This document shows positions 1-64,000 of a DNA stretch of 64,000 nucleotides, in pieces. The DNA is from a virus. The stretch lies in the IMG/VR virus record IMGVR_UViG_3300047476_001426, positions 64,001 to 128,000 of that record, one strand, 5' to 3'. Position 1 is the stretch's first letter, and every line of letters starts with the position of its first letter. The position numbers were made by a program, and so were the translations under genes. The notes beneath the pieces were generated by a model. The model was not told the origin of the DNA, did not search any database, and worked only from the letters and a program-made list of their open reading frames with translations.

Positions 1-976
1 TGTTTTGATTATTATTTCCATTAGAGGTACCCGTTCCACCACTATTTGAGTTTCCTGAACCTCCGCTATTTCCTGTGGTAGTAGAACCTCCAGAACCCCC
101 GTTATTACCTGAAGTTCCCGAACTTCCCGAACCATTATTTCCTGTGTTTGTTCCGTTGGTTGTTCCCGAACCACCTGTTGTGCTCGAACCATTTGAACCC
201 CCGTTATTTGATGGAGACCCATTTCCGTTATTAGAACTACCTGTTGACCCTGAACCACCGTTGTTCGAACCAGAATTGTTTGATGGGGTTGACCCATTAG
301 AGTTACCCGAACCTACAGATGGTTGAGTCGTTGAATTTCCCCCCTGAGTTGAGTTACCTGTACTTGATGACGTTCCTCCATTTGTTGAATTTCCACTTCC
401 TTGAGTCGAGTTACTTCCTCCATTTGTTGAATTAGTTCCTGAATTCGATTGGGATTGTCCTCCATTTTGAGTTGTACTATTATTCGTAGTATTTGATTGA
501 GATGAATTACTTCCATTTCCTTGATTATTATTGTTTTTCTTCTTATCAGAATTTTTATTATCCTTACCACCAGCATCACTACTACCCGAAGAACCAGTTT
601 CTAAACTAGATGATTGTGCTTGACTACTTGACAATATCGAACTCACAACTGATTGAACCGTACTACCAATAATTTGTGCGGTTATTTGGTTTTGAGTTAC
701 TTGACCCTGTTGTTGTGAACATGGGTTTGTTTGTCTGTATGTGGTATAAACCTGATTTACCCAATTGGAAAATGTTCCATTGGATAAATCGTTCGCGTCA
801 AAACTACCAACATTATTTAAAAAAATAATCATCGTTTTACCCCCCTGTATTGGTACACTAAATATTGTGACTTCTTTTGTACAAGGGTCTATAAAAGTAT
901 ACGTTGATACTTGTGCTTTCGATACATTATATACGAAAGTAAGAAAAAATGTTAATATTAATGTCTTAATGTTCAT
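1..976 (-). CDS. Secreted G/S/N/T-rich low-complexity protein (partial, runs off left edge)
   Basis: ATG at 976 gives MNIKTLILTFFLTFVYNVSKAQVSTYTFIDPC... (signal peptide), open with no stop to position 1, ending in GSNSS/NGGS-type repeats; absent from ORF track because it has no stop in the window. Confidence 0.8.
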   Translation of the reverse strand, partial: MNIKTLILTFFLTFVYNVSKAQVSTYTFIDPCTKEVTIFSVPIQGGKTMIIFLNNVGSFDANDLSNGTFSNWVNQVYTTYRQTNPCSQQQGQVTQNQITAQIIGSTVQSVVSSILSSSQAQSSSLETGSSGSSDAGGKDNKNSDKKKNNNNQGNGSNSSQSNTTNNSTTQNGGQSQSNSGTNSTNGGSNSTQGSGNSTNGGTSSSTGNSTQGGNSTTQPSVGSGNSNGSTPSNNSGSNNGGSGSTGSSNNGNGSPSNNGGSNGSSTTGGSGTTNGTNTGNNGSGSSGTSGNNGGSGGSTTTGNSGGSGNSNSGGTGTSNGNNNQN

Positions 977-986
977 GGTGTATATT

Positions 987-1011
987 AAAAAAGGGGTTTT
1001 ACCCCCTTTTT
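987..1011 (-). terminator. Intrinsic terminator-like hairpin
   Basis: aaaaaagggg-tttta-ccccc-ttttt; GC stem flanked by A and T runs. Confidence 0.6.
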
Positions 1012-1035
1012 ATTAGTATTATCAAACATTATTAA

Positions 1036-1794
1036 TTATTTAGGGAATACACCCTTTTTTATCATTCTTAATAGAATTCTAGAACACGCAATATCTAATG
1101 CTTTTTTGGTGCTAATCCCTATTGTCGATTGATTAAATTTAACTTCACTTAAATTATCGTCATTTAGTAAACTTAATTCTCTAACGGTAACCGCTTCACC
1201 CAATCCACTAGCAGCAATTATTTGACCCGTTTCCGCATCGGTAAATCTAACTTGTAACCCTAATCTTGTAACAACAGTGTTTTTAACACCATTACTAAGA
1301 TTAACCGTCTCATCCTCACTCACTGAAAATTCATAAACTTCAATTGTAACAAAATAGTGTGCTAAACGTATTTTTCCTCTACCATCTAATGTGTCATAAC
1401 TAATACCCGCTTGAGAGGCTTGGTATTGTTTCACCATTCTATTTTTGATTTCGGTTTTGTCCTCAGTAAATGTGAATCTATTTAAATTCTCCAAATATTC
1501 TAATGTTATATTTGCCACACCTAAACCCACCTTCTTTTCTTTTAATTCAGGATATTGTTCGTATACCTCATCACTGATACCAATTTTTAAAATTTGTATT
1601 GGTATTTGGGGGCCATCGTAATCCATTAAAGAATCGATACTAACATTAGTCTCAAATGATGCTTTATATTGTTCTGTTTGAGTTTTACCAACAACCTGTG
1701 CACTTACAGTATTAGCAAAAACAAACATCAATACAAACCATAGTATTATCAGAATTACTGGTGATAATAGTTTTTCTATGACAAATTTTTTCAT
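1036..1794 (-). CDS. CsgG/HfaB-family outer-membrane protein
   Basis: N-terminal hydrophobic segment; motifs LENLNRFTFTE, GKIRLAHYFVTIEVYEFS, RLGLQVRFTDAETGQIIAASG resemble CsgG; likely start MKKFVIEK at 1794. Confidence 0.7.
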   Translation of the reverse strand: MKKFVIEKLLSPVILIILWFVLMFVFANTVSAQVVGKTQTEQYKASFETNVSIDSLMDYDGPQIPIQILKIGISDEVYEQYPELKEKKVGLGVANITLEYLENLNRFTFTEDKTEIKNRMVKQYQASQAGISYDTLDGRGKIRLAHYFVTIEVYEFSVSEDETVNLSNGVKNTVVTRLGLQVRFTDAETGQIIAASGLGEAVTVRELSLLNDDNLSEVKFNQSTIGISTKKALDIACSRILLRMIKKGVFPK

Positions 1795-1795
1795 T

Positions 1796-2332
1796 TTACT
1801 CGGGGTCTTGTATTTTACCACATTTTAAACATTCCAACTCACCGTCATTGTCTTGGTCGCCCCAAACATGTTCACATTGTCTATGTTCAAAATATTCATC
1901 AATTATACCGTCATTATCATAATCTAAACCATCCATAACACCATCACCATCTTCATCGATTTCAACACCGACCTTTGACGATGATTCTGTAATTACTTCA
2001 TTTTTAGTTTCATTGCTTGACGATTTCATGTCAGCAGTGTTTGAAAAAGAAACACCATCTTCCTCATCCATTTTTTGGACTAACATTTTATCCTTATCGG
2101 TATCACTGAACCAATAATCAATGATTTTACCATAAGAACCAATGAAAGCACCTAATAAAAGAAGTAGTAGTTCTTTCCATTCACCACCGATTTCATTTTT
2201 ACCTATAATCGCGGCGAAAATACCGGCCATAATAAACATAAAACCACCCAAGACGATAGCGGTAATAAACCACCTTCTTCTCATCATTGCGTTAAGAAGG
2301 TCTCTAAATCCGGTTGGTTGATTGTTTACCAT
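1796..2332 (-). CDS. Two-TM membrane protein with DxDxDG Ca-binding-like loops and C-terminal Cys/His ribbon
   Basis: Hydrophobic helices, DEDGDGVMDGLDYDNDG, CEHVW...CLKCG. Confidence 0.7.
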   Translation of the reverse strand: MVNNQPTGFRDLLNAMMRRRWFITAIVLGGFMFIMAGIFAAIIGKNEIGGEWKELLLLLLGAFIGSYGKIIDYWFSDTDKDKMLVQKMDEEDGVSFSNTADMKSSSNETKNEVITESSSKVGVEIDEDGDGVMDGLDYDNDGIIDEYFEHRQCEHVWGDQDNDGELECLKCGKIQDPE

Positions 2333-2667
2333 TGTGGCTCCTTTTCTTTAAATTCATCACCCTCTTTTTTAGGTTTTGCGGGTTCTGACTTAACCGGTTT
2401 TTCAACCACTCTTTCTTTTATTATGGTTGTGTTACCACCACCACTTGATGACGTATTCTTAGAAGAATTGTCAACATTCAAATTAATTACAGGTGCTGCT
2501 TGCTGTGTTTGAGTTGGTTCCTTTTCTTTGTCATCACCCCCACCAAATAAGGTGGTGGTAAAGTAAGTTCCACCCGCCATAACCGCAGTGGTAATAACCC
2601 CAATAATTGTTTTCTTAAGTCCTGACCATGTTCCGTCAGATTCTGGTACGTTTGTTTCTTCGCTCAT
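2326..2667 (-). CDS. Hypothetical single-TM protein
   Basis: 113 aa ORF, TM segment IIGVITTAVMAGGTYF, tightly coupled to neighbours. Confidence 0.7.
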   Translation of the reverse strand: MSEETNVPESDGTWSGLKKTIIGVITTAVMAGGTYFTTTLFGGGDDKEKEPTQTQQAAPVINLNVDNSSKNTSSSGGGNTTIIKERVVEKPVKSEPAKPKKEGDEFKEKEPQW

Positions 2668-2671
2668 TGTT

Positions 2672-4585
2672 TTAAACTTTTACAAATTGTTTAGTTAATT
2701 GTTTATTATAATTATGCAAAACCAAGTAATAATTACCGGCTGCGGATGATGTCATATCGATTTGTTTATATGCAATTTTCTCTGATGAATTGGTTGTAAC
2801 AGAACCGATGTTTTTCACCAATTGACCTCTTACATCATAAATTGAACCGTTCATTTCCATGTTTGGATTTGGGAATCTAATTTCAATTTCAAACCATCCA
2901 CTTGTTGGGTTTGGTCTTATTGATGCTGTAATCTCATCAATTGATTGGTCTGTAGGTGGTGCCATTTTATACATGATAACCGCAACACTACTAACCAAAT
3001 CAATATTTAAATGGTCACCCTTCTCATCTGATGCATCCATTAATTGTCTCACATAAATGTTACTTACAATATCATTACCACCAATTGGTGAGAATTTAAG
3101 TTTAAATGGTGTTGATTGACCTATTAAACCATCTTTCATCTGATTGTTCATCCCACCGAATCTAATTGTACCATTAGAAGCATCGTGAGTAACATATTGT
3201 AACCATGGACCACCATTAAAATTTGATATAATCTCCTCAAACTTAACTTTAGTTTTATCGTATTTCATTTCAAACTGTAAACCATAATTGTTATCACCAT
3301 TTGTGTTAACATTGAATGGTACATATAATGGTTGACTTCCTGATGCTGAAGTATTAGGTATTTCAACATCTAATTTACCTTTAAACACCGCCTTAGCAAC
3401 TAATACCCCCGATGAGTTCCATACTCTTGATGAATACGTTCTGTCTACGTCACCTTGAATAAAGTACTTAATGTTTACTGTTTTATTAACTAAACCAACA
3501 CTATCCGTGATAAAATTGGTTGCGGTTAAATGGTTTGGCCAATCATTCCATTGAGTTGAACCTAAAACTAAAGAATCATAAACACTCGCGTGGAAAGTTC
3601 TAATCATTGTTGTGGTATCTATCTTTTTCATACCACTTACGTTCGCGTAAATTAGATATGGGTCACCACCATCCAATTTTCCGTTTTGGTTCATATCACC
3701 AATAAGGTATGCCAAACCATTTTTTAAGTATTGTTGTCCAAATCCTTGGTTAACGTCTGTAATTGTGTATTCATCATATGTCTTTACAGCGTCTGATATT
3801 GTAACCGCGTAATCTCTGAAGACTTCCATACTATCTGCTGGAAATCTAACCAATAATTTATATTTGGTATTTTTATCTACATTGTTTAATGAGTAGTTAC
3901 CAGCGGTGTCACATAAAGAAGATGAAACAAATGTGCCTGTATTATACTTTGTACATATTACTGTTGGTCTTCTACCGGCCAATTTCATTGTTGGAGGTAA
4001 TTCAACAACACCACTAATCACCAAGTTACCCAAAAGTTCAAGGTGCATATCTTGTACATTTAAGATTGCGATGTTATCACCAATTGTAGAACCGTCATAC
4101 TTAAACATTCTTGCCCAGTTAATTTCAACACTGTCAGCATCAAAGTTTGATTCTACGTCATTAATAATAAATTTGTTATGTATTAAAAATGTGTCTTGTG
4201 TTATTTGAGAACCACTTGAAAGTACCAAGAAATTTCTTGCCACAGTATAGTTGGTATCACTTGTGTATGAATACAAACCTGTACCTGAACTGTAACTTGA
4301 ATATTTGTAATTGTTAAAGAATTTTATCGAAAGTGCTGGAGTCATGGTACTCACAGTTGGGTCAACAGTAGTTGATACGTGAGTAAAAAGTTGTTTCCTA
4401 TATTGGAAATCAACTTGGAATGTTCTCACATCAACCGCGGATGCTGGTGTGTATTTAAACACAACATCTAAAGTATCACCTCTTTTGATAGTTTTATACG
4501 CAACGGGGTTACCTATTTCAGGTGTTTGTGAAAACGCCATTGTCGTGACAAATAAAGTAATTAGGGATAAAATTATTTTTTTCAT
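2672..4585 (-). CDS. Secreted cohesin/dockerin-like protein with T9SS type A C-terminal sorting domain
   Basis: Signal peptide; two cohesin-like beta domains; dockerin-like GDMNQNGKLDGGD; C-terminal IRPNPTSG...IYDVRGQLVK...GNYYLVL...KQFVKV matches the T9SS CTD pattern. Confidence 0.8.
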   Translation of the reverse strand: MKKIILSLITLFVTTMAFSQTPEIGNPVAYKTIKRGDTLDVVFKYTPASAVDVRTFQVDFQYRKQLFTHVSTTVDPTVSTMTPALSIKFFNNYKYSSYSSGTGLYSYTSDTNYTVARNFLVLSSGSQITQDTFLIHNKFIINDVESNFDADSVEINWARMFKYDGSTIGDNIAILNVQDMHLELLGNLVISGVVELPPTMKLAGRRPTVICTKYNTGTFVSSSLCDTAGNYSLNNVDKNTKYKLLVRFPADSMEVFRDYAVTISDAVKTYDEYTITDVNQGFGQQYLKNGLAYLIGDMNQNGKLDGGDPYLIYANVSGMKKIDTTTMIRTFHASVYDSLVLGSTQWNDWPNHLTATNFITDSVGLVNKTVNIKYFIQGDVDRTYSSRVWNSSGVLVAKAVFKGKLDVEIPNTSASGSQPLYVPFNVNTNGDNNYGLQFEMKYDKTKVKFEEIISNFNGGPWLQYVTHDASNGTIRFGGMNNQMKDGLIGQSTPFKLKFSPIGGNDIVSNIYVRQLMDASDEKGDHLNIDLVSSVAVIMYKMAPPTDQSIDEITASIRPNPTSGWFEIEIRFPNPNMEMNGSIYDVRGQLVKNIGSVTTNSSEKIAYKQIDMTSSAAGNYYLVLHNYNKQLTKQFVKV

Positions 4586-5076
4586 AGTATTAATTTGTTA
4601 ATTAAGGTTTGAGTTGTTTTCTTTAATGCCGAACTAGCAGATTGTTGATTGAATTTACCACCCTCATCAATCATAATAGTTGAGGTTGAAATTTCAGTGG
4701 ATTTACCCTCTGAGAATTCCTGTTTAATTTTTTTATCACCTTTATATAGGACACCTTTCATTCTTATAACGGTAGTTGTCTTGTCTTCGTGAAAAATACT
4801 AACCCCCGAGTTAGTGGTTACAATATCAAAAAATATGAGCTCGACTTTAATTTTATAGTCCGCCTTATTTTTATCTGTAATCAGAATTAAACTGTCCTGT
4901 TCGTTTATGATTTCTTCTATTATATTTTTTACACCAAAAGCCAAATTTTTATTTTCGGTAAACGGACCAATCTTAATGTTGTTGATTACTGTGTCAACAA
5001 CAATAGTTTGTGCGTTCAGATTGGAAAACCCAAATGATATTAAAAAAAATAGTAATATGATTGGCAGTCTTGTCAT
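4582..5076 (-). CDS. Hypothetical secreted protein
   Basis: Signal peptide-like N-terminus ending AQ; overlaps downstream gene by 4 nt. Confidence 0.7.
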   Translation of the reverse strand: MTRLPIILLFFLISFGFSNLNAQTIVVDTVINNIKIGPFTENKNLAFGVKNIIEEIINEQDSLILITDKNKADYKIKVELIFFDIVTTNSGVSIFHEDKTTTVIRMKGVLYKGDKKIKQEFSEGKSTEISTSTIMIDEGGKFNQQSASSALKKTTQTLINKLIL

Positions 5077-5079
5077 CAC

Positions 5080-5111
5080 AAAAAAGAAAAAAACGGGGCA
5101 CTGAGCCCCGT
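5080..5111 (-). terminator. Intrinsic terminator
   Basis: acggggc-actga-gccccgt with an A-run on + (U-run on -) just after the 5117 gene. Confidence 0.65.
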
Positions 5112-5116
5112 ATTAA

Positions 5117-5371
5117 TTACTCAGATACTGAATCGTCTGATTTTTTCTTATGTGAGAACTTGTCTAAAGTATCTGCACCCATTCCAATGGCAGTAATTAC
5201 CATTACCGCATTTACCAATTCTTCTGATGGTTTAATGTCACCATGTGTAAAAGAGTTTGCCATCATGGTTCCGCAAAGGAAAAGTGCACCTAATAGTGCG
5301 ATTACCGGTTTGATTGAAGTTGACCCTCTTTCATCTTTGAATAGGTCAATAATCCATTTTTTAAAGTTCAT
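5117..5371 (-). CDS. Small two-TM membrane protein (holin-like topology)
   Basis: 84 aa, two hydrophobic helices, charged C-terminus; function not established. Confidence 0.6.
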   Translation of the reverse strand: MNFKKWIIDLFKDERGSTSIKPVIALLGALFLCGTMMANSFTHGDIKPSEELVNAVMVITAIGMGADTLDKFSHKKKSDDSVSE

Positions 5372-5469
5372 AGTTGTAATTTAGTTTAGTTTTATTATTT
5401 GGTTTATTATAAATACCTCGGCAATCGAGATTGTCATATATATTATTTTAAAAAAAATTTTAACTTTTC

Positions 5470-5500
5470 TTGTTTTTTCGAATACTTATTAGTATCTTTG
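5470..5500 (+). promoter_or_regulatory. Bacteroidota-type sigma70 promoter
   Basis: TTG at 5470-5472 and TATCTTTG at 5493-5500 (TAnnTTTG -7 element). Confidence 0.75.
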
Positions 5501-5530
5501 TAAAAGATTTCAAAAATTAAATAAATTTCG

Positions 5531-5620
5531 ATGATACGTTCAACACATACAATGTCGTTTACAATCTGTTCAAAATGGGCGGAGGTAGCTGATATTTGCA
5601 TGTCCCGAGGTGTCTTCTAA
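5531..5620 (+). CDS. 29-aa leader peptide MIRSTHTMSFTICSKWAEVADICMSRGVF
   Basis: ATG 30 nt after promoter, TAA at 5618-5620; its 3' end (TCCCGAGGT) is complementary to the downstream terminator stem. Confidence 0.55.
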   Translation: MIRSTHTMSFTICSKWAEVADICMSRGVF

Positions 5621-5647
5621 GTTGTTTAATTTTAAAAACGATAAAAG

Positions 5648-5677
5648 AAACCTCGGGAGAAATCTCGAGGTTTTTTT
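5648..5677 (+). terminator. Attenuator terminator before first tRNA
   Basis: aaacctcggga-GAAA-tctcgaggttt then T7. Confidence 0.8.
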
Positions 5678-5684
5678 GTTTTAT

Positions 5685-5756
5685 GGGCCTGATGTCAACG
5701 GCAGACCGTCTGATTTGCAATCAGAACGATTGGGTTCGATTCCCACAGTGTCCACA
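5685..5756 (+). tRNA. tRNA-Ala(TGC), irregular acceptor stem
   Basis: tctga-TT TGC AA-tcaga; G3:U70; T-loop ttcgatt; one bulge in acceptor. Confidence 0.7.
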
Positions 5757-5760
5757 AAGA

Positions 5761-5772
5761 TGTTCTTTGACA
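5761..5772 (+). promoter_or_regulatory. boxA-like antitermination site
   Basis: TGTTCTTTGACA, two changes from E. coli rrn boxA TGCTCTTTAACA. Confidence 0.6.
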
Positions 5773-5786
5773 TATTGGTTTAATTT

Positions 5787-5860
5787 GGTACCGTAGCTCA
5801 GTTGGTAGAGCACCAGACTGAAAATCTGGGTTGTCACTGGTTCAAATCCAGTCGGTACCA
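5787..5860 (+). tRNA. tRNA-Phe(GAA)
   Basis: ggtaccg/cggtacc acceptor; ccaga-CT GAA AA-tctgg. Confidence 0.95.
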
Positions 5861-5962
5861 CATAGTGTTGGCTTCAAGTCCCATTAGGGAAGTACACTTA
5901 AATAAAACATACACGGGGAAAGTGTTGACTGCAGAAACAGCGAGTACCAACGAAGGGGTAAT

Positions 5963-6038
5963 GTCTTCGTAGCTCAGTTGGTTAGAGCACCTCACTTTTA
6001 ATGAGGGAGTCACGCGTTCGAGTCGCGTCGGGGACACA
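5963..6038 (+). tRNA. tRNA-Lys(TTT)
   Basis: cctca-CT TTT AA-tgagg; full cloverleaf. Confidence 0.95.
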
Positions 6039-6040
6039 AA

Positions 6041-6175
6041 GGTTGATTGGGGAATGATTATGTCTATAGTTCGAGAGTGGATACTGACTGACATAATCGG
6101 AGTTTGGAGGTATTCACCGTAGTAATGCCAATCGTAAAAGGAGATGTCCACTGAACCATCTTCTCCTTTCCTTGA
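6041..6175 (+). ncRNA. Structured RNA, unknown
   Basis: gattgg/ccaatc, gattatgtc/gacataatc, aaaggaga/tctccttt helices. Confidence 0.5.
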
Positions 6176-6178
6176 CTT

Positions 6179-6254
6179 AGTTCCTTAGCTCAGTTGGTTA
6201 GAGCATCTGCCTTACATGCAGAGGGTCGTTGGTTCGAATCCGACAGGGACTACA
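6179..6254 (+). tRNA. tRNA-Val(TAC)
   Basis: tctgc-CT TAC AT-gcaga. Confidence 0.95.
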
Positions 6255-6318
6255 ATAAACTAAAAATTGCATCAATAAACAAGGTTAGTTTATCGTGGCA
6301 AAAACAAGTTTAATAAAC

Positions 6319-6392
6319 ACGGGTGTGGTGAAAGGGTATCATACCGGTCTCCAAAACCGTTGTTGGGAGTTCGAATCTCTCCACCCGTGCAA
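6319..6392 (+). tRNA. tRNA-Trp(CCA)
   Basis: acgggtg/cacccgt, G73; cggt-CT CCA AA-accg. Confidence 0.9.
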
Positions 6393-6410
6393 ACTTTAAA
6401 AATAAAAACA

Positions 6411-6842
6411 ATGAACAATCAAATAGGAATCGATGCCGCAAAAATAAAATTTGAGGCTGAGAAAATGAAACTAAAAGAAGAAAGGGAACGAAGGATTAAA
6501 GAGTTTTGGGAAAACGGTATACCCAAATTAAATAATCCTGAAGACGTACCAACACTTCCAAGGGTGGATGAAAAAGAATGGAAAGAATACTATGTACCAA
6601 GATTGATTGATGCTGGTGCAATCCCTAAAAAAGATTTAATCCATGGTCAGATTTATATCGGTGAACATAGAAATACAACCATAGCAAGATGGAATCAGGA
6701 AACAAACAAATTCGACCACATGAGATATAAGTTTGGTTGGGCGAAAGATGATTGTAACCATTTTGAAGATGATGATGGATTCGCATTGTTTGTCCCAATT
6801 AGATTAGGAACACAAGAAGAATGGGATGAAAGAATTAAATAA
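6411..6842 (+). CDS. Hypothetical protein
   Basis: Likely start MNNQIG at 6411; the ORF-track start overlaps tRNA-Trp. Confidence 0.75.
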   Translation: MNNQIGIDAAKIKFEAEKMKLKEERERRIKEFWENGIPKLNNPEDVPTLPRVDEKEWKEYYVPRLIDAGAIPKKDLIHGQIYIGEHRNTTIARWNQETNKFDHMRYKFGWAKDDCNHFEDDDGFALFVPIRLGTQEEWDERIK

Positions 6843-6847
6843 ATGAT

Positions 6848-6923
6848 GCTCTCGTAGTTCAATGGATTAGAACATTTCACTACGGATGAAAGGGTTGGGA
6901 GTTCGAGTCTCTCCGAGAGTACA
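6848..6923 (+). tRNA. tRNA-Arg(ACG)
   Basis: tttca-CT ACG GA-tgaaa. Confidence 0.95.
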
Positions 6924-6927
6924 ATAG

Positions 6928-6999
6928 GGTCAGTTTGGTCATGGAGGCCGGTTAGTCTGCAAAACTAACGGAGTTGGTTCGATTCCAACATTGACCTCA
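6928..6999 (+). tRNA. tRNA-Cys(GCA)
   Basis: ttagt-CT GCA AA-actaa; U73. Confidence 0.9.
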
Positions 7000-7053
7000 A
7001 TATAAGGTCTGAACCTAATAGTGGGGGATTATTAGGTGTGGACCTTATAATAT

Positions 7054-7130
7054 GGTAGATATAGTTCAGTTGGTTAGAACGTCTGATTGTGGTTCAGAAG
7101 GTCGTCGGTTCGAATCCGATTATTTACCCA
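7054..7130 (+). tRNA. tRNA-His(GTG)
   Basis: tctga-TT GTG GT-tcaga; G-1:C73. Confidence 0.95.
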
Positions 7131-7136
7131 AACATT

Positions 7137-7211
7137 GGAATATAGCTCAATTGGTTAGAGCATTCGTCTGATACGCGAAAGGTTATAGGTTCGATTCCTA
7201 TTATTCCAACC
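7137..7211 (+). tRNA. tRNA-Ile(GAT)
   Basis: ttcgt-CT GAT AC-gcgaa. Confidence 0.9.
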
Positions 7212-7217
7212 AAACAT

Positions 7218-7291
7218 TGCGGGGTGGACTGGAGAGGTTCCAGCTCAGTCTCATAAGCTGAATGACGTGGGTTCGATTCCCACCCCCGCAA
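7218..7291 (+). tRNA. tRNA-Met(CAT), initiator-like acceptor
   Basis: tgcgggg/ccccgca; tcagt-CT CAT AA-gctga; lacks the three G:C anticodon-stem pairs of canonical fMet. Confidence 0.8.
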
Positions 7292-7380
7292 CTTTTTCAT
7301 TGAACATTTTGAAATATGGAATTTCATGTTTATATTTTAATTGTTCGTTTGTTCTTTGAAATAAAAATATGGATATAACT

Positions 7381-7455
7381 AGGGTCGAGCCAGATTTTGC
7401 CACGGTTATGTCAAGGGTTGGAAGGACCAGAGCTGGCCGTGACTACTCCAACCCA
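7381..7455 (+). ncRNA. Structured spacer RNA, unknown
   Basis: cacggtt/ggccgtg and gggttgga/tccaaccc helices. Confidence 0.4.
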
Positions 7456-7460
7456 CTATT

Positions 7461-7534
7461 GCCTCCTTAGCTCAGTTGGCCAGAGCGCCTCACTTGTAAT
7501 GAGGATGTCGTTGGTTCGAATCCGACAGGAGGCT
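7461..7534 (+). tRNA. tRNA-Thr(TGT)
   Basis: cctca-CT TGT AA-tgagg. Confidence 0.95.
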
Positions 7535-7540
7535 CTGCAG

Positions 7541-7630
7541 GGTTTTCGGTGTAAAGGGTGTCAAAACCCACCTGAGCAAAACCTAACATATGTCCACTAT
7601 GTGTTAGGGTAATGTGGATAAAACCGAAAT
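7541..7630 (+). ncRNA. Three-way-junction RNA, unknown
   Basis: tttcggt/accgaaa closing stem; gggt/accc and ctaaca..cata/tatg..tgttag arms. Confidence 0.45.
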
Positions 7631-7631
7631 T

Positions 7632-7705
7632 GGTCTCATAGTTAAACGGCTATAATGCAGCCCTGTCACGGCTGAGTTCGGGGTTCGATTCCCCGTGGGA
7701 CCGCA
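7632..7705 (+). tRNA. tRNA-Asp(GTC)
   Basis: cagcc-CT GTC AC-ggctg. Confidence 0.95.
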
Positions 7706-7992
7706 ATGAGTAAGAGATACTCAGGAAGATTGGCTACATTCTGTAAAAAAGTAGTGGTGGTAAAAAAATCCTCGACCTTAATGAGGTATCGATTTGGATA
7801 AAACGGTAGCAAGACTCTGCACCGCCGACGTATAGAGTTGACAGGTTTTTATGTGGTAAGACACTAATGAAAAAGACCCAATGAAGGAGGACGCTTTTAA
7901 GCAATATGTTCAGAGAGCGTTGGGGGATATGGTTCTCGAAACAGTGAGAGAAACCCGTTAAAATCTACTTATTGTAATCTCAGATAAGGAAA
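7706..7992 (+). ncRNA. ~290-nt multi-helix RNA, unknown
   Basis: About nine helices and a possible pseudoknot (see findings); no credible ORF. Confidence 0.6.
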
Positions 7993-7994
7993 TT

Positions 7995-8082
7995 GGAGAG
8001 TTGGCAGAGCTGGTTGAACGCGGCGGTCTTGAAAACCGTTTTACTGAAAGGTAACGGGGGTTCGAATCCCTCACTCTCCGCA
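7995..8082 (+). tRNA. tRNA-Ser(TGA)
   Basis: gcggt-CT TGA AA-accgt; long variable arm; G73. Confidence 0.95.
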
Positions 8083-8088
8083 AATTAT

Positions 8089-8163
8089 GGCCCTTTCGTC
8101 TATCGGTTAGGACAGGTCCCTTTCACGGACCAGAGACGGGTTCGATTCCCGTAGGGGCTACCA
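8089..8163 (+). tRNA. tRNA-Glu(TTC)
   Basis: ggtcc-CT TTC AC-ggacc; encoded CCA. Confidence 0.95.
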
Positions 8164-8179
8164 AACAAAAAAAACCAAT

Positions 8180-8422
8180 ATGTTAGAGAAAATTTTAGAA
8201 CAATATGAGAGTGAGGAAATCTTAATTGCCGATGGATTTGATAATGCGGTTATAGGTATTGATGAATCCACAATGAGATTAATTTATTCCGTTGAGAAGT
8301 GTATAAACATCCTAATGGAACAAGGAATGGATATGACAGAAGCGGTTGAATACTTTGATTTCAACGTCTCAGGTTCATATGTTGGTGAGAAGACTCCAAT
8401 ATGGTGTGATGATTTATTTTAA
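8180..8422 (+). CDS. Hypothetical acidic phage protein
   Basis: 80 aa ORF with ATG/TAA inside the tRNA array. Confidence 0.75.
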   Translation: MLEKILEQYESEEILIADGFDNAVIGIDESTMRLIYSVEKCINILMEQGMDMTEAVEYFDFNVSGSYVGEKTPIWCDDLF

Positions 8423-8440
8423 AAAAAAATTTAAAATTAT

Positions 8441-8470
8441 TTGTAAATAAAAAAACTTTTCGTATCTTTG
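8441..8470 (+). promoter_or_regulatory. Bacteroidota-type sigma70 promoter
   Basis: TTG 8441-8443, TATCTTTG 8463-8470. Confidence 0.75.
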
Positions 8471-8487
8471 TGATAGTTATTTAAGAA

Positions 8488-8592
8488 ATGATGAACTTGG
8501 TATACATACAACAACCGTTGAACAATCCACTTAGTGGTAATGGGAGAGGTATATATTTATGTGACCCAAGTTCGGAGTTAGTCAAATTATAA
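8488..8592 (+). CDS. 34-aa leader peptide MMNLVYIQQPLNNPLSGNGRGIYLCDPSSELVKL
   Basis: Short ORF between promoter and terminator; AAGTTCGG at 8568-8575 is complementary to the terminator 5' strand. Confidence 0.5.
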   Translation: MMNLVYIQQPLNNPLSGNGRGIYLCDPSSELVKL

Positions 8593-8616
8593 GGATAAGA
8601 TAACCTACTATAGATG

Positions 8617-8649
8617 ACCCGAACTTAAATAAAAAAGTTCGGGTTTTTT
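8617..8649 (+). terminator. Intrinsic terminator / attenuator
   Basis: acccgaactt-loop-aagttcgggt then T-run. Confidence 0.8.
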
Positions 8650-8693
8650 GTTTTTAGAGTTTTTTGTTTTTATATTTGAAGTGTTCTTTGACA
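8648..8693 (+). promoter_or_regulatory. Second Bacteroidota-type promoter plus boxA
   Basis: TTG 8648-8650, TATATTTG 8671-8678, TGTTCTTTGACA 8682-8693. Confidence 0.55.
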
Positions 8694-8710
8694 TATTGGT
8701 TTAAGTAGTT

Positions 8711-8797
8711 GCCGAGGTGATGGAATGGTAGACATGAGGGACTTAAAATCCCTTGGACAGTAATGTTCGTGTGGGTTCGACTCCCATCCTCGGTACA
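8711..8797 (+). tRNA. tRNA-Leu(TAA)
   Basis: aggga-CT TAA AA-tccct; long variable arm. Confidence 0.95.
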
Positions 8798-8800
8798 AAA

Positions 8801-8999
8801 GAAACTTCCTTACAGAAGGTGATAATGCTTCACTGAAAGGACTACTGACTTCCAAGTGGGTCGCAACCACAATCGGAAGGTACGACACGGCTCAGTAGAC
8901 TCTGTAACGGACCCTGCTCTATGGTGCACACATAACAGGTGATGGGGAACAAACCATCGGTAAAATCTAAACCCACGGTGAGCGTGGAAGGAATGTTTC
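8801..8999 (+). ncRNA. ~200-nt multibranched RNA, unknown
   Basis: gaaac.ttcctt/aaggaa.gtttc closing stem; ttacaga/tctgtaa, ctactga/tcagtag, cttcc/ggaag, gatgg/ccatc. Confidence 0.65.
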
Positions 9000-9009
9000 T
9001 TTTTTTAAT

Positions 9010-9085
9010 GTCTCCGTAGCTCAGCTGGATAGAGCAACAGCCTTCTAAGCTGTGGGTCATTGGTTCGAATCCAATCGGGGATACT
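9010..9085 (+). tRNA. tRNA-Arg(TCT)
   Basis: acagc-CT TCT AA-gctgt. Confidence 0.95.
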
Positions 9086-9226
9086 AAGATAGTGGTCACT
9101 CTCACAATGAAAGTCGACAAAGTAGTTGTGAGGTTCATAGTGTTCAGCACCCTCGGCCAGTGCACTGATAAAACTCAGAAGAAGCCGTTAAGATTGGAGC
9201 GAGACGGGTACTCCATCACTATCTTT
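9086..9226 (+). ncRNA. ~140-nt multibranched RNA, unknown
   Basis: aagatagtg/cactatctt closing stem; ctcacaa/ttgtgag, gcac/gtgc, ggag/ctcc arms. Confidence 0.6.
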
Positions 9227-9230
9227 TTTT

Positions 9231-9307
9231 CGGGATGTAGCGTAGTCCGGTTATCGCGCATGGTTTGGGACCATGAGGTCGCAGGTTCGAATCCTGCTAT
9301 CCCGACA
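9231..9307 (+). tRNA. tRNA-Pro(TGG)
   Basis: catgg-TT TGG GA-ccatg. Confidence 0.95.
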
Positions 9308-9355
9308 AAGTCCGAGAGTAATTAACTCGGTACCTGAGAGGTTCGAAACTCTCGA

Positions 9356-9450
9356 TTGATTATGGTGTAATGGCGCACAGCAGAACGGAGTACGGGCATC
9401 GGCCTCGAAAGGGGACGCAGGATTAAGGTTCGAATCCTTATTAATCAGCA
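9356..9450 (+). ncRNA. tRNA-like RNA without canonical anticodon arm
   Basis: ttgatta/taatcag acceptor, D-arm gtg..cac, T-arm taagg-ttcgaat-cctta; central region is cctc-gaaa-gggg. Confidence 0.65.
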
Positions 9451-9459
9451 AGCCGTCTT

Positions 9460-9650
9460 TTTTCATACTCGCACCGATGAGGGGGACTGTTGAGACGTTA
9501 AAGTAACAGTGTAAAGCAATCGGGGGTTTATCCAAGTTACCCACAAACTGGGGTCGTTTTCCTTACCGAAGGAGTTTCCCGACCAATAAACTGAAACTCA
9601 AACGATAGAAAAAAGTAGGGACACATGGGGAAGCTTTAACCCGTCCCGAA
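9460..9650 (+). ncRNA. ~190-nt structured RNA, unknown
   Basis: ccgat/atcgg, actgtt/aacagt, gtttat/ataaac, ggtcg/cgacc, tcctt/aagga, gggac/gtccc. Confidence 0.55.
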
Positions 9651-9651
9651 A

Positions 9652-9752
9652 TAGTCAGGTGAGTTGGTACTCACGGAGGGTCGTTAAATGGAAAGATACC
9701 ACATCGACGAGGTGGTAAATGCCGAACAGGTTCGAGTCCTGTCCTGACTACT
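9652..9752 (+). ncRNA. tRNA-like RNA (TAGTCAGG acceptor family, copy 1)
   Basis: tagtcagg/cctgacta 8-bp stem, T-arm acagg-ttcgagt-cctgt, no anticodon loop. Confidence 0.65.
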
Positions 9753-9823
9753 AAGTAGAGAGAACCGTGAGTTTGCGGATGGAAACAACCATAAAACGAG
9801 CATACGTCATACTCTACTTAACA

Positions 9824-9919
9824 TAGTCAGGTTTGGTACAAGGTCGGTTCGAGTCCGATGGAAGGTCATGGATGTCGGGTAGCTCCCTGTAGAGAGGTTC
9901 GATTCCTCTCCTGACTACG
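9824..9919 (+). ncRNA. tRNA-like RNA (TAGTCAGG acceptor family, copy 2)
   Basis: Identical acceptor stem to 9652; two T-loop-like hairpins (tcgg-ttcgagt-ccga, agagg-ttcgatt-cctct). Confidence 0.65.
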
Positions 9920-9995
9920 ATACGGTGTTGACCTGTCCGCGACCGAAATGTATACAAAACAGTGGAGGGTGACAAATAGGGAGAGACCTGTACAT

Positions 9996-10138
9996 GATTA
10001 AGTGGCGAAATTGGTTTACGCGCTGGTCAGTACCCAAAAGAGTGTTGAATGGGGAAAACTGGTGGACATACTACAGACACGAGTAGTAGGAGATTATGTC
10101 TTTAAATCCGTACAGGTTCGAATCCTGTCTTAATCTCG
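9996..10138 (+). ncRNA. tRNA-like RNA with ~70-nt expanded centre
   Basis: gattaag/cttaatc acceptor, Leu-type D-arm, T-arm acagg-ttcgaat-cctgt; insert hairpin gacata.ctac/gtag.tatgtc. Confidence 0.65.
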
Positions 10139-10263
10139 AATGTGGTTCGATTCCACTCGTTAACTGAGGTTTTGGAAAGTAGTCCAATGGAGGTACACAC
10201 TCCACTTAGAAATAAGGTAGAATGATGGAGAACAGTTTGGAGGTGTGGGAAGACACACAAAAT

Positions 10264-10337
10264 TCCTCGATAGCTCAGCGGTAGAGCAAACGGCTGTTAA
10301 CCGTTAGGTCCCAAGTTCGAATCTTGGTCGGGGAGCA
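10264..10337 (+). tRNA. tRNA-Asn(GTT)
   Basis: aacgg-CT GTT AA-ccgtt; G73. Confidence 0.95.
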
Positions 10338-10411
10338 AAAAAATCGTTGATGGAAACATCGAAGGTGTACAATACTAGTAACACCGTAGGTTTGGCGATG
10401 TCCTACAATAG

Positions 10412-10494
10412 GCCTTGGTGGTGGAATGGTAGACACGCTAGTCTTAGGAACTAGTGGCGAAAGTCGTGTCGGTTCGAGTCCGACCTGAGGTACA
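10412..10494 (+). tRNA. tRNA-Leu(TAG)
   Basis: ctagt-CT TAG GA-actag. Confidence 0.95.
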
Positions 10495-10497
10495 AAT

Positions 10498-10603
10498 TCA
10501 TTCTTAGTGTTATGAGGTAAAACACTTTGACTCTCACATCGCCTGGTTAGTACTGACCCGAATGTGAGACGAGTAAGTTGGTTCGAATCCAACAGAATGG
10601 ACA
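10498..10603 (+). ncRNA. tRNA-like RNA with elongated anticodon arm
   Basis: tcattct/agaatgg, D-arm gtgt/acac, ctcacat/atgtgag stem enclosing 22 nt, T-arm gttgg-ttcgaat-ccaac. Confidence 0.65.
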
Positions 10604-10664
10604 ACCCGTCGAAAGCTCATGTTGGTCCGAGTGAGATGGAAACGCGGATATCGGACCCGTTATT

Positions 10665-10747
10665 GGAAGGTGGGTGAGTGGTTAAAACCGGCAGACTGTA
10701 AATCTGCTCCCATTGGGTACGGGGGTTCGAATCCCTCCCTTCCAACA
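10665..10747 (+). tRNA. tRNA-Tyr(GTA)
   Basis: gcaga-CT GTA AA-tctgc. Confidence 0.95.
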
Positions 10748-10758
10748 AAAATATCATT

Positions 10759-11310
10759 ATGAAAAAAAATAAAATAATTTCAGAGATGTTATCAAACATC
10801 ACACCTGAAATGAAAGAAAAATGGAAACAAGAGAGAATTGAACGTAAAAACAAATTAACACCCGAATATCAACTCGGATATTATGTTGGTTTGGAAATTG
10901 TTCACAGATATCTACCAACTCTTTCTACTGATATGATACAATCTCGCACCGTGATTGAAGTTTCTGAAGAAGATACTTTAGAAAATGAAAGATTGGATAC
11001 CGAATGGTATACAACAACAAAACACGGTGGAGAATGGAATGGTGTTGATGAAAACGGCAATAAAGAGAAATGGGATTTATACCATCAACACAATAAAATG
11101 TTGGGAAGGAAATACCTACCAAATCCATTGGAGTGTTACATGAGTTTGTTAAATGTTCAAAACATGGATGAATTTAAAAAAGGTTTAAGGTTCGCATTGT
11201 GGGATTGTGATATGTGTTCATACAATATTGAACCTGAAAACATAAAAATTTACGATGATGAACAAGCCATGTTTACTATTATCGAATTTCAATTAGATTC
11301 AGTGGTGTAG
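10759..11310 (+). CDS. Hypothetical protein
   Basis: 183 aa; TAG stop lies inside the 5' end of tRNA-Ile(TAT). Confidence 0.75.
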   Translation: MKKNKIISEMLSNITPEMKEKWKQERIERKNKLTPEYQLGYYVGLEIVHRYLPTLSTDMIQSRTVIEVSEEDTLENERLDTEWYTTTKHGGEWNGVDENGNKEKWDLYHQHNKMLGRKYLPNPLECYMSLLNVQNMDEFKKGLRFALWDCDMCSYNIEPENIKIYDDEQAMFTIIEFQLDSVV

Positions 11311-11377
11311 CTCAATTGGTGAGAGCAGGACTCTTATACAGTCAAGGTTATGGGTTCAAATCCCGTCATCACTACCA
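11301..11377 (+). tRNA. tRNA-Ile(TAT)
   Basis: agtggtg/catcact, A73, encoded CCA; gact-CT TAT AC-agtc. Confidence 0.85.
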
Positions 11378-11428
11378 ATTATCGGTTAAATAACCGATAA
11401 AATAAATTATCGTCGATTTGAACGATAT

Positions 11429-11504
11429 GGTCCCTTAGCTCAGTTGGTTAGAGCAACTGACTCATAATCAGTAGGCCCACGGTTCAAGCCCGTGAGGGAC
11501 CACA
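11429..11504 (+). tRNA. tRNA(CAT), probably Ile2 (lysidine) rather than elongator Met
   Basis: actga-CT CAT AA-tcagt; ggtccct acceptor resembles Ile2 tRNAs. Confidence 0.8.
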
Positions 11505-11527
11505 GAGATATTTATATATAAAAAACT

Positions 11528-11980
11528 ATGGGAATAGAATTAAAAAAGAAAAAACAACTTATCGAAAGATTAAATAAAAGGTTGTTATCGGAAGCCGAAA
11601 TGGAATGTCCAAAACCAACTCAAGATTTGGAATTAAACACCAAAAACAGAGATAAATCAATAAAGGCAGATTATATTAAATATGGTCCACTTAATATTGA
11701 TGAACCGGGAGATTATTGGGAAATGGTTGCATCCGATTGGGATACAACTGTTGAGGCAGCAAAAAAATCACTATGTGGTAATTGTGTTGCTTTTGATATT
11801 TCACCAAGAATGGATGAATGTATGCCGGGTTCTGTTTCTGATGACAGCGGTAGATTAGGTTACTGTTGGATGCATCATTTTAAATGTCATTCAGCAAGAA
11901 CATGTAAAACATGGGCTAAAGGTGGACCTATTACCGAAGACACGGTTTCATACGAATGGCAAGAAAAAAATAAAGAATAA
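11528..11980 (+). CDS. Cys-rich hypothetical protein with late-gene N-terminal motif
   Basis: CGNC...CM...YCWMHHFKCHSARTC; N-terminus RLNKRLLSEA; TATTTATA at 11509. Confidence 0.8.
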   Translation: MGIELKKKKQLIERLNKRLLSEAEMECPKPTQDLELNTKNRDKSIKADYIKYGPLNIDEPGDYWEMVASDWDTTVEAAKKSLCGNCVAFDISPRMDECMPGSVSDDSGRLGYCWMHHFKCHSARTCKTWAKGGPITEDTVSYEWQEKNKE

Positions 11981-12043
11981 ATGTAGTCGTACCCTTAACT
12001 CCAAAACTCACAACTGAGTCTCTGTTATGGGAAGGCTACTCCC

Positions 12044-12116
12044 GCGGAAATAGCTCAGTTGGTAGAGCATCACCTTGCCAAGGTGAGGGTCGCGAGTTCG
12101 AGTCTCGTTTTCTGCT
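12044..12116 (+). tRNA. tRNA-Gly(GCC)
   Basis: tcacc-TT GCC AA-ggtga; U73. Confidence 0.95.
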
Positions 12117-12185
12117 CTAAGTAAACCTTAAAAAGGGCCCTTCCGTTGGTACGACAACGGCTTGTTGAGCCCGGGTTTACTTTTT

Positions 12186-12259
12186 GCGAATATCGTATAA
12201 TGGTCATTACTTCAGACTTCCAATCTGAAGATGTCAGTTCGATTCTGACTATTCGCTCA
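12186..12259 (+). tRNA. tRNA-Gly(TCC)
   Basis: tcaga-CT TCC AA-tctga; U73. Confidence 0.95.
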
Positions 12260-12310
12260 ATCATTATAGTGGTCACTAAATCGGGTTAGTGAAAATCTAT
12301 TTGATATTAT

Positions 12311-12383
12311 TGTCCTGTGGTGTAACGGCAGCACATCTGGTTTTGGTCCAGAGAATTGAGGTTCGAATCCTTGCGGGACAACA
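12311..12383 (+). tRNA. tRNA-Gln(TTG)
   Basis: tgtcctg/cgggaca; tctgg-TT TTG GT-ccaga. Confidence 0.95.
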
Positions 12384-12439
12384 AAATTTTTAAATTATGA
12401 AAAAAGAAAGAGACTTCTATTAGGTAACACTAATAGAAT

Positions 12440-12709
12440 ATGTCAAAACACAGAAACAGAGCTAAGCTCAAAAACGCAGAATGTGGTAGGGATTACCACC
12501 TAATTTCTTTAAACGAATGGTATCCCCTTTATTGGGATGAGGGGTACAACTTCTATCCACGATGGAGAAGAGGTTACAAAAATCCCAACAAGACAATTCC
12601 AATCTTTAAAGTACGTGAGTACAGAACTTGGAAGTACAACAGAAAAAACCAATATGTTGAGAGGAAAGTTACCCAAGTTGGTGAAGGGGACGGTTTGCTA
12701 AACCGTTAG
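12440..12709 (+). CDS. Small basic hypothetical protein
   Basis: Arg/Lys/Trp/Tyr-rich; last 47 nt overlap tRNA-Ser(GCT); ends in TAG. Confidence 0.6.
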   Translation: MSKHRNRAKLKNAECGRDYHLISLNEWYPLYWDEGYNFYPRWRRGYKNPNKTIPIFKVREYRTWKYNRKNQYVERKVTQVGEGDGLLNR

Positions 12710-12752
12710 GTCGAGTAATCGGCGCGAGGGTTCGAGCCCCTCACTTTCCGCA
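12663..12752 (+). tRNA. tRNA-Ser(GCT)
   Basis: acggt-TT GCT AA-accgt; long variable arm; G73. Confidence 0.95.
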
Positions 12753-12781
12753 AAATACTTATAAGTAGAATAATATGTAAT

Positions 12782-13243
12782 ATGACAAAATTTAGAACAT
12801 TGTACGGAACACCCATAACTGACGTTATTGGTTACATCAAAGATTATTTGGTTGATAAAACTGATGTTGAGATATTAATTGGTTCGGATTCACAATCATT
12901 TAGTAATTCAAAAACAGTTTACGGGGTGGTTATTGCTCTTTACACAACAGGTAAAGGTGCACACGTACTATGTACTAAAGATATCACACCATTTGAAAAA
13001 GACACATCAAGTAGATTAATGACCGAAGTTTGGAAAGCTGTTGAAGTTGCCGAACATTTGAGAAATAATGGTTTACCAAAAGCCACATGGATTGATATAG
13101 ATTTAAATCCCGACCCAAGATATAAATCAAACAAAGTTTTGAGACAAGCAGTTGGTTTGGTTGAAGGTATGGGATACAAGGTAAGATACAAACACGCAGG
13201 TGCTATGGTGACTTACAGTGCAAACCATTTGGTAAGAATTTAA
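12782..13243 (+). CDS. RNase H-like YkuK (DUF458) family protein
   Basis: ILIGSDSQ...LMTEVWKAVEVA...IDIDLN...ANHLVR acidic RNase H-like pattern. Confidence 0.75.
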   Translation: MTKFRTLYGTPITDVIGYIKDYLVDKTDVEILIGSDSQSFSNSKTVYGVVIALYTTGKGAHVLCTKDITPFEKDTSSRLMTEVWKAVEVAEHLRNNGLPKATWIDIDLNPDPRYKSNKVLRQAVGLVEGMGYKVRYKHAGAMVTYSANHLVRI

Positions 13244-13260
13244 AAAAAAGATAAGAGGGC

Positions 13261-13307
13261 TTGTTTTTTTAAAAAAGTCCTTTTATCTTTGTAATGTAAT
13301 ATTTATA
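13261..13307 (+). promoter_or_regulatory. Bacteroidota-type promoter plus TATTTATA motif
   Basis: TTG 13261, TATCTTTG 13284-13291, TATTTATA 13300-13307. Confidence 0.7.
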
Positions 13308-13310
13308 GTC

Positions 13311-13652
13311 ATGAGAAAAAACTAGATTAACAGACTTGTAGTCGTAACCCGTAAAGACTTAAAACCCGGGTACCAAATTGCACAATCGGGACATGCAATC
13401 TCTCAGTTCATTTTAGAACACCCCGAATTGTCGAAACGATGGAACAACAGTTATCTGATTTCATTATCCATCGATTCAGAAGAAAAATTACAACAATTAC
13501 TTTTTAGGTTAGAAGATTCAGGAATACCTGTATCTCATTTCATTGAACCCGATATCGGGAATCAATTAACATCTATTTGCTTTCTCGAAACCGAGGAAAC
13601 AAAAAGATTCACATCATCATTGCCTTTATCCTTAAAGGAATATAATAAATAA
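13311..13652 (+). CDS. Pth2-family peptidyl-tRNA hydrolase with in-frame amber codon at codon 5
   Basis: ATG AGA AAA AAC TAG ATT AAC AGA CTT GTA GTC GTA ACC CGT AAA GAC TTA...; RLVVVTRKDLKPGYQIAQSGHA and FIEPDIGNQLTSI are Pth2-type motifs and the first lies upstream of the ORF-track start. Confidence 0.8.
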
Positions 13653-13672
13653 ACAATTTAATCTTAAAAATT

Positions 13673-13927
13673 ATGAAGTAGATTAACAAAAAATGTGAAA
13701 TTATTTTTCACTTCAACAAGAAACACTTGGAAAATCCGACGATTCCAATGTGGGTTGTGAAATGTCGGGGCGACACTTATTATGTTCATCATGTTGATGT
13801 CTCACCGGGTGTGGGATTCTCAACAAAAGAAACTCCCGATAACCCTCATACCAAAGGGAGTATAAAATTCAAAGCAAATTTGGAAATTGAGGAAAACAAT
13901 AACATAATAACAGCTAAAATTTTTTAA
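13673..13927 (+). CDS. Hypothetical protein with in-frame amber codon at codon 3
   Basis: ATG AAG TAG ATT AAC AAA AAA TGT GAA ATT ATT TTT CAC TTC AAC..., in frame with the 13727 ORF. Confidence 0.75.
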
Positions 13928-13929
13928 AA

Positions 13930-14268
13930 ATGAAAAATACAAAACACAACCCAACAATGATGATTAAATCATCTTTCTCGAACAAGATTCATAATCTTTT
14001 AGGTATCAAACACAAACCATATTCAAAAGAGTGGTTTGAAGGTATGAAACAAAGAAGAGAATTGACTAATGAAGAAAAGTCTAAACTTTTTGATGAAATT
14101 ATGAAGGTGTATGTTGAAACATCCGACGAATTGGTAAACTATCGTAAAGATAGGAGATTAAAAAAATGGGTCAACAAAAAACGTTTAGAAAGAGGATATG
14201 TCCCAAAGAAAAAAACAAAAAAAGAAGATTATGAAAAAAATCTTCAAAATGATTTGGAGATATCTTAA
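13930..14268 (+). CDS. Basic hypothetical protein
   Basis: 112 aa ORF starting 2 nt after the previous stop. Confidence 0.7.
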   Translation: MKNTKHNPTMMIKSSFSNKIHNLLGIKHKPYSKEWFEGMKQRRELTNEEKSKLFDEIMKVYVETSDELVNYRKDRRLKKWVNKKRLERGYVPKKKTKKEDYEKNLQNDLEIS

Positions 14269-14286
14269 TTAATATCTACTTTTGAA

Positions 14287-14383
14287 TTGTGATTGAAAAG
14301 TGACAGTGACAAATAGACCAAGTGGGGCACACGTAAAATTGTATCAGTCGAAAGTCGAGGTGATAGACCACCATCAATCACAA
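14287..14383 (+). ncRNA. Structured RNA abutting the suppressor tRNA
   Basis: ttgtgattga/tcaatcacaa 10-bp closing stem; ggtg/cacc arm. Confidence 0.55.
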
Positions 14384-14385
14384 AC

Positions 14386-14459
14386 GGTCTCGTGGTGTAG
14401 CGGTAACATTACGGTCTCTAAAACCGATAGTCACGGGTTCAAATCCCGTCGGGACCACA
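14386..14459 (+). tRNA. Amber suppressor tRNA (CTA), Gln-like body
   Basis: ggtctcg/cgggacc, A73; cggt-CT CTA AA-accg (anticodon 14418-14420); T-arm acggg-ttcaaat-cccgt. Confidence 0.9.
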
Positions 14460-14497
14460 ACAAAAAAAAATATTTTTAAAAAAAATTACAAAAATAC

Positions 14498-14527
14498 TTG
14501 TTTTTTAAAAAAAGTTTTGTATCTTTG
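14498..14527 (+). promoter_or_regulatory. Bacteroidota-type promoter
   Basis: TTG 14498-14500, TATCTTTG 14520-14527. Confidence 0.75.
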
Positions 14528-14564
14528 TACCACAACAATAAATAATACATTTAATACGACATTT

Positions 14565-16637
14565 ATGACAACAAGAAATTTAGTTGCATTTCAAAAGAAT
14601 TTGGTGTGTTCACCAAACGACGGTCAAGATAACAGAATCGCTGTAGCAACCGTACAATCCCACCTAATGCAATGGGGTTACATGTTAGACGAAGACGCTT
14701 TCTTCGCATTAGCCAAATCAGATTTATCGTTTATTCAAAACTTCAATGATGAAGTGTTGAATCATTTGAAAAATGTAATGGGAGGTAAACGTAATTACCA
14801 ACCTTTATATAAAAACTTCCCACAAGAAGTGATGGTTATGTCCGACTTCGAATTGTACATGAATGCAATCATTCATTATTGGAGTAACGGTCAATGGGAA
14901 CCATCTACCCATACTTACGAAAAAGAAATCAAGTTTGAGAAAATCAAATACAACTTGATTAAGTATGGTACTTCGGAAAGATTCTCAAAAATCTTCACTG
15001 ACTTAGTGTCAATAAACACATCGTTAACTCCTCAAGACCTTGAGATTGTTAAATGGTTTGTTGAGAGCGGTGAAACATTAGTCTTCCCTGACACAATTCC
15101 ATTCAAAGAGAATTTGTGTACATTGGCGGCAATGGGAATCTCGGGATTACCAGTTAAGACTTCAACCGATGTGTTAAGAATCGCCGTTCATCTTTCAGGT
15201 GGTGATATTAGTTTACCAAAAGTTCCTCAAAAGGAAATTAGGGCAAGTGTATGGACCACCCAAAGGATTACGAATCCTGAAAGAGAAAAGTTTAAATTCA
15301 AGAAATTCTCTCGTAAAGAGAGAAAATACATCTTGGGTTTACTGGAGAACACAAACTGTGACCCACGTGAAATGGTTTTAAGAGACCAACGTTGGGTACG
15401 TTTAGGTGAAATATTACACCCGGGTGAATATAAAAACCAATTCCCTAAGTCTTTCGAGGCCTTCAACAAAATCCGAAACGAGAAAGTTAAATCTTGGTTC
15501 GCACTTGTTAACGAAGGTTTCAATAAAGGATTAGAGAATGGTTTGAGAGTTTTGTCTCAAAGACCTGGTGAGTTCTCTCGTAGAATGGATTGGTTGGTTC
15601 GTACATATCCAAAAGATATTGAACTGATTATGAAGTTCTTCGGAGAAGCGGTAAAAGGTACATCAAACAAAGTATTGTTTGAAGTTTACACTCACTTTGA
15701 AAATCGTACTGAACCTATGGATAATAGGTCTATTATGATAAAAGGGGCGAGAAAACGTACCACATTACCATCACTACCAGCAATCCCTAAAGAGATTGTG
15801 GAAACCATCCACTCTAAATTATTCGAAACACTTAGAGATAAGTTTTCGGTAATGGAATCTTTAGGTAACTGTTGGATTGATGAGGAATTGAAAAAAATTC
15901 CTTTACCAACCAACATGAGAAGTATGAACTTCTCAACTAAACCAACAATCAGAGGTCAAAGAGTTCCACTCGATAACCCTGATGCAAAAGTTATCAGACC
16001 GTTTGTTCATTGGATGGATAAACGTGGTAGCGAAGACTTGGATTTAAGTGTTACGTTTGTTGGTGAAAAGGTGTCAGAAGTACTATCTTTCAGTAACTTG
16101 AGAGTTGGTAAATCTTGTCACTCAGGGGATGTGAGACATAGACAGGGTCCTTGTGCCGAGTACATCGACATTGATATTCAAGATGCATTGAAAAGAGGAT
16201 TCAAATATGCAGTCATTGATGTGAGAAACTTCAATGGAGGTACTTTGAGTTCACTTGAAACGTCTTTTGGTATCATGGAACGAGAACACCCTGAATCAAA
16301 CAAAACATGGTTACCTGAAACAATTTCAAATTGTCAATCATTGGAATCAGCGTCGTCAAACACATTGATTTCTATTATTGACCTTGAAACTAAGGAGTAC
16401 ATCATGTTGGATATTGATTCATCAGGTTTCGTTACCGCAAGAGGTGACTTCAAACACACTCTTAAAGTGATTCAACAATACGCTGAATTACCAAAAGTAA
16501 GTGTTTATGACCTTATTCTTCTACACGTAGAAGGTCGAGGAAAACAAGTTACCCTTGATGAAAATGTCGACGTACACTTCAAGTACGAGGACTTCTGTTA
16601 CTCTTATGAGGAAACAGGAAAATTAATGGGTGTGTAA
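14565..16637 (+). CDS. Large helical protein with C-terminal TerD-like domain (putative Ro/TROVE-like-TerD fusion)
   Basis: Start MTTRN at 14565; C-terminal DLDLS...HSGDV...AEYIDIDI is TerD-like; the Ro-like assignment of the N-terminus is inference from helical character and the adjacent RNA array. Confidence 0.55.
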   Translation: MTTRNLVAFQKNLVCSPNDGQDNRIAVATVQSHLMQWGYMLDEDAFFALAKSDLSFIQNFNDEVLNHLKNVMGGKRNYQPLYKNFPQEVMVMSDFELYMNAIIHYWSNGQWEPSTHTYEKEIKFEKIKYNLIKYGTSERFSKIFTDLVSINTSLTPQDLEIVKWFVESGETLVFPDTIPFKENLCTLAAMGISGLPVKTSTDVLRIAVHLSGGDISLPKVPQKEIRASVWTTQRITNPEREKFKFKKFSRKERKYILGLLENTNCDPREMVLRDQRWVRLGEILHPGEYKNQFPKSFEAFNKIRNEKVKSWFALVNEGFNKGLENGLRVLSQRPGEFSRRMDWLVRTYPKDIELIMKFFGEAVKGTSNKVLFEVYTHFENRTEPMDNRSIMIKGARKRTTLPSLPAIPKEIVETIHSKLFETLRDKFSVMESLGNCWIDEELKKIPLPTNMRSMNFSTKPTIRGQRVPLDNPDAKVIRPFVHWMDKRGSEDLDLSVTFVGEKVSEVLSFSNLRVGKSCHSGDVRHRQGPCAEYIDIDIQDALKRGFKYAVIDVRNFNGGTLSSLETSFGIMEREHPESNKTWLPETISNCQSLESASSNTLISIIDLETKEYIMLDIDSSGFVTARGDFKHTLKVIQQYAELPKVSVYDLILLHVEGRGKQVTLDENVDVHFKYEDFCYSYEETGKLMGV

Positions 16638-16916
16638 TATCACCCACTAAGTTCTTTGAAATTTTGTAATAGGGGTTAATCAGGCGTAAATGGTTAACAT
16701 AAAAATGTAGTGAAGCTCGTTCCCTTCCTTACTAAAAAATATTATATGTGGCTATGTGAGTCACTGAGAGGATAACGTTTACCTACTATAGAAATCACGG
16801 AGTGGTACTATTTTAGGTCTTAGAGAAGGTGAAAGTATCGGTGCAAACGTCTTACTTCTAACATACAACTATCAGATACAACGTTAGACACACAATCTCC
16901 ACATAACTTCTTAGAC

Positions 16917-17344
16917 GGCTATGTATTGGGTTACTTCTATAAAATACAATTGGATGTAAAACCACCCGTACTCTTTCCGTCAACCATTTTAATGGCTACG
17001 TATTCAGTTACTTCTATCTTTGACTTCAACTCAAAACCGATTACTGATACATTTTCCATTTACTTTAGTTCTTTGATAAAAACATTGATGGCTATTGACC
17101 TTGTTACTTCTAGCTGGTTAACTCAGGTTCGATTCCTGAATTATCCTCGAAAGAGGGTGATTTATTACAAGTCATATTTCCATCTAACTTCTTTACCGGC
17201 TATGAGTGTAGTTACTTCTATCCTTTATTATACGATTTTACTCATTCAATTTCTGGTTTTTATATGAGGGGTGTAGCTCAGTTGGTAGAGCACGTATTAC
17301 TGGTTTAATTTCTGTTAATACGGCTATAAGCTAAGTTACTTCTT
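16917..17344 (+). repeat. Five-copy GGCTAY-N7-GTTACTTCT(A/T) repeat
   Basis: Copies start at 16917, 16994, 17090, 17198, 17322, all with exactly 7 variable nt; split partial copy at 16750/16852. Confidence 0.9.
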
Positions 17345-17390
17345 AGGCTGTTAACCTCGTGGTCGTAGGTTCGAATCCTACCACCCCTCC
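17266..17390 (+). ncRNA. tRNA-mimic RNA carrying the repeat motif (YrlA-like)
   Basis: gaggggtg/cacccctc acceptor, D-arm TAGCTCAGTTGGTAGAGC, T-arm gtagg-ttcgaat-cctac; insert has cgtatta/taatacg hairpin, repeat copy 5, and agg-CTGTTAA-cct. Confidence 0.7.
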
Positions 17391-17450
17391 TAATTGTTTC
17401 ATGTGAAACAATGATAAACAACAAATTAACAACATTTTAAAACAACAAAA

Positions 17451-17897
17451 ATGGCAAAAACAACAACCGACGAAAAAGTTAAACAATTGTTTGACCTCGT
17501 ACAAGAAAAAAAATTAGCAATCGAAAAGGCGGAAAGACCTTGTTGGAAAACAAGTTGTAATTTCGGATTCTCAGCAAATTCTGCACATGACAGGACATCA
17601 ATTCCATTAGTGACTGATGTTCGTAAACTCGTAGAAATGTACGCTTTCTTAATGGAAAGACGTGATAAATCTGAAAGTGCTGCGAAAGAGCTTGGAGTTG
17701 ATTACAATTTCACTTGGTTAGGATTTACAGTAGAGGAATGGAAAGACGATTTTCAAACTCGAGTGAATCAAATTTCAGTTCAAGAAAAACGTAAAGAACT
17801 CGCCGAATTAGAATCTCGTTTGAACGCAATTATTTCACCTGAATTAAGAGCACAAATGGAATTAGAGGCAATTGAAAAATTACTCAGTTCTAAGTAA
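17451..17897 (+). CDS. Hypothetical helical protein
   Basis: 148 aa ORF directly after the RNA array. Confidence 0.8.
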   Translation: MAKTTTDEKVKQLFDLVQEKKLAIEKAERPCWKTSCNFGFSANSAHDRTSIPLVTDVRKLVEMYAFLMERRDKSESAAKELGVDYNFTWLGFTVEEWKDDFQTRVNQISVQEKRKELAELESRLNAIISPELRAQMELEAIEKLLSSK

Positions 17898-17964
17898 AAA
17901 CTTTTCTTAGTTTTAAAAAACTAAGTGGTGGAGTCGTACCGAAAAACCGGTCGTCCTATTAAGT

Positions 17965-17992
17965 AAGGGGTTGGGAAACTGACCCCTTTTTT
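17965..17992 (+). terminator. Intrinsic terminator
   Basis: aaggggttgg-GAAA-ctgacccc-tttttt. Confidence 0.75.
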
Positions 17993-18023
17993 AAATAAAA
18001 TAATTTATATATATTTACAATAT

Positions 18024-18743
18024 ATGAGAATAGTTTGTATATCCGATACCCACTCTTTACATCCGTATATGTCACACGACATACCGAATGGTGATATATT
18101 AATACATTCTGGTGATTGTACAAATATTGGTGAAGAAAATGATGTTCGCGAGTTTATTACTTGGTTCCAAAATATTCGGGGATTTAGTCATAAAATTTTT
18201 ATTGCAGGAAATCATGATTTTGCATTTGAAAGAGAACCTTCATGGTTGAATCTTTATACCGACCCAAATATTTTAACAGAACACAATGTGACATATTTGG
18301 AAGATAGTGAATTAGAGATTGTGAGTTCTGAATTTTCAAGACCAATAAAAATATACGGTAGTCCGTGGCAACCCGAATTTTACGATTGGGCTTTTAACTT
18401 ACCGAGAAATGGTGAAGTTTTGGCATCAAGATGGGCGGATATACCTGATAATACGGATATTTTAATTACCCATGGACCTCCACACGGTATTAGAGACTTT
18501 ACTCCCACAAATTTACAAGTAGGATGTGAATTACTAAGAAGTAGAGTTTTTGAAATAAGACCGTTATTACATGTTTTTGGACATATACACGGTGCTTATG
18601 GTGGTGTTGAGGTAGATGGTATTACTTTTGCAAATGCATCAATTTGTACTGAAAGATATAAACCAACAAATAAACCATTAGTTTTTGATTTAACAGAAAA
18701 TAATGGTAATTTTACAATTACATACGTAGACGAAGAAAATTAA
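18024..18743 (+). CDS. Calcineurin-like metallophosphoesterase (MPPED-like)
   Basis: SDTH, HSGDC, AGNHD, THGPP, GHIH motifs. Confidence 0.9.
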   Translation: MRIVCISDTHSLHPYMSHDIPNGDILIHSGDCTNIGEENDVREFITWFQNIRGFSHKIFIAGNHDFAFEREPSWLNLYTDPNILTEHNVTYLEDSELEIVSSEFSRPIKIYGSPWQPEFYDWAFNLPRNGEVLASRWADIPDNTDILITHGPPHGIRDFTPTNLQVGCELLRSRVFEIRPLLHVFGHIHGAYGGVEVDGITFANASICTERYKPTNKPLVFDLTENNGNFTITYVDEEN

Positions 18744-18744
18744 T

Positions 18745-18765
18745 TATCTTTGTTTCGTTCTTTGA
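18745..18765 (+). promoter_or_regulatory. Bacteroidota -7 element plus boxA-like site for tmRNA
   Basis: TATCTTTG 18745-18752; GTTCTTTGA 18757-18765. Confidence 0.6.
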
Positions 18766-18770
18766 TTTAT

Positions 18771-19167
18771 GGGGGTGTATGGAATCGATTGGCATTGATA
18801 TCCTAAATGGGCACGTAGTCGGACTTCATCTACGACTTAAATCTACGGTGGAAAAATTCAAACGGCAACGTTTACAACAACATGGAAGTAGCAGGTCTTC
18901 TTGCAACTTCTAAAGTTGCTGCCTAATCGGCAGTAACTAACGGGTCGGTGGACACATAACCTTGGAACAGAAGTCCTTACAGTGTAATACCACTTAGAGT
19001 GTTAGGAGAATGGCCTGACTGTCTCTTTAAATTATAGTCAGGAACAGGTTTGTTGTTTTTCTGTGTATGAAATCAAATATTTGTTGGTTGTGAATAACCA
19101 AATAAACGTGTAGTCCATTTATGGTATGATGAGCAAGACGCGGGTTCGAAACCCGCCACCTCCACCA
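18771..19167 (+). ncRNA. ssrA: tmRNA
   Basis: gggggtg/cacctcc acceptor with G3:U70, A73-CCA, T-arm gcggg-ttcgaaa-cccgc; tag frame 18864-18926 (A)GNVYNNMEVAGLLATSKVAA*. Confidence 0.9.
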
Positions 19168-19173
19168 AATAAG

Positions 19174-19200
19174 AAGGGGACCCTAAAGGTCCCCTTTTTT
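19174..19200. terminator. Terminator between convergent tmRNA and DUF2589 genes
   Basis: aaggggacc-ctaaa-ggtcccctttttt. Confidence 0.8.
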
Positions 19201-19687
19201 ATTGTTTTGTTGGATTAATATTTGGTTCAGACATATTTTGAATGTAACCATCTATGATTCTACTGACCGCTTCAGGTTTGTCATCTGATTTAAATTTTAC
19301 TTTAATCTTAGCCATTCCATAGTCGTCAATATTTTTACCTGAGTCAACTTTTATTCCTCTGATATTGTGTTTGTAATCTTTTTTCTTAAAAATCCCTAAA
19401 AGTGATTTTTTTAAATTTGATACATCACATGAATCATCGTCAAAAAGAAGTCTGGCGTCAAATTCGACATCCAATTCGTTTAACCCAATTGAAGAATGGT
19501 CCGCTAAAATATAATAAGGAACCACTATTTCTTTTTCCCCAACTTTAAAAGTTGTTGTTATTGGTGTACCATCTTCATTGAAATAATTTTTTAAATTATC
19601 AATGTGTTGTCTTTCACTAATACTTTGGGCAACCATAGCCGCCTCTAAAAGACCACCAATAAGTTCTTCAATATTTAATTTTGACAT
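19199..19687 (-). CDS. DUF2589-family protein
   Basis: LNIEELIGGLLEAAMVAQ...VPYYILA...ELDVEFDA pattern; adjacent paralog. Confidence 0.65.
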   Translation of the reverse strand: MSKLNIEELIGGLLEAAMVAQSISERQHIDNLKNYFNEDGTPITTTFKVGEKEIVVPYYILADHSSIGLNELDVEFDARLLFDDDSCDVSNLKKSLLGIFKKKDYKHNIRGIKVDSGKNIDDYGMAKIKVKFKSDDKPEAVSRIIDGYIQNMSEPNINPTKQ

Positions 19688-19742
19688 TATTAAAAATTAT
19701 GTTAATTAAATATAACACAATTTTTTGACAAAATCAAATACC

Positions 19743-20339
19743 TTATTTACTTGGGTCTGCCGTTAAAGGAATCAAAGATGGTTCTAACATCTGAGTAAGA
19801 TAATCAGACAACTTTAACATACCCTCAGTTGGTGGTAATTGTTCTGCGTGAACTTTAACTTCATATTTAGCTGAGTTATCTGTACTTCTTGTGTTTTCCT
19901 TATGAGTGGCAACTTTACCTGCAACAGTTGCTGAGAATTTCATACCCCACCAACTAGCAGATGCTGTCGCAGAATATGATGATTCACTATCAGAACTCTC
20001 TTGAGATGTTTCTGAAGTTTTAACTTCCATTGTAAATCCAATGTCGGCAGAAGTGATTGCTAAAGCCGGAAGTGGAACCAATGGTAACATTGGAACTTTA
20101 TTGTATAATTTTTGAATTTCTTGTTGACCTGTATCACCGTTTGTTACAACTCTATTCATTTCAACATCCAATGAACGAGCGGTAGTGTTACCGTCCTTAT
20201 CTTTTTCAAATGCAACTTCAGAGATGTATCTCCAAGTAACTTCATTTAATTTCGCTTGTCCTTTAGCCATACCGACAATTGGGGACACGATTAAGTCTTC
20301 AATAGGAAGACCCACAAATTGGTCTGCAATTCCTGCCAT
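19743..20339 (-). CDS. DUF2589-family protein
   Basis: QFVGLPIEDLIVSPIVGMAKGQ...VPMLPLVPLPALAI...FTMEV...KYEVKVHAEQ. Confidence 0.75.
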   Translation of the reverse strand: MAGIADQFVGLPIEDLIVSPIVGMAKGQAKLNEVTWRYISEVAFEKDKDGNTTARSLDVEMNRVVTNGDTGQQEIQKLYNKVPMLPLVPLPALAITSADIGFTMEVKTSETSQESSDSESSYSATASASWWGMKFSATVAGKVATHKENTRSTDNSAKYEVKVHAEQLPPTEGMLKLSDYLTQMLEPSLIPLTADPSK

Positions 20340-20399
20340 AATTTTGTTTTTTTAGTTAATTTATATAACAATAAATATCATGAGTAATGGTAAAATCGT

Positions 20400-20603
20400 T
20401 TACCCAAATTTGACCAAACCTTTATATTGTTTTTTGATTTTATCAATTTCGTTCATCGCTTCAGTGTATGTTTTTTTAATCTCTTCATTCACTGTAAAAT
20501 CTAAAATTGTTTTACAATGTGGACAAGCGGAAACAGGATGTTTAATAATAAACTCTAAAGTTAATCCGAGTGGATTTTTACACATTGGACAAGGAAGTGC
20601 CAT
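20400..20603 (-). CDS. Small zinc-ribbon protein
   Basis: CPMC...CPHC. Confidence 0.75.
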   Translation of the reverse strand: MALPCPMCKNPLGLTLEFIIKHPVSACPHCKTILDFTVNEEIKKTYTEAMNEIDKIKKQYKGLVKFG

Positions 20604-20788
20604 GATATAATATATGAATGGAGATATTATTTATCAAGGATAAATAAATGAGGGGTATATAACGAACAAAGGAGTCGATTAAGACCCCCTTGCCGAGATG
20701 TGGATACCTCCTTTCGTTTTTAGTCTGATTATCATCTCATGGCGACCAAACCATTTGACTCTAATTATAAATATCTCGTAATCTTAAA

Positions 20789-21739
20789 TTATACGTATCT
20801 TTTGGCTAAAGTTTTTAACAAACCTATACCAATAACACCTGAAAGTGGGTTGAATCCTGAACCTTGTTCTTGTGATTCAATTTGACTTAAATCTTGGGGA
20901 TTTGTATTCTGAGCAATGTATTGACTGACTTGAGGGTCATTAGCCAACGCGGTTCTAAATTGTTCATTGTTCATCATATCATCTAATTGATTCATACTTA
21001 AATCAGGTAACCCGAACATTTTAGCAACTTCACTCGAAGCAACTATCGACCTAAACATGTCTCGTCTTGATTGTCTACCCGCTCTTGTTACATTCCACCA
21101 TTTACTCAACCAATTGCTTGGTTCCATACCTTTTTTTGCAACATATTGAGCCAATTTTTCATCTCTAAAAAAAGATTTCATTCCTGTTGCAACTGGTCCC
21201 TTACCTGTTAACATTTTAAGGTACCCTGCAGGTTGTTGACTTGCAATTTCTTTACCAATTCTCTGTGTTAACTGTACGGGTCTTAATTTTGATGCGGTTT
21301 GTTTTAATGAACCAATACCATCTGACATTTTTTGTGCCCATGACTTATTAATACCACCAACCGCATTGATGGTTTGTTTTACACCGGCATCATCAAAGTG
21401 TTTTGACATCTTTAAAAATTGTTCTTTTGCACTTGGATTTTGCATCAAATATTTTACTAAATCATCACTACTTCTCATTGCGGTTTTTCCAGCAACACCA
21501 GCACCTTTTAATACTCTGATAAATGGTTTTACAATGAAATCACCAACTGTTGGTATTAAAGCGATTAACATAAGTCCTGCGTAGATATACTCTTTTTTGT
21601 AGATATATCTAATGATTAGAATTATATCGGCGATTTCACCGATAATAGGGACAAAACCTGCAACCATTAAAATATTTTCAAGAGTGTCCTCCTTCAATAC
21701 TTGTCTATTTTCTAATATTTGTTTTTTAGTAAGTTTCAT
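20789..21739 (-). CDS. Probable virion protein with pre-toxin-TG-like hydrophobic hairpin
   Basis: AGFVPIIGEIAD...ALIPTVGD; N-terminal QILENRQVLKE. Confidence 0.55.
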   Translation of the reverse strand: MKLTKKQILENRQVLKEDTLENILMVAGFVPIIGEIADIILIIRYIYKKEYIYAGLMLIALIPTVGDFIVKPFIRVLKGAGVAGKTAMRSSDDLVKYLMQNPSAKEQFLKMSKHFDDAGVKQTINAVGGINKSWAQKMSDGIGSLKQTASKLRPVQLTQRIGKEIASQQPAGYLKMLTGKGPVATGMKSFFRDEKLAQYVAKKGMEPSNWLSKWWNVTRAGRQSRRDMFRSIVASSEVAKMFGLPDLSMNQLDDMMNNEQFRTALANDPQVSQYIAQNTNPQDLSQIESQEQGSGFNPLSGVIGIGLLKTLAKRYV

Positions 21740-22338
21740 TAGTGAATAAATTTACAAAGTTTGTCTGCAATGGTCTCTCCCATGTTGGAATCTCTAATTA
21801 CTTCCCCGAACATGTTACCCGCGTATCCCGAAGCAATACCACCTAAGTCAAGACCATAATTATTTCTATCAACACCAATGGTACTACCAGCAATGTATCT
21901 TGATAACGCTTCTAAAACACTATCAATCATTTTTGGCATATGAGTTGAGCAATTTGACATGTCCTTGAATGGTAATAATATATCTCTCACATCGTAATCA
22001 GCGAACACTACCGATATTGTCGTTATTATTCCCTGATTTTTCCCACCAAAAACATATGTTAATAATACATTAATCACATATTCTTTAATTTGAGAACCAC
22101 CAGCACTTAATAAATTACCACTAATATCTACATTCGAAAGAGGATTCTCAACTCCCTGAATCGCAGATTCAACTTCTTCAATTGAATAACCTTCATTCAA
22201 AAGATTTGATGTGATGAAAAAATAACGTTCAAGAAAATACTCTTTATCTCTGATGTCATTTAACTCATCATACGAAGAATGTAATTTTCTTTCTCTTTCC
22301 TCAAGTAAAGTTTCGTTTATGTATTTTCTTAATTCCAT
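21739..22338 (-). CDS. Hypothetical protein (probable virion)
   Basis: 199 aa; N-terminal YINETLLEE. Confidence 0.75.
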   Translation of the reverse strand: MELRKYINETLLEERERKLHSSYDELNDIRDKEYFLERYFFITSNLLNEGYSIEEVESAIQGVENPLSNVDISGNLLSAGGSQIKEYVINVLLTYVFGGKNQGIITTISVVFADYDVRDILLPFKDMSNCSTHMPKMIDSVLEALSRYIAGSTIGVDRNNYGLDLGGIASGYAGNMFGEVIRDSNMGETIADKLCKFIH

Positions 22339-22349
22339 TGTTAATTATT

Positions 22350-24404
22350 TTATCTAATACCTCTATCACCACCTGACGGGGTTAAACCATATCTACTTTT
22401 CATTCTATTGGCCCCCGTACCTATACCAAAATTATATTGTTGTAAACAGAATTGTAATTGTTGTCTTTCAGTTTTTGATGCTGTTGCAACACCTTGTTGT
22501 TGGTCTCTCTCATCGATAGTTTTAAATAAAGATTTACAAGACTCACGATTTAAAGTTGTTGTTTTTGTTGCACTAGCCACTTTAGCGGGTTCGGTCTGAG
22601 TTGGTTCAGTTGGTTTGGTTGGTTCAGCTGGTTTTGGTGGGGTTATTGTTGAACCTGTGGTCGTTGTGGTGCCTGTTGTAGGGGTTGGTGTACCACCCTT
22701 ACATTTAGTCATTATACCATTATAAGTAAGTTCGTCGATAACGTCCATACCAAATTTATTTCTCATTACAGATAAGGTCAATGGACCAAAGTTACCTGTT
22801 TGATATTTTGATTCCATACCTAAACATCTTTGTACGTCTTGGATTTTTGGGTTTTTACAACCAAATGTGAATGGGAATTTATCACAATATCTATATTTTT
22901 CAGGTTGTGGTACAGGTGGAACTGGTACAGGTGGAACTGGTACAGGGGGTTTATCACCATCCCATGTAATTGAAATACCTGATAAGTCAGCGGTACCACC
23001 ACCTTGTTCACCACCACCTTTACCTGATTCAATTTTTTTAATCATATCATACATGTCTTGTTTTGCTTCAACTGATGAAGCTTTAAATGTTGCGATATAA
23101 TCTAAAGTAGTTTTTAATGGATAATCCATTAATCCCGACCTATTATAAATTTCTAAAAATTTCTTACCTTGACCATTATTTACGTATTTCTGTAATAAAT
23201 TTTTTGCATTTTGTAAATCATCACCTGATACTGGAAAATCCAAATAATCAATCATTCTATCAACGTCATTTGCTAATTCAGATGGTGCTTCATTCATTTC
23301 CATTTCAGGAATTGGTTGAACCACATTATTTTTACATGTCCATGAACCTCTTTTTGTTTTGAAGTCAAGGGTCCATACTCTACCATTCATAAAGAATCCT
23401 AAACCACCTAAATTGTCATATTCGGGATTACCAGTTTTTTTAACAACTACGACAGGACCTCCACTACCACTTGTAGTTAATTGTCCCATACCTTTATCCA
23501 CTAAGTTTCTCAAACAATCCGCCATTCCGTCTGTTAGATTTGGGTCCACTACGTTTCCACCCTCGTCTTCAACGATAACATCACTACCATCAGAATCGGT
23601 AAAATATGAGTATAACATATAAGCACCACCAGCCAATAATGCCCATTGGATTAATTGTTTAGAAACACGGACTTTTTTAATACCGTTTTCAATAACAATT
23701 TTAGTGGTTTTTTTACCTTGGTCCATAATCTTTTTTAACCATTCATGATATTTTTTACCACCACCCACTATTAATTTTTGACCTTGTTCAATTTTCGCAA
23801 TTTCAGCTGCCGTTTTTTCAGCATCTTTAACTGTAGTGGTTGCCGCTTTACCAGCCTCGGCACCCGTTTTAACGGTTTTACTAGCATCCGCAACACCTTT
23901 ATTTAAAAGATTTGTTATTTCTGCGGTCTTTCTACCTGTGGCTTTAGAGGCTAATTCGGCAAATTCTTTACCGGTAATACCCATTTCCGTATAATATTTA
24001 GAAACCGCTTTAAGGGCTTCAGGATTACCTTTTTGGGCCAATGACAATGCTCTCTCAATATTTTTTGCAAAATTTCCTTTAACAATTGAATTGATAAATT
24101 TAATTCTATTTGAACCCTTTAATGAGGGAATAAATTCTTTCATTGCAACTTTTAATTCTTGTTGAGATGCTTTATTTATTAAAGCGATTGCCTCATCAAC
24201 AGATTTTGCGTTTTTTAAGAATTTTATGTTACGTAGTACACCTAAAGCTTCTTCTCCTGATTTGGTAAAGGCCATTAATAATTCCTTAAAACCTTGTTCT
24301 CTACCTTCTTCTAATGAGGTTTCCTCTTCGATGTTATCTTTTACTTCATAAGACTCAACAAGATTTATGAACTTTCTAATCAGTAATGTGTCTTTGTTTT
24401 CCAT
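22350..24404 (-). CDS. Large probable virion/ejection protein with TM helix, PG-binding-like segment and Pro/Thr linkers
   Basis: TM WALLAGGAYMLYSYF; IQDVQRCLG...GNFGPLT; PVPVPPVPVPPVP and TTGTTTTTGST stretches. Confidence 0.6.
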   Translation of the reverse strand: MENKDTLLIRKFINLVESYEVKDNIEEETSLEEGREQGFKELLMAFTKSGEEALGVLRNIKFLKNAKSVDEAIALINKASQQELKVAMKEFIPSLKGSNRIKFINSIVKGNFAKNIERALSLAQKGNPEALKAVSKYYTEMGITGKEFAELASKATGRKTAEITNLLNKGVADASKTVKTGAEAGKAATTTVKDAEKTAAEIAKIEQGQKLIVGGGKKYHEWLKKIMDQGKKTTKIVIENGIKKVRVSKQLIQWALLAGGAYMLYSYFTDSDGSDVIVEDEGGNVVDPNLTDGMADCLRNLVDKGMGQLTTSGSGGPVVVVKKTGNPEYDNLGGLGFFMNGRVWTLDFKTKRGSWTCKNNVVQPIPEMEMNEAPSELANDVDRMIDYLDFPVSGDDLQNAKNLLQKYVNNGQGKKFLEIYNRSGLMDYPLKTTLDYIATFKASSVEAKQDMYDMIKKIESGKGGGEQGGGTADLSGISITWDGDKPPVPVPPVPVPPVPQPEKYRYCDKFPFTFGCKNPKIQDVQRCLGMESKYQTGNFGPLTLSVMRNKFGMDVIDELTYNGIMTKCKGGTPTPTTGTTTTTGSTITPPKPAEPTKPTEPTQTEPAKVASATKTTTLNRESCKSLFKTIDERDQQQGVATASKTERQQLQFCLQQYNFGIGTGANRMKSRYGLTPSGGDRGIR
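22909..22946. repeat. 15-bp tandem repeat (2.5 copies) coding PVPPV
   Basis: ggtacaggtggaact x2 + ggtacagg. Confidence 0.8.
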
Positions 24405-24424
24405 TTTTTAATTTTTCTTATTTT

Positions 24425-25687
24425 TTATTTTGGTTGATTTTCATATTGTTTAATTATTTGGTCAACATCACCGTCTATTCTTGTAGACATTGCTGTACCT
24501 AATTGTTGGACATTTTCTCCTTCTTTTTTTCCCGCGTAGTAGTTACCTAATTTTTCCGCCCCACCGAATAAACCATAAGACCCAACTCCCCACTTAGCAC
24601 CTTTAAATGCCGCCCTTTCGAGCTCTGCAGCTGTTTTACCACCTTTAAATGCGGTTTTTAAAGGATTTACAATATCTGTTTTTACACCCTGTTTAGCGGT
24701 TTTAATGATTCCAGGTCCCTTTGTTGCGGTATTAAAAGTGTTTGTCAATGTTTCAACAATTTTATCTAATTTGCTTTTAGCTGTGTTTACCATTTGATTA
24801 ATTTTAGGTCCACCAAAAGTTTTTGTTAACCATTGAATTGGTTTCATTATCATGTTACCAATGAAACTAACACCTTTAGCCAATAATTGTATTAATTGTT
24901 TAATACCTGGTAGTTTTGCTAATTTTGCAATACTTCTACCCGTTGATTTAATTCCTGCTTTAAGTGCCTTAGCAGCACCACCTGTAGCGAGTAATCCAAG
25001 TAAACAAACGCCGATATCTAAATAACTCCAAATATCGTCTTTAAGTTTTCCTGTAGCTAACTGATATATTTTCCAAATACCAAGAGCACCCCATAAGATT
25101 GCCCCCGCGATTTTACCAACACCGATAGCACTTAACGCTACTTCAATACCGATGGTGACTGGATTTAATAAGAATCCTTCTAGTTGTTCGAAAAACCATG
25201 GTAAACCTTTATTTAAAACCCAACTAGCGGCATCCTTAACACTGTCCCAAACTTTACCCGCAACTGATTTAATTCCATCCCAAGTATCTCCAAGCCAACC
25301 TTCCACCAAATCATTTGGTGTTATTGGTAACATGTCTAACATTTTGGTTTTTACGAAATCCCAAGACTCTATTATTGTTTTATACGTAGATAAACTAAAA
25401 GTTTCTGAAGATTCATAGATTAAATTCATTCCATATCTAACTTCATACTCCGAAACTATACCTTTATCGTGGCTTATTAACGGGTAAATTAATTGTTTCA
25501 TCTTACGAAACAATTCATTATTTTCTATTAATTTGTGTTTGTAACTGTACGCGAATTGACTCTTAAACATTTCACAAATAAATGCCGGATGTGCAGAATC
25601 TAAAGTAAACTTTAGACCCGTTTCTAAATCCACAACCATATTTTCTAGTTGTAGGTATCTTTTATCTTTACTTACATCAAAAACCAT
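24425..25687 (-). CDS. Probable virion protein with hydrophobic helical hairpins
   Basis: Two long G/A-rich hydrophobic segments, basic C-terminal half; TATTTATA upstream. Confidence 0.6.
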   Translation of the reverse strand: MVFDVSKDKRYLQLENMVVDLETGLKFTLDSAHPAFICEMFKSQFAYSYKHKLIENNELFRKMKQLIYPLISHDKGIVSEYEVRYGMNLIYESSETFSLSTYKTIIESWDFVKTKMLDMLPITPNDLVEGWLGDTWDGIKSVAGKVWDSVKDAASWVLNKGLPWFFEQLEGFLLNPVTIGIEVALSAIGVGKIAGAILWGALGIWKIYQLATGKLKDDIWSYLDIGVCLLGLLATGGAAKALKAGIKSTGRSIAKLAKLPGIKQLIQLLAKGVSFIGNMIMKPIQWLTKTFGGPKINQMVNTAKSKLDKIVETLTNTFNTATKGPGIIKTAKQGVKTDIVNPLKTAFKGGKTAAELERAAFKGAKWGVGSYGLFGGAEKLGNYYAGKKEGENVQQLGTAMSTRIDGDVDQIIKQYENQPK

Positions 25688-25728
25688 TTATTTTGAACTT
25701 TATAATATAAATATCACAGATATTTGAT

Positions 25729-25983
25729 TTATTTAAGTGGATTACCTTTACTTCTTTTCAAAAGTGAACCAACAACATCTGACCATTTGGTCACACCAAC
25801 TTGATTACCTGGCCCTCTTGTCACACCACTTTCCCATTTACCCACTTCAGGATATCCTTGTTTACTACCTGAACTACCAACACCACTTGTTGGTTGTGCT
25901 GCAGATGGGTCGTCACCTTGTTCATCCAATTGATTATCCCCAAATATTAATTTGTATTGTTTTTCAGAAATTATGATTTTCAT
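25729..25983 (-). CDS. Small protein with MKIIISEKQ N-terminal motif
   Basis: Likely start at 25983. Confidence 0.75.
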   Translation of the reverse strand: MKIIISEKQYKLIFGDNQLDEQGDDPSAAQPTSGVGSSGSKQGYPEVGKWESGVTRGPGNQVGVTKWSDVVGSLLKRSKGNPLK

Positions 25984-25984
25984 T

Positions 25985-26353
25985 TTATTCGTCGTATATG
26001 GTGTTGTCCTTTTTTGAGAACATTTTAATGAATTGTCCAGCTTTAGAGTTTGCTTCATCTTCAATTTCACCTCCAATATCGGGTGGTTGTACTTTCAATC
26101 TACCCTGTTCATATTGTTTATGGTGTACCATTTCGTGTGCTATACTTCTTAAAATATCCACAAGGGCTCTGTTTTTAACGTTGATACGAACCACTTGAGG
26201 TTCTTTAGAGTGATTATAACTTGCGGTAGTTTTTAATTTACCTCTTCCATTTTGTAGGACGATAACGGGACATTTTTCTAAGTCAAGTTCTTCTTTAACG
26301 AATTTGACAAAGTCCGAAATTTTTTCTTTTTTATTATCACCTAAAAAATCCAT
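25985..26353 (-). CDS. HExxH zinc-metallopeptidase-like protein
   Basis: RSIAHEMVHHKQ...EDEAN. Confidence 0.75.
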   Translation of the reverse strand: MDFLGDNKKEKISDFVKFVKEELDLEKCPVIVLQNGRGKLKTTASYNHSKEPQVVRINVKNRALVDILRSIAHEMVHHKQYEQGRLKVQPPDIGGEIEDEANSKAGQFIKMFSKKDNTIYDE

Positions 26354-26431
26354 ACTTATAAATATTCTCTTCTCTTTAATTTATCCTATACTATATATAC
26401 AAATAACTTATTAATTGATATAATTACTGGT

Positions 26432-26761
26432 ATGATGGATTGGTATACTATAGAATATTTGTACCCGAGAGCACTGGATGTCTTCGCAAAAATGATGTTC
26501 CCAAATGTGGGTTTACCGTGTTTATCCATATTGCATTACTATGATATTAAAAAATTATACAAATTTTTTGATAAAAACGGTATCTATTTGACTGTTGAAA
26601 TGATGACTAAAAACAACTGGGTTTACAGTGTTTCATTAAATGAGGGTAAAATATTTTACCCGTGCCAAGATTCCCAAACAAATAGAGAATCAATAGAAGA
26701 ACAAGGATTTATGGAGTGTTTTAGGTTGTTAGAAATGAAACTAAAACCTGATGAGGATTAA
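26432..26761 (+). CDS. Hypothetical protein
   Basis: 109 aa ORF. Confidence 0.7.
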   Translation: MMDWYTIEYLYPRALDVFAKMMFPNVGLPCLSILHYYDIKKLYKFFDKNGIYLTVEMMTKNNWVYSVSLNEGKIFYPCQDSQTNRESIEEQGFMECFRLLEMKLKPDED

Positions 26762-26982
26762 ATTTTATTTTTAACTTTTCGTGAAAATAAAATATAGGAT
26801 AACCAAAAACATCCTGAAATGCAGTAAAAAATTATATCTGCAACCCAATACGAACCAGTGACCTCCATCAATAACTTGAATAAAGCGTCGTACCCGAATG
26901 GGAGAAAAAACATCGCTAGCATTAGTGATGTATCTCGATAAAGGGTCAATCTCGTCTCCTTGTGTCTCAGTTTTCGTATCAC
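26758..26982 (-). CDS. Small two-TM membrane protein
   Basis: MLAMFFLPFGYDALFKLL...IIFYCISGCFWLSYILF; start uncertain. Confidence 0.55.
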   Translation of the reverse strand: MIRKLRHKETRLTLYRDTSLMLAMFFLPFGYDALFKLLMEVTGSYWVADIIFYCISGCFWLSYILFSRKVKNKI

Positions 26983-27048
26983 TATCGGGGTCCATAAGGG
27001 TGTATTAAAATACTTATGACTTAAAGTCTGTTTTTATTAAATATTAGA

Positions 27049-27969
27049 TTACTCTAACATTTTTTTAATTCCGTCCCTCAAAATTACAAAATTATTGTAA
27101 TTTGTACAGTTTTTTAATTCAGTTAAATCGGGTTTTCTCCACTTTGTATCGTTTTTCCACGCCTCCTTATATGAAACATTAAATTCAACACCCATGATTT
27201 CATGAATAATTTTGGATAGTTCTCCAATTGTTATTTCTTCATCAAAACCGATATTTAAAATTTTATTGTTGGTGTTTTCAATTAATTGTGTCATGATTTC
27301 AGCGTGGTCACTTACATAACAAAAAGAACGAGTTTGTTTACCATCCCCAAACAAATAAAAAGGTTCACCTGATTTAATTCTTTCGATAAATTCGGGTATT
27401 ACTTGACCATAACCATTTGTTGCCATTCTTGGGCCATATGTGTTAAATGGACGGACAATTAAATAATCTTTATCGTTTTCCTTAGCCCATAATCTAACCA
27501 AATATTCGCCTATGGCTTTAGATGATGCGTAAGAATCTCTATCGGCCATAGAATCTAAAATAATATATTCACTCTCTTTAGTTGGTACCTTGGGTTCTGG
27601 TCCATATACTTCTGAAGATGATGCATATACCACTTTTTTAACAGAACTACCACAAGAACTTAGTATATTCTGAGTTAAAACGATATTGTCATTACAAACT
27701 TTATATGGAATATCGTAAAAATATTTTGTACCATTTATTGCGGCATAATGAACAACAATCTCGGGATACTCAATATCCATAATAATTTTTGTCTGACTTA
27801 AATTCCTTAAATCTAATTCATAAAATCTAAAATTTTCGTGGATTGGTATATTAGACTTCTTACCTCTAAAAAAATTATCGACACCAACAACTTGATGTCC
27901 ATTGGAAAGAAGTGAATCACATAAATGAGAACCTAAAAAACCTGCAGCCCCTGTTACTAATATTTTCAC
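27049..27969 (-). CDS. NAD-dependent epimerase/dehydratase (UDP-glucuronate decarboxylase-like)
   Basis: GAAGFLG, SSSEVYG, YASSK, RPFNTYGP. Confidence 0.9.
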   Translation of the reverse strand: MKILVTGAAGFLGSHLCDSLLSNGHQVVGVDNFFRGKKSNIPIHENFRFYELDLRNLSQTKIIMDIEYPEIVVHYAAINGTKYFYDIPYKVCNDNIVLTQNILSSCGSSVKKVVYASSSEVYGPEPKVPTKESEYIILDSMADRDSYASSKAIGEYLVRLWAKENDKDYLIVRPFNTYGPRMATNGYGQVIPEFIERIKSGEPFYLFGDGKQTRSFCYVSDHAEIMTQLIENTNNKILNIGFDEEITIGELSKIIHEIMGVEFNVSYKEAWKNDTKWRKPDLTELKNCTNYNNFVILRDGIKKMLE

Positions 27970-27970
27970 T

Positions 27971-28768
27971 TTACTTTCTCATCCCTTTTGGGACTTTTTT
28001 TATGAATTTATCATTTTCTTTATCTATGAATTTGAAAATTTCTACATCGATATTGTACTTATCACACAAAACCTTCATTGCCTTTGTGTCTTTAGGTAAA
28101 CATACACCAGCATATCCACCAAATTCGTCATTAACATTCAAATAATGACTTTCTCCAACACCATGAAATAAAAACGCATCTTTTATTGCTCCGTAATTTG
28201 CACCAAAGTGTTGACACACTCGGTGAAATGAATTTGCAAATGTTATTTTAGTTGCTTTATAGGTGTTTGAGAAATATTTCATTAACTCGGCTTCAACAGT
28301 TTTCATTTTGACTCTATGTACAGGAAGAGTACCATGACTTTCAACTATTAAATCATAATCCGAGTCATTATCTACACCAACAACAAGAATATTATTGTTA
28401 AAAACAAAATCATTGAATGCACAACGTTCTTTCAAAAACTCAGGTACAAATGCAAACCTCAAATTTGAATATTGTAGTTTTAGTTTATCCGTGGTTCCCG
28501 GTTCTACCGTGCTTTTAATTGCAATTAATCCTGTGTAGTTTAAATCATTCAATTGACCAACAACACTATTCACTGCTGTCAAATCACATTCCTCATTTAA
28601 ACCGATTAATGTGCTCACTGTTAAATAAGTGATTTCACAACCTAAAACATCTTCTATTTTTGTCTCAGGCATTTTTATATCATATGCAGATACTTCATGT
28701 CCTATGTATTCAAAACCATCTTTGATGGCTTGACCTACAACACCGATACCTATGACTCCAATTTTCAT
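27971..28768 (-). CDS. UDP-glucose/GDP-mannose dehydrogenase family (no C-terminal domain)
   Basis: GIGVVG, KSTVEPG, PEFLKE, GYAGVCLPKD. Confidence 0.85.
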   Translation of the reverse strand: MKIGVIGIGVVGQAIKDGFEYIGHEVSAYDIKMPETKIEDVLGCEITYLTVSTLIGLNEECDLTAVNSVVGQLNDLNYTGLIAIKSTVEPGTTDKLKLQYSNLRFAFVPEFLKERCAFNDFVFNNNILVVGVDNDSDYDLIVESHGTLPVHRVKMKTVEAELMKYFSNTYKATKITFANSFHRVCQHFGANYGAIKDAFLFHGVGESHYLNVNDEFGGYAGVCLPKDTKAMKVLCDKYNIDVEIFKFIDKENDKFIKKVPKGMRK

Positions 28769-28772
28769 AAAA

Positions 28773-30464
28773 TTAATTTTCTCTTCTTTCGTTGGGTTGA
28801 TAGTGTTTAATTCTATCGTGCCAAATCGGAGATGCTAATAACACCGCCGGTTTTAGTTTATTTTCTTTTGTTAATTGATACATATACGACATCCAAGTTT
28901 GTTCATACGGATGTGCCCATGTGGTTTCAATAAACATTTTATAATTACCTTCTTTGCTAACAATCATTGGCCAGTTTGCGTAATAGATTTCACCATCTAT
29001 ATACGATAAACCATCCATACTTCTAATATTCTTAAACTCTGTTAATGGTACATTAGGGTCCAAACCTGTTACGGGTAATTTGTCATAATGTGGCCAATCT
29101 CTTGTTCTAATATGTTGAGGTACGTTGTACCAAGAACATTGTTTATCATTATCAAAATACACCTCAGTGAAGGATAATTTTAAGAAATCAAATTGTTCCT
29201 TCAACATTATTCTGTGAACCAAATTATATAGATTTGGGATGTATTTTCTAAAACCATTTCTACAGAATTGACCTTCAATTTCAGGAGGATTAACCGTCAT
29301 ATCATCTTCAAAGAAGAACATAAAATCGGCATCAGAATTATGAAAATGTTCTGCGGCTGCTTGTCTACCACCACAAATTCCGGTGTTACCACCTAAACTA
29401 ATGTACTCAAATTTATAATGCTCCGCAATCTCTCTATTATTGTCTCGAGCTTCTTCGGTTGTTGAATTATCAAGTAAAACCAAATGAGGTCTATTCAACC
29501 AATCAGGTGTCTTTTCCATTGACGCAATGGTGTGTAGAACCTGTTCAGCGAAATTAAATGTTAAGACATATAGGTTTGTTTTAACCTTTTCAACATCCCT
29601 ATCTGTGTACTTAATAAATTTTTGGGATTCAGTTATTTTAGGTGCAACAATATCTACTTTTTCATCAATAACCGCTTGAGTGAATTTAACAATCAAACCA
29701 TTACCATCCAACTCAAACCTTTTATACAAATGAGGTTCATTATATGACATCAAAGTGAAGATACTTTCCTCTGTACCCATGTAACCAGTATTCAATGTAT
29801 TAGTCAACATTGAATAATATGTTGCATTTGCTTCGTGTATTTGTTGTTTGTGTCCACCGAATAAACCACCTCGACAAACGTATTCTACGTTCGCACGTGC
29901 AATCTTATTCATCTCACTAAAAGTAAATCCGTGGATTTCAGTTTCGGCTTGATATGGGTAACTTAAAAACAAGAAAGGATTACCATATTGTGGTAACTTA
30001 TCTAAAATGTTATTTTCAGTTATATGGGTATGTGGAACAGTATTTGTTATTCCCGCATCCAACCAAAAGAAATACTCAGTGTCAAACGGATTCCAAATGG
30101 ATGCGTCGTTTAACATGAACATTTTTGATTGTACAATTGGATTATAATACTCCAATACCGCTTGGGGTGAACCCGATAACCAACCAGCTTGATTTAACCA
30201 ATCAGGGTTTGTTCTAATTTGTTGTGTTTTATCCCAAAAAGGACTATATAAATTCTTAACGTCCTCAAGTTCTGTTATCCTAACATAGGTGTTTTCTCTT
30301 GTCCTTTTTTCCCAAACCAAATATTCATATTCCGCGGGAATGTAAATAAATAAGTTTTGAGGAATATCCAAGAACATTTTAAAGTGTTCTATATAGTGAG
30401 AGAAATCCCTACCGGGTCTACCTATATTCCACAATCCTGTTACTATGGTTAAATTATTGTTCAT
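28773..30464 (-). CDS. HtrL/WlaTC-like glycosyltransferase fused to a GT2-like domain
   Basis: TIVTGLWNIGR...FFWLDAG...CRGGLFGG; second domain with FFEDD. Confidence 0.7.
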   Translation of the reverse strand: MNNNLTIVTGLWNIGRPGRDFSHYIEHFKMFLDIPQNLFIYIPAEYEYLVWEKRTRENTYVRITELEDVKNLYSPFWDKTQQIRTNPDWLNQAGWLSGSPQAVLEYYNPIVQSKMFMLNDASIWNPFDTEYFFWLDAGITNTVPHTHITENNILDKLPQYGNPFLFLSYPYQAETEIHGFTFSEMNKIARANVEYVCRGGLFGGHKQQIHEANATYYSMLTNTLNTGYMGTEESIFTLMSYNEPHLYKRFELDGNGLIVKFTQAVIDEKVDIVAPKITESQKFIKYTDRDVEKVKTNLYVLTFNFAEQVLHTIASMEKTPDWLNRPHLVLLDNSTTEEARDNNREIAEHYKFEYISLGGNTGICGGRQAAAEHFHNSDADFMFFFEDDMTVNPPEIEGQFCRNGFRKYIPNLYNLVHRIMLKEQFDFLKLSFTEVYFDNDKQCSWYNVPQHIRTRDWPHYDKLPVTGLDPNVPLTEFKNIRSMDGLSYIDGEIYYANWPMIVSKEGNYKMFIETTWAHPYEQTWMSYMYQLTKENKLKPAVLLASPIWHDRIKHYQPNERREN

Positions 30465-31239
30465 CTTTATTTTTTAATTTCTCATATACTTTGTTTATAC
30501 CTCTTTCTAAACCAACATATTCAATACCCAAATCAACAAACTGACCTTTATATGGTGTCGAATTTTCACCATCAATCACAATGGGTAATGAATAACTACT
30601 TAGATTATTTATCATCTCAGCAATCTCAATTGTTTTATATGTTTTATCATATGTGCATTCATATGTCTTTGGTAATTTATTACTATCACTAAAAATATAA
30701 TGTTTTACTAACGTTGTAAAGTCTTCCGAATAAAAAAAATCCATTTCTTTATTATCGAAAACTTTTAAAGGTTCTTTTTTGATGTATCTCAGAATGTTTG
30801 ATTTTATAAATCGAGTCTCCATTTCGTTTTCATCAAATACCGCAAATATTCTAATGTCAAAGAAATTTTCTTTTTCTTTTATAGAATTATGAATAACTTT
30901 TTTACTTAAACCATATGGTGAATCAGATTTATATATTTCCGCACCTGAACCAAAATGAATAAATCGACCATACTTATTTTGACAATTTAATAAATTATAA
31001 TACATTTTTAAATTGTCGTCCATCACCGTAAAATCATCCATTTTTAATCTACTACCACCCACAACAGCACAATGAATAACAACATCAAAATATCTATTTG
31101 AGAAAAATTTTAACGTTTCAAACGAATCAGTTAAATCAAAATCCTTTCTTGAAATTTTGGTGATTTCCAAAGAATTTTTAAAATTTTCAAAAATAATTTT
31201 TGAAATATATCCTTCTCCACCTGTTAATAAAATTTTCAT
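30454..31239 (-). CDS. NAD-dependent epimerase/reductase
   Basis: TGGEGYI, GSGAE, YGLSK. Confidence 0.85.
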   Translation of the reverse strand: MKILLTGGEGYISKIIFENFKNSLEITKISRKDFDLTDSFETLKFFSNRYFDVVIHCAVVGGSRLKMDDFTVMDDNLKMYYNLLNCQNKYGRFIHFGSGAEIYKSDSPYGLSKKVIHNSIKEKENFFDIRIFAVFDENEMETRFIKSNILRYIKKEPLKVFDNKEMDFFYSEDFTTLVKHYIFSDSNKLPKTYECTYDKTYKTIEIAEMINNLSSYSLPIVIDGENSTPYKGQFVDLGIEYVGLERGINKVYEKLKNKDEQ

Positions 31240-32999
31240 TCCATTATTTGTTTCATTTGTTCTTCTGACAAATACGGATACATATTTTCTAAAGAATTGG
31301 ATATTATTTTTCCGTCTTCAGTTTTGGAACTTTGGACTCTTGGTATCAATAATTGATTCTCATTCATCATAATTTCACAAATAATTGGTCCGTCGTAATT
31401 CAAAACTTTATCAATACTATTTGAAAGTTCTATTTCATCCTTAAACCGAATAGATTTAATACCATACGCATCTGAAACTTTTAAAAAATCTGGTGAACTA
31501 ACTCCTGATTCCTTATTTGACCCAACATAATTACCATTAAACAAATTTTCTTGCATTAATGAGATGGCTAAATACCCATTATTATTTAAAATGAATATTT
31601 TGATTGGAATTTTATAATGGACAATTGTTTGTAGTTCTTGAATGTTCATTTGAAATCCACCATCACCCGCAATTAAAATCACATTTTTTGTTTTATCACC
31701 GTAATAAGCACCGATTGAGCCAGGTAATCCAAAACCCATAGAACAACACGCACTTGATGTGAATAATCTATTTTTACCATTCGTTTTTAATGATTGCATC
31801 GTACAAGTGTAACTCGTACCCATATCGGTCACTACGACATCATTATCTTTTAATTTTTTGGATAATATTTCCATAAAAGTAAAAGAATTAATTTTATCTT
31901 TAATTTTTACGTGAGGTTCTTTAAAAACTGGATAATCCCTTTTCCAATCCAGTGTTTTTTTAATCCATGAATCAAATTTTGGAATTTCTTTATATGATAA
32001 TTTTATTAAAAAATCATCAATAAAAGATTTTAAATCGGTAACAATTTTATGTTCGATTTTTATTGTATGTTTATTCATTTCATTTTCGTCAATATCAACC
32101 ATTATTTTAATTGATTTTGGTGAAAACTTGTTAGTTTGATATCCTGTGTTGGGGATGGATAATCTACTACCCAAAATTATTAACAAGTCAGAATTTTGTA
32201 TAGCAAAATTAGCGGACCTCTCACCCAATAGACCAAAATTACCAACGTATAAATCATCATAACTATCAAATAAATCTTTAGATGTCCAAGTTGAAACTAT
32301 TGGTATTTTAATTTTGTTTTTTAACTTGTGAAAAATATCTTCGCTACGAGAAAGGTGTATACCATTACCTGTAACGATTAAAGGTTTTTTCGAATTAATT
32401 AATAATCTATAAATCTCATCAAAATCATAGTTTAATATTTTTTCTACCTTTTCTTCTACAATATTTTCTACATCAATGTCCATACTTTGTATGTCCAATG
32501 GAACATCAATCCACACAGGACCCATTCTACCTGAAGTTGCTTCCATGTATGCTCTATTTAGGTGATACTCCACTAAATTTTTATCGGTTATTTGAACAGA
32601 GTATTTTGTAATAGATGACACCATTTTTATGATGTCACATTCTTGTACCCCTAATTGTCTTAAGTTTTTGTCCTCTAAACTATTAAGAGATTGATTAGTT
32701 GGTACTTGACCTGAAATAACGACCATTGGGATAGAGTCTTGATACGCTCCTAAAACACCGGTTATTGTATTAGTAGAACCCGGTCCGTTTGTTACTAAAA
32801 CACATGCGGGTTTATTTGTAATTCTTGAATATCCTTCAGCAGACATTGCGGACGATTGTTCATGGTAATTGCAAATGTGTGTGAATCCAAATTTGGATGA
32901 TGAATTTAATAAATGAGCAGCGGCACCGCCCGAAACTGAAAATATGGTATCAACACCTTTATTTTTTAAAAAATTAAATATAAAATCAGAAACTTTCAT
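31236..32999 (-). CDS. TPP-dependent enzyme, acetolactate-synthase-like (YerE-like context)
   Basis: HEQSSA, TNGPGSTN, GDGGFQMNIQEL...NNNGY. Confidence 0.9.
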   Translation of the reverse strand: MKVSDFIFNFLKNKGVDTIFSVSGGAAAHLLNSSSKFGFTHICNYHEQSSAMSAEGYSRITNKPACVLVTNGPGSTNTITGVLGAYQDSIPMVVISGQVPTNQSLNSLEDKNLRQLGVQECDIIKMVSSITKYSVQITDKNLVEYHLNRAYMEATSGRMGPVWIDVPLDIQSMDIDVENIVEEKVEKILNYDFDEIYRLLINSKKPLIVTGNGIHLSRSEDIFHKLKNKIKIPIVSTWTSKDLFDSYDDLYVGNFGLLGERSANFAIQNSDLLIILGSRLSIPNTGYQTNKFSPKSIKIMVDIDENEMNKHTIKIEHKIVTDLKSFIDDFLIKLSYKEIPKFDSWIKKTLDWKRDYPVFKEPHVKIKDKINSFTFMEILSKKLKDNDVVVTDMGTSYTCTMQSLKTNGKNRLFTSSACCSMGFGLPGSIGAYYGDKTKNVILIAGDGGFQMNIQELQTIVHYKIPIKIFILNNNGYLAISLMQENLFNGNYVGSNKESGVSSPDFLKVSDAYGIKSIRFKDEIELSNSIDKVLNYDGPIICEIMMNENQLLIPRVQSSKTEDGKIISNSLENMYPYLSEEQMKQIME

Positions 33000-33369
33000 C
33001 TATAAATTTTATTGTATCACCCCAATTCTCAAATCTAAAACCATTATCGTCAACATATAAGAAAGCCCTCGGTTTTTCTGATGTGATTTCATGAACACAT
33101 TCTAAAATGCCGTATTTATCTAACCATTCGGAAACCAATTCTTTTCCTGTTTTACCATTAACCAATGGTCTATCACTTTTTGCCTTTGCGGTGAAAATTA
33201 TTATTTTATATTTTTTTGATAATTTTTTTATTGATTCTATTGAACCTTCAATCGGTTCACCGTAACAAGTACCATCATGGTAACCCTTATCAAAATTGTG
33301 AATCACACCATCAAAGTCTATTGCAATATTATTTTTATCGTTTTGAAAATTTGGGGGAAAACTATTCAT
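32986..33369 (-). CDS. Small HAD-like phosphatase
   Basis: IDFDGVI, IFTAK, LYVDD. Confidence 0.8.
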   Translation of the reverse strand: MNSFPPNFQNDKNNIAIDFDGVIHNFDKGYHDGTCYGEPIEGSIESIKKLSKKYKIIIFTAKAKSDRPLVNGKTGKELVSEWLDKYGILECVHEITSEKPRAFLYVDDNGFRFENWGDTIKFIDESF

Positions 33370-33370
33370 T

Positions 33371-34036
33371 TTATTTTGTTATTGTCATTATAATTGTTCC
33401 TGGTACCACATTGTCTAATTGACTTGAAACTTTCTTTATAATTCTACCATATCCAACATCACCGGGTATAGTAACACAATGTGATATTTGATTTATATTT
33501 CTTATTAAACCACCTTTCAGAAACATAATCAAATCTGAGTCACTTTTATTATTTATTATCTCTATATCGTCAATTGTTTCTATTTTTAAATTACAATTAG
33601 AAAACATGTGATAATGAATGTCATTTAAGTCTGGTTCATTAATCCATAAATTTTCTTTTTCCATCACGACACTATTTTCATAAGGTTTGGATTCTCTTCC
33701 ATAAACATCATTTAATCTAACCAAATCGTGTTTGTCTTTGGGTGTTTCAATTTCAAATAAATTGGTCCCATTAGGAGACAGTGATTTTGTTGAATGAAAT
33801 AATCCTCTTCTAATCATAACTTTGTCTAAGGGTTTTAAAAGTCTACTATCTGATAAAAAGGATAATTCAGCGTCACCGTCAAGTAAAACTAAACCAGTTG
33901 TTTTTTTAGGGTGACAATGCAATGATGTTGAATGTTCGTGATTAATATGTAAAAACCATAAACCAACATCCTCGTTTTCATAAACAAGGTATTCATAACC
34001 CCATGGTTTTACAACTATTTGATTTTTAAAATCCAT
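33371..34036 (-). CDS. Cupin (sugar isomerase-like)
   Basis: KPWGYE, SLHCHPKK, FHST, EIETP. Confidence 0.8.
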   Translation of the reverse strand: MDFKNQIVVKPWGYEYLVYENEDVGLWFLHINHEHSTSLHCHPKKTTGLVLLDGDAELSFLSDSRLLKPLDKVMIRRGLFHSTKSLSPNGTNLFEIETPKDKHDLVRLNDVYGRESKPYENSVVMEKENLWINEPDLNDIHYHMFSNCNLKIETIDDIEIINNKSDSDLIMFLKGGLIRNINQISHCVTIPGDVGYGRIIKKVSSQLDNVVPGTIIMTITK

Positions 34037-34587
34037 TAATAACCCATTCTTTTATTATGTACCCCATACGCGGTGTTCAACCAATCGCCCATAAAATCAT
34101 AATGAGGACAAGAAATTATATTACCATCAACAACAACTGGACCCACATCAAATGTTGCACCCGCGTTTTCAATATCAACACTAATACTGTAATATCCCGA
34201 TACTCTTCTATTTTGTAAAACTTTAGATGATATTAGTAATTGAGCACCGTTACAGATAGAAAAAATCGTTTTATCTAAAAAATTCCATCTATTAATAAAT
34301 TTAAGTACCCCCTTTTCTTGTCTAACTTTTTCAAGAGCTTTAACACCTCCCGGTAAAACCAAAATTTCATATTCTTGAAGATATTGTTCAATTATATTAT
34401 CATCTTCAAAAATTGTTGTTGGAACGTCACATATCATATGACTCCCCAAACTACCCCAAATCTTACCTTCTTTATTCGCCATTAGCGTTACTTCATATCC
34501 ATGTTCTTTTAGACTATAGTATGGATAAATGAGTTCATGGTCTTGGTATTTCTCCCATGTGATTATTAATGCTTTCTTTTTTACCAT
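34036..34587 (-). CDS. DJ-1/PfpI family protein
   Basis: EL..PYY, LPGG, SICNGAQLL. Confidence 0.85.
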   Translation of the reverse strand: MVKKKALIITWEKYQDHELIYPYYSLKEHGYEVTLMANKEGKIWGSLGSHMICDVPTTIFEDDNIIEQYLQEYEILVLPGGVKALEKVRQEKGVLKFINRWNFLDKTIFSICNGAQLLISSKVLQNRRVSGYYSISVDIENAGATFDVGPVVVDGNIISCPHYDFMGDWLNTAYGVHNKRMGY

Positions 34588-35528
34588 ATGAATTTGTTTT
34601 TATAATGCTCAACAATTTTTATTATTTCTTCATCAAATATTTTTATTGGTTTCCAACCTAAATTTCGTAATTTTTCATCATTAAGTGAATACCTTAAATC
34701 AATTCCAGGTCTAGTATATGACAAATCAACATAATTTGTGATATCATCTTGATTCTTATATATTTTAATTATTTTTTTTACTGTTTCTAAATTAGATTGT
34801 TCATGGTCAGATGAAATATTGTATATTTCATTAATACTACCCGATTCAATTATTTTTATAATTGCTTTGGAGGTATCTTCAGCGTGTAACCAATTTCTAA
34901 TTGGTTCACCATTTTTATGTAAGGGTATTTTTTTATTTAATTTTAAGTACTTACATGTTTTAGGTATTAATTTTTCAACATATTGACCAATACCATAGTT
35001 GTTAGTTGGTCTTACTATAACATATGGTAAATTATATGTCCTACCCCATGCAATTATTAATTGGTCTGACGCCGCTTTTGTTGCTGAATACGGATTACTT
35101 GGTTTTAATAAATCGGTTTCATAATGAGAACCATTAACTATATCACCGTATACTTCATCGGTACTAAAATGTAAAAGAACGGGTGAGTTTGATGTCTCAT
35201 TTCTACAATTTCTTAATAATTCTAAAAGATTATGTACACCGTTTATATTTGTTCTGACAAAGTCATCACTATTAGATATTGAATTACCAACGTGTGTCTC
35301 CGCTGCGGTGTTTATTATGTAGTCACAGTCATATAAAAATTTCAAATCATTTATATCGGATTTTATAAATGAAAAATTTTCATAAGAATTAAATTCATCT
35401 AACAAACTTGAATTGGCAGCATAAGTGATTTTATCGACCCCTTTAACATACCAACCTAATTCCAAACATTGTCTTGTTATGTATGAACCGATAAAACCTA
35501 AACAACCTGTAACATAAACTACTTTCAT
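34581..35528 (-). CDS. rfbB: NDP-glucose 4,6-dehydratase
   Basis: TGCLGFIGS, AAETHV, STDEVYG, PSNPYSATKA. Confidence 0.85.
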   Translation of the reverse strand: MKVVYVTGCLGFIGSYITRQCLELGWYVKGVDKITYAANSSLLDEFNSYENFSFIKSDINDLKFLYDCDYIINTAAETHVGNSISNSDDFVRTNINGVHNLLELLRNCRNETSNSPVLLHFSTDEVYGDIVNGSHYETDLLKPSNPYSATKAASDQLIIAWGRTYNLPYVIVRPTNNYGIGQYVEKLIPKTCKYLKLNKKIPLHKNGEPIRNWLHAEDTSKAIIKIIESGSINEIYNISSDHEQSNLETVKKIIKIYKNQDDITNYVDLSYTRPGIDLRYSLNDEKLRNLGWKPIKIFDEEIIKIVEHYKNKFIW

Positions 35529-36667
35529 TATGAAAAAAATTCTTTTATTTTATCAGTAACATAATCAACATCGTCTATTGACATTCCGTGATGAGCACCA
35601 AGTAAAAATCCATTTTTCATAATTGTATCAGCATTTTTAAATGGTTCCAAATATTCTCGATATGCGGGATGTCGAGTCACATTACCGGCGAATGTTACTC
35701 TTGTTTGAATATGATTTTCTTCTAAAAAATGTAATAAATCATATCTATATTCTGTCTGTAATGGAATTGCCAACCAATTTGGTTTTATTGTATCATCGGG
35801 TAAAATAATTTCAGATACATCTTTTAAATTTGTCATATACCTCTCAATATTATTTCTCCTGATAATTTCAAATTTTTTAAATTTTTCTAATTGAACTAAC
35901 CCAAACGCAGCATTCATTTCAGAACTTTTAAAATTATATCCTAAAACACTGTAGAGAAATTTATGGTCATATGGTATTCCGTCAACAGAGTGATTAAACC
36001 TATCAGACATTATTTCTGAATTATCACCCATTCGACCCCAATCACGGTATTGTAAACAAACGTTTTTTAAATTCTCATCGTTAAACATTACCATACCACC
36101 TGAACCACCAGCAGTGATTACATGACTAGCATAAAAACTAGTGGTTGAGATGTCGGACTCTAAAGTCTGTGTCACAGTATCCGCGGAATCTTCTATCAAC
36201 ACAATATCTTCTCGACCAATTTCGATTAAACAATCTTTTAAGAGTTTCCAGTCGGGTTTATTACCAATGAGGTTTGGTAACATTATGACTTTTACGTCAT
36301 CGTCAACCAATGATATTATCTCACTTACATGTGGTACGTATGTTGTTAAACCCACATCACAAAAAACAGGTATTAACCCAAGTTGAATTATTGGGGCTAA
36401 AGTCGTTGAGAAAGTACATGAAGGTGTAATTACTTTAGTACCTTTAGATAGTTGTAAACAAGCCAAAGACAAAAGACACGCAGAGGAACCGGAATTAACA
36501 AATACTCCGTATTTTTTACCAAAAAATTTACTAATTTTTTCTTCAAACTCTACCGTCTTTGGTCCAAAACCAGCAATCCACCCATCTCGAAGACAATTTA
36601 CAACCGCCTGTATTTCCTCTTCACCATAGGATTCAAATTTATTCGGTGCGTACCATATTTTTTTCAT
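35528..36667 (-). CDS. DegT/DnrJ family, His-type 3-dehydratase (RfbH/DdhC-like)
   Basis: NSGSSA, IEDSAD, SFYASHVITAGG with His in place of the PLP-binding Lys. Confidence 0.8.
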   Translation of the reverse strand: MKKIWYAPNKFESYGEEEIQAVVNCLRDGWIAGFGPKTVEFEEKISKFFGKKYGVFVNSGSSACLLSLACLQLSKGTKVITPSCTFSTTLAPIIQLGLIPVFCDVGLTTYVPHVSEIISLVDDDVKVIMLPNLIGNKPDWKLLKDCLIEIGREDIVLIEDSADTVTQTLESDISTTSFYASHVITAGGSGGMVMFNDENLKNVCLQYRDWGRMGDNSEIMSDRFNHSVDGIPYDHKFLYSVLGYNFKSSEMNAAFGLVQLEKFKKFEIIRRNNIERYMTNLKDVSEIILPDDTIKPNWLAIPLQTEYRYDLLHFLEENHIQTRVTFAGNVTRHPAYREYLEPFKNADTIMKNGFLLGAHHGMSIDDVDYVTDKIKEFFS

Positions 36668-36676
36668 AAACTATTT

Positions 36677-37522
36677 TTACATCCAACCCATACTAATAAA
36701 TTTCATATGGTTATCATCGATATTATTATGTCGGTGTATATTGCAACCTTCCACACCTTCGTGTGTTGTGTGTCTAATTACAGGGAAAGTTGTTACACCA
36801 CCTTTCTCTCTCCATTGTTCAATAGTGTAAAGAGGTTCTTCATCACTATAAAATCTAACTAATTTTTTAAATCCATGTTTACCCATGTATGCGGAAAAAG
36901 ACACGTCGTCATTCCAAGATGCATCCATAAATTCTTGATATAAATCATCTTGGAAGAAATACCTTTGGTAAGATATTGTCTTATAGTGTTGTAAAAATTT
37001 CACATACACATCTTTGTATACCGAAACAACAAAAGTGTTTCTAACATCATCAAAATCAGATGGGTTTTCACATCTACTACCGTCGTATCCACAAGCAGTA
37101 TCAACATATGTTTCCTGATTTTTAACTTGTTCCTCAACCATTTTTGGGTGGTAAACTAAATCATCGTCACATACAATTAAAATCGCATCAGGTTCATTAA
37201 CTCTTTTTAAAGTTGGAACTAATTTGGTCATGGTTCCCAAATCCTCTAAACCTTCATATATTTTAAATTTTGGATGTTGTACCGATAATTCTTTCATCCA
37301 CTCAGGAACAACATAAGTTTCTCCTGTTAATTTACTTACTGACGGTACATTGAGATGAATTTCGTATTCACCATTATAATCTTGTTCGATTAATGATTTA
37401 ATGTTACTTTTTATTCCCGTATCGTAGTCCGCGGAAAGTCTAGATGGGATTGTGGTTAAACTCACAATAACTCTTCTTTTTGGTTTCATAATTAGGTTCT
37501 TAATTTTATCAAGTATCGACAT
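36677..37522 (-). CDS. Glycosyltransferase (GT-A)
   Basis: VSLTTIPSR, TKLVP, CDDD. Confidence 0.8.
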   Translation of the reverse strand: MSILDKIKNLIMKPKRRVIVSLTTIPSRLSADYDTGIKSNIKSLIEQDYNGEYEIHLNVPSVSKLTGETYVVPEWMKELSVQHPKFKIYEGLEDLGTMTKLVPTLKRVNEPDAILIVCDDDLVYHPKMVEEQVKNQETYVDTACGYDGSRCENPSDFDDVRNTFVVSVYKDVYVKFLQHYKTISYQRYFFQDDLYQEFMDASWNDDVSFSAYMGKHGFKKLVRFYSDEEPLYTIEQWREKGGVTTFPVIRHTTHEGVEGCNIHRHNNIDDNHMKFISMGWM

Positions 37523-37529
37523 AATTTAT

Positions 37530-38384
37530 TTATTTTTCAATGTATATTTTATCATTATTTTGTGTGAACTCATCATAAATTACTTGGTCCATTGCACCCA
37601 TGTGATGTCCACATTGTTTTCTAAATTCATTAAATCCCGAATCAGGAAAAGATAATTGTCTAACAATTGGGAAACTATGTGACCCTCGACCGTTCCAATT
37701 CACAGGTCTCCAATCGGTTTCATTTTCCCAAGTTGCACATATGTAATGTCTTTCTTTTAATTTAAAGTAGTAACCAGCTAAAACATCATCATTTGTTGCC
37801 ATTGATAGGAATGATTCATCCATAAAATCATCACCAAAATAACTTCTGAGGTATGAAACTGAATGCCAATGTCCGGGTTGAACAACTTGTCCGTCATATT
37901 TTATTGGGAAGAAGAAATGTGTTGGACTAAGTGTGTATTTGGTTACACCTTCCTGTTCATCATACCATTCACGTTTTTCAATACAATTATCACCTCTAAA
38001 ACAAATCATTGCATTTGGATATTGTTGCATTTTTTTAAGGTGGTATTCTAACATATCTTCGTGATAGACATGGTCATCATCACAAACAATCATAATATCA
38101 TTAGGGTCACTGATATACAATAACGCACCTATAATTTTTACAACAGGTCCATAGTCTTTTTCAACTCTGTTTAATATTAATTTTGGATTTTGATTAGCGA
38201 ATTCAATTAAATCATTTGAGATTACATATTCTTCGTCATTATTATTTTTATATCTAAACGGAATGTTAAGTAAAACTTTATAATCTTTGTCCGTTTTTTG
38301 ATTCAATAAGGAAATGAGATTTTCCTTAAATGAATCCCAAAGATTAATTCTTTTTGGTACTGTTGTTAGTGAAATATAAATCAT
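37530..38384 (-). CDS. Glycosyltransferase (GT-A), paralog of 36677
   Basis: ISLTTVPKR, DYGPVVK, CDDD. Confidence 0.8.
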   Translation of the reverse strand: MIYISLTTVPKRINLWDSFKENLISLLNQKTDKDYKVLLNIPFRYKNNNDEEYVISNDLIEFANQNPKLILNRVEKDYGPVVKIIGALLYISDPNDIMIVCDDDHVYHEDMLEYHLKKMQQYPNAMICFRGDNCIEKREWYDEQEGVTKYTLSPTHFFFPIKYDGQVVQPGHWHSVSYLRSYFGDDFMDESFLSMATNDDVLAGYYFKLKERHYICATWENETDWRPVNWNGRGSHSFPIVRQLSFPDSGFNEFRKQCGHHMGAMDQVIYDEFTQNNDKIYIEK

Positions 38385-38385
38385 C

Positions 38386-39168
38386 TTATAGGTTGTTTAT
38401 TAATTTTAAGAATTCTAATGAGTGGTCTGCTCTATTTAAATCGTTTTTTCTATCTTGTTCAGTCGGGTAATCACCCATATCCAAAGATACCTTCTCCCCC
38501 GTTTTAAATAAATCCAAAACTCTATTAAAAGTTGATTTGTTATTTAAAACCAATGACTTATTTACAAATGTCATTTCAAGAATGTGAGGTAAAACAATGT
38601 TCACATCACCTTCAACATACGGAGACGAACCAGCGTAATTATTCGCGTGAAAATGACAATGATAAAAATATTCATTTAATCTTTTCACGATTTCAAAATA
38701 CCTTTCAAGATTCTCTTTTCCATCTATTGGGTGAAATTCTACAACGATACCTGTAACAATTTGGGATAATCTTTCGATATCGGTGTTTAAAAAGAACGGA
38801 AATTCCGCACCTTCAATATCCATTTTTAAAAAGACAGGTTCTTTGATTCCACTTTGTTCGTAATGTGCGAAAAAGGTATCAAGGTCAGTTTCTTTTTGGT
38901 AAGATAAACCTTCTTTCTTAAATGTCATCAAATGTGACAAATCGTGTGGGATACCCGCACCTTCAACAGTGTGGTCATAAGAAAATGATGGTTTATTTGT
39001 TTTTCTAACGTAGTCTAATTCAAATGAAATGTCTGAACCAACCCCATAAGAAAAAAGAGCCGCACTGTTATCTAATACGATTTGCGGGACAACATAACCA
39101 CCATCCCATTCATTACCTAATCTAACTTTAGGTGACTTAACGTCATATATTTTTAATTGTTCTATCAT
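38386..39168 (-). CDS. FkbM-like SAM methyltransferase
   Basis: RLGNEWDGGYV, SYGVGSDISFE, LKMDIEGAE. Confidence 0.8.
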   Translation of the reverse strand: MIEQLKIYDVKSPKVRLGNEWDGGYVVPQIVLDNSAALFSYGVGSDISFELDYVRKTNKPSFSYDHTVEGAGIPHDLSHLMTFKKEGLSYQKETDLDTFFAHYEQSGIKEPVFLKMDIEGAEFPFFLNTDIERLSQIVTGIVVEFHPIDGKENLERYFEIVKRLNEYFYHCHFHANNYAGSSPYVEGDVNIVLPHILEMTFVNKSLVLNNKSTFNRVLDLFKTGEKVSLDMGDYPTEQDRKNDLNRADHSLEFLKLINNL

Positions 39169-39800
39169 ACAATATTTTTATTTTCAAAAAAATTTATTAA
39201 TCTGTCTCTATTTGTGATATGTACTTCACCATCTGACAGTTCCTTTATTAAATACCCGTCTTCATCACAATATAAACTGTGAACATCTACATAAATCATT
39301 TCATTTTCTTCACATTTGGTTTTTAACATTTTATTTAATTTCAACACATATCTAAGTCTATCTTCATCTGGCCCAATTACAGGGTATTGTTCTTGAAACC
39401 TTGATGGGTCGTAATTACCACCAAAATATCTAATTGCGGGAACTATACTCATTACACCAAAATCTTGATGTTGACTCTTTTCCATTACATCAAAGAGATT
39501 ATTAACCAATGTTGATAAAACTTCATCCTCATCTCTTCCGTTTTCATTTATTTGTTTCCATATGTGACATCTACAATCAATTTCACCAAAAGCGAGGACC
39601 CACAATCCTTCTCTTTGAACTTCATTACGAGGTATATAATAGTCATCAAAACCCATTTCAAAACCGTTTATACCGACACTGTGCAATGTTCGTGGTCCAA
39701 TATTTAATGTTCTTACTTTGGGGGATTGACCACTACCAATACAAAATGTATTTGAGTGAGAATCACCAATCACATAAATTATATCGTATTTTTTATTCAT
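39165..39800 (-). CDS. SGNH-like hydrolase/acyltransferase
   Basis: IGDSHS, GEIDCR, DGEVH. Confidence 0.7.
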   Translation of the reverse strand: MNKKYDIIYVIGDSHSNTFCIGSGQSPKVRTLNIGPRTLHSVGINGFEMGFDDYYIPRNEVQREGLWVLAFGEIDCRCHIWKQINENGRDEDEVLSTLVNNLFDVMEKSQHQDFGVMSIVPAIRYFGGNYDPSRFQEQYPVIGPDEDRLRYVLKLNKMLKTKCEENEMIYVDVHSLYCDEDGYLIKELSDGEVHITNRDRLINFFENKNIV

Positions 39801-39801
39801 G

Positions 39802-40845
39802 TTATTTTAATTTTTCTAAGTCAATTAATTCGTCTAAATAAATTCTCACATAGGAGTCTAAAGTACAATTCTCCTCGTACCACTTTCTACCGTTTTGAGA
39901 ATAAAATTCAACTAATTTTGGATTATTTTTTAACTCTTCAAATTTATCAATGTAAGCATCTGCCAATTTTTTAAAATCACTTAAATCGTCACATTCTACT
40001 TTGGCATAATGGTAATTGGGTATTAGTTTATTGTGGTATTGTATAACTAATTCAGGTCTTATCACCGCACAACCTAAACCCATGCCGTCAATAGTTCTTA
40101 CTGAGACTTCTGAAACAGAATTCACATCCATAATAATCGAATATTGGGAAAGTTCTTTAATGAATTCCTCACCACTTAATCTACCATACCAATCTATATG
40201 AAATCTATCATCGTGGTCTCGTAAATATTCTCTAAAAGGGGTTCCTCTACCCCTTAAAAATAATTTTTCAGGGAATTTCCTCTCTTTATTTTTATAAGAC
40301 AATTCGATTTGTTCGTATGCATCTCTAAAGAATGTTGTAAGAGTACATGGTGTATATTCGAATTCAACACAATCTTTTCTATATCCTTCGTCATCATAAC
40401 AATCATGAGGTATTAATTTTTCATATTTAAAATCATCAAAATGAACACCTACGGGTTGGAAAATATCTACACAATTATCCAAATCCCAACCCCAATTATC
40501 TTTAAATTGTTTATATAATGGGTGGGTTGATTCTAAATGACCTCTACCAATGTAGTGAGCTTTATCACACCACGAAATAATCATAAATTTACCTGTTTCA
40601 GGATTTTTAATAACAGGGGTTGCAATTCCATACGCTGGACAACAACAGTTTTTATTTATATCCCTATTATTAATCGGTGTAATTTCTATTTCGGGGTATT
40701 TTTGCAACATTTTACGATAAAGTTCAAACATGCATATTAAAGTCATGTTTGAAAAGTCTTTATAGTTCTTGTTAAAATCATTTAAATCATCGACAGTCCA
40801 TTTGTCAAAGTCTAAATAAAATTCTAATTTCTTTATATCACCCAT
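39802..40845 (-). CDS. Glycosyltransferase-like (GT-B C-terminal signature)
   Basis: EFIKELSQYSIIMDV...VRTIDGMGLG. Confidence 0.6.
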   Translation of the reverse strand: MGDIKKLEFYLDFDKWTVDDLNDFNKNYKDFSNMTLICMFELYRKMLQKYPEIEITPINNRDINKNCCCPAYGIATPVIKNPETGKFMIISWCDKAHYIGRGHLESTHPLYKQFKDNWGWDLDNCVDIFQPVGVHFDDFKYEKLIPHDCYDDEGYRKDCVEFEYTPCTLTTFFRDAYEQIELSYKNKERKFPEKLFLRGRGTPFREYLRDHDDRFHIDWYGRLSGEEFIKELSQYSIIMDVNSVSEVSVRTIDGMGLGCAVIRPELVIQYHNKLIPNYHYAKVECDDLSDFKKLADAYIDKFEELKNNPKLVEFYSQNGRKWYEENCTLDSYVRIYLDELIDLEKLK

Positions 40846-40889
40846 TATTATAAAATATAAGGAATATGGGTTTTATAGTAAACTAGTGA

Positions 40890-41867
40890 TTATAATATTT
40901 TACTTATATCAATTAATTTTGTTGCGATAGATGAATTCATCTCAATTGTTGCATTTTCCTCATACCATTTACGACCGTTTTTGGCAACAAAATCTATAAA
41001 ATCGTAGTCCCTTTTTATTTTTTCAAACTTATCAAAAACCCTATTTGCAACTTTTTTACAATAACCATCATAATCATTTCCCATTTCTTCAATATCGTGA
41101 AAATCAACCGATATGTAATGGTAATCAGGTATTAATGGATTATGAAAATCTGTAACTAATTTTAATCTAAATAACGCTGAACCAAGACCCAAAATTTCAA
41201 TATCCCTGAAACAAATTTCACCAGCACCATTTAAACTTAAGTTTAGTTTATTATGATTCAATTCTGACAAATAGTTTTCAATGTTTAACAAATCTTCAAC
41301 AACTGAAACTACATTTCCATTTTCATCAATTGATTTCATTGTTCCTGTTACATCAAATCTTTTATCATAAAAAAGATGTTCTCTAAACAGGTAAAGGTGA
41401 CCTCTGAATGTTAATTTTTCGGGATACACTCTATTATCAAGTATTTTTGTTTTTGAATATAAATCTTCTATAATCCCCTCACCAACAGAAGTTGCACCAA
41501 CATATGATATTGGAGTATATTCAACTAAAGATTGTTTTTTGTAATATATGTCATTTTCATGGTGACCAATACTACTTAGTATTTCAACACAATTTTCTAA
41601 ATCCCAATTAGTTTGTTTTAGGTTTACTATTTTATCCCAATATGAAACTAAAATATATTTTTTTGTTATAGGGTTTTCAATTTTCAAAAAATAGGGCCCA
41701 TATTGGTGAGCGCATGATTGATAATTTTCATCCCTAAGAGTGTGACTATGAATTGGGACAAATTCAATTTCGGGATATTTTAATTTCAACTTCTCAAATA
41801 TAACCTGTAGAGTTTTCATTACACCATGAATGGTTTCCTGATATTCGTAATAACAATTAATTCTCAT
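40890..41867 (-). CDS. Glycosyltransferase-like, paralog of 39802
   Basis: CAT at 41865-41867 and TTA at 40890-40892 place it on the MINUS strand (ORF track labels it +); LSLNGAGEICFRDIEILGLG. Confidence 0.65.
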   Translation of the reverse strand: MRINCYYEYQETIHGVMKTLQVIFEKLKLKYPEIEFVPIHSHTLRDENYQSCAHQYGPYFLKIENPITKKYILVSYWDKIVNLKQTNWDLENCVEILSSIGHHENDIYYKKQSLVEYTPISYVGATSVGEGIIEDLYSKTKILDNRVYPEKLTFRGHLYLFREHLFYDKRFDVTGTMKSIDENGNVVSVVEDLLNIENYLSELNHNKLNLSLNGAGEICFRDIEILGLGSALFRLKLVTDFHNPLIPDYHYISVDFHDIEEMGNDYDGYCKKVANRVFDKFEKIKRDYDFIDFVAKNGRKWYEENATIEMNSSIATKLIDISKIL

Positions 41868-42702
41868 TCTTTCCGTAATTAAATAATAAATGAGAAAAAT
41901 CGGGGTTATTGATTAGATTTTCTTCATTAATTAGGTTATAAGTAAATTTAATACAAAACTCATTTGGATTGACGGGCATACCGTTTTCTGGTAAATTAAA
42001 AACACCGTGTCTAACAATTTCTGTGTATGCAATTACAAAATATTCATCGATATTTTCATCGACGACATTGTAATCAAATAAAGATTTAAGAGTACACATT
42101 GTACTCTTAAAATCTAATGTATTTTCTTTTATAAAATCTGTTGTCTCATCTAAATTATGAATACTAATCATATCACATCTTTCGAATAATTTGATTAGAC
42201 TCTCTTTCTTCCATATACAAGGTTGAACACTAAATAAGTAACGGTAATCTCTGTATCTGTGATATAGATTTTCATTAAATTTGTTAAAACAATCAGACTC
42301 AAATTTGGGGAAATCACTCAAAGGAGCACCACCAATATCATCAAACCCGAAATAATCGATATTTTCACATCTCATTAAGTTCAAGACATATTCTAAGTCA
42401 TTGTATTTTATTTCTTTTAAGAAGAAATAATCATCTAATGTAAAAAATACAAATTCTTCATCTATTTGCGATAGACCGTGTATCATTGTTTTTACAAATC
42501 GATTTTGGTCATGAGAATCGACTTCACTGCTTACGTAATTTACGGAATCTATAAATTTTTTATTTTCATTTTTAAATTTATTAGAAAGTAGTGTGACTTT
42601 TAATTCTGAATTTTTATTGTGTTTGAAAAAATGAGATAAACACAGCTCCGCTAATGATTGATTGTTTTCGTGTGTGTAAAAAAGAAATCTTACGTCGTTC
42701 AT
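41857..42702 (-). CDS. Glycosyltransferase (GT-A)
   Basis: FFTLDDYF, SVQPCIWKK. Confidence 0.65.
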   Translation of the reverse strand: MNDVRFLFYTHENNQSLAELCLSHFFKHNKNSELKVTLLSNKFKNENKKFIDSVNYVSSEVDSHDQNRFVKTMIHGLSQIDEEFVFFTLDDYFFLKEIKYNDLEYVLNLMRCENIDYFGFDDIGGAPLSDFPKFESDCFNKFNENLYHRYRDYRYLFSVQPCIWKKESLIKLFERCDMISIHNLDETTDFIKENTLDFKSTMCTLKSLFDYNVVDENIDEYFVIAYTEIVRHGVFNLPENGMPVNPNEFCIKFTYNLINEENLINNPDFSHLLFNYGKNEN

Positions 42703-43148
42703 TGTAATTTTTTTTGGTAATCTAAAATGTAATCACTACATATTCCAATACATTTTGATACATCCTCATTATATAATTCGGGTAAGACAGAAATCGTATT
42801 ATCTAATGGTTGATTACCCGGATATACCCATAAGTATCCCGCGGACGTAATTGTTAATAAATCTTCTTGATGCCAAAAGAAATTTATCCCCTCATCCATT
42901 TTGTAAAGTTCAATAACCGCTTCGGTATTTTTACAATGAACCCATAAATTGGATTTTCTATTTAATATCCACTCGATGTTAATTCGATACTGAGGATTAT
43001 CATGACCTAAAAACCATTCATTATCTACATTCCAAACATCTATTTCCACATCAAATCCCATGGACAGTGCTTCCATAATGTAAAATATTGAATTTTCTCT
43101 TATTTCATTTTTGCCATTTATATTTCCTCTGTGAGATATTAGTATCAT
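42699..43148 (-). CDS. PLC-like/GDPD-like phosphodiesterase
   Basis: ISHRGN, ENS, VEIDV, GHD, HCKN. Confidence 0.75.
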   Translation of the reverse strand: MILISHRGNINGKNEIRENSIFYIMEALSMGFDVEIDVWNVDNEWFLGHDNPQYRINIEWILNRKSNLWVHCKNTEAVIELYKMDEGINFFWHQEDLLTITSAGYLWVYPGNQPLDNTISVLPELYNEDVSKCIGICSDYILDYQKKLQ

Positions 43149-44503
43149 TTGTGGTTTTCTATAAAATATTTTAAATCTTCAGGAGTACCCAAACCCCACA
43201 TTTTATTTACCTCAAATGTTCTTATAGATTTACCGCCCTCGATTGCTTGATTGAACACAGGACATACATAAAATTCATTATTAACTCTAATGTTTTTCTC
43301 TATCATTTGTTCAGCGTACTTGACAAAATCAGAACCATGTTTCCAATAATAAAATCCAACGGTTGCCATATTTGAAATAGGGTTTTTTTCCGCAACTTCT
43401 GTAACCAAACCGAATTCATTTACTTTAGCAAAAGACCACTTTGGGTGTATTGATTCAAATGTAACAATACCCCCATCACAATCGGTTTCTTGCATTTTAT
43501 ACATAAACTCATTTGAGTCCCAAGACACAAATTGGTCTGAATTTGCAAAAAATAATGGATTATCATTATTGATTAAATCTTTAGCCAATAACGCTGTACA
43601 CGCAGCACCCTCGGTTAAACCATCCACCTCAATTATTTTACAATTAGGCGCAATGATGTTCAGTAATGTATCAAGATTGTATTTTATTCTATGTGATTTT
43701 TGAACTATAAAAATAAAATTCGCAACCATGTTTAAGTTTTCAACCACGACTTGAATCATTGGTTTTCCTTCAACGTCAATTAAAGGTTTAGGGAAGGTAT
43801 ATCCCGCTTGTTCAAATCTTGAACCCGCACCAGCCATTGGTATTATTATATTTAATTTATCATTTGTCCATTGAGGTGATGACATTCTATATTCTTGTTT
43901 AATTTCGTTTATTTTTTTATTTATATTCTCAAAAGTCACATCTTTTGGTGTGTTAACTCTAAGTATATGGGAATTACTTCTTGACGCTGCTAACAAACCG
44001 TATGGTGAATCTTCAACAATTAATGTTTCTTCGGGTAGTACCCCAATTTCAGAAATTGCTTTCCAATATATTTCAGGATGAGGTTTACTATTTTTAACAT
44101 CCTCGTTAGATAATATCAAATCAAACTTATCTATTATATTAAATTTGGATAATACTGTTAGAACCGTTTTTCTGATACTATTGGAACAAACACCTATCTT
44201 ATAACCTTGAGATATCAATGAATCCATACATACCTGTAATTGGGTAGATGGATTTAATTTGTGAAGAGATTCTAAAGTGTATTTTTGTTTATCTTCCCAA
44301 ATTCTTTTAAAAGATTCTTTTGGTAAACCTTTACGTTCATGTAAAATATCTAATTTTTGATTTGTTTTTAAACCATCATAAATAGATAGGTGTTCTTCCC
44401 AAGTAATTGCATATTGACCTAAAGCCCTATTAAATGATTCATAATGAATATTCTTAGCTTCAACTAAAACACCGTCTAAATCGAATAATATGAGCTTTAT
44501 CAT
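43145..44503 (-). CDS. HAD phosphatase fused to sugar-nucleotidyltransferase
   Basis: FDLDGVL...KPHPE...EDSPYG, then IPMAGAGSRF...PKPLI. Confidence 0.85.
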   Translation of the reverse strand: MIKLILFDLDGVLVEAKNIHYESFNRALGQYAITWEEHLSIYDGLKTNQKLDILHERKGLPKESFKRIWEDKQKYTLESLHKLNPSTQLQVCMDSLISQGYKIGVCSNSIRKTVLTVLSKFNIIDKFDLILSNEDVKNSKPHPEIYWKAISEIGVLPEETLIVEDSPYGLLAASRSNSHILRVNTPKDVTFENINKKINEIKQEYRMSSPQWTNDKLNIIIPMAGAGSRFEQAGYTFPKPLIDVEGKPMIQVVVENLNMVANFIFIVQKSHRIKYNLDTLLNIIAPNCKIIEVDGLTEGAACTALLAKDLINNDNPLFFANSDQFVSWDSNEFMYKMQETDCDGGIVTFESIHPKWSFAKVNEFGLVTEVAEKNPISNMATVGFYYWKHGSDFVKYAEQMIEKNIRVNNEFYVCPVFNQAIEGGKSIRTFEVNKMWGLGTPEDLKYFIENHK

Positions 44504-44520
44504 AAGGTCTTTATTTCATT

Positions 44521-45258
44521 TTAGAAAAATTTAGAAAATAATCCTGTTTTAGTTTTTTCCAAGTCAGTGTTTTTGACAAAAACAGTTTGTCTTCCCCATA
44601 AAACTTTTATGTAACCATTTTCCAAAAGATATGGGGTCAACAATCTATCTTTTCCACCCATATCAGTATCAAAGTCGGTATCGTCAATTGAAATTAAATG
44701 AATATCCGCCAATTTGTCTTTGGCGGCAATATACGCTTCTAAATGTTTTTCCGCAAAATCAGTAGTACCAACATCCCAACCATCTAAGAACAATAAATCA
44801 ATTTTCTTATCAAAATTCTTCAAGAATTCAATTCCATCTTGAGGAATATGCATATGTAGATTACTTGGTATTGGTTCTTTAATGTGGTGTTGGTATGAAC
44901 TTTGGATTTGCTCTAAACACATTGTATCAATATCAACAGTGTGTACCTCAAAACCTTCTCTTACCCAAAAATATGTTGAGTGTCCATCTTGACAACACGG
45001 TGGTGCGTCCTTACTTTCTAATTTCATAGAATCATTGTGGTACGCAATACAATTTTGTGATAATTCTCTTCTTGTTGAACCAATTTCAACAACGACATTA
45101 CCTTCAATTATTTTTAATAATTCCACGGTTTTTGTAATCCAAGGTGCTGGATAATTTCTTATACTATTTTCTTCGTGGGTTAAACTATTATGGTCCCAAT
45201 AGTATGTTGTTTTTTTGAAATTGTCACATGCTTTTAATACTTCTGTAAATTTGCTCAT
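44521..45258 (-). CDS. Class I SAM methyltransferase
   Basis: VVEIGS, IDLLFLDG, IDDT. Confidence 0.7.
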   Translation of the reverse strand: MSKFTEVLKACDNFKKTTYYWDHNSLTHEENSIRNYPAPWITKTVELLKIIEGNVVVEIGSTRRELSQNCIAYHNDSMKLESKDAPPCCQDGHSTYFWVREGFEVHTVDIDTMCLEQIQSSYQHHIKEPIPSNLHMHIPQDGIEFLKNFDKKIDLLFLDGWDVGTTDFAEKHLEAYIAAKDKLADIHLISIDDTDFDTDMGGKDRLLTPYLLENGYIKVLWGRQTVFVKNTDLEKTKTGLFSKFF

Positions 45259-45270
45259 ATTTTTAATTTT

Positions 45271-46539
45271 TTAATTTTTTAAATTTATTTCTTTTCTTTC
45301 CACCCAACCTCTTTCAGGTGAGTGTGCCCAATAAACGACTCTTACTGGTTCTTTTTCAATTGTAAACATTTCTTCATAGTGAATTGGCCCATCACCATTC
45401 AAAAATCTTTGTAAATTATGACCGTCAATATATTTGTTAAATATTGATAGTCCGTCCTCATCATCATAAGCAACTAAAATAAAATCATAATCGTTTTCTG
45501 GTAAATCATATCTATCTATGTTAACTAGATGATAAAAAGATTTCATAAATGATGATTCCCATTCCTCTTCACTATCAAATTGTGGATTTGGTGGGAATTT
45601 ATCATCAACTGTCCATTTTTGGAATGCTCTTTTTTTGAAATGTATGCCAGCATATTTCTCGTAATCTCGAACAGTCCTCACAGTACCGAGTCCATATGGA
45701 CCTAAATCGTGTCCGTTATCCTCAGTCCCTAATAATTGTCTAATTCTTGAACGAGCGATGTCATTACCTTTCCACCACATACTTTCACCTCGTTTATGTT
45801 GGTCATCCCAAACCAATTTACCTGCACGTTCTTCTCTCATGGTTGCGTGCCATATAACAACTTCATGTGGATGAAATAAATCATAACCATATGTGTAACT
45901 TCTAACTGATAAGTTGATTTCTTCACCCGCGAAAAATATATTTGGGTCGTGTCTTACTTCTTTTGCCCATTGATTTGGACCAAAACAAAAATGTCCACTA
46001 ATAAATCGAGCGGGATATGGTTTTGTTAAATGTTGCCAACCACCTCTAACCGCGGATGGTCTAATAAAAATAGTTCCATGTGGGTAGAAACATTCAGCCC
46101 TCGAAAACCACGGTTCTTGGACTCTTTTCTCAGGGTCGTTGAATGGGTCATAGTACGGTAAATAACCACAGATTAATGGATTGTGTCCATCATTCTTTAA
46201 TTCCTCATACCATCCAATTAATTTAGAATCCCAATTTTCTGAAAATCTATGATGTGAATCTAATTGACAAACAAAATCCTCATCCGTTAACAGTTCTTCA
46301 TTTATTACCGAGCGAGCATACGCTAACCCCTTTGCCTCAGTATAAAGAATATCTTTAATTTTAAATCTCGGGTCATCTCTATATTCATCAACATTATCAA
46401 ATCCATCTTCAGGATTGAATTGTCTACATATACCAAAATGAATTCTTTCAGGGAATTCGGCGTTCTCTAAAGCACTTTTTATTGTTGGTATTAATTCGGG
46501 TTCTCTATACGCAGGTAAATGAACTAATATTTTCTTCAT
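45271..46539 (-). CDS. GlcNAc-transferase, Gnt1/GT60-like
   Basis: PAYREPEL, LDSHHRF, FISGHFCFG, GEEINLSVRSYTYGYDLF. Confidence 0.8.
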   Translation of the reverse strand: MKKILVHLPAYREPELIPTIKSALENAEFPERIHFGICRQFNPEDGFDNVDEYRDDPRFKIKDILYTEAKGLAYARSVINEELLTDEDFVCQLDSHHRFSENWDSKLIGWYEELKNDGHNPLICGYLPYYDPFNDPEKRVQEPWFSRAECFYPHGTIFIRPSAVRGGWQHLTKPYPARFISGHFCFGPNQWAKEVRHDPNIFFAGEEINLSVRSYTYGYDLFHPHEVVIWHATMREERAGKLVWDDQHKRGESMWWKGNDIARSRIRQLLGTEDNGHDLGPYGLGTVRTVRDYEKYAGIHFKKRAFQKWTVDDKFPPNPQFDSEEEWESSFMKSFYHLVNIDRYDLPENDYDFILVAYDDEDGLSIFNKYIDGHNLQRFLNGDGPIHYEEMFTIEKEPVRVVYWAHSPERGWVERKEINLKN

Positions 46540-46548
46540 ATAATTTTT

Positions 46549-47805
46549 TTATAATGTTCCTTCTAATCTATTACACCAACCATGTTCTTGGGAGTGTGGC
46601 CATACATACCATTTAGCTGGTTTTTTATCAGTTTCAAAACTTCTCCATAGTTTACAATAACCATCAATGTCATTTTTCATATTTCGAATCTCATCAGGGT
46701 TAGCGTCTTGTCTAAAGATTTCATTACCATCCTCATCATCAAACGATACCGCCCAAAAAGTATAATCGTCATGTGGAACATCGTGATAACCAATATCAAT
46801 ACAATGTTTAAACATGAAAGTAAATGAATTATCGTATTCTATTTGGTCTTCGATGTATGGGTTTGGTGGGTGATTAAATTCTAAAGTGAATTTTTGTGCT
46901 GCTCTCTTTTTAAAAGAGATACCCGAATACCTTTCGTATTGGTCCAAGGTTCTGTTTTTACCAAATCCAAACTCACCGAAATTAATTTCTTTACCGTCAT
47001 CTTCCATTCCGAATAACTTCCTATTCTTATAGTGACTGTATTCATTTCTCTTGTGCCAAACGGGGTCATCATCCCATTGTTTAGTGGAACCTTTTCTTGT
47101 GTAATAGTGCCAAATCAAAACTCTATGTAAATGAAATAAGTCATATCCGTGAGTATATGCCCTAACAGAGATTGAGATTTCTTCACCATGAAAATAATAA
47201 TCGGGGTCATGTTGTACCTCTAAAGCAAATTGTCCGAGTGTAAAACAAAAATGTGCGGAATAAAATCTGGCATGAACGGGTTCTGTTCTTTCTTTAAAAT
47301 CATCAATAGACGCTGGTAAAAAATGGACATTACCATCAGGACTGAATCTATCAAAATTCATTTTCCAAGGAACGTGTAATCTACCTTTTGGGTCGTTATC
47401 TGGTTCATACGATGGTATGTAACCAGTCAACATTGGTTTTTTATGTCCCTTTTCTTGTAATCTTTTTAATTCACCAATTAACTCGGTGTCCCAATTCTTT
47501 GTAAACCTGTGATGTGAATCCAATTGTAGTGTGTATTCTTCACCACCGTATTGTTGTTGTAACATGTATCTTGCCCAACACGGACCTTTCGCTTTGGTAT
47601 AATCAATATCAATTATTTTAAATCGAGGGTCACATTTATATTCATCTAAATTATCCCACTCATCTTCTTTGGAGTGTTGCCATGCAATTGAGAAGACTAA
47701 ATTTTCGGGATGTTTAGCTTTCTTGATACAATCTTTTAAGGTTGGCAGTAGTTCCTTATCCCTATATGCTGCCATTTGTATAAAAATCTTTCCGTTACCA
47801 GACAT
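46549..47805 (-). CDS. GlcNAc-transferase, Gnt1/GT60-like, paralog
   Basis: IFIQMAAYRDKEL, GPCWAR, QLDSHHRF, GEEISISVRAYTHGYD. Confidence 0.8.
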   Translation of the reverse strand: MSGNGKIFIQMAAYRDKELLPTLKDCIKKAKHPENLVFSIAWQHSKEDEWDNLDEYKCDPRFKIIDIDYTKAKGPCWARYMLQQQYGGEEYTLQLDSHHRFTKNWDTELIGELKRLQEKGHKKPMLTGYIPSYEPDNDPKGRLHVPWKMNFDRFSPDGNVHFLPASIDDFKERTEPVHARFYSAHFCFTLGQFALEVQHDPDYYFHGEEISISVRAYTHGYDLFHLHRVLIWHYYTRKGSTKQWDDDPVWHKRNEYSHYKNRKLFGMEDDGKEINFGEFGFGKNRTLDQYERYSGISFKKRAAQKFTLEFNHPPNPYIEDQIEYDNSFTFMFKHCIDIGYHDVPHDDYTFWAVSFDDEDGNEIFRQDANPDEIRNMKNDIDGYCKLWRSFETDKKPAKWYVWPHSQEHGWCNRLEGTL

Positions 47806-47906
47806 ACTATAAACTTTTCTAAAAAATAGTAATTTTCCCCATCAATGTCAAGAGGTCTTTGTTTTTTCACCTTTATTTCATATACTTTATTTAGATACAG
47901 AAACAA

Positions 47907-48272
47907 ATGAAGAACATTTACCAACCCATCGTCTTAGAAAAGGCGAATGCTATCATATCAATATTACGAGAATCGGATTTTTTTGTTGAATATGAAATTG
48001 AGGATGAGACCTTTGCTATGAATTATTTTTGTGATAAACTAACCACAAAATTCATTAATGGTGAATTAGATGAAGACTCAATAGAAAATCTTTTCAATGA
48101 AGAAGATATGGACCAATTTCTACGAGAAATTATTGCGGGTAGTTTATTATATGAGCTACAAGAACAAGGAATTCTCGATTCTATAGAAGATGAAAATAAT
48201 GAAGAAAGATTTTTTCTAACTGAGAAAGGTAAAGAAATTGCGAAAAATCTCGGAGAGAAAACGCAAGAATAA
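47907..48272 (+). CDS. Acidic hypothetical protein
   Basis: 121 aa; C-terminal FFLTEKGK. Confidence 0.75.
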   Translation: MKNIYQPIVLEKANAIISILRESDFFVEYEIEDETFAMNYFCDKLTTKFINGELDEDSIENLFNEEDMDQFLREIIAGSLLYELQEQGILDSIEDENNEERFFLTEKGKEIAKNLGEKTQE

Positions 48273-48274
48273 AA

Positions 48275-48607
48275 TTATTTTATTTTTTTATCCTCAGTTT
48301 GGGTTTGATTCAGACTCTTCTTGTGTGTTTTGACTTTATCTTTTAGAACTTTCAAAGTGGAATGGGCCGTGGTTAAGCTATCAGATATTATTTTTACCCT
48401 ACCATTAGTTACGGTTTTTAAACCATCAGGTATAGAATCTTGCAACTGTCTCAATTCTTTAATTGTTTCAGACAATTGACTTTCAAGCTCATCCATTTTA
48501 AATTGAACTCTATTATAATCATTCCTATTCACTTTAGAAACTTCTTCAGATAATATGTTTCTAAGTATACCTAATACTGTATTTTCATTGATTTTGTTGG
48601 ATTCCAT
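48275..48607 (-). CDS. Coiled-coil hypothetical protein
   Basis: N-terminal ILRNILSEE; TATTTATA upstream. Confidence 0.75.
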   Translation of the reverse strand: MESNKINENTVLGILRNILSEEVSKVNRNDYNRVQFKMDELESQLSETIKELRQLQDSIPDGLKTVTNGRVKIISDSLTTAHSTLKVLKDKVKTHKKSLNQTQTEDKKIK

Positions 48608-48691
48608 ATCTTATAAATATCTTTGTTTGGGTGTTTGGTTATTTAAAAATTATTACCTACCTTTTAATAAATAATACAAAAAAGAATTAAA

Positions 48692-49744
48692 ATGCAATTA
48701 TTTGATTTTGATGACATTCTGATTGAACCGTCCACATTAACGGACATTCGCAGTCGTAAAATAATCTCCTCGAGATATGAAAATGGTATGCTACCAATAA
48801 TGACAGCACCCATGGACACCGTTGTTGACTTACAAAACCACAACCTATTCAAAAAGAATGGTATTTTACCAGTTTTACCAAGAATCCAAAATCCATCAGA
48901 GGATTGGATTGACACGGGGTTGTTTTTATCATATAGTTTGGAAGATTTTGAAAGATTATTTATGAAATCAACAATCCAAATCCCAAAAGAATCCTCAGCC
49001 CTTGTTTTGATTGATATCGCTAACGGTCACATGAGAGACCTTCACACAATTTCCAAAGAAGCTAAGAAAAAATATGGAAATGAGATTACATTAATGGTTG
49101 GTAATGTTGCAAACCCCGATACTTTTTATGAATACTGTTTATCCGGAATGGATTATGTTCGTATTGGTATTGGTAACGGGAATGGTTGTTTAACTACCGT
49201 CCAAACAGGTGTTGGTTACCCAATGGCGTCTTTAATTCAAGAGTGTAATAAAGTAAAAACAGGTCAGTCTTGGATTAAAACCAAGATAGTTGCAGATGGT
49301 GGTTTTAAAAAATATTCAGATGTCATTAAAGCGTTGGCTTTAGGTGCTGACTATGTTATGTTGGGGTCAATCCTTAATAAGGCTCTTGAGAGTTGCGGGG
49401 AAACCACAAGAGTTGCAGATGCGTTAGGTAATCATGAAACCATCAATCAATATGATGATTTAGCAATTACGATGTTTAATTCTGACATCCCACTCTATAA
49501 AGTTTTTAGAGGTATGAGTACAAAAGAAGTTCAAAAAAATTGGGGTAAAACCGAATTAACTACTTCAGAAGGTGTTGTTAGACAACAAAAAGTTGAGTAC
49601 ACATTGAATGGTTGGGTAAATAATTTTGAATCGTATTTAAAATCTGCAATGAGTTACACAGGAAAAAAAGAACTCCACCAATTTATAGGTGGAGTCAAGT
49701 GTAATCACATTTCAATGAATGCGTTTAAAAGATTCGATAAGTAA
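48692..49744 (+). CDS. IMPDH/GMP reductase family
   Basis: TAPMDTV, IDIANGH, RIGIGNGNGCLTT, ADGG, VMLGS, FRGMST. Confidence 0.85.
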   Translation: MQLFDFDDILIEPSTLTDIRSRKIISSRYENGMLPIMTAPMDTVVDLQNHNLFKKNGILPVLPRIQNPSEDWIDTGLFLSYSLEDFERLFMKSTIQIPKESSALVLIDIANGHMRDLHTISKEAKKKYGNEITLMVGNVANPDTFYEYCLSGMDYVRIGIGNGNGCLTTVQTGVGYPMASLIQECNKVKTGQSWIKTKIVADGGFKKYSDVIKALALGADYVMLGSILNKALESCGETTRVADALGNHETINQYDDLAITMFNSDIPLYKVFRGMSTKEVQKNWGKTELTTSEGVVRQQKVEYTLNGWVNNFESYLKSAMSYTGKKELHQFIGGVKCNHISMNAFKRFDK

Positions 49745-49981
49745 TTATTCTACTCTGAATTCGTTATCTTCAGAACTACTAATTGCGTTGTCTCTTTTCA
49801 TACCTTCTTTAATGTAGGTACGTATAAGTTTTGATACGCTCATGTTCTTTTTGCTTGCAACCTTTTCAATTTCACGAAAGTATGCTGGTACCACTCTAAA
49901 CGATAACATCTGAACCAATTGTTTAGATTTTGGTGTTTCAGGACTTTTCAATTCTTCTTTAAATTCTTTATTTTCCATCAT
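49745..49981 (-). CDS. Ribbon-helix-helix-like DNA-binding protein
   Basis: MLSFRV...IEKVA...SVSKLIRTYI. Confidence 0.65.
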   Translation of the reverse strand: MMENKEFKEELKSPETPKSKQLVQMLSFRVVPAYFREIEKVASKKNMSVSKLIRTYIKEGMKRDNAISSSEDNEFRVE

Positions 49982-50053
49982 TCGGATTTTTATATAAATA
50001 TTTGGATTTACGGGTTTTTTTCAGTATCTTTTAAATAATAAATCAAATATAAT

Positions 50054-50413
50054 ATGTCAACAGAAAAAAGTCAACCAATTAGTGCGGTTAAAGCTTGTGA
50101 GGAACGTTATCCTGAGACCACCGCTGAATTTAAAAAGATTCTAAAAGAACAGTACGAACTCTTTTGTAAAAAACAAATGAATTATGGTCCTGATAATATT
50201 TCAGTGGGTACAAGATTAGAGACTCCTGAGGAAATAAAATTATCACAAACAGGTCTATGGTTTAGAATGAACGATAAAATCCAAAGACTTAAACAATTGG
50301 TGTTGTTGGGTAAAGAGGATACCGTGGGAGAAAGTATTGAAGACACTTATTCAGACCTTTCAGTTTATGGTGTAATTGCACAAATTGTTAGTCGAGGTAA
50401 ATGGGCTAAATAA
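50054..50413 (+). CDS. DUF1599 / nucleotide-modification-associated domain 1 protein
   Basis: KKQMNYG...RMNDKIQRL...ESIEDTYSDLSVYG. Confidence 0.8.
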   Translation: MSTEKSQPISAVKACEERYPETTAEFKKILKEQYELFCKKQMNYGPDNISVGTRLETPEEIKLSQTGLWFRMNDKIQRLKQLVLLGKEDTVGESIEDTYSDLSVYGVIAQIVSRGKWAK

Positions 50414-50452
50414 ATTATTTATTATGTTGGTATACAACATTTTAACTAAAAT

Positions 50453-50474
50453 AAAGGGGGTTCAGACCCCCTTT
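50453..50474 (+). terminator. Intrinsic terminator
   Basis: aaaggggg-ttcaga-cccccttt. Confidence 0.7.
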
Positions 50475-50526
50475 CTATTTTTTTAAATAAAATAATAAAA
50501 TATTTATATAGAAACGGGAGGTCAAC

Positions 50527-50883
50527 ATGAATACAAAACAATCGGTAGCAGTAACAAAATTTTTGGACTCATTAAGTAAGAACGTACTTCAAAACGTTTC
50601 GGTCGATAATTATTTCTCATTTTCACAAGAAAAGAAGATGACCACCCAATATTTGATACTTAAATTAATTATTAAATCCATGGGGGTAAAATTGAAAGTA
50701 AATGACGATATTTTACCAAACTTAATAAAATCTCTTAGAGAAAGAAATGAAGAGATTGAAAATTATGAATTTGCGGAAACTTTAAAAAATATTGAGTCTA
50801 ATATGGAAACATTATTAGATTTAAACACAACAAACATAAAGACAAAGAGAACAATCAAGACAAACAAACCAAATGACGCGTAA
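50527..50883 (+). CDS. Hypothetical protein
   Basis: 118 aa; TATTTATA at 50501. Confidence 0.75.
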   Translation: MNTKQSVAVTKFLDSLSKNVLQNVSVDNYFSFSQEKKMTTQYLILKLIIKSMGVKLKVNDDILPNLIKSLRERNEEIENYEFAETLKNIESNMETLLDLNTTNIKTKRTIKTNKPNDA

Positions 50884-51274
50884 AAGAAATATTGACGAAG
50901 AGTTAAAAATTTCTTACACCAAAATGGCACTCGACTGGTGTGTTGAAAACTTAGGTATTAACACCCGAAAAAGAAAAAAGTTAATTCTAGAAATTAATTG
51001 TAAAAATTTTTCTGAAGGTCAAACAATCTATTATGGTAAGTACTGTTTTAATCAAAACAAAATCATTATTTATATTACAAGTTGTGAAACCATTGATGAC
51101 GTTATATCCACAATGATTCATGAGTACACCCATTATTTACAATCAAGCTCCTTATATCGATATTACTCCACATGTTACTATTATTCTCAAAACCCATGTG
51201 AAAGACAGGCGAAAAGAAATGAGGCAAAATACACTAAGGAGTGTTTTAAAGAAATAAAAAAATTAATCAGGTAA
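50873..51274 (+). CDS. HExxH metallopeptidase-like protein
   Basis: TMIHEYTHYLQ...NPCERQA. Confidence 0.75.
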   Translation: MTRKRNIDEELKISYTKMALDWCVENLGINTRKRKKLILEINCKNFSEGQTIYYGKYCFNQNKIIIYITSCETIDDVISTMIHEYTHYLQSSSLYRYYSTCYYYSQNPCERQAKRNEAKYTKECFKEIKKLIR

Positions 51275-51472
51275 TATTTCCGCGTCAGGAATTTCAACTA
51301 AAAACAAAAGAAAATTCTCATTAGTTTGTTGATACATTTGACGAACTACATTATCGCAATTCCAATATTTTCTTAATTCGTCTATAAATTCAGGTTTGAC
51401 GTGTTTTTCTCTTACCTTTCTCTCGATAAAGTATAGTTTGTCTTGAAAATTAAATAATTCTTTTTTGAACAT
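51263..51472 (-). CDS. Hypothetical protein
   Basis: Likely start MFKKELF at 51472. Confidence 0.7.
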   Translation of the reverse strand: MFKKELFNFQDKLYFIERKVREKHVKPEFIDELRKYWNCDNVVRQMYQQTNENFLLFLVEIPDAEILPD

Positions 51473-51473
51473 A

Positions 51474-52076
51474 TTAGTGTTTACATGTAATTTGGTGTTC
51501 ACCCCATTTTTTCAATGGTTTCTTATTTTCAAATTTGTAACAAGTCCATTTTTTGCTCTTATCAAAATAAATGTGTTTCACAAAAAAACTCGGAACTGTT
51601 GCACCTGTAGATAATTTCTGTGAATTTTTATCAAAAATCAAGTCTATTTTTATTGTTAAAGGTTCTTTATCATCCCACACTCTCTCTTGTTCTTCTAAAA
51701 GTCTCCATTCACCCCTATTCAAATCTTGATGTTGTAAAGCACAGTTTAAATAACTAAAGGTTTGTTTTAAGTTTACCATATTATCTGAAAATGTCGCCGC
51801 AGGTGCTAAATGACCTTTATCCCAAACATTATTTTTATAATCATGGTTGTCAGAAGTATGGATTCCTTGTTCAGAATAAAAATCCATTGAACCCCTATTA
51901 ACATTGGTTGGTCTATTTGTTGATTTATAGATTAACCAAATTGGTTCTTCTAAGGTTTGTGAGTAATGTACCTCAAAAACATTGTTCTTTATGTGTACAA
52001 CGTCTTTTTCAGTAGTAGATGAGGTTACAATTAGTAACGAAAAAAATAAAATTGTTAAGATTAATGGTTTTTTCAT
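51474..52076 (-). CDS. Secreted DNA/RNA non-specific endonuclease (NucA-like)
   Basis: Signal peptide; DKGHLAPA, LNRGEWRLLEEQER, VPSFF. Confidence 0.85.
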   Translation of the reverse strand: MKKPLILTILFFSLLIVTSSTTEKDVVHIKNNVFEVHYSQTLEEPIWLIYKSTNRPTNVNRGSMDFYSEQGIHTSDNHDYKNNVWDKGHLAPAATFSDNMVNLKQTFSYLNCALQHQDLNRGEWRLLEEQERVWDDKEPLTIKIDLIFDKNSQKLSTGATVPSFFVKHIYFDKSKKWTCYKFENKKPLKKWGEHQITCKH

Positions 52077-52627
52077 AGTTGGTTGGTTAGTATATAACTA
52101 AATATACTCTCCGCGGTATTTTTACCAACTGAAAATTCAACATAGGGTATCAAATGAGACTCTAACCTATCCTTAATTACCTCATCAATTTCTTTCGATT
52201 CGTCTAAATTTTGGAATCTACCATTTTCATTAAATGTGGTATCATCTCTTTTTAAAACTATGTTTAAATTGTTGTATTTTTTGAATAACTTAAAAATAAA
52301 ATAATCAAATGAGTCGTCATAAAAGGTTGCGGGGTACTCAGGACTATCATTGTATATGTCCTTATAAACGGTACCCAAAATTATCGGTGAATCAACAATA
52401 ATATATTTTACTTTACCATATAATCTACTGATATTTCTATGTTGATTGGCGGTAACAAAGAATTGGTCTTTTATTGTTGAATAATTTTCTTCCCATGCAA
52501 CAATTTTCGGGTATTCAAAGGTCAATTCTACGTCCATGTGATTTTTTTTCATTAAAGTGAATAATTCAGCACTTTGGGTTGATTTACCAATGCCGGGACC
52601 ACCAAAAAAATTAATAATCACACTCAT
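52073..52627 (-). CDS. P-loop ATPase/kinase (NadR/AAA-like)
   Basis: IINFFGGPGIGKST, IIVDSP; likely start at 52627. Confidence 0.8.
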   Translation of the reverse strand: MSVIINFFGGPGIGKSTQSAELFTLMKKNHMDVELTFEYPKIVAWEENYSTIKDQFFVTANQHRNISRLYGKVKYIIVDSPIILGTVYKDIYNDSPEYPATFYDDSFDYFIFKLFKKYNNLNIVLKRDDTTFNENGRFQNLDESKEIDEVIKDRLESHLIPYVEFSVGKNTAESIFSYILTNQL

Positions 52628-52710
52628 TTTAATAATATAAAAAAATTCTATCGGATAAAAAAGTGAAAAACACTTCATATCGATATATTTATAGAATAAA
52701 AATCCGAAAT

Positions 52711-53058
52711 ATGGACGTAAATTCATTCTACACGGTACTTATTACCACGATAACAGTTTTAGGTTCCGCAAGTGCGTGGAGATACTACGAAAAAAGGGCC
52801 ATGAGAAAAGAAAAATCTGAAGATTATATGAAAGACGAATGTAGAGAACGAATTGCCAAATTAGAGGTACTATTGGAAAGGTCATCTTCTGAAAAAGATG
52901 ATTTAAGGTCTAAGATTTTGGATTTAACTAGAGAAGTTGCTGAACTTAGGGTAAAAGTTGAGTTTTTAGAAAACAAAAACAAAGAGTTAAAAAAGAAGAC
53001 TGAGGTTATTGTTCCTGTTGCACCAGTAAAAAGAGGTAGAAAACCTAAAACCACCTAA
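52711..53058 (+). CDS. TM-anchored coiled-coil protein
   Basis: Start MDVNSF; TATTTATA at 52686. Confidence 0.7.
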   Translation: MDVNSFYTVLITTITVLGSASAWRYYEKRAMRKEKSEDYMKDECRERIAKLEVLLERSSSEKDDLRSKILDLTREVAELRVKVEFLENKNKELKKKTEVIVPVAPVKRGRKPKTT

Positions 53059-53621
53059 CAATCTTTAGTTAGGGTATCAAACACTAAAATTATTTCACTC
53101 ATCGAGTCATAAGAGAAACATTCTGAATATCCAGAAAAGTTTTCCAAAAGGGGTTTAAATTTTTTTACACCCCTTTTTTTATTTAACTTGTCCTTTATCT
53201 GTTCCTCTAATTTTTCAGCATCTTTAGTGTCAATCCTCCTCAATATAGTTTCTAATGTATAACCTTCATAACCATAATCTTTACTAAATCTACGAAGAAT
53301 AAAACGTTTCGAGGTTATCCCAACTTTAACAAATGTTTTACCTGTTTTTTCCTCTTTCATCACAATGAGGTACAGTGATTTGGGTAACTTCTCAAGTTTT
53401 TTCTTTTTATTCATTGAATGTTTGGTTATTTTATTTTGTGCATATTTCTTAGCATCCTCTAAATTTTTAAATTCTTTAACATCTCTATTTGGATTCGGAA
53501 AATATTTTTTGAACCTATTAGAATATATTATCTTTCCACTGTCAGCAACAAAAACCTTATTTTTAGTTGTAACCCTTTCATATATTGAATAGAATCCAAC
53601 TTTGAGTATTAACTTATCCAT
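53055..53621 (-). CDS. GIY-YIG-like (T5orf172-like) endonuclease
   Basis: LYLIVM...VKVGITS...RRF...GYSECF; ends in TAG. Confidence 0.65.
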   Translation of the reverse strand: MDKLILKVGFYSIYERVTTKNKVFVADSGKIIYSNRFKKYFPNPNRDVKEFKNLEDAKKYAQNKITKHSMNKKKKLEKLPKSLYLIVMKEEKTGKTFVKVGITSKRFILRRFSKDYGYEGYTLETILRRIDTKDAEKLEEQIKDKLNKKRGVKKFKPLLENFSGYSECFSYDSMSEIILVFDTLTKDC

Positions 53622-53691
53622 ATAAATTTATTTAGATTATACATATTTCATTTTTTTATTTGGGATATAACAAGAATATCAAAAAAAGTAT

Positions 53692-53699
53692 TATCTTTG
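53692..53699 (+). promoter_or_regulatory. Bacteroidota -7 element
   Basis: TATCTTTG 21 nt upstream of ATG 53721. Confidence 0.55.
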
Positions 53700-53720
53700 T
53701 ATTCAAATTAAAAGTATCTA

Positions 53721-54065
53721 ATGGAAAAACACAAGAAATGCACAGGGTGTAAGGGTGAATTCCCCATTACCAATTTCTACAAAAACAAACTAATTCATGA
53801 CGGTCACAGTAATTATTGTATTGATTGTACCAAAGTGAATTCAAAGAAGTACTTCCAAAGAAAAAAAGAACGCACCGTCAAGGTGGAAAACGAAAACCTT
53901 TTAAAATTGGTTCTATTGAACAACTATCAACAAGAAACCGCATCCCCACAAGCTGACAATCTCATGAAAATCCTGATGATTGAAAAAATGTGTAAAAACG
54001 TTTTAGACGAAATTGAAAACCTAAAACGGAGTTTTGTAAAAACAGAAACCGAAGTTGTAGAATAA
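53721..54065 (+). CDS. Zinc-finger protein (HNH-associated type N-terminus)
   Basis: CTGC...NFYK...DG...YCIDC. Confidence 0.7.
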   Translation: MEKHKKCTGCKGEFPITNFYKNKLIHDGHSNYCIDCTKVNSKKYFQRKKERTVKVENENLLKLVLLNNYQQETASPQADNLMKILMIEKMCKNVLDEIENLKRSFVKTETEVVE

Positions 54066-54118
54066 TTATATACAAACCCAATTTATTGGGTATTTATAGT
54101 ATATAATTATTTTTAACA

Positions 54119-55690
54119 ATGAGATTTACAGATTTACTGTTTCAAACATTATTAGAAGAGGTAAAAAATAAAGCCCTCTTTACCAAACTAATGGATGGTT
54201 GGCGACAACAAAAGCCAAACCTGACTGATGAGGAGGGTGAAGAGCTCTTTAATTCTTTTGCCAGAATACAAAATGGTTTAAGACCGGATTTACCTCAAGT
54301 TTACACTTTTTTAACCAAATTTGACGGTAATCACGGACACTCAAAATTTGATGAGAAAAACTTAAAGAGTCTTCCAAGTTATACCTACGAACAAATAAGA
54401 TTTTTAATTGATGAATATTCAGATACCGTAAGGGAAAGGGAGGTTGATGCATTTTCTGGTAGAGATACTGCGGCAACACCTGAAAGAGTTGAAGCATCAA
54501 AAAATTTATGGTTTGGTGGTGATAATTTGATATTTCAAAAAGATGGATTAAGAGTTTATGACATTAAGAATGAACAAATGTCAATTAGATATGGTTATTG
54601 GTACCATGTTGTTTACAAAAACGCTAAAGAGAACGCCGGACAGAATCAACGTATTAATGATGTTTGGTGTGTAACTTGGAGACCTGATATGGGTAAAACC
54701 AATATGTGGGGTTCATATCGTGGAACGAGAAGTTTTTATTATGTAATCGATGAAAACAAATCCCCAACAGATAAATTTTACATAAGTGCGATTCAAAAAG
54801 ACACAAGTAATCGCTCAGGGTTTAAAATAAATTCCATGTTTAATGATGGTGATAATGATGTTACTTTTGATGAAATTGTAAACATATACCCACAATTAGC
54901 TGGAGAAGAAAAAATATTTAAAGTAAAACCATACAGTGAAGAAGAAAGAACCACAAATAACGTGGTTGGTCAGATTAACGAAAGACCAGGAAGTCAATAT
55001 GAGTTTAGAAGAGTCTCAAAACAATTAAAGAAAGCATACATAGATAATGGTGGTACATTGACAGACCCAAATTCATGGAAAGCGATGGACACGTCTCTAA
55101 GAAATCTCTACATTTTATTTCCCCAACTTAATAGAAACAATGTGTTCTCAAGATTTGGGAATTTTTCATTTATCAATGAAATAAAACGAGTTGGTAATGA
55201 ATTTAGGTTATTAGATAATACCCTTAAACAAAAAGGAATTGATGAGGGTGTTGGTGCAATCTATGACCACATCAACAAAAATGAATTTAAAGTTGCGAGA
55301 ATTAGTGCCGATAATAAATCAATTAGAATTTACGAAAGTAAGAGAAATGGGAAATATGGTTTGTACGATATATCCAAATTTGATTGGGTAAATCATAATG
55401 GCGTTTACTATGAACCATTATTTGATGAAATTACAACCGACATTTATGTAGATTCTGAGGGTGAAACATATATTGTCGAATCTTTTGGTAAATCGGGTAT
55501 AGAAGATGACCAATCATTTTACGTTGTTTATAATACCGACGAATCAAAGAATCCACAATACGATGGACATATATTGTCAGCAAGAAAGTGGAAAGAATTA
55601 CAAAAAGAATTATCTCCTGAAGATGGTACAGAACCAGAAAGTGATGAACCAAGCAATTATTCAGATATAAAAGAAAAAAGGGGTTATTAA
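54119..55690 (+). CDS. Large hypothetical protein (probable virion/late)
   Basis: N-terminal LFQTLLEE; WCVTW motif shared with the 61812 gene. Confidence 0.75.
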   Translation: MRFTDLLFQTLLEEVKNKALFTKLMDGWRQQKPNLTDEEGEELFNSFARIQNGLRPDLPQVYTFLTKFDGNHGHSKFDEKNLKSLPSYTYEQIRFLIDEYSDTVREREVDAFSGRDTAATPERVEASKNLWFGGDNLIFQKDGLRVYDIKNEQMSIRYGYWYHVVYKNAKENAGQNQRINDVWCVTWRPDMGKTNMWGSYRGTRSFYYVIDENKSPTDKFYISAIQKDTSNRSGFKINSMFNDGDNDVTFDEIVNIYPQLAGEEKIFKVKPYSEEERTTNNVVGQINERPGSQYEFRRVSKQLKKAYIDNGGTLTDPNSWKAMDTSLRNLYILFPQLNRNNVFSRFGNFSFINEIKRVGNEFRLLDNTLKQKGIDEGVGAIYDHINKNEFKVARISADNKSIRIYESKRNGKYGLYDISKFDWVNHNGVYYEPLFDEITTDIYVDSEGETYIVESFGKSGIEDDQSFYVVYNTDESKNPQYDGHILSARKWKELQKELSPEDGTEPESDEPSNYSDIKEKRGY

Positions 55691-55700
55691 ACCCCTTTTT
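55677..55700. terminator. Bidirectional terminator
   Basis: aaaggggtt-att-aaacccctttt between convergent genes. Confidence 0.7.
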
Positions 55701-56528
55701 TTATGATAATAAAGAATAGTATTCTTTAAAATGTTTTATTCGGTCTGAAAGCCCAATTGTTCCACCATTTACTCTTTTTGTAATTTTAGTTACAACGGTA
55801 TCACTTGAACCCTCATCGGCCATTTTATGTAATCCATTTTTATTAAAAAACCAAGCCGCCGATAATAGAGCGTATTTTGAAGAAACTAAATCAGGATTTG
55901 AAATAACGTCTTCATTGATTGCTTTACCAAACGCAGTATAGTTATCCTTTCCAGTCAATTGGATATAACCTCTGCCACGGAATTTGTAACCTTCTTTTGT
56001 TGATTCAACACCATTACCCATTCTTCCACCATAAACACGAGAAGCAATTGCTTCGGGTTTTCTTTGATATTGTTCAGCCAATGCATCTGTTGGGAAGTAT
56101 TTTCCGAAAATACCTCTTAAACCTTTTGCAGAATAGTTTAAATTTTCTTGTGTTGCCTTAAAACCACCTGATTCATGTCCACATTGTGCTAAAAAATGTG
56201 CTAATCTTAATGGTGTGTTTATTTGGAATTTCTGAGCGGTATCAGGAATCATCGAGATTACTGCATCAGGTACGTGACCTTTTAATTTTTCTAATTTTAA
56301 ACCACCGACATTTGGTACCGGTGATGGTTCGGTGATGACCGTTTGAGATGAGAACATTTTAGACCAAGTTCCGTCACCAACAATTCCGTCAGCGGTTAAT
56401 CCATTAGTTGATTGCCAACCTTTTACAGCCAGTTCAGTGCCTGAACCAAACACACCATCAGGTGCTAAACCTAATTTTTCTTGTAATTTTTTTACATCTT
56501 CTCCTGTAGAGCCTTTTTTGAGTAACAT
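55701..56528 (-). CDS. Endolysin: PG-binding domain plus GH19 catalytic domain
   Basis: VKKLQEKLG...DGVFGSGT...DGIVG; FLAQCGHESGG, FRGRGYIQLTGKDNY, VNGG. Confidence 0.9.
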   Translation of the reverse strand: MLLKKGSTGEDVKKLQEKLGLAPDGVFGSGTELAVKGWQSTNGLTADGIVGDGTWSKMFSSQTVITEPSPVPNVGGLKLEKLKGHVPDAVISMIPDTAQKFQINTPLRLAHFLAQCGHESGGFKATQENLNYSAKGLRGIFGKYFPTDALAEQYQRKPEAIASRVYGGRMGNGVESTKEGYKFRGRGYIQLTGKDNYTAFGKAINEDVISNPDLVSSKYALLSAAWFFNKNGLHKMADEGSSDTVVTKITKRVNGGTIGLSDRIKHFKEYYSLLS

Positions 56529-56624
56529 AGTTGTTTTATTTAGTTAGTTATTATAACTAATAAATATTTTAAAAATACTAAAACCCGTTTCCACGTAAAT
56601 GAGGTATTTATATATAAAAAGAAA

Positions 56625-57200
56625 ATGGGTAAAAAAATTATAGTAACCGAATCTCAAATGAGAAGACTTTTAGATAAAATGATTAATGAATCTAAAATGG
56701 GTATTGATGAATTAGACTATCAATCATATACCGAGGGTGATGATTTACAACAATTACGTGACGCTATTGATAGAAACATCTTAGTAAGCGTTGCGTTTGT
56801 AAAAAAAGACGGTTCAGTTAGACATATGGCAATTAAAAAGAATATCAGTTCATATGTTGGAAGTGATAGGGAGAAATCTGAAAAACAAATGAATGTTGAA
56901 ATGAATAACAACATTAAAAAAGTTGTTGATATTAATGCATACAACAAAAAACTCAAAGAACTTAGAAACATGGGTATCGAAGATGACCAAGCGAAAGCTG
57001 AGGCATCTAAAGTTGCTTGGAGAAGTATAAGTCTTGAAAATGTTTTAGGATTCATGGTAAGAGGTAATTTTGTTGATTTGAGAGATGAAAATGAAATTAT
57101 GAATCGTTTTGGTGAGGAGGTATATAATTCATTAACAAAGTCAATGAAAAACGCTTTAGCTCAGGACCAAATGGCTGACGAGCAACCTGAAGAAATTTAA
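56625..57200 (+). CDS. Late protein with IIVTESQ N-terminal motif
   Basis: MGKKIIVTESQMRRLLDKMINE. Confidence 0.8.
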   Translation: MGKKIIVTESQMRRLLDKMINESKMGIDELDYQSYTEGDDLQQLRDAIDRNILVSVAFVKKDGSVRHMAIKKNISSYVGSDREKSEKQMNVEMNNNIKKVVDINAYNKKLKELRNMGIEDDQAKAEASKVAWRSISLENVLGFMVRGNFVDLRDENEIMNRFGEEVYNSLTKSMKNALAQDQMADEQPEEI

Positions 57201-57248
57201 GGTACCCATATTTGTTTTTATGGCGTATATTTTATCATCACCGAATAT

Positions 57249-57446
57249 ATGGTGAACCAAAATATGTCAGAATTAAGAATTATTAAATTTTCAAACAAAA
57301 AAGTGGTAATGAAACCACAAAATAAAATTGGTGTAACTGAGGTTTGGACACCCAATTATAACACGGTTACTGTATTCCCCGTTCAATACATCATGCACGA
57401 TGGTGTTCGTTATTTTTTACAACAAGTAACTGAAAAAACATCTTAA
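57249..57446 (+). CDS. Small hypothetical protein
   Basis: 65 aa ORF filling the intergenic space. Confidence 0.55.
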   Translation: MVNQNMSELRIIKFSNKKVVMKPQNKIGVTEVWTPNYNTVTVFPVQYIMHDGVRYFLQQVTEKTS

Positions 57447-57462
57447 ATGAATATTTATCCAT

Positions 57463-57771
57463 ATGAAGATTATTATCACGGAATCCCAATTAAAAAAAAT
57501 TACTCAAGGATTGATTAATGAAACCGATTCTAAAACAGAGTATGCGGTAATTGAAATTCTTAAACCATTATCATATATGGATGAAAAATATTATTTCCAA
57601 GCAGTCCCATTATGGCATACTAAGGAAGATAAAATATACATCAAAAAGGGTGCGAGTGGTAATAAATTAATATCGACTAAAAATATTAAAGTACTGAAAG
57701 TCTTCAGTTCAGAAAATGATGAAATGAGGGACTACTTAAAAAGTGTCAGAGAAAAAAATGAAAACAATTAA
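57463..57771 (+). CDS. Late protein with IIITESQ N-terminal motif
   Basis: MKIIITESQLKKITQGLINE. Confidence 0.8.
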   Translation: MKIIITESQLKKITQGLINETDSKTEYAVIEILKPLSYMDEKYYFQAVPLWHTKEDKIYIKKGASGNKLISTKNIKVLKVFSSENDEMRDYLKSVREKNENN

Positions 57772-57858
57772 TTACATTTTTTATTCTGTAATATTCTTCT
57801 CAATATTTTGTTATTACTCGATTATAAGATTTATAGATAAAATAAAACCTTACATCAT

Positions 57859-58116
57859 ATGAACATACTTATTACAGAAAGTCAATACAAAAAAGTATTA
57901 AAAGAATACTATGAAAAAGATAAACTTTACCATAGAGAAAGTTTAGTTCAAAGATTATTGGTTAAGAACAAGCAAGGATTTTTCGTGGCACCTAAACAAA
58001 TTAGGGATGTTATTGAAAAATTACCTTATATCGATTGTTATGACCAAGAAGGTAATAAACAAACCTGTACAAAAATACCGGAGGTTCTTCATGTTTATTT
58101 GACTGGTAGGTATTAA
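57859..58116 (+). CDS. Late protein with ILITESQ N-terminal motif
   Basis: MNILITESQYKKVLKE. Confidence 0.8.
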   Translation: MNILITESQYKKVLKEYYEKDKLYHRESLVQRLLVKNKQGFFVAPKQIRDVIEKLPYIDCYDQEGNKQTCTKIPEVLHVYLTGRY

Positions 58117-58156
58117 TTAAAATAATCAGATATTTATTTATAAAACAATATTAAAA

Positions 58157-58576
58157 ATGGGAAAGAAAATAGTATTAAGAGAATCTCAATTAAAAAGATT
58201 ACTTCAATATAGTACAAAACAAAAATTACAAGAAAGTCTTGAAGACCTTGAACCTGTAGACTACAATATAGGTAAAGATGATGAGAATAACTTACCAAAC
58301 CCACCTCAAGAATTGAATGTTGATGTTGTTGATGGTAAATTCGTGGACTACACTATGGGTAAAGAAGGTGATGAAAATCAACTACCAAACCCACCCCAAG
58401 AAATAAATTTAGATATTGAAGAAGATGTTCCTATGGACGCAGAAATCGATATGGAAACAGGAATTACTATGGAAGATGATTACTCATTAAATGAGGGTCA
58501 AAAAGAATTGAAATCAACTTTCAACAAATATATGGGAAACCCAATTATTGAAAGTTTAAGTTCAAAAATTAAATAA
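58157..58576 (+). CDS. Acidic late protein with internal duplication
   Basis: MGKKIVLRESQLKRLL; two copies of DY..GK..DEN.LPNPPQE.N.D. Confidence 0.8.
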   Translation: MGKKIVLRESQLKRLLQYSTKQKLQESLEDLEPVDYNIGKDDENNLPNPPQELNVDVVDGKFVDYTMGKEGDENQLPNPPQEINLDIEEDVPMDAEIDMETGITMEDDYSLNEGQKELKSTFNKYMGNPIIESLSSKIK

Positions 58577-58594
58577 TTAAAACACTATAAATAA

Positions 58595-58619
58595 AAAGAC
58601 CCCTTATTGGGGTTTTTTT
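58595..58619 (+). terminator. Intrinsic terminator
   Basis: aaagacccc-ttatt-ggggtttttt. Confidence 0.7.
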
Positions 58620-58655
58620 ATGCCCATAACTTAAATCTCAAAGTATTTATAGAGT

Positions 58656-59282
58656 ATGAAATACATAATAACAGAATCTCAATTAAAGAAGATTATAGAT
58701 AGTGAAATCGATGAGAGGTCAAGAACTCTTGCGAACACTCGTAAAAAAAGAATATTCCCGAAATCTGCAATGATGTCAAATCCCGACAGATTTAAAGAAT
58801 ACGATAAAGAAGTACGAGACGTAAAAGAAGATATATCATCAGAAGAACAAGAGTTAGATTCGTTATTAATGTCTGCAGGGATTGTGTTGACCCCTGAAGA
58901 AAAATCTGAAATACAACCTGAATGTCAGCAATTTGAAATACCACCACAAGTTTCAAGTATAGTCGATACCATCAAACAAAAATTAGATGGTATGGATAAA
59001 GTAGGATTAATAAACACATTAAAACAAGTATTGTCTATTCAGAAAAAAGCTAAATCCCCACAACCCACACAAGAACAATTAGCACCGGTAATTATTGCGG
59101 GCGTTTCAGTACCAGGTGTGGCGGTTGCAGTTGTTGTCGGTATTATCGCATTAATCATTGTTGTTAAAATCGCAGGATTAATTAAAGGTTCAAAAAGAGG
59201 GCACACAAGAAGTGGACAATCTTTTTGTAAAAGAAGAAGAAAGTTGGTTAGACGATTCGGTATTGATGGTAATTTTATGTAA
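58656..59282 (+). CDS. Late protein with IITESQ motif and C-terminal TM helix
   Basis: MKYIITESQLKKII; VAVAVVVGIIALIIVVKI. Confidence 0.8.
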   Translation: MKYIITESQLKKIIDSEIDERSRTLANTRKKRIFPKSAMMSNPDRFKEYDKEVRDVKEDISSEEQELDSLLMSAGIVLTPEEKSEIQPECQQFEIPPQVSSIVDTIKQKLDGMDKVGLINTLKQVLSIQKKAKSPQPTQEQLAPVIIAGVSVPGVAVAVVVGIIALIIVVKIAGLIKGSKRGHTRSGQSFCKRRRKLVRRFGIDGNFM

Positions 59283-59288
59283 TTAATT

Positions 59289-59642
59289 ATGAAAATAATA
59301 CTAACAGAGGAACAATTAAAAAAAGCAATCAAATCGGTTTCAAACGATTTTGAAAATTTCGCCGAAACCAGAATGGGTGGTGCAAAAAAAATTAGTGAAA
59401 ATGCAAAAGAAAAAGGTGGGTTATCTTTATTAACTTATCACCACTTCGTTGTTAAATTACCATACTATAAAAAAGCATCTGAAGGAAAGTTAACCAAAGA
59501 TGCAATGGAAAAAGAGTATAAAAAATTACTAGAACAACTATACAATTCAACCAAAGATGGTATGGACATCAAACAAATTCAATTTCAGGAATTGGTCGGT
59601 AAAATAGAAGTTCTTGGTGAACTGTTAATTAAAGACAAATAA
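59289..59642 (+). CDS. Late protein with IILTEEQ motif
   Basis: MKIILTEEQLKKAI. Confidence 0.8.
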   Translation: MKIILTEEQLKKAIKSVSNDFENFAETRMGGAKKISENAKEKGGLSLLTYHHFVVKLPYYKKASEGKLTKDAMEKEYKKLLEQLYNSTKDGMDIKQIQFQELVGKIEVLGELLIKDK

Positions 59643-59696
59643 AGATAGTTGGGGTTTGAAAACCCCACTTTAGGACCGGGACTAGTTCACGGAGTT

Positions 59697-59726
59697 AAGG
59701 GGTGAATTCGCTACTCACCCCTTTTT
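59697..59726. terminator. Terminator between convergent genes
   Basis: aaggggtga-attcgctac-tcacccctttt. Confidence 0.75.
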
Positions 59727-59735
59727 ATTTACCCC

Positions 59736-60290
59736 TTAATTTATTTTATATTTTTCTACTTCGTCCGCTGTAATTAAATGGTCCAAATTACGTTTTTCTT
59801 TTACCATTGGGTAATTAAATGACCTCTCAAAAAAAGTTGTAATTATTTTATTCTGTTTAACAATAAAAAATAATATATCACCAACTGACTGAGTTTCTTT
59901 ATCCATCAAATATAACTTAGTAAAAGCTTCATCTTTTAAAACACTTCTAAGTGTTTCATATTTATCATCCTTAGAATAAAAATTTATACGTTCAACATCA
60001 ATATTAAATCTATGTACCTCTATACCAAAATCTTCGTCCTCAGGTAAATCATAGGACATAATTTTTTTGATGGTGTTGCCGATTTGTTCCCTTTCACTAT
60101 TTGAAAGCATGTACGTTCCAACTTCACGAACATCTAATTTATTGTTTACTTTGGTAAATTTTTTAACAATAAATTCTTCGTTATTTGTGAATCTTATATA
60201 GAAATTCTTATTGTAGTGATAACTGGCCATGAGCTCATTTAGCTCAGAATCAACATACTCCTTTAATATTTTCTTTATTAATTTTTCCAT
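59736..60290 (-). CDS. Hypothetical late protein
   Basis: MEKLIKKILKEY. Confidence 0.75.
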   Translation of the reverse strand: MEKLIKKILKEYVDSELNELMASYHYNKNFYIRFTNNEEFIVKKFTKVNNKLDVREVGTYMLSNSEREQIGNTIKKIMSYDLPEDEDFGIEVHRFNIDVERINFYSKDDKYETLRSVLKDEAFTKLYLMDKETQSVGDILFFIVKQNKIITTFFERSFNYPMVKEKRNLDHLITADEVEKYKIN

Positions 60291-60293
60291 AAA

Positions 60294-60884
60294 TTATTTA
60301 ATGTCTTTCGACTCAATAAGGGTATATGTAAAAGACTTACCATGTATTGTTGCTGCTTTGTTCATGATTTTCATAAAACTATCAAAATCAACGGACTTTT
60401 TAAATACTTGACAACCCTCTGACCAGTTTTCAACATATGTTGAATCGGCACCTGCTTTGTGAATATTGATTCCGAATACACCTTCTTGAATTATGTTTTC
60501 ATCGTACTGCATATCCTTATCTTTATCACGGTATACCTTAACAGGTTTTTGTTGTTTTAATGCTTCGTATTTTCCTTGGTGTAATCCAATTGTGTGAGAA
60601 CCTCTGTATTGACCCGGTACCAATCTTGCCACCCCCGCAGCATTATGATACTCCATGACACCTTTTTTACCAGGGTCTGTTGTTGCTGGCCAAATATGAA
60701 ATTTCCATTCACCACCTTCTTTATATGAAACGGTTAAAAAATCATCAAATACGTTTGTCACTTTATCACCCGTACTTGAGTTTCTAACCCCGACGATATT
60801 CACATCGAAATCCTTCAAACCTTCAAACCACACATAACCTTTTGACTTGACTGTTTCTTCAATTTGCTCTCTCTTGTAACTCAT
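60294..60884 (-). CDS. L,D-transpeptidase-like (YkuD-type) cell-wall enzyme
   Basis: GINIHKAG...WSEGCQV His/Cys catalytic pattern. Confidence 0.7.
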   Translation of the reverse strand: MSYKREQIEETVKSKGYVWFEGLKDFDVNIVGVRNSSTGDKVTNVFDDFLTVSYKEGGEWKFHIWPATTDPGKKGVMEYHNAAGVARLVPGQYRGSHTIGLHQGKYEALKQQKPVKVYRDKDKDMQYDENIIQEGVFGINIHKAGADSTYVENWSEGCQVFKKSVDFDSFMKIMNKAATIHGKSFTYTLIESKDIK

Positions 60885-60987
60885 TTTTTGTTTAATTAGG
60901 TTTTATTATTTTAATATAAATATCCCCAAAAAAAGATATTCTTTAAGGTATTTATATTATATTGTTGGAACTTACAATCATTCAGTT

Positions 60988-61812
60988 ATGGATAGAAAAT
61001 TAAAAAACGCATTTAGGAAAGTACTTTCAGAAAATATGACACCTAATCAAACCGCCGCAATGAGTGCAGGGTTTGGACCGGTATCTGTTGAATACGCCAA
61101 TACTTTATCATCACAAGGTAAAATAACCGCACAACCAAATAACACTCCTTGGAGTGTGGTTCAAAATAGTCCAGCACCACAAACACCGACACAACCAACT
61201 AATACAAGTGTTAAATTCGGGGTGGACTATAAATTCACATACCCCGGTGATAATGCGTATAGTTACGGATATAAAGATGGTAAGTGGTATGCTAAAAATA
61301 TTTCAAAAAACACCGAATTTGATTTATCTTCAAATCCAAAATTTAAATCATCTGTTGATAATTTAAATAAAAAATTTGGTAGTCAGGTTGGTAGCACTCA
61401 AACACAAAATACCCAACAACAACCAACTAATCAACCACAATCACCATATCAGTTTGATTTTAAACAGAATCTCACTGCGGTGGATAACACATATGTAAAA
61501 CCAATGGTACCACCAGTACTAAAAGAAGGTGTGAGAAGAAAAACAATACTTGAATCCAAATATGATGTTTACCATAAAAGTTACACATCAGCAATAAATG
61601 CTGCGTTAGATTACGCCAACGAAAGAGGTTTCGAATACGATAAAGAAGAAACCGCAAGAGAAATCGGTTTGGGTCCTAAAAAACCGTCAGAAGGAAAAAC
61701 AAATAGATTTTCAATTTCATTAACAAAAGACGGAAAAGAGCAAAAGAAAAAATTACACATCCAAGTTTATGGTATGGGTGAGAAATACGAATTAAATTGT
61801 TACATTAATTAA
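60988..61812 (+). CDS. Hypothetical late protein with P/Q/T-rich linkers
   Basis: AFRKVLSEN; TATTTATA at 60949. Confidence 0.75.
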   Translation: MDRKLKNAFRKVLSENMTPNQTAAMSAGFGPVSVEYANTLSSQGKITAQPNNTPWSVVQNSPAPQTPTQPTNTSVKFGVDYKFTYPGDNAYSYGYKDGKWYAKNISKNTEFDLSSNPKFKSSVDNLNKKFGSQVGSTQTQNTQQQPTNQPQSPYQFDFKQNLTAVDNTYVKPMVPPVLKEGVRRKTILESKYDVYHKSYTSAINAALDYANERGFEYDKEETAREIGLGPKKPSEGKTNRFSISLTKDGKEQKKKLHIQVYGMGEKYELNCYIN

Positions 61813-63629
61813 TGAAAATTTTATCACTAATAGAATCAATAATTTTAGAGGCAACTCCCGATGAAATATATAACTCATATTATTCGGACATTCCTCGAGA
61901 CACTTTTAATGAAATTATTATAAGTGACCCACAAACCAAATCAAATGATAGAGGAATCCAACGTATTGGTAAGTATGCTAAATTATTGATTAATCTTTTC
62001 AGAAAAAAAACACTAAAGATTGAAGATTTACCAAGAGCAAAAGAATACTTAGAATATGTTTATAAACATAGTATTGCTCTTGATTCAAATAAAATCAAAT
62101 CATTAAATGATTTGTATGATGTTGTAAAAGGTTATTATGCTAAGGATACAAGAGACCTCAGTTCGATTATATCCGCATTAGATGAGAAAGAATATAGGAA
62201 GGTCTTTCAGGGGGACAAATGGTCTATTTTTGTTCCACTTACAGAAAAGGCGTCTTGTTATTTAGGTGTGAACACTGAATGGTGTACAACTTGGGGTCCA
62301 CAATCTTTAAACCCAAAACATAAAGACAGAGGTAGTTTATTCTCAAGATATAATTCACAGGGTCAACTTTTTATTTTAATAAACAATTCCGATATTAATG
62401 ACAAATATCAATTCCATTTTGAGTCCAAACAATACATGGACAAAGAAGATGCTAGAATTAATGTACAGGAATTTTTAAATAATAATGAAGAAGTAAAAAA
62501 CTTTTTCTTCCCATCACTCATCAACAATGATTTAGATAACGATGTGTTGTTATCACAAATTACTCGTTTAAATGCACTTGATGATGAAGATGCGTCAATA
62601 TTGGTAAATAAATTAGTTTCAAGTTCCGCGAAAACCAACCCATTGATTGCAGCATTAGTTAGTAAAAATTTGGATTCACTTGAGCAACTCATTACAGATG
62701 ACGATGTTGAGTCGTTGGAATTTGAAAGAGAGTATTTGATTATCTCACTTAAAAGTTCATTCGGAGGAAGTTTAAGAACCACTCACGATACCCTGAGTTA
62801 TTACCAACACGAAGCTAATGATGGTAGAGAGGTTCTGTGGGATAGAATGAATAATGAAGACACTGATTATATTAGAGATACTTTATCACATTATTTAGAA
62901 GAATATTATAAGAGAAATGCCGATGAATTAAGGTCATCATATGGGTATCGTGATTATGAAGAATTTAAATCAGACCATTTTGATAATTTTACTCAAAATG
63001 ATAATATTTGGGATTGGTATTCCGATACATATGTGAGCAAAAATGCTCAACATTTTGAAAACGCCGCACAAGCTGAAGCCGACGCTATTGAGAAATATAT
63101 TGATTTTGATACATACGGTAGAAGAGAGGAGATTAAAGTTAAAATCCCATATTTTTTACTTTTCCTAGCAAAAAAAGATTACAAAACTATTGATGGAAAA
63201 GAAGATTATATGGTTGACGTTTTGGATGATTATGTGAGCTACTACGATATTGACAATGATTACGAAGGTATATGGGACCATCAAATAGATGATGTTACAT
63301 ACGAAGATTTGGAAAAACCAATCACAGAATATTTTGAAAATTTATTTGATGATTTTGAGGGTATGAAGAAATGTGGTGAATACCGTAACATATTAAATGA
63401 TGTGGTTCAAAAGGTATTTAAAGGTTCTGATAGAGTTGAGAATGAAGAATTCATGATTTATTTACCATCAATGAAAATTGATTGTGATAGTGGAAGTATT
63501 GTCATTGTGTTCAAAGATAAAAAGAAAGGGACGAGTGAAACAGGACCTGTAAAAGTTGAAAACTTAGCATCATATGCAACCAACTATAAACTATTTGAAA
63601 ATATAATGTCTTTCAAGAGATTCATATGA
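61812..63629 (+). CDS. Large acidic late protein
   Basis: LIESIILEA; ASCYLG..TEWCTTWG motif. Confidence 0.8.
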   Translation: MKILSLIESIILEATPDEIYNSYYSDIPRDTFNEIIISDPQTKSNDRGIQRIGKYAKLLINLFRKKTLKIEDLPRAKEYLEYVYKHSIALDSNKIKSLNDLYDVVKGYYAKDTRDLSSIISALDEKEYRKVFQGDKWSIFVPLTEKASCYLGVNTEWCTTWGPQSLNPKHKDRGSLFSRYNSQGQLFILINNSDINDKYQFHFESKQYMDKEDARINVQEFLNNNEEVKNFFFPSLINNDLDNDVLLSQITRLNALDDEDASILVNKLVSSSAKTNPLIAALVSKNLDSLEQLITDDDVESLEFEREYLIISLKSSFGGSLRTTHDTLSYYQHEANDGREVLWDRMNNEDTDYIRDTLSHYLEEYYKRNADELRSSYGYRDYEEFKSDHFDNFTQNDNIWDWYSDTYVSKNAQHFENAAQAEADAIEKYIDFDTYGRREEIKVKIPYFLLFLAKKDYKTIDGKEDYMVDVLDDYVSYYDIDNDYEGIWDHQIDDVTYEDLEKPITEYFENLFDDFEGMKKCGEYRNILNDVVQKVFKGSDRVENEEFMIYLPSMKIDCDSGSIVIVFKDKKKGTSETGPVKVENLASYATNYKLFENIMSFKRFI

Positions 63630-64000
63630 AAACAATAACAATAATTGAAGATTTAATTCTTGAAGCAAACAGGAAAGACACCCTTATAAATAAGTTAGGT
63701 CTTAGTCAAGAGAACGCGGAATTGTTAGAAGAATTAACCGGTCCATTATCAATTATTATTGGTAACAAACTTATTGATGTATTTGGTCAAAAACAGTTAG
63801 AATATCTTTCATCTGCAGTACCTGAAGATGAAGAGAGGAGAATGAGGGAAGAATTTAAAAAGAATCCCGAGTATCGAAGAAAAATGGGGGTGGATGCGAT
63901 TAATAAATCGAGTGGTGTGAGAGGAATGAGAAGTAATATTGTTTCAATCATGGACTGGGTTCGTATTGGTTTAAATGGTAATATTTCTCAATATAAAAAT
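63626..64000 (+). CDS. Late protein (partial, runs off right edge)
   Basis: ATG at 63626: MKTITIIEDLILEANRK..., overlapping the previous stop; absent from ORF track. Confidence 0.75.
   Translation, partial: MKTITIIEDLILEANRKDTLINKLGLSQENAELLEELTGPLSIIIGNKLIDVFGQKQLEYLSSAVPEDEERRMREEFKKNPEYRRKMGVDAINKSSGVRGMRSNIVSIMDWVRIGLNGNISQYKN

Follow-up and report, generated by a model that had tools for sequence, protein, structure and literature searches.

A probable ribosome-mediated attenuator with a leader peptide that appears to list the tRNAs of the block it precedes in a jumbo phage

Module 1 (5493-5677, + strand), which stands ahead of the first block of tRNA genes in the phage DNA analysed here, is probably a ribosome-mediated transcription attenuator of the trp, his and ilv kind that controls this block and senses a shortage of the phage's own tRNAs. 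Its leader peptide appears to list the tRNAs encoded by the block, and a cassette of the same build (8463-8649) stands ahead of the second block, sub-array 2. Judging from these sequences, the phage probably makes the tRNAs of the first block, sub-array 1, only when ribosomes run short of them.

The analysis covered a window of 64,000 nucleotides corresponding to bases 64001-128000 of a 136-kb IMG/VR virus record that is rated 41% complete; the phage has a G+C content of 33%. Relatives reached 288-324 kb at 92-97% completeness, which makes the window phage a jumbo phage. A neighbouring 637-aa protein carried a type IX secretion sorting domain (Por_Secre_tail, 31.5 bits), and promoters of the region were of the TAnnTTTG type, both of which indicate a Bacteroidota host. 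Searched against cultured phages, the segment 5100-6100 gave only generic tRNA matches (blastn), and a 706-aa neighbour protein found nothing above 31% identity (tblastn). ARAGORN placed all of its 26 tRNAs of the record on the + strand between 5787 and 14458. Only two strong terminators were found on the + strand between 5000 and 15000, each of them downstream of a leader ORF. The whole 136-kb record contained three cassettes composed of a promoter, a small ORF and a terminator, modules 1 and 2 being two of them, and the record search showed no further cassette ahead of the later tRNAs or of the suppressor tRNA.

Module 1 opens with the -7 promoter box TATCTTTG (5493-5500, +), which is of the Bacteroidota type TAnnTTTG. 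The initial annotation had placed a host-type promoter at 5493, and the box was found there, with its position and distance fixed in relatives and an identical octamer at the head of module 2. A scan for sigma-70 promoters gave 37 hits where 29 were expected and was uninformative, the relevant promoter type being TAnnTTTG. Leader ORF 1 (5531-5620, +) follows with 29 codons, an ATG at 5531 and a TAA at 5618-5620; it was confirmed as annotated, its start, stop and frame being conserved and its codons matching the downstream tRNAs. An imperfect hairpin within the ORF (5545-5603, +), with a nearly invariant core at 5567-5585, was seen in the folds and is a candidate RNA polymerase pause hairpin, a role that is possible on the folding model. 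Codons 25-27 form segment 1, the antiterminator strand TCCCGAGGT (5603-5611, +), which was identified from complementarity, duplex energy and covariation. Behind the stop codon, a small spacer hairpin (5621-5642, +) stacked within the extended antiterminator in constrained folds and was kept in the close clade.

Intrinsic terminator 1 (5650-5677, +) was supported by the sequence, a terminator scan, folds and covariation, and was the strongest + strand hairpin of the region. It consists of a 5' arm, segment 2 (ACCTCGGGA, 5650-5658), a GAAA loop (5659-5662) and a 3' arm, segment 3 (TCTCGAGGT, 5663-5671), which together form a 9-bp stem with one G.U pair, followed by a run of seven T (5671-5677), so that sequence and scan agreed with the GAAA-capped terminator just before tRNA-Ala that had been annotated initially. 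Segment 1 is the perfect complement of the 5' arm at 5650-5658, again as first described, and the duplex between the 3' part of ORF 1 and this arm reached -18.9 kcal/mol against -8.4 kcal/mol for shuffled sequences (z -4.7, equalled by 0 of 500 shuffles).

The first gene behind the terminator is a genuine but odd tRNA-Ala(UGC) (5685-5756, +). It was missed by ARAGORN and scored 31.8 bits with Rfam RF00005 against a gathering score of 29; ten homologues gave a consensus cloverleaf with anticodon UGC and 22 consensus pairs, 9 of which were compensatory. In this non-canonical tRNA, the D stem measures 3 bp and the T stem 4 bp, the 3' strand of the acceptor is bulged, and the alanine mark G3.U70 is present. 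Only 7 bases separate the T run from this gene in the window and 5-7 in nearly all relatives, where the tRNA begins at +6 to +8 counted from the last T; two related contigs (L199 and L217) have inserts of 50-80 nt. The claim that no second promoter lies between terminator and tRNA-Ala holds, as 7 bases leave no room for one, and this tRNA can therefore be produced by read-through only. The remainder of sub-array 1 (5787-8163, +, ARAGORN) encodes tRNAs for Phe, Lys, Val, Trp, Arg(ACG), Cys, His, Ile(GAU), Met, Thr, Asp, Ser(UGA) and Glu, and an ORF of 143-160 aa; with tRNA-Ala, 14 tRNAs stand between terminator 1 and terminator 2.

Module 2 repeats this arrangement. It carries the same octamer as its -7 box (TATCTTTG, 8463-8470, +) and a leader ORF 2 of 34 codons (8488-8592, +), which was recognised from the ORF list, the match of its codons to tRNAs and the folds. 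Segment 1 of this module (8566-8575, +) is a near copy of the terminator 3' arm and is complementary to 8619-8626 (dG -15.6, z -3.2); it is also complementary to the start region of ORF 2 at 8493-8500. The intrinsic terminator (8616-8649, +) was found by the terminator scan and in folds, with arms at 8616-8626 and 8635-8645 and a T6 run at 8644-8649. Sub-array 2 (8711-12751, +, ARAGORN) contains tRNAs for Leu(UAA), Arg(UCU), Pro, Asn, Leu(UAG), Tyr, Ile(UAU), Met, Gly(GCC), Gly(UCC), Gln and Ser(GCU), other RNAs and ORFs.

The evidence that ties each leader to its own sub-array lies in the codons. Codons 3-21 of ORF 1 (5537-5593) sampled 14/14 tRNAs of sub-array 1, and codons 2-20 of ORF 2 sampled 12/12 tRNAs of sub-array 2; the peptide of leader 1 uses 15 amino acids, 14 of which are those of the 14 tRNAs. 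Over the first 24 codons, the tally of array-1-specific and array-2-specific codons was 20 and 1 for ORF 1, against 1 and 21 for ORF 2 (Fisher p 4.6e-10); over the whole ORFs, the counts were 24 and 2 for ORF 1, and 7 and 25 for ORF 2. The partition extended to the codon box where both arrays encode isoacceptors: arginine was specified by CGU/CGA in ORF 1 (tRNA ACG) and by AGA in ORF 2 (tRNA UCU), serine by UCN and AGU, and isoleucine by AUC/AUU and AUA, respectively, with one exception, an AUA at codon 2 of ORF 1, which is its sole array-2 codon among the first 24. Random ORFs drawn with the phage codon usage sampled all 14 tRNAs in 9 of 30,000 cases and all 12 in 303 of 30,000, and among the 361 small six-frame ORFs of the record ORF 1 alone reached its score. 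The codons of this roster occupy positions where a ribosome that has to wait does not cover segment 1, and the codons under the RNA switch itself are mixed. Going by its codons, the peptide of module 1 is a list of the sub-array's tRNAs and not a generic probe of translation. The suggestion in the initial annotation that it senses general translation stress was given up, since the codons enumerate the 14 tRNAs of sub-array 1 and module 2 does likewise for its own.

The same rule was evident in relatives. In 26 complete and distinct modules, the leader contained a cognate codon in 293 of the 294 cases in which its array encoded the tRNA, and in 201 of the 408 in which the tRNA was absent, so that completeness is the rule and exclusivity is partial only. 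The own-array share of codons 2-24 ranged from 0.45 to 1.00, compared with means of 0.40-0.51 for other arrays; these statistics for relatives are inflated by shared descent. Four near-complete genomes of 290-325 kb (G001-G004) had the two-module layout of the window. In two of them, G003 and G004, tRNA-Thr and tRNA-Val sit in array 2, and in their leader 2 Thr codons occur twice and Val codons once or twice, while the window type of leader 2 has no Thr codon. Leader 1 of the same two genomes retains Thr codons while tRNA-Thr sits in array 2 (own-array share 0.67).

More distant phages were reached through the DNA pattern of terminator 2, which found 62 loci, including phages with quite different leaders. 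On contig L212, a leader of 31 residues (5115-5210, - strand) was found in which the part before the switch consists of Met and exactly the 12 amino acids of the next 12 tRNAs. Contig L207 carried two leaders: one at 4400-4480 with four Tyr, four Glu and three Ala codons, followed by tRNAs for Glu (four), Tyr (two), Gly (two) and Ala, and one at 12738-12851 with six Asn, five Thr and four Leu codons, followed by tRNAs for Leu (three), Arg, Asn (two), Thr and Cys. A further leader (L200:1714-1791, - strand) sampled 11/11 of the tRNAs that precede the end of its contig. Among the leader types of L207 and L212, one is unrelated to leader 1 and one is possibly a distant homologue. In all, I estimate that there are about four to six independent leader families, some of which, of the Cys-x-x-Trp types, are possibly related to leader 1 as distant homologues. 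Two contigs bear on the cassette as a whole: L010 lacked module 1 and the whole of array 1 together, and L016 had two tRNAs straight behind a promoter with no leader, which indicates that the cassette, although a unit, is not obligatory.

The effect of ribosome position on the RNA was then considered in folds. The whole leader of module 1 folded at -55.5 kcal/mol (z -6.2 against shuffles). When 5600-5671 was folded alone, with the upstream RNA taken as occupied by a ribosome, the antiterminator conformer (-24.4 kcal/mol) was more stable than the terminator conformer (-18.8 kcal/mol), which bore out the two conformers that the initial annotation had proposed to fold. In the whole ribosome-free leader, the terminator conformer was favoured (-48.1 vs -45.5 kcal/mol) because 5513-5541 pairs with 5607-5633. 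This upstream strand (+), comprising the 5' UTR, start codon and codons 2-4, is a predicted and tentative anti-antiterminator from the minimum free energy fold, pairing if the ribosome is absent; the model predicts that without any ribosome the default is termination and not read-through. With 28 nt masked for the ribosome and the nascent RNA extended to 5662, segments 1 and 2 paired as long as the P site was at codon 20 or earlier, and segment 1 was covered with the P site at codon 22 or later; when the stop codon occupies the A site, the ribosome spans 5603-5630, segment 1 included. These modelled folds fit the proposal that the antiterminator is masked once the ribosome has reached the end of the ORF and that a slow or stalled ribosome opens the array. 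In the masked-fold calculation, the full-length leader at equilibrium preferred the terminator by 5.5 kcal/mol, and antitermination consequently has to be kinetic.

Conservation of module 1 was examined in 80 related loci anchored on an 84-aa gene of the opposite strand (5117-5371), to which a leader-core pattern and a peptide search added more; ~8 chance matches of the 18-nt core pattern in unrelated long ORFs were set aside. This yielded 27 distinct leader sequences, and the ORF, the terminator and the alternative pairing were conserved in about 25 distinct phage contigs. The leader start was kept across all 27 (one as GTG), the stop was TAA or TGA, and the frame was kept through one 6-nt and one 3-nt insertion. 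Variable sites numbered 5, 9 and 13 at codon positions 1, 2 and 3, and changes in codons 6-17 were nearly all synonymous. In the peptide, the first 17 residues are conserved (His6 and Cys13-Ala17 are invariant) and the last third is free, although the RNA of this last third still pairs with the terminator 5' arm.

No single column-wise structure fitted all 26 leaders, as a divergent clade is in a shifted register and was misplaced by MAFFT; covariation was therefore assessed on a sub-alignment of 15 sequences, and duplexes were otherwise computed for each sequence. In that sub-alignment, the antiterminator helix (28-36/90-98 of alignment A5) was 94.8% paired with 2 compensatory C-G to U-A pairs, and 0 of 500 shuffles and no slid register equalled its score; the terminator helix was 99.3% paired, also with 2 compensatory pairs. 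In the window's clade, the duplex of -15 to -20 kcal/mol (z -4.2 to -5.7) lay at ORF nucleotides 69-75. The duplex of the divergent clade occupied this part of the ORF too, with its register shifted and a length of only 7-8 bp (z about -1 to -3), and a ribosome at the stop codon of the 32-codon ORFs of this clade would lie just beyond segment 1, not on it. An in-ORF complement to the terminator arm recurred in nearly all other leader families. The geometry of ribosome-coupled attenuation claimed for module 1, for which the initial annotation had itself named homologous loci as the test, is conserved and covarying in these, and the covariation that it called for in related phages was seen as compensatory pairs in both helices. 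One lineage (L185/L119) had segment 1 deleted, and its terminator also lacked the T run and one pair, a double loss that is expected if a terminator without an antiterminator is harmful. The fourth segment, that is, pairing of the 5' leader with segment 1, was predicted for both modules of the window; as a universal anti-antiterminator it was rejected, because the pairing was significant in only part of the relatives.

A question of additional promoters arises downstream of both terminators. A 16-nt conserved motif, TTCTTTGACATATTGG, lies between tRNA-Ala and tRNA-Phe (5763-5778, +), 8 nt before the latter, and a second exact copy (8684-8699, +) lies 11 nt before tRNA-Leu; these are the only two copies in the record, and the motif was also kept behind the terminators of distant phages. 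Neither copy qualified as a sigma-70 promoter, as TTGACA lacked a -10 element at 16-18 nt outside the tRNA, or as a Bacteroidota promoter, as TTTG lacked a TAnnTTTG at 19-21 nt. A box TATATTTG (8671-8678, +) stands past terminator 2 and ahead of the motif copy at 8684; it was found in the same place in five genomes and was absent from several distant phages. This TAnnTTTG box is a possible second promoter in module 2, and the motif at 5763-5778 could be an extra promoter. Because of the motif, a promoter-free stretch behind the terminator applies to tRNA-Ala and may not apply from tRNA-Phe onward. If transcription began at the motif or the box, the attenuators would only supplement basal transcription, or module 1 would govern tRNA-Ala only; for the attenuator to control the tRNAs that follow tRNA-Ala, the motif at 5763-5778 must not act as a promoter by itself.

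The proposed mechanism would run as follows. With all tRNAs of the roster plentiful, the ribosome would trail the polymerase to the stop codon and cover 5603-5630; with segment 1 masked, the terminator would form and transcription would stop at about 5677. With any one of these tRNAs scarce, the ribosome would wait at its codon, at codon 21 or earlier, with its front edge upstream of segment 1, which could then pair with nascent segment 2, block the terminator and let the polymerase enter the tRNA genes. If no ribosome translates, the 5' leader may sequester segment 1 and hence cause termination by default. The outcome would be a negative feedback by which the supply of each set of phage tRNAs is matched to demand, and depleted or cleaved host tRNAs would likewise switch the sets on. 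Against the mechanism, tight coupling of transcription and translation is not known for Bacteroidota. On balance, I lean towards a more general reading, in which each leader acts as a many-input OR gate with one codon per tRNA species, such that the depletion or cleavage of any one species, for example by a host anticodon nuclease or by the shift to phage codon usage, stalls the ribosome and turns on the whole replacement set; this may be a general principle of tRNA-rich phages in unrelated lineages that evolves with gains and losses of tRNA genes.

Three other explanations were weighed against attenuation by the roster. The small ORFs may be ordinary small-protein genes with a promoter and terminator of their own, with the arrays transcribed from downstream promoters (the motif at 5763/8684 or the box at 8671) and the in-ORF complement having no regulatory role. 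The strong conservation of the 17 N-terminal residues of leader 1 would be expected of a protein, and a conserved motif and a TAnnTTTG box are indeed located past the terminators. However, the motif matches the promoter spacing of neither Bacteroidota nor sigma-70, the distance of 6-8 nt from the T run to tRNA-Ala in nearly all relatives leaves a promoter no room, and the C-terminal third of the peptide varies while its RNA keeps the pairing with the terminator arm. As this explanation also does not predict that leaders of unrelated families sample every tRNA of their own array down to the codon box, I consider it unlikely. A non-coding structured RNA, such as a phage sRNA of ~170 nt that ends at the terminator, with an incidental reading frame, would account for a leader that folds far better than shuffles (z -6.2) and for the nearly invariant core hairpin. 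It is hardly credible given that frame, start and stop survive 3- and 6-nt indels and stop-codon swaps and that changes in codons 6-17 are mostly synonymous; the codon roster points the same way, and no Rfam family reached its threshold, the leader families on the window staying far below it (His_leader RF00514 at 25 bits against a gathering score of 49, Phe_leader RF01859 at 17.7 bits against 55).

The leader may instead act through its nascent peptide, as an arrest sensor of the TnaC or SecM kind that responds to a small molecule or factor, with the codon match being secondary. Here, the position of the conserved Ile-Cys-Ser-Lys-Trp-Ala is suggestive, as these residues would lie in the exit tunnel with the P site near codon 20, where segment 1 is still free, and the peptide core loosely resembles the Trp-containing core of TnaC. 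This resemblance was not supported by the leader-peptide models of Pfam or NCBIfam: none matched the leader, for which, at E up to 10, Pfam returned no family and NCBIfam nothing relevant. Moreover, both roster and switch are kept in leader 2 and in the unrelated leader families, none of which has a motif in common with leader 1, and conservation of the core is equally explained by codons that have to stay readable by a tRNA of the roster. Peptide arrest is thus very improbable, and ribosome-mediated attenuation that reads the roster is the explanation followed below.

Under roster attenuation, a classical mechanism would be applied to a new target, tRNA genes, and with a new sensing logic. 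The closest precedents are the multivalent enterobacterial attenuators, namely the ilvGMEDA leader with Ile, Val and Leu codons and the thr leader with Thr and Ile codons. Like the phage modules, these have a short promoter-proximal ORF with codons for several amino acids, a ribosome whose position picks the hairpin, and an intrinsic terminator before the regulated genes, and slow decoding leads to read-through. Unlike them, the phage modules stand in tandem with one per sub-array, sample 12-14 tRNA species 1-4 times each where the enterobacterial leaders have runs for 1-3 amino acids, and would regulate tRNA genes and not biosynthetic enzymes and feed back on tRNA supply itself. With trpL, hisL, leuL and pheL, they would share the four-segment logic, a stop codon sited so that the terminating ribosome blocks the antiterminator and, as predicted for the phage module, default termination without translation; they differ in having no run of a single codon, no membership of an Rfam leader family and a fourth segment that is not present in all relatives.

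The E. coli pheST operon, in which an attenuator controls the genes of phenylalanyl-tRNA synthetase and senses one amino acid or tRNA, is similar in that a leader peptide attenuates a component of translation that handles the sensed tRNA, but the phage modules would regulate the tRNA genes themselves and sense many species. T-box riboswitches also choose between terminator and antiterminator by the status of a specific tRNA. They, however, bind the tRNA directly, do not need translation and control synthetase and amino-acid genes, whereas the reader in the phage would be the ribosome, and the T-box covariance model had no match in 5000-15000. The initial annotation knew of no description of attenuation for phage tRNA genes, and a full-text literature search likewise found no paper on attenuation of tRNA genes or on codon-matched phage leaders.

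Generally, tRNA genes are thought to be controlled by promoter strength and growth rate and not by attenuation. If the proposed mechanism is true, this would be the first instance in which the speed of decoding a tRNA's own codons regulates its gene, and the division of the arrays into blocks would be accounted for by roster attenuators. With its simple rule, at least one leader codon for every tRNA of the array, such a switch lends itself to automatic annotation in metagenomic phages, and a roster leader may be reused as a synthetic sensor of tRNA supply. For the phages themselves, the leader would be a testable read-out of the tRNA species that a phage treats as limiting, which bears on the debate as to whether phage tRNAs serve codon usage or defence against the cleavage of host tRNAs.

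Module 1 is the proposed attenuator made up of a promoter box, a 29-codon leader ORF and a terminator, and the tRNAs of sub-array 1 follow it. In two close relatives, the region upstream of the homologue of the 84-aa gene, the opposite-strand gene used as an anchor for finding related loci, was altered: L010 is without module 1 and the entire sub-array 1, while in L016 two tRNAs directly behind a promoter replace both. The cassette and its array are thus lost together, as one block. A natural decay variant of module 1 was found at L185:2501-2700 (identical in L119), where a deletion of ~27 nt takes out segment 1, the antiterminator strand within the leader ORF, and shifts the frame. There the 5' arm of the terminator remains, but its T run and one base pair are gone, and immediately after it comes a tRNA. 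Beyond modules 1 and 2, the record holds only a third promoter/ORF/terminator cassette, with a 34-codon ORF, which lies outside the window (G000:C1:20313-20518).

The tRNA-Ala(UGC) behind terminator 1 (5685-5756) is non-canonical: its D stem has 3 bp, its T stem has 4 bp, and one base bulges out of the 3' strand of the acceptor stem. Covariation among the relatives compared preserves this unusual fold; in some relatives a canonical tRNA-Ala occupies this position instead. The motif TTCTTTGACATATTGG occurs in only two exact copies in the whole 136 kb record (5763-5778 and 8684-8699), each 8-11 nt upstream of the first canonical tRNA following a terminator. Distant phages also keep this motif, which may be a processing site, a special promoter or a protein site.

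Sub-array 2 also contains other RNAs. A match to freshwater-1 RNA (Rfam RF02979; 8903-8965) scored 72.5 bits, just above the gathering score of 72, and sits between a tRNA-Leu and a tRNA-Arg. The ~950 nt at 9306-10264 are poor in ORFs and hold seven T-arm-like hairpins (GGTTCGAnTCC), as well as a 141-nt tRNA-like gene (9996-10136; Rfam tRNA, 36.1 bits) whose anticodon is unreadable because of a large insertion 3' of the D arm, ~70 nt beyond a standard tRNA. This stretch possibly represents intron-bearing or degenerate tRNAs.

Small ORFs are interspersed among the tRNAs (6411-6842, 8180-8422, 10759-11310, 11528-11980), and a gene for a 153-aa RNase H-like protein (12782-13243; PF04308, 60.6 bits) lies immediately downstream of the final sub-array 2 tRNA. 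A 637-aa phage protein encoded on the minus strand (2672-4585) carries a C-terminal sorting domain for type IX secretion. Such cargo is unusual in a phage, and it is a clue to host range, pointing to Bacteroidota. A further tRNA (14386-14458), labelled Pyl by ARAGORN, has the anticodon CUA of an amber suppressor. TAG is the stop of only 4 of the 102 long ORFs in the record, so some of the genome may use it as a recoded codon.

What the first reader, a model, noticed from the sequence alone, without database searches (positions are those of the whole stretch)
13284..14459. Amber-locked operon: two genes with TAG-ATT-AAC-A near their starts and a downstream CTA suppressor tRNA
Seen: the Pth2-like gene reads ATG AGA AAA AAC TAG ATT AAC AGA (TAG 13323-13325); the next gene reads ATG AAG TAG ATT AAC AAA (TAG 13679-13681). 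Both continue in frame into coherent protein with no alternative ATG before the conserved N-terminal motifs, and both TAGs share the same 7-nt 3' context. A CTA-anticodon tRNA lies about 460 nt past the second gene in the same direction. Other genes are intact in code 11, and of roughly 75 credible CDS checked only three end in TAG (10759, 12440, 53055). Inference: not genome-wide recoding but a programmed switch in which these proteins appear only after the phage suppressor is matured and charged, acting as a timer or a test that phage tRNAs are functional. Gating a peptidyl-tRNA hydrolase this way is also self-consistent, since termination at codon 3-5 makes minigene-like products that promote peptidyl-tRNA drop-off.
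Basis: partly seen in the sequence, partly recalled or inferred. Interest (0 to 1): 0.92.

Follow-up and report, generated by a model that had tools for sequence, protein, structure and literature searches.

The report
Stop-codon-gated phage genes with own tRNA
A freshwater phage that otherwise uses the normal genetic code keeps a UAG stop a few codons into two small neighbouring genes and encodes a UAG-reading tRNA just downstream; over a hundred distant phages do the same, so these two proteins are probably made only when that tRNA overrides the stop.

Summary
Observation confirmed. In a 136-kb standard-code phage genome, a PTH2-like hydrolase gene (13311-13652) has an in-frame TAG at codon 5. 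The next 84-codon gene (13673-13927) has one at codon 3. Both sit in TAG-ATT-AAC-A. A well-formed tRNA(CUA) lies 458 nt downstream on the same strand. No canonical start lies between either TAG and residues that are invariant in each family. Independent metagenome assemblies carry the same TAGs.

Among 145 distinct PTH2-like genes from about 250 phage loci:
- 113 have TAG at about codon 2-10 (92% at codon 2-5, mostly 3); in a 95-gene subset it is followed by a purine in 98%.
- 98 of those 113 have a tRNA(CUA) within 10 kb. In the 86 first-set loci measured it was always on the same strand, median 0.7 kb away.
- The two homologues gated by TAA carry tRNA(UUA) instead, so gate codon and anticodon covary.

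A blind scan for ATG-x(1-5)-TAG-ORF found only these two families above the TAA/TGA background. The loci are not TAG-recoded.

Most likely the two proteins are made only when the phage suppressor tRNA reads the gate. The purpose (timer, or feedback on suppression) is inference. I found no description in the searchable literature. This scan has noted the same motif on more than 40 other genomes.

The parts
13311..13652 (+). PTH2-like hydrolase gene, 113 codons counting the gate; TAA stop at 13650-13652
   Evidence: Pfam PF01981 at 25.8 bits (cut-off 23). The family profile hits solved Pth2 2zv3 at E 6e-11. Translation.
13323..13325 (+). Gate 1: in-frame TAG at codon 5, followed by ATT AAC A
   Evidence: TAG is conserved at this position in 95 of 96 distinct N-termini and 113 of 145 distinct genes. 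It is unchanged in independent assemblies.
13673..13927 (+). Gene 2: 84-codon protein of unknown family with the motif FHFNKKHL...GFSTKETPDNPHTKGS; predicted all-beta
   Evidence: 774 database relatives. No Pfam, PHROG or NCBIfam hit. AF2 model pLDDT 83.7 with no fold match.
13679..13681 (+). Gate 2: in-frame TAG at codon 3, followed by ATT AAC A
   Evidence: Database proteins beginning 'MKQI...' are TAG read as Q. 47 distinct gated homologues. Rhizobium phage RHph_I1_18 has the same arrangement.
13930..14268 (+). ORF3: 112-codon Lys-rich gene between gene 2 and the tRNA. It is not gated and has no family assignment.
   Evidence: tblastn finds it directly after gene 2 in 47 related loci. No significant family hit.
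14386..14458 (+). Amber-suppressor tRNA: anticodon CUA, loop CUCUAAA, short variable arm, G1-C72, discriminator A
   Evidence: ARAGORN. Rfam RF00005 at 63.7 bits. Loop and acceptor statistics.
13284..13291 (+). TATCTTTG, which matches the Bacteroidota -7 promoter consensus TAnnTTTG, 20 nt before gene 1's ATG. This is a pattern match only.
   Evidence: Sequence. The consensus is from my own knowledge. The full -33/-7 pattern is not enriched in the window.
14253..14284 (+). TTTG-N20-TACTTTTG promoter-like pattern about 100 nt before the tRNA. It is therefore open whether the tRNA is co-transcribed with the genes or has its own promoter.
   Evidence: 14 matches in the window against 9.7 expected, not significant.

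Best explanation
The two genes are translationally gated by an early amber codon that the phage's own tRNA(CUA) decodes.

Proposed sequence of events:
1. Ribosomes start at the ATG and make 2 or 4 peptide bonds.
2. They meet UAG in a context that favours suppression: a purine at +4, usually AUU, often with Lys or Asn codons before it.
3. Without charged suppressor tRNA, RF1 ends translation, or the short peptidyl-tRNA drops off, and no protein is made.
4. With it, an amino acid is inserted in a tolerant N-terminal tail and the full protein is made. The amino acid is unknown; Lys or Gln are my guesses.

Output of the PTH2-like hydrolase and of the 84-aa partner therefore follows the level of working suppressor tRNA.

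What is shown: the conserved in-frame gate, the lack of any other start, the tRNA linkage, and the codon-anticodon covariation.

What is inferred: that read-through really happens, and why. My preferred purpose is coupling of these two translation-related proteins to suppression capacity, as a delay or feed-forward or feedback loop, not general recoding.
For: (1) No usable alternative start. Any start after the TAG would remove invariant residues: R14, D16, Q25 and H28 in gene 1, and F12 to H18 in gene 2.

(2) Conservation.
- 95 of 96 distinct PTH2-like N-termini carry TAG: 50 at codon 3, 21 at codon 4, 13 at codon 5.
- In a wider set, 113 of 145 distinct genes are TAG-gated.
- 47 distinct gene-2 homologues are gated.
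- Cultured phages show it too: Tenacibaculum phage pT24 with its tRNA(CUA), and Rhizobium phage RHph_I1_18, where the tRNA lies 57 nt after the gene.

(3) tRNA linkage.
- 98 of 113 TAG-gated genes have a tRNA(CUA) in the locus.
- With at least 5 kb on both sides the figure is 76 of 81.
- 12 of 30 ungated homologues have a suppressor tRNA of any kind (10 CUA, 2 UUA); Fisher p 5e-7.
- In the 86 first-set loci measured the tRNA is always on the same strand, median 691 nt away.

(4) Covariation. Both TAA-gated homologues (L116, L204) have tRNA(UUA) and no CUA tRNA; p 2e-4.

(5) Choice of stop. 113 of 115 gates are TAG, although TAG ends only 7 of 151 ordinary ORFs here.

(6) Context. The +4 base is a purine in 93 of 95 gates. 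Both unrelated families prefer TAG ATT.

(7) Specificity. A blind scan of about 4 Mb gave 322 TAG hits against 152 (TAA) and 158 (TGA). The excess is the two families, 108 plus 47.

(8) Not recoding. Treating TAG as sense gains no more open frame than treating TGA as sense.

(9) Not an assembly error.
Against: - There are no protein or ribosome data. RNA-library contigs only hint at transcription.
- The tRNA's amino-acid identity cannot be assigned from sequence.
- 15 gated genes have no detected tRNA(CUA). That is 5 of 81 with at least 5 kb flanks, and some tRNAs were missed at default settings.
- 10 of 30 ungated homologues also sit by a tRNA(CUA), so the tRNA or the enzyme has a role beyond gating.
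- In mycobacteriophages the order is ATG/GTG-TAG-GTG with better Shine-Dalgarno spacing to the second GTG, so the gate may be bypassed there.
- In this window the codon after each TAG is ATT, a rare initiator.
- The counts are not phylogenetically independent.
Confidence: 0.85

Rival explanations
1. Leader mini-ORF with restart. ATG-x-TAG is a 2-4 codon upstream ORF. Ribosomes terminate there and restart at the next codon (ATT, ATA or GTN), or initiate there directly, with no need for the suppressor tRNA.
For: The codon after the TAG is ATT, ATA or GTN in most cases. In mycobacteriophages a GTG follows the TAG at good Shine-Dalgarno spacing.
Against: - The codon after the TAG is AAC, ACA, ACT, AGA, AAA or AGC in several lineages, and none of these initiates.
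- A mini-ORF could end in any stop and in any frame. Yet 113 of 115 gates are TAG and all are in frame.
- It does not explain TAA pairing with tRNA(UUA), nor the tRNA linkage.
Confidence: 0.06
2. Tolerated drift, not regulation. Because a suppressor tRNA is present for some other purpose, TAG has become a usable sense codon and happens to sit in these genes. This would be an early step towards code 15 with no switch function.
For: Suppressor tRNAs also occur next to ungated homologues. Low TAG stop usage, 7 of 151, fits a genome adapted to a suppressor. Borges et al. propose stop-codon loss before recoding.
Against: Drift would scatter TAGs over many genes and positions. Instead they sit at about codon 3 of the same two families in more than 100 diverged lineages and nowhere else above background.
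Confidence: 0.06
3. Read-through by host tRNAs. The context makes UAG leaky with host near-cognate tRNAs, as in classical programmed read-through. The phage tRNA is not required.
For: A purine at +4 also weakens RF1 termination in E. coli (my own knowledge). A few gated loci show no tRNA(CUA).
Against: The tight same-strand linkage to tRNA(CUA) and the TAA/UUA covariation are unexplained. The tRNA loop CUCUAAA, seen in 99 of 123, is that of strong amber suppressors (the comparison is from my own knowledge).
Confidence: 0.03
4. Broken genes or assembly errors.
For: Public annotations skip or truncate these genes: pT24 BPT24_235 starts at an internal ATG, and the RHph_I1_18 gene is not annotated.
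Against: The same TAGs are in independent assemblies. Downstream sequence is strongly conserved as protein, with 78% mean column identity in gene 2. The gate recurs in more than 100 lineages.
Confidence: 0.01

Closest known systems
Stop-codon-recoded phages ('code 15', TAG read as Gln) with phage suppressor tRNAs: crAss-like, Lak and other gut phages (bioRxiv 10.1101/2021.08.26.457843; PMC9523058)
   Same: A phage-encoded tRNA(CUA) decodes in-frame TAG in phage genes inside a standard-code host. The in-frame stop is proposed to hold back translation until the tRNA is available.
   Different: In those phages 26-71% of genes carry in-frame stops, mainly late, structural and lysis genes, and coding density in code 11 is low. 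Here only 2 of about 150 genes are affected, with one TAG each at codon 3-5. Both genes lie in the tRNA cluster, and the genome reads normally in code 11.
'Orphan' suppressor tRNAs of standard-code jumbo phages, e.g. Xanthomonas phage XacN1 (PMC5852040)
   Same: tRNA(CUA) genes sit inside a large phage tRNA cluster in a phage that also encodes a peptidyl-tRNA hydrolase.
   Different: The authors read through the 18 amber stops at gene ends and found no target. Here the target is an N-terminal gate that ordinary gene callers cut off. I did not inspect XacN1 itself.
Archaeal/eukaryotic peptidyl-tRNA hydrolase Pth2 (PF01981; PDB 2zv3, 1rzw, 1q7s)
   Same: Gene 1 matches the family over its whole length. 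Jumbo-phage PTH2 genes are already known (PMC7824862).
   Different: It is a divergent subfamily: 17 bits against the 82-bit cut-off of the NCBIfam equivalog. In the HMMER alignment, the Lys of the GK loop of 2zv3 has no counterpart, and a Glu of the invariant E-P-D aligns with the Asp of R-D-A-G. Its substrate is unknown. Early-stop gating is not mentioned in that paper.
Laboratory amber mutants grown on supE/supF hosts, and synthetic amber-gated switches in genetic-code expansion (my own knowledge)
   Same: A gene is expressed only if a suppressor tRNA is present. The preferred context, a purine after UAG, is the same.
   Different: Here the arrangement is natural and conserved. Lock and key are carried on the same phage genome.
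Lambda bar minigenes and other 2-3 codon mini-ORFs that load Pth (my own knowledge)
   Same: If not suppressed, ATG-x-TAG would yield a very short peptidyl-tRNA, the classical Pth substrate. The gated gene looks like a Pth.
   Different: Bar minigenes are not in frame with a downstream gene and end in TAA or TGA. Here the frame continues and the stop is almost always TAG.

Membership tests
Pth2 peptidyl-tRNA hydrolase (PF01981) | Sequence reaches Pfam's gathering score | tested here: met
   25.8 bits against 23, residues 9-79.
Pth2 peptidyl-tRNA hydrolase (PF01981) | Full-length profile match to solved Pth2 structures | tested here: met
   Profile A1 against 2zv3: E 6.3e-11, profile positions 7-107 of 115. 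Also 24bt, 1rzw, 1q7s, 1wn2.
Pth2 peptidyl-tRNA hydrolase (PF01981) | Equivalog-level similarity to archaeal Pth2 (TIGR00283 / NF003314) | tested here: not met
   17.2 bits against a cut-off of 82, and 15.8 against 126. I therefore call it PTH2-like, not Pth2.
Pth2 peptidyl-tRNA hydrolase (PF01981) | Catalytic Lys and Asp of archaeal Pth2 (residue roles recalled from memory, not checked in a paper) | tested here: inconclusive
   In the alignment to 2zv3, the GK-loop Lys has no counterpart and the invariant Glu79 aligns with the Asp. His28 and Thr87 are invariant.
Pth2 peptidyl-tRNA hydrolase (PF01981) | Hydrolysis of peptidyl-tRNA | not testable with these tools
   Needs an enzyme assay.
Code-15 (TAG-recoded) phages | Phage-encoded suppressor tRNA(CUA) | tested here: met
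   14386-14458.
Code-15 (TAG-recoded) phages | A large share of genes with in-frame TAG; low coding density in code 11 | tested here: not met
   Two genes only. Cover is 0.912 in code 11, 0.934 with TAG as sense and 0.935 with TGA as sense.
Code-15 (TAG-recoded) phages | Recoded genes are mainly late, structural or lysis genes | tested here: not met
   The gated genes lie in the tRNA cluster next to an RNase H-like gene.
tRNA (RF00005) | Covariance-model score above the gathering score, with a full cloverleaf | tested here: met
   63.7 bits against 29, model positions 1-71 of 71.
Leader mini-ORF / minigene | Short ORF whose stop may be of any type and need not be in frame with the downstream gene | tested here: not met
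   113 of 115 gates are TAG and all are in frame. The gate codon covaries with the tRNA anticodon.

The most novel reading that the evidence does not exclude
The tRNA(CUA), the PTH2-like hydrolase and the 84-aa protein form a self-contained translational circuit. The two proteins act on the suppression system itself, for example by hydrolysing suppressor-linked aminoacyl- or peptidyl-tRNA, or by opposing RF1 or ribosome rescue. Suppression would then limit or amplify itself: a natural orthogonal switch that phages of several bacterial phyla carry as a cassette. Three observations fit. Ungated PTH2-like genes still sit next to tRNA(CUA) in high-GC phages. Gene 2 alone pairs with the tRNA in RHph_I1_18. 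Gene 2 is unusually conserved.
Probability: 0.25. Interest if true: 0.9.

Novelty: new variant of a known kind. Interest (0 to 1): 0.8.

Why it matters
- It gives the 'orphan' amber-suppressor tRNAs of standard-code phages a concrete natural target. The XacN1 authors looked for one and did not find it (PMC5852040).
- It would be a natural, widely conserved lock-and-key control of translation by a single early stop codon, distinct from genome-wide recoding.
- It corrects annotation. These genes are routinely truncated, skipped, or silently called in code 15.
- It links a PTH2-like enzyme and an unknown, highly conserved 84-aa protein to nonsense suppression.
- The idea is directly testable in cultured systems: Tenacibaculum phage pT24, Rhizobium phage RHph_I1_18, and Bixzunavirus mycobacteriophages in M. 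smegmatis.
- The contexts selected in nature (Lys/Asn codon, UAG, AUU; tRNA loop CUCUAAA) may also inform the design of amber-suppression tools.

Tried and rejected
- Genome-wide recoding: rejected.
- More gated genes in this genome: a scan for ATG-(0-6 codons)-TAG plus an open frame of at least 60 codons gave 11 hits. Apart from the two genes, they overlap tRNAs, lie antisense to long genes, or have a normal ATG just after. The frame at genome position 13432 is antisense to a 170-codon ORF coupled to its neighbour, and neither strand hits PHROGs. I judged it noise.
- Read-through extension of TAG-terminated genes: none is coherent. The 76-codon tail after 53055 is low-complexity.
- Back-up stops after TAG-ended genes: 5 of 7 lie within 3 codons, but TGA-ended genes show 0.54, so this is not distinctive.
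- Nucleotide search of the phage collection: no match.
- Fold of gene 2: Foldseek against PDB gave nothing at E below 0.27. VIA-align wide gave best Z 3.4. The ESM Atlas gave only scores of 0.81 or less. No fold could be assigned.
- The N-terminal part of the fused Atu_ph07 and Phosso proteins has no Pfam hit.
- Complex of the PTH2-like protein with gene 2: the job gave no answer, score 0.01. This is not evidence either way.
- Amino-acid identity of the suppressor: nearest neighbours are scattered over Arg, Trp, Lys, Thr, Asn and others with low scores. No long variable arm, and no G3:U70 among the 3-70 pair types listed. No assignment is possible.
- Operon structure: sigma-70 and Bacteroidota-type pattern scans are not above chance. 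The RNA fold of the tRNA leader has z -0.58.
- RNA evidence: only Logan contigs from RNA libraries at low depth, from relatives. This is not proof of transcription.
- Relatives of the TAA-gated L116 gene: the scan returned only the same contig.
- Literature: seven searches found no paper describing early-stop gating of phage PTH2-like genes. Only open-access text was searched.
Full report
**What is in the window**

The + strand carries 25 tRNA genes between 5787 and 12751. An RNase H-like gene follows at 12782-13243 (PF04308). Then come the features of the finding.

- Gene 1 starts ATG AGA AAA AAC TAG ATT AAC AGA. The ATG is at 13311 and the TAG at 13323-13325. Read through, it gives 113 residues that match Pfam PTH2 above threshold.
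- Gene 2 starts ATG AAG TAG ATT AAC AAA. The ATG is at 13673 and the TAG at 13679-13681. It gives 84 residues with no family assignment.
- A 112-codon ungated ORF follows at 13930-14268.
- A tRNA with anticodon CUA lies at 14386-14458. It scores 63.7 bits against Rfam tRNA.

**The TAGs are real and cannot be bypassed by a normal start**

- In gene 1 there is no in-frame ATG after the TAG. The first TTG is 34 codons on. Starting there would remove R14, D16, G20, Q22, Q25 and H28, which are invariant or nearly so in 32 diverse homologues.
- In gene 2 the first TTG is 15 codons and the first ATG 22 codons after the TAG. That is beyond the invariant block F12-H-F-N-K-K-H18.
- Logan contigs from DNA runs of two other studies span 13200-13968 with a single difference each, neither at a TAG.
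- A contig from an RNA library covers 13616-13983 of a roughly 94%-identical relative and also keeps the TAG. This is only a weak hint of transcription.

**The genome uses the standard code**

The window is bases 64001-128000 of a single 136,485-bp contig with 33% G+C.
- Crude ATG-to-stop ORFs of at least 60 codons cover 90% of it. 118 end in TAA, 26 in TGA and 7 in TAG.
- Open frames of at least 100 codons cover 0.912. With TAG as sense the figure is 0.934; with TGA as sense, as a control, it is 0.935.
- A genome-wide scan for ATG, 0-6 codons, TAG and then an open frame of at least 60 codons gives 11 hits. Only these two are genes without another start.

**Homologues keep the gate**

- Many database proteins of 84-85 residues begin 'MKQI...'. 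Look-up of their DNA shows that the Q is a TAG read by a code-15 gene call.
- I fetched about 250 loci from IMG/VR, public phage records and metagenome contigs. They were chosen by protein similarity only.
- Among PTH2-like genes of the first set, 95 of 96 distinct N-termini have an in-frame TAG. It is at codon 3 in 50, codon 4 in 21 and codon 5 in 13. Only 13 have any canonical start between the TAG and the conserved core.
- In the wider set, which includes high-GC phages, 113 of 145 distinct genes are TAG-gated, 2 are TAA-gated and 30 are ungated.
- Ungated relatives have an N-terminus of the same length with a sense codon at the gate position. Examples: M-A-T-I-K-M-G-D beside M-S-L-TAG-N-I-K-M-G-D, and M-L-N-I beside M-K-TAG-I in gene 2. 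Homologues therefore do not 'start downstream'.
- Cultured phages show the same arrangement.
  - Tenacibaculum phage pT24 has ATG AAA TAG ATA ACC, and its annotated CDS starts at an internal ATG.
  - Rhizobium phage RHph_I1_18 has an unannotated gene-2 homologue with TAG at codon 6.
  - An uncultured huge phage, LR756504, has ATG ACA TAG ATT.

**Link to the suppressor tRNA**

- In the first set, 52 of 55 distinct PTH2-like loci with at least 9 kb on both sides hold a tRNA(CUA). It is always on the same strand. The median gap is 691 nt, and 63 of 86 lie within 1 kb.
- Some apparent absences were ARAGORN misses at default settings: L052, L031 and L085.
- Overall 98 of 113 TAG-gated genes have a tRNA(CUA). 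Of 30 ungated genes, 12 have any suppressor tRNA (Fisher p 5e-7).
- pT24 has a tRNA(CUA) 2.5 kb upstream. RHph_I1_18 has one 57 nt after the gene. Mycobacteriophage IkeLoa has one 250 nt after its 'peptidyl tRNA hydrolase'.
- The strongest single result is covariation. The only two homologues whose gate is TAA are L116 (ATG ACT TAA ATT AAA) and L204 (M-A-TAA-N-K-L-Y). Both carry a tRNA with anticodon UUA and no CUA tRNA (p 2e-4).
- These counts are not corrected for shared ancestry.

**Signs of selection on the gate itself**

- 113 of 115 gates are TAG, although TAG ends only 7 of 151 ordinary ORFs in this AT-rich genome.
- The base after the TAG is A in 67 and G in 26 of 95 PTH2-like gates. 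Both unrelated families prefer TAG ATT. This points to nucleotide context, not to a protein constraint.
- From my own knowledge, a purine at +4 is the context in which amber suppression works best in E. coli. The tRNA loop CUCUAAA, seen in 99 of 123 distinct tRNAs, is that of strong suppressors such as supF.
- The exact TAG-ATT-AAC-A shared by the two genes here is a feature of this lineage only.

**Specificity**

I scanned about 4 Mb of loci for ATG, 1-5 codons, a stop, then at least 70 open codons with no ATG in the first 10.
- This gave 322 distinct TAG hits, against 152 for TAA and 158 for TGA.
- Clustering the TAG hits gives two large families, PTH2-like (108) and gene 2 (47). There is also a small group of 5 in which most members begin with a PTH2-like N-terminal piece joined to a DUF723-like ORF. 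The rest are mostly singletons or pairs.
- The excess over background is therefore just these two families.
- Treating TAG as sense in the gated loci gains no more open frame (median +0.052) than treating TGA as sense (+0.064). They are standard-code phages.

**Mechanism**

The best-supported reading is suppressor-dependent translation. The ribosome starts at the ATG and meets UAG after 2 or 4 peptide bonds. It goes on only if charged tRNA(CUA) outcompetes RF1.

The inserted residue is unknown.
- The tRNAs have no long variable arm, which argues against Ser, Leu and bacterial Tyr.
- No G3:U70 is among the 3-70 pair types listed, which argues against Ala.
- The discriminator is mostly A73 (80 of 123), and the tRNAs resemble no single isoacceptor family.
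- From my own knowledge of E. coli amber suppressors, such tRNAs tend to be charged with Lys (A73) or Gln (G73).

The gate lies in a variable N-terminal tail, so the identity of the residue may not matter.

Why the gate sits so early is inference. Three ideas fit: an aborted product costs almost nothing; a ribosome waiting at codon 3 covers the start site; and very short peptidyl-tRNAs are poor release substrates.

**Purpose**

This is the least certain part.
- Ungated PTH2-like genes in high-GC phages still sit beside a tRNA(CUA) in 10 of 30 cases.
- In RHph_I1_18, gene 2 alone pairs with the tRNA; tblastn found no PTH2-like gene in that phage.
- Gene 2 is very strongly conserved, with 78% mean column identity, across phages of Bacteroidota-like and alphaproteobacterial hosts.

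These points suggest that both proteins work with or on the suppression system, so that their supply is tied to suppression capacity as a delay, feed-forward or feedback loop.

**What the proteins are**

- Gene 1 is a divergent member of the Pth2 fold family. It passes Pfam, and its profile matches solved Pth2 structures at E 6e-11. It is far below the NCBIfam equivalog cut-offs. In the alignment to 2zv3 the GK-loop Lys has no counterpart. I therefore call it PTH2-like and treat its substrate as unknown.
- Gene 2 is predicted as a small all-beta protein (pLDDT 83.7). It has no convincing structural or sequence relatives. In Atu_ph07 and Phosso it forms the C-terminal domain of 173-176-residue proteins without a gate.

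**Comparison with what is known**

The decoding step works like code-15 phages. The defining features of those phages, many recoded late genes and low code-11 coding density, were tested here and not met. The searchable literature describes suppressor tRNAs in recoded phages. It also describes orphan CUA tRNAs without a found target in XacN1, and PTH2 genes in jumbo phages. I found no description of early-stop gating.

Earlier notes of this scan report the same pairing on more than 40 other genomes, including the two-gene form. I reached the reading before opening those notes and retested it here.

**Verdict**

This is a real, conserved, non-random feature. It is most likely a natural amber-gated pair of genes with its own key tRNA (confidence 0.85 for tRNA-dependent decoding). 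Its biological purpose is open. I class it as a new variant of a known kind, with high interest.

Noticed in passing
window 5787-12751: A cluster of 25 tRNA genes, all on the + strand, covering nearly all amino acids. It is followed by an RNase H-like gene (PF04308) at 12782-13243, directly upstream of the gated pair.
   Followed up: partly
L012:8682 onward; also L040, L111, L114: A small group of amber-gated ORFs (5 in the cluster; four listed). Three begin with a PTH2-like N-terminal piece (..KLRVVTRRDL..AVQAG) and continue into a DUF723-like, homing-endonuclease-type sequence; L114 keeps only the latter part. This may be a mobile insertion into, or a duplicate of, the PTH2-like gene.
   Followed up: no
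L051:9400-9612 and L052:9400-9602: A conserved 130-200 nt element (GAGAGGTACAA...GATGCCAAATTCCTGTC...GGTCCGCAAGACC) lies directly in front of a CUA-anticodon tRNA-like sequence that ARAGORN misses or misreads at default settings. It may be an intron or ribozyme-like leader of the suppressor tRNA.
   Followed up: no
L177:5975-5985 (Mycobacterium phage IkeLoa) and L006:592-600 (Myrna): The annotated 'peptidyl tRNA hydrolase' starts at a GTG immediately preceded by ATG TAG (IkeLoa) or GTG TAG (Myrna). A tRNA(CUA) lies nearby. It is unclear whether the gate is used or bypassed there.
   Followed up: partly
L005:557-1509 (Tenacibaculum phage pT24) and L001:584-832 (Rhizobium phage RHph_I1_18): Public annotation misses the gated starts. 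In pT24, BPT24_235 begins at an internal ATG and runs 272 codons, so the PTH2-like part may be fused to a further domain. In RHph_I1_18 the gene-2 homologue is not annotated at all.
   Followed up: partly
window 14289-14383: A long-range inverted repeat (GTGATTGA ... TCAATCAC) brackets the 95 nt just before the tRNA(CUA). The fold is not more stable than shuffles (z -0.58).
   Followed up: partly
whole genome (G000); TAG-ended ORFs at window 10759-11310, 12440-12709, 53055-53621 and four others: TAG ends only 7 of 151 crude ORFs. Five of the seven have another in-frame stop within 3 codons. TGA-ended ORFs show a similar tendency, so this is not distinctive.
   Followed up: yes
L236, L232: A tRNA with anticodon UUA (ochre type) sits next to an ungated PTH2-like gene (L236), and next to one with M-N-E-TAG-A-M (L232). 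A UUA anticodon could read both UAA and UAG by wobble.
   Followed up: no
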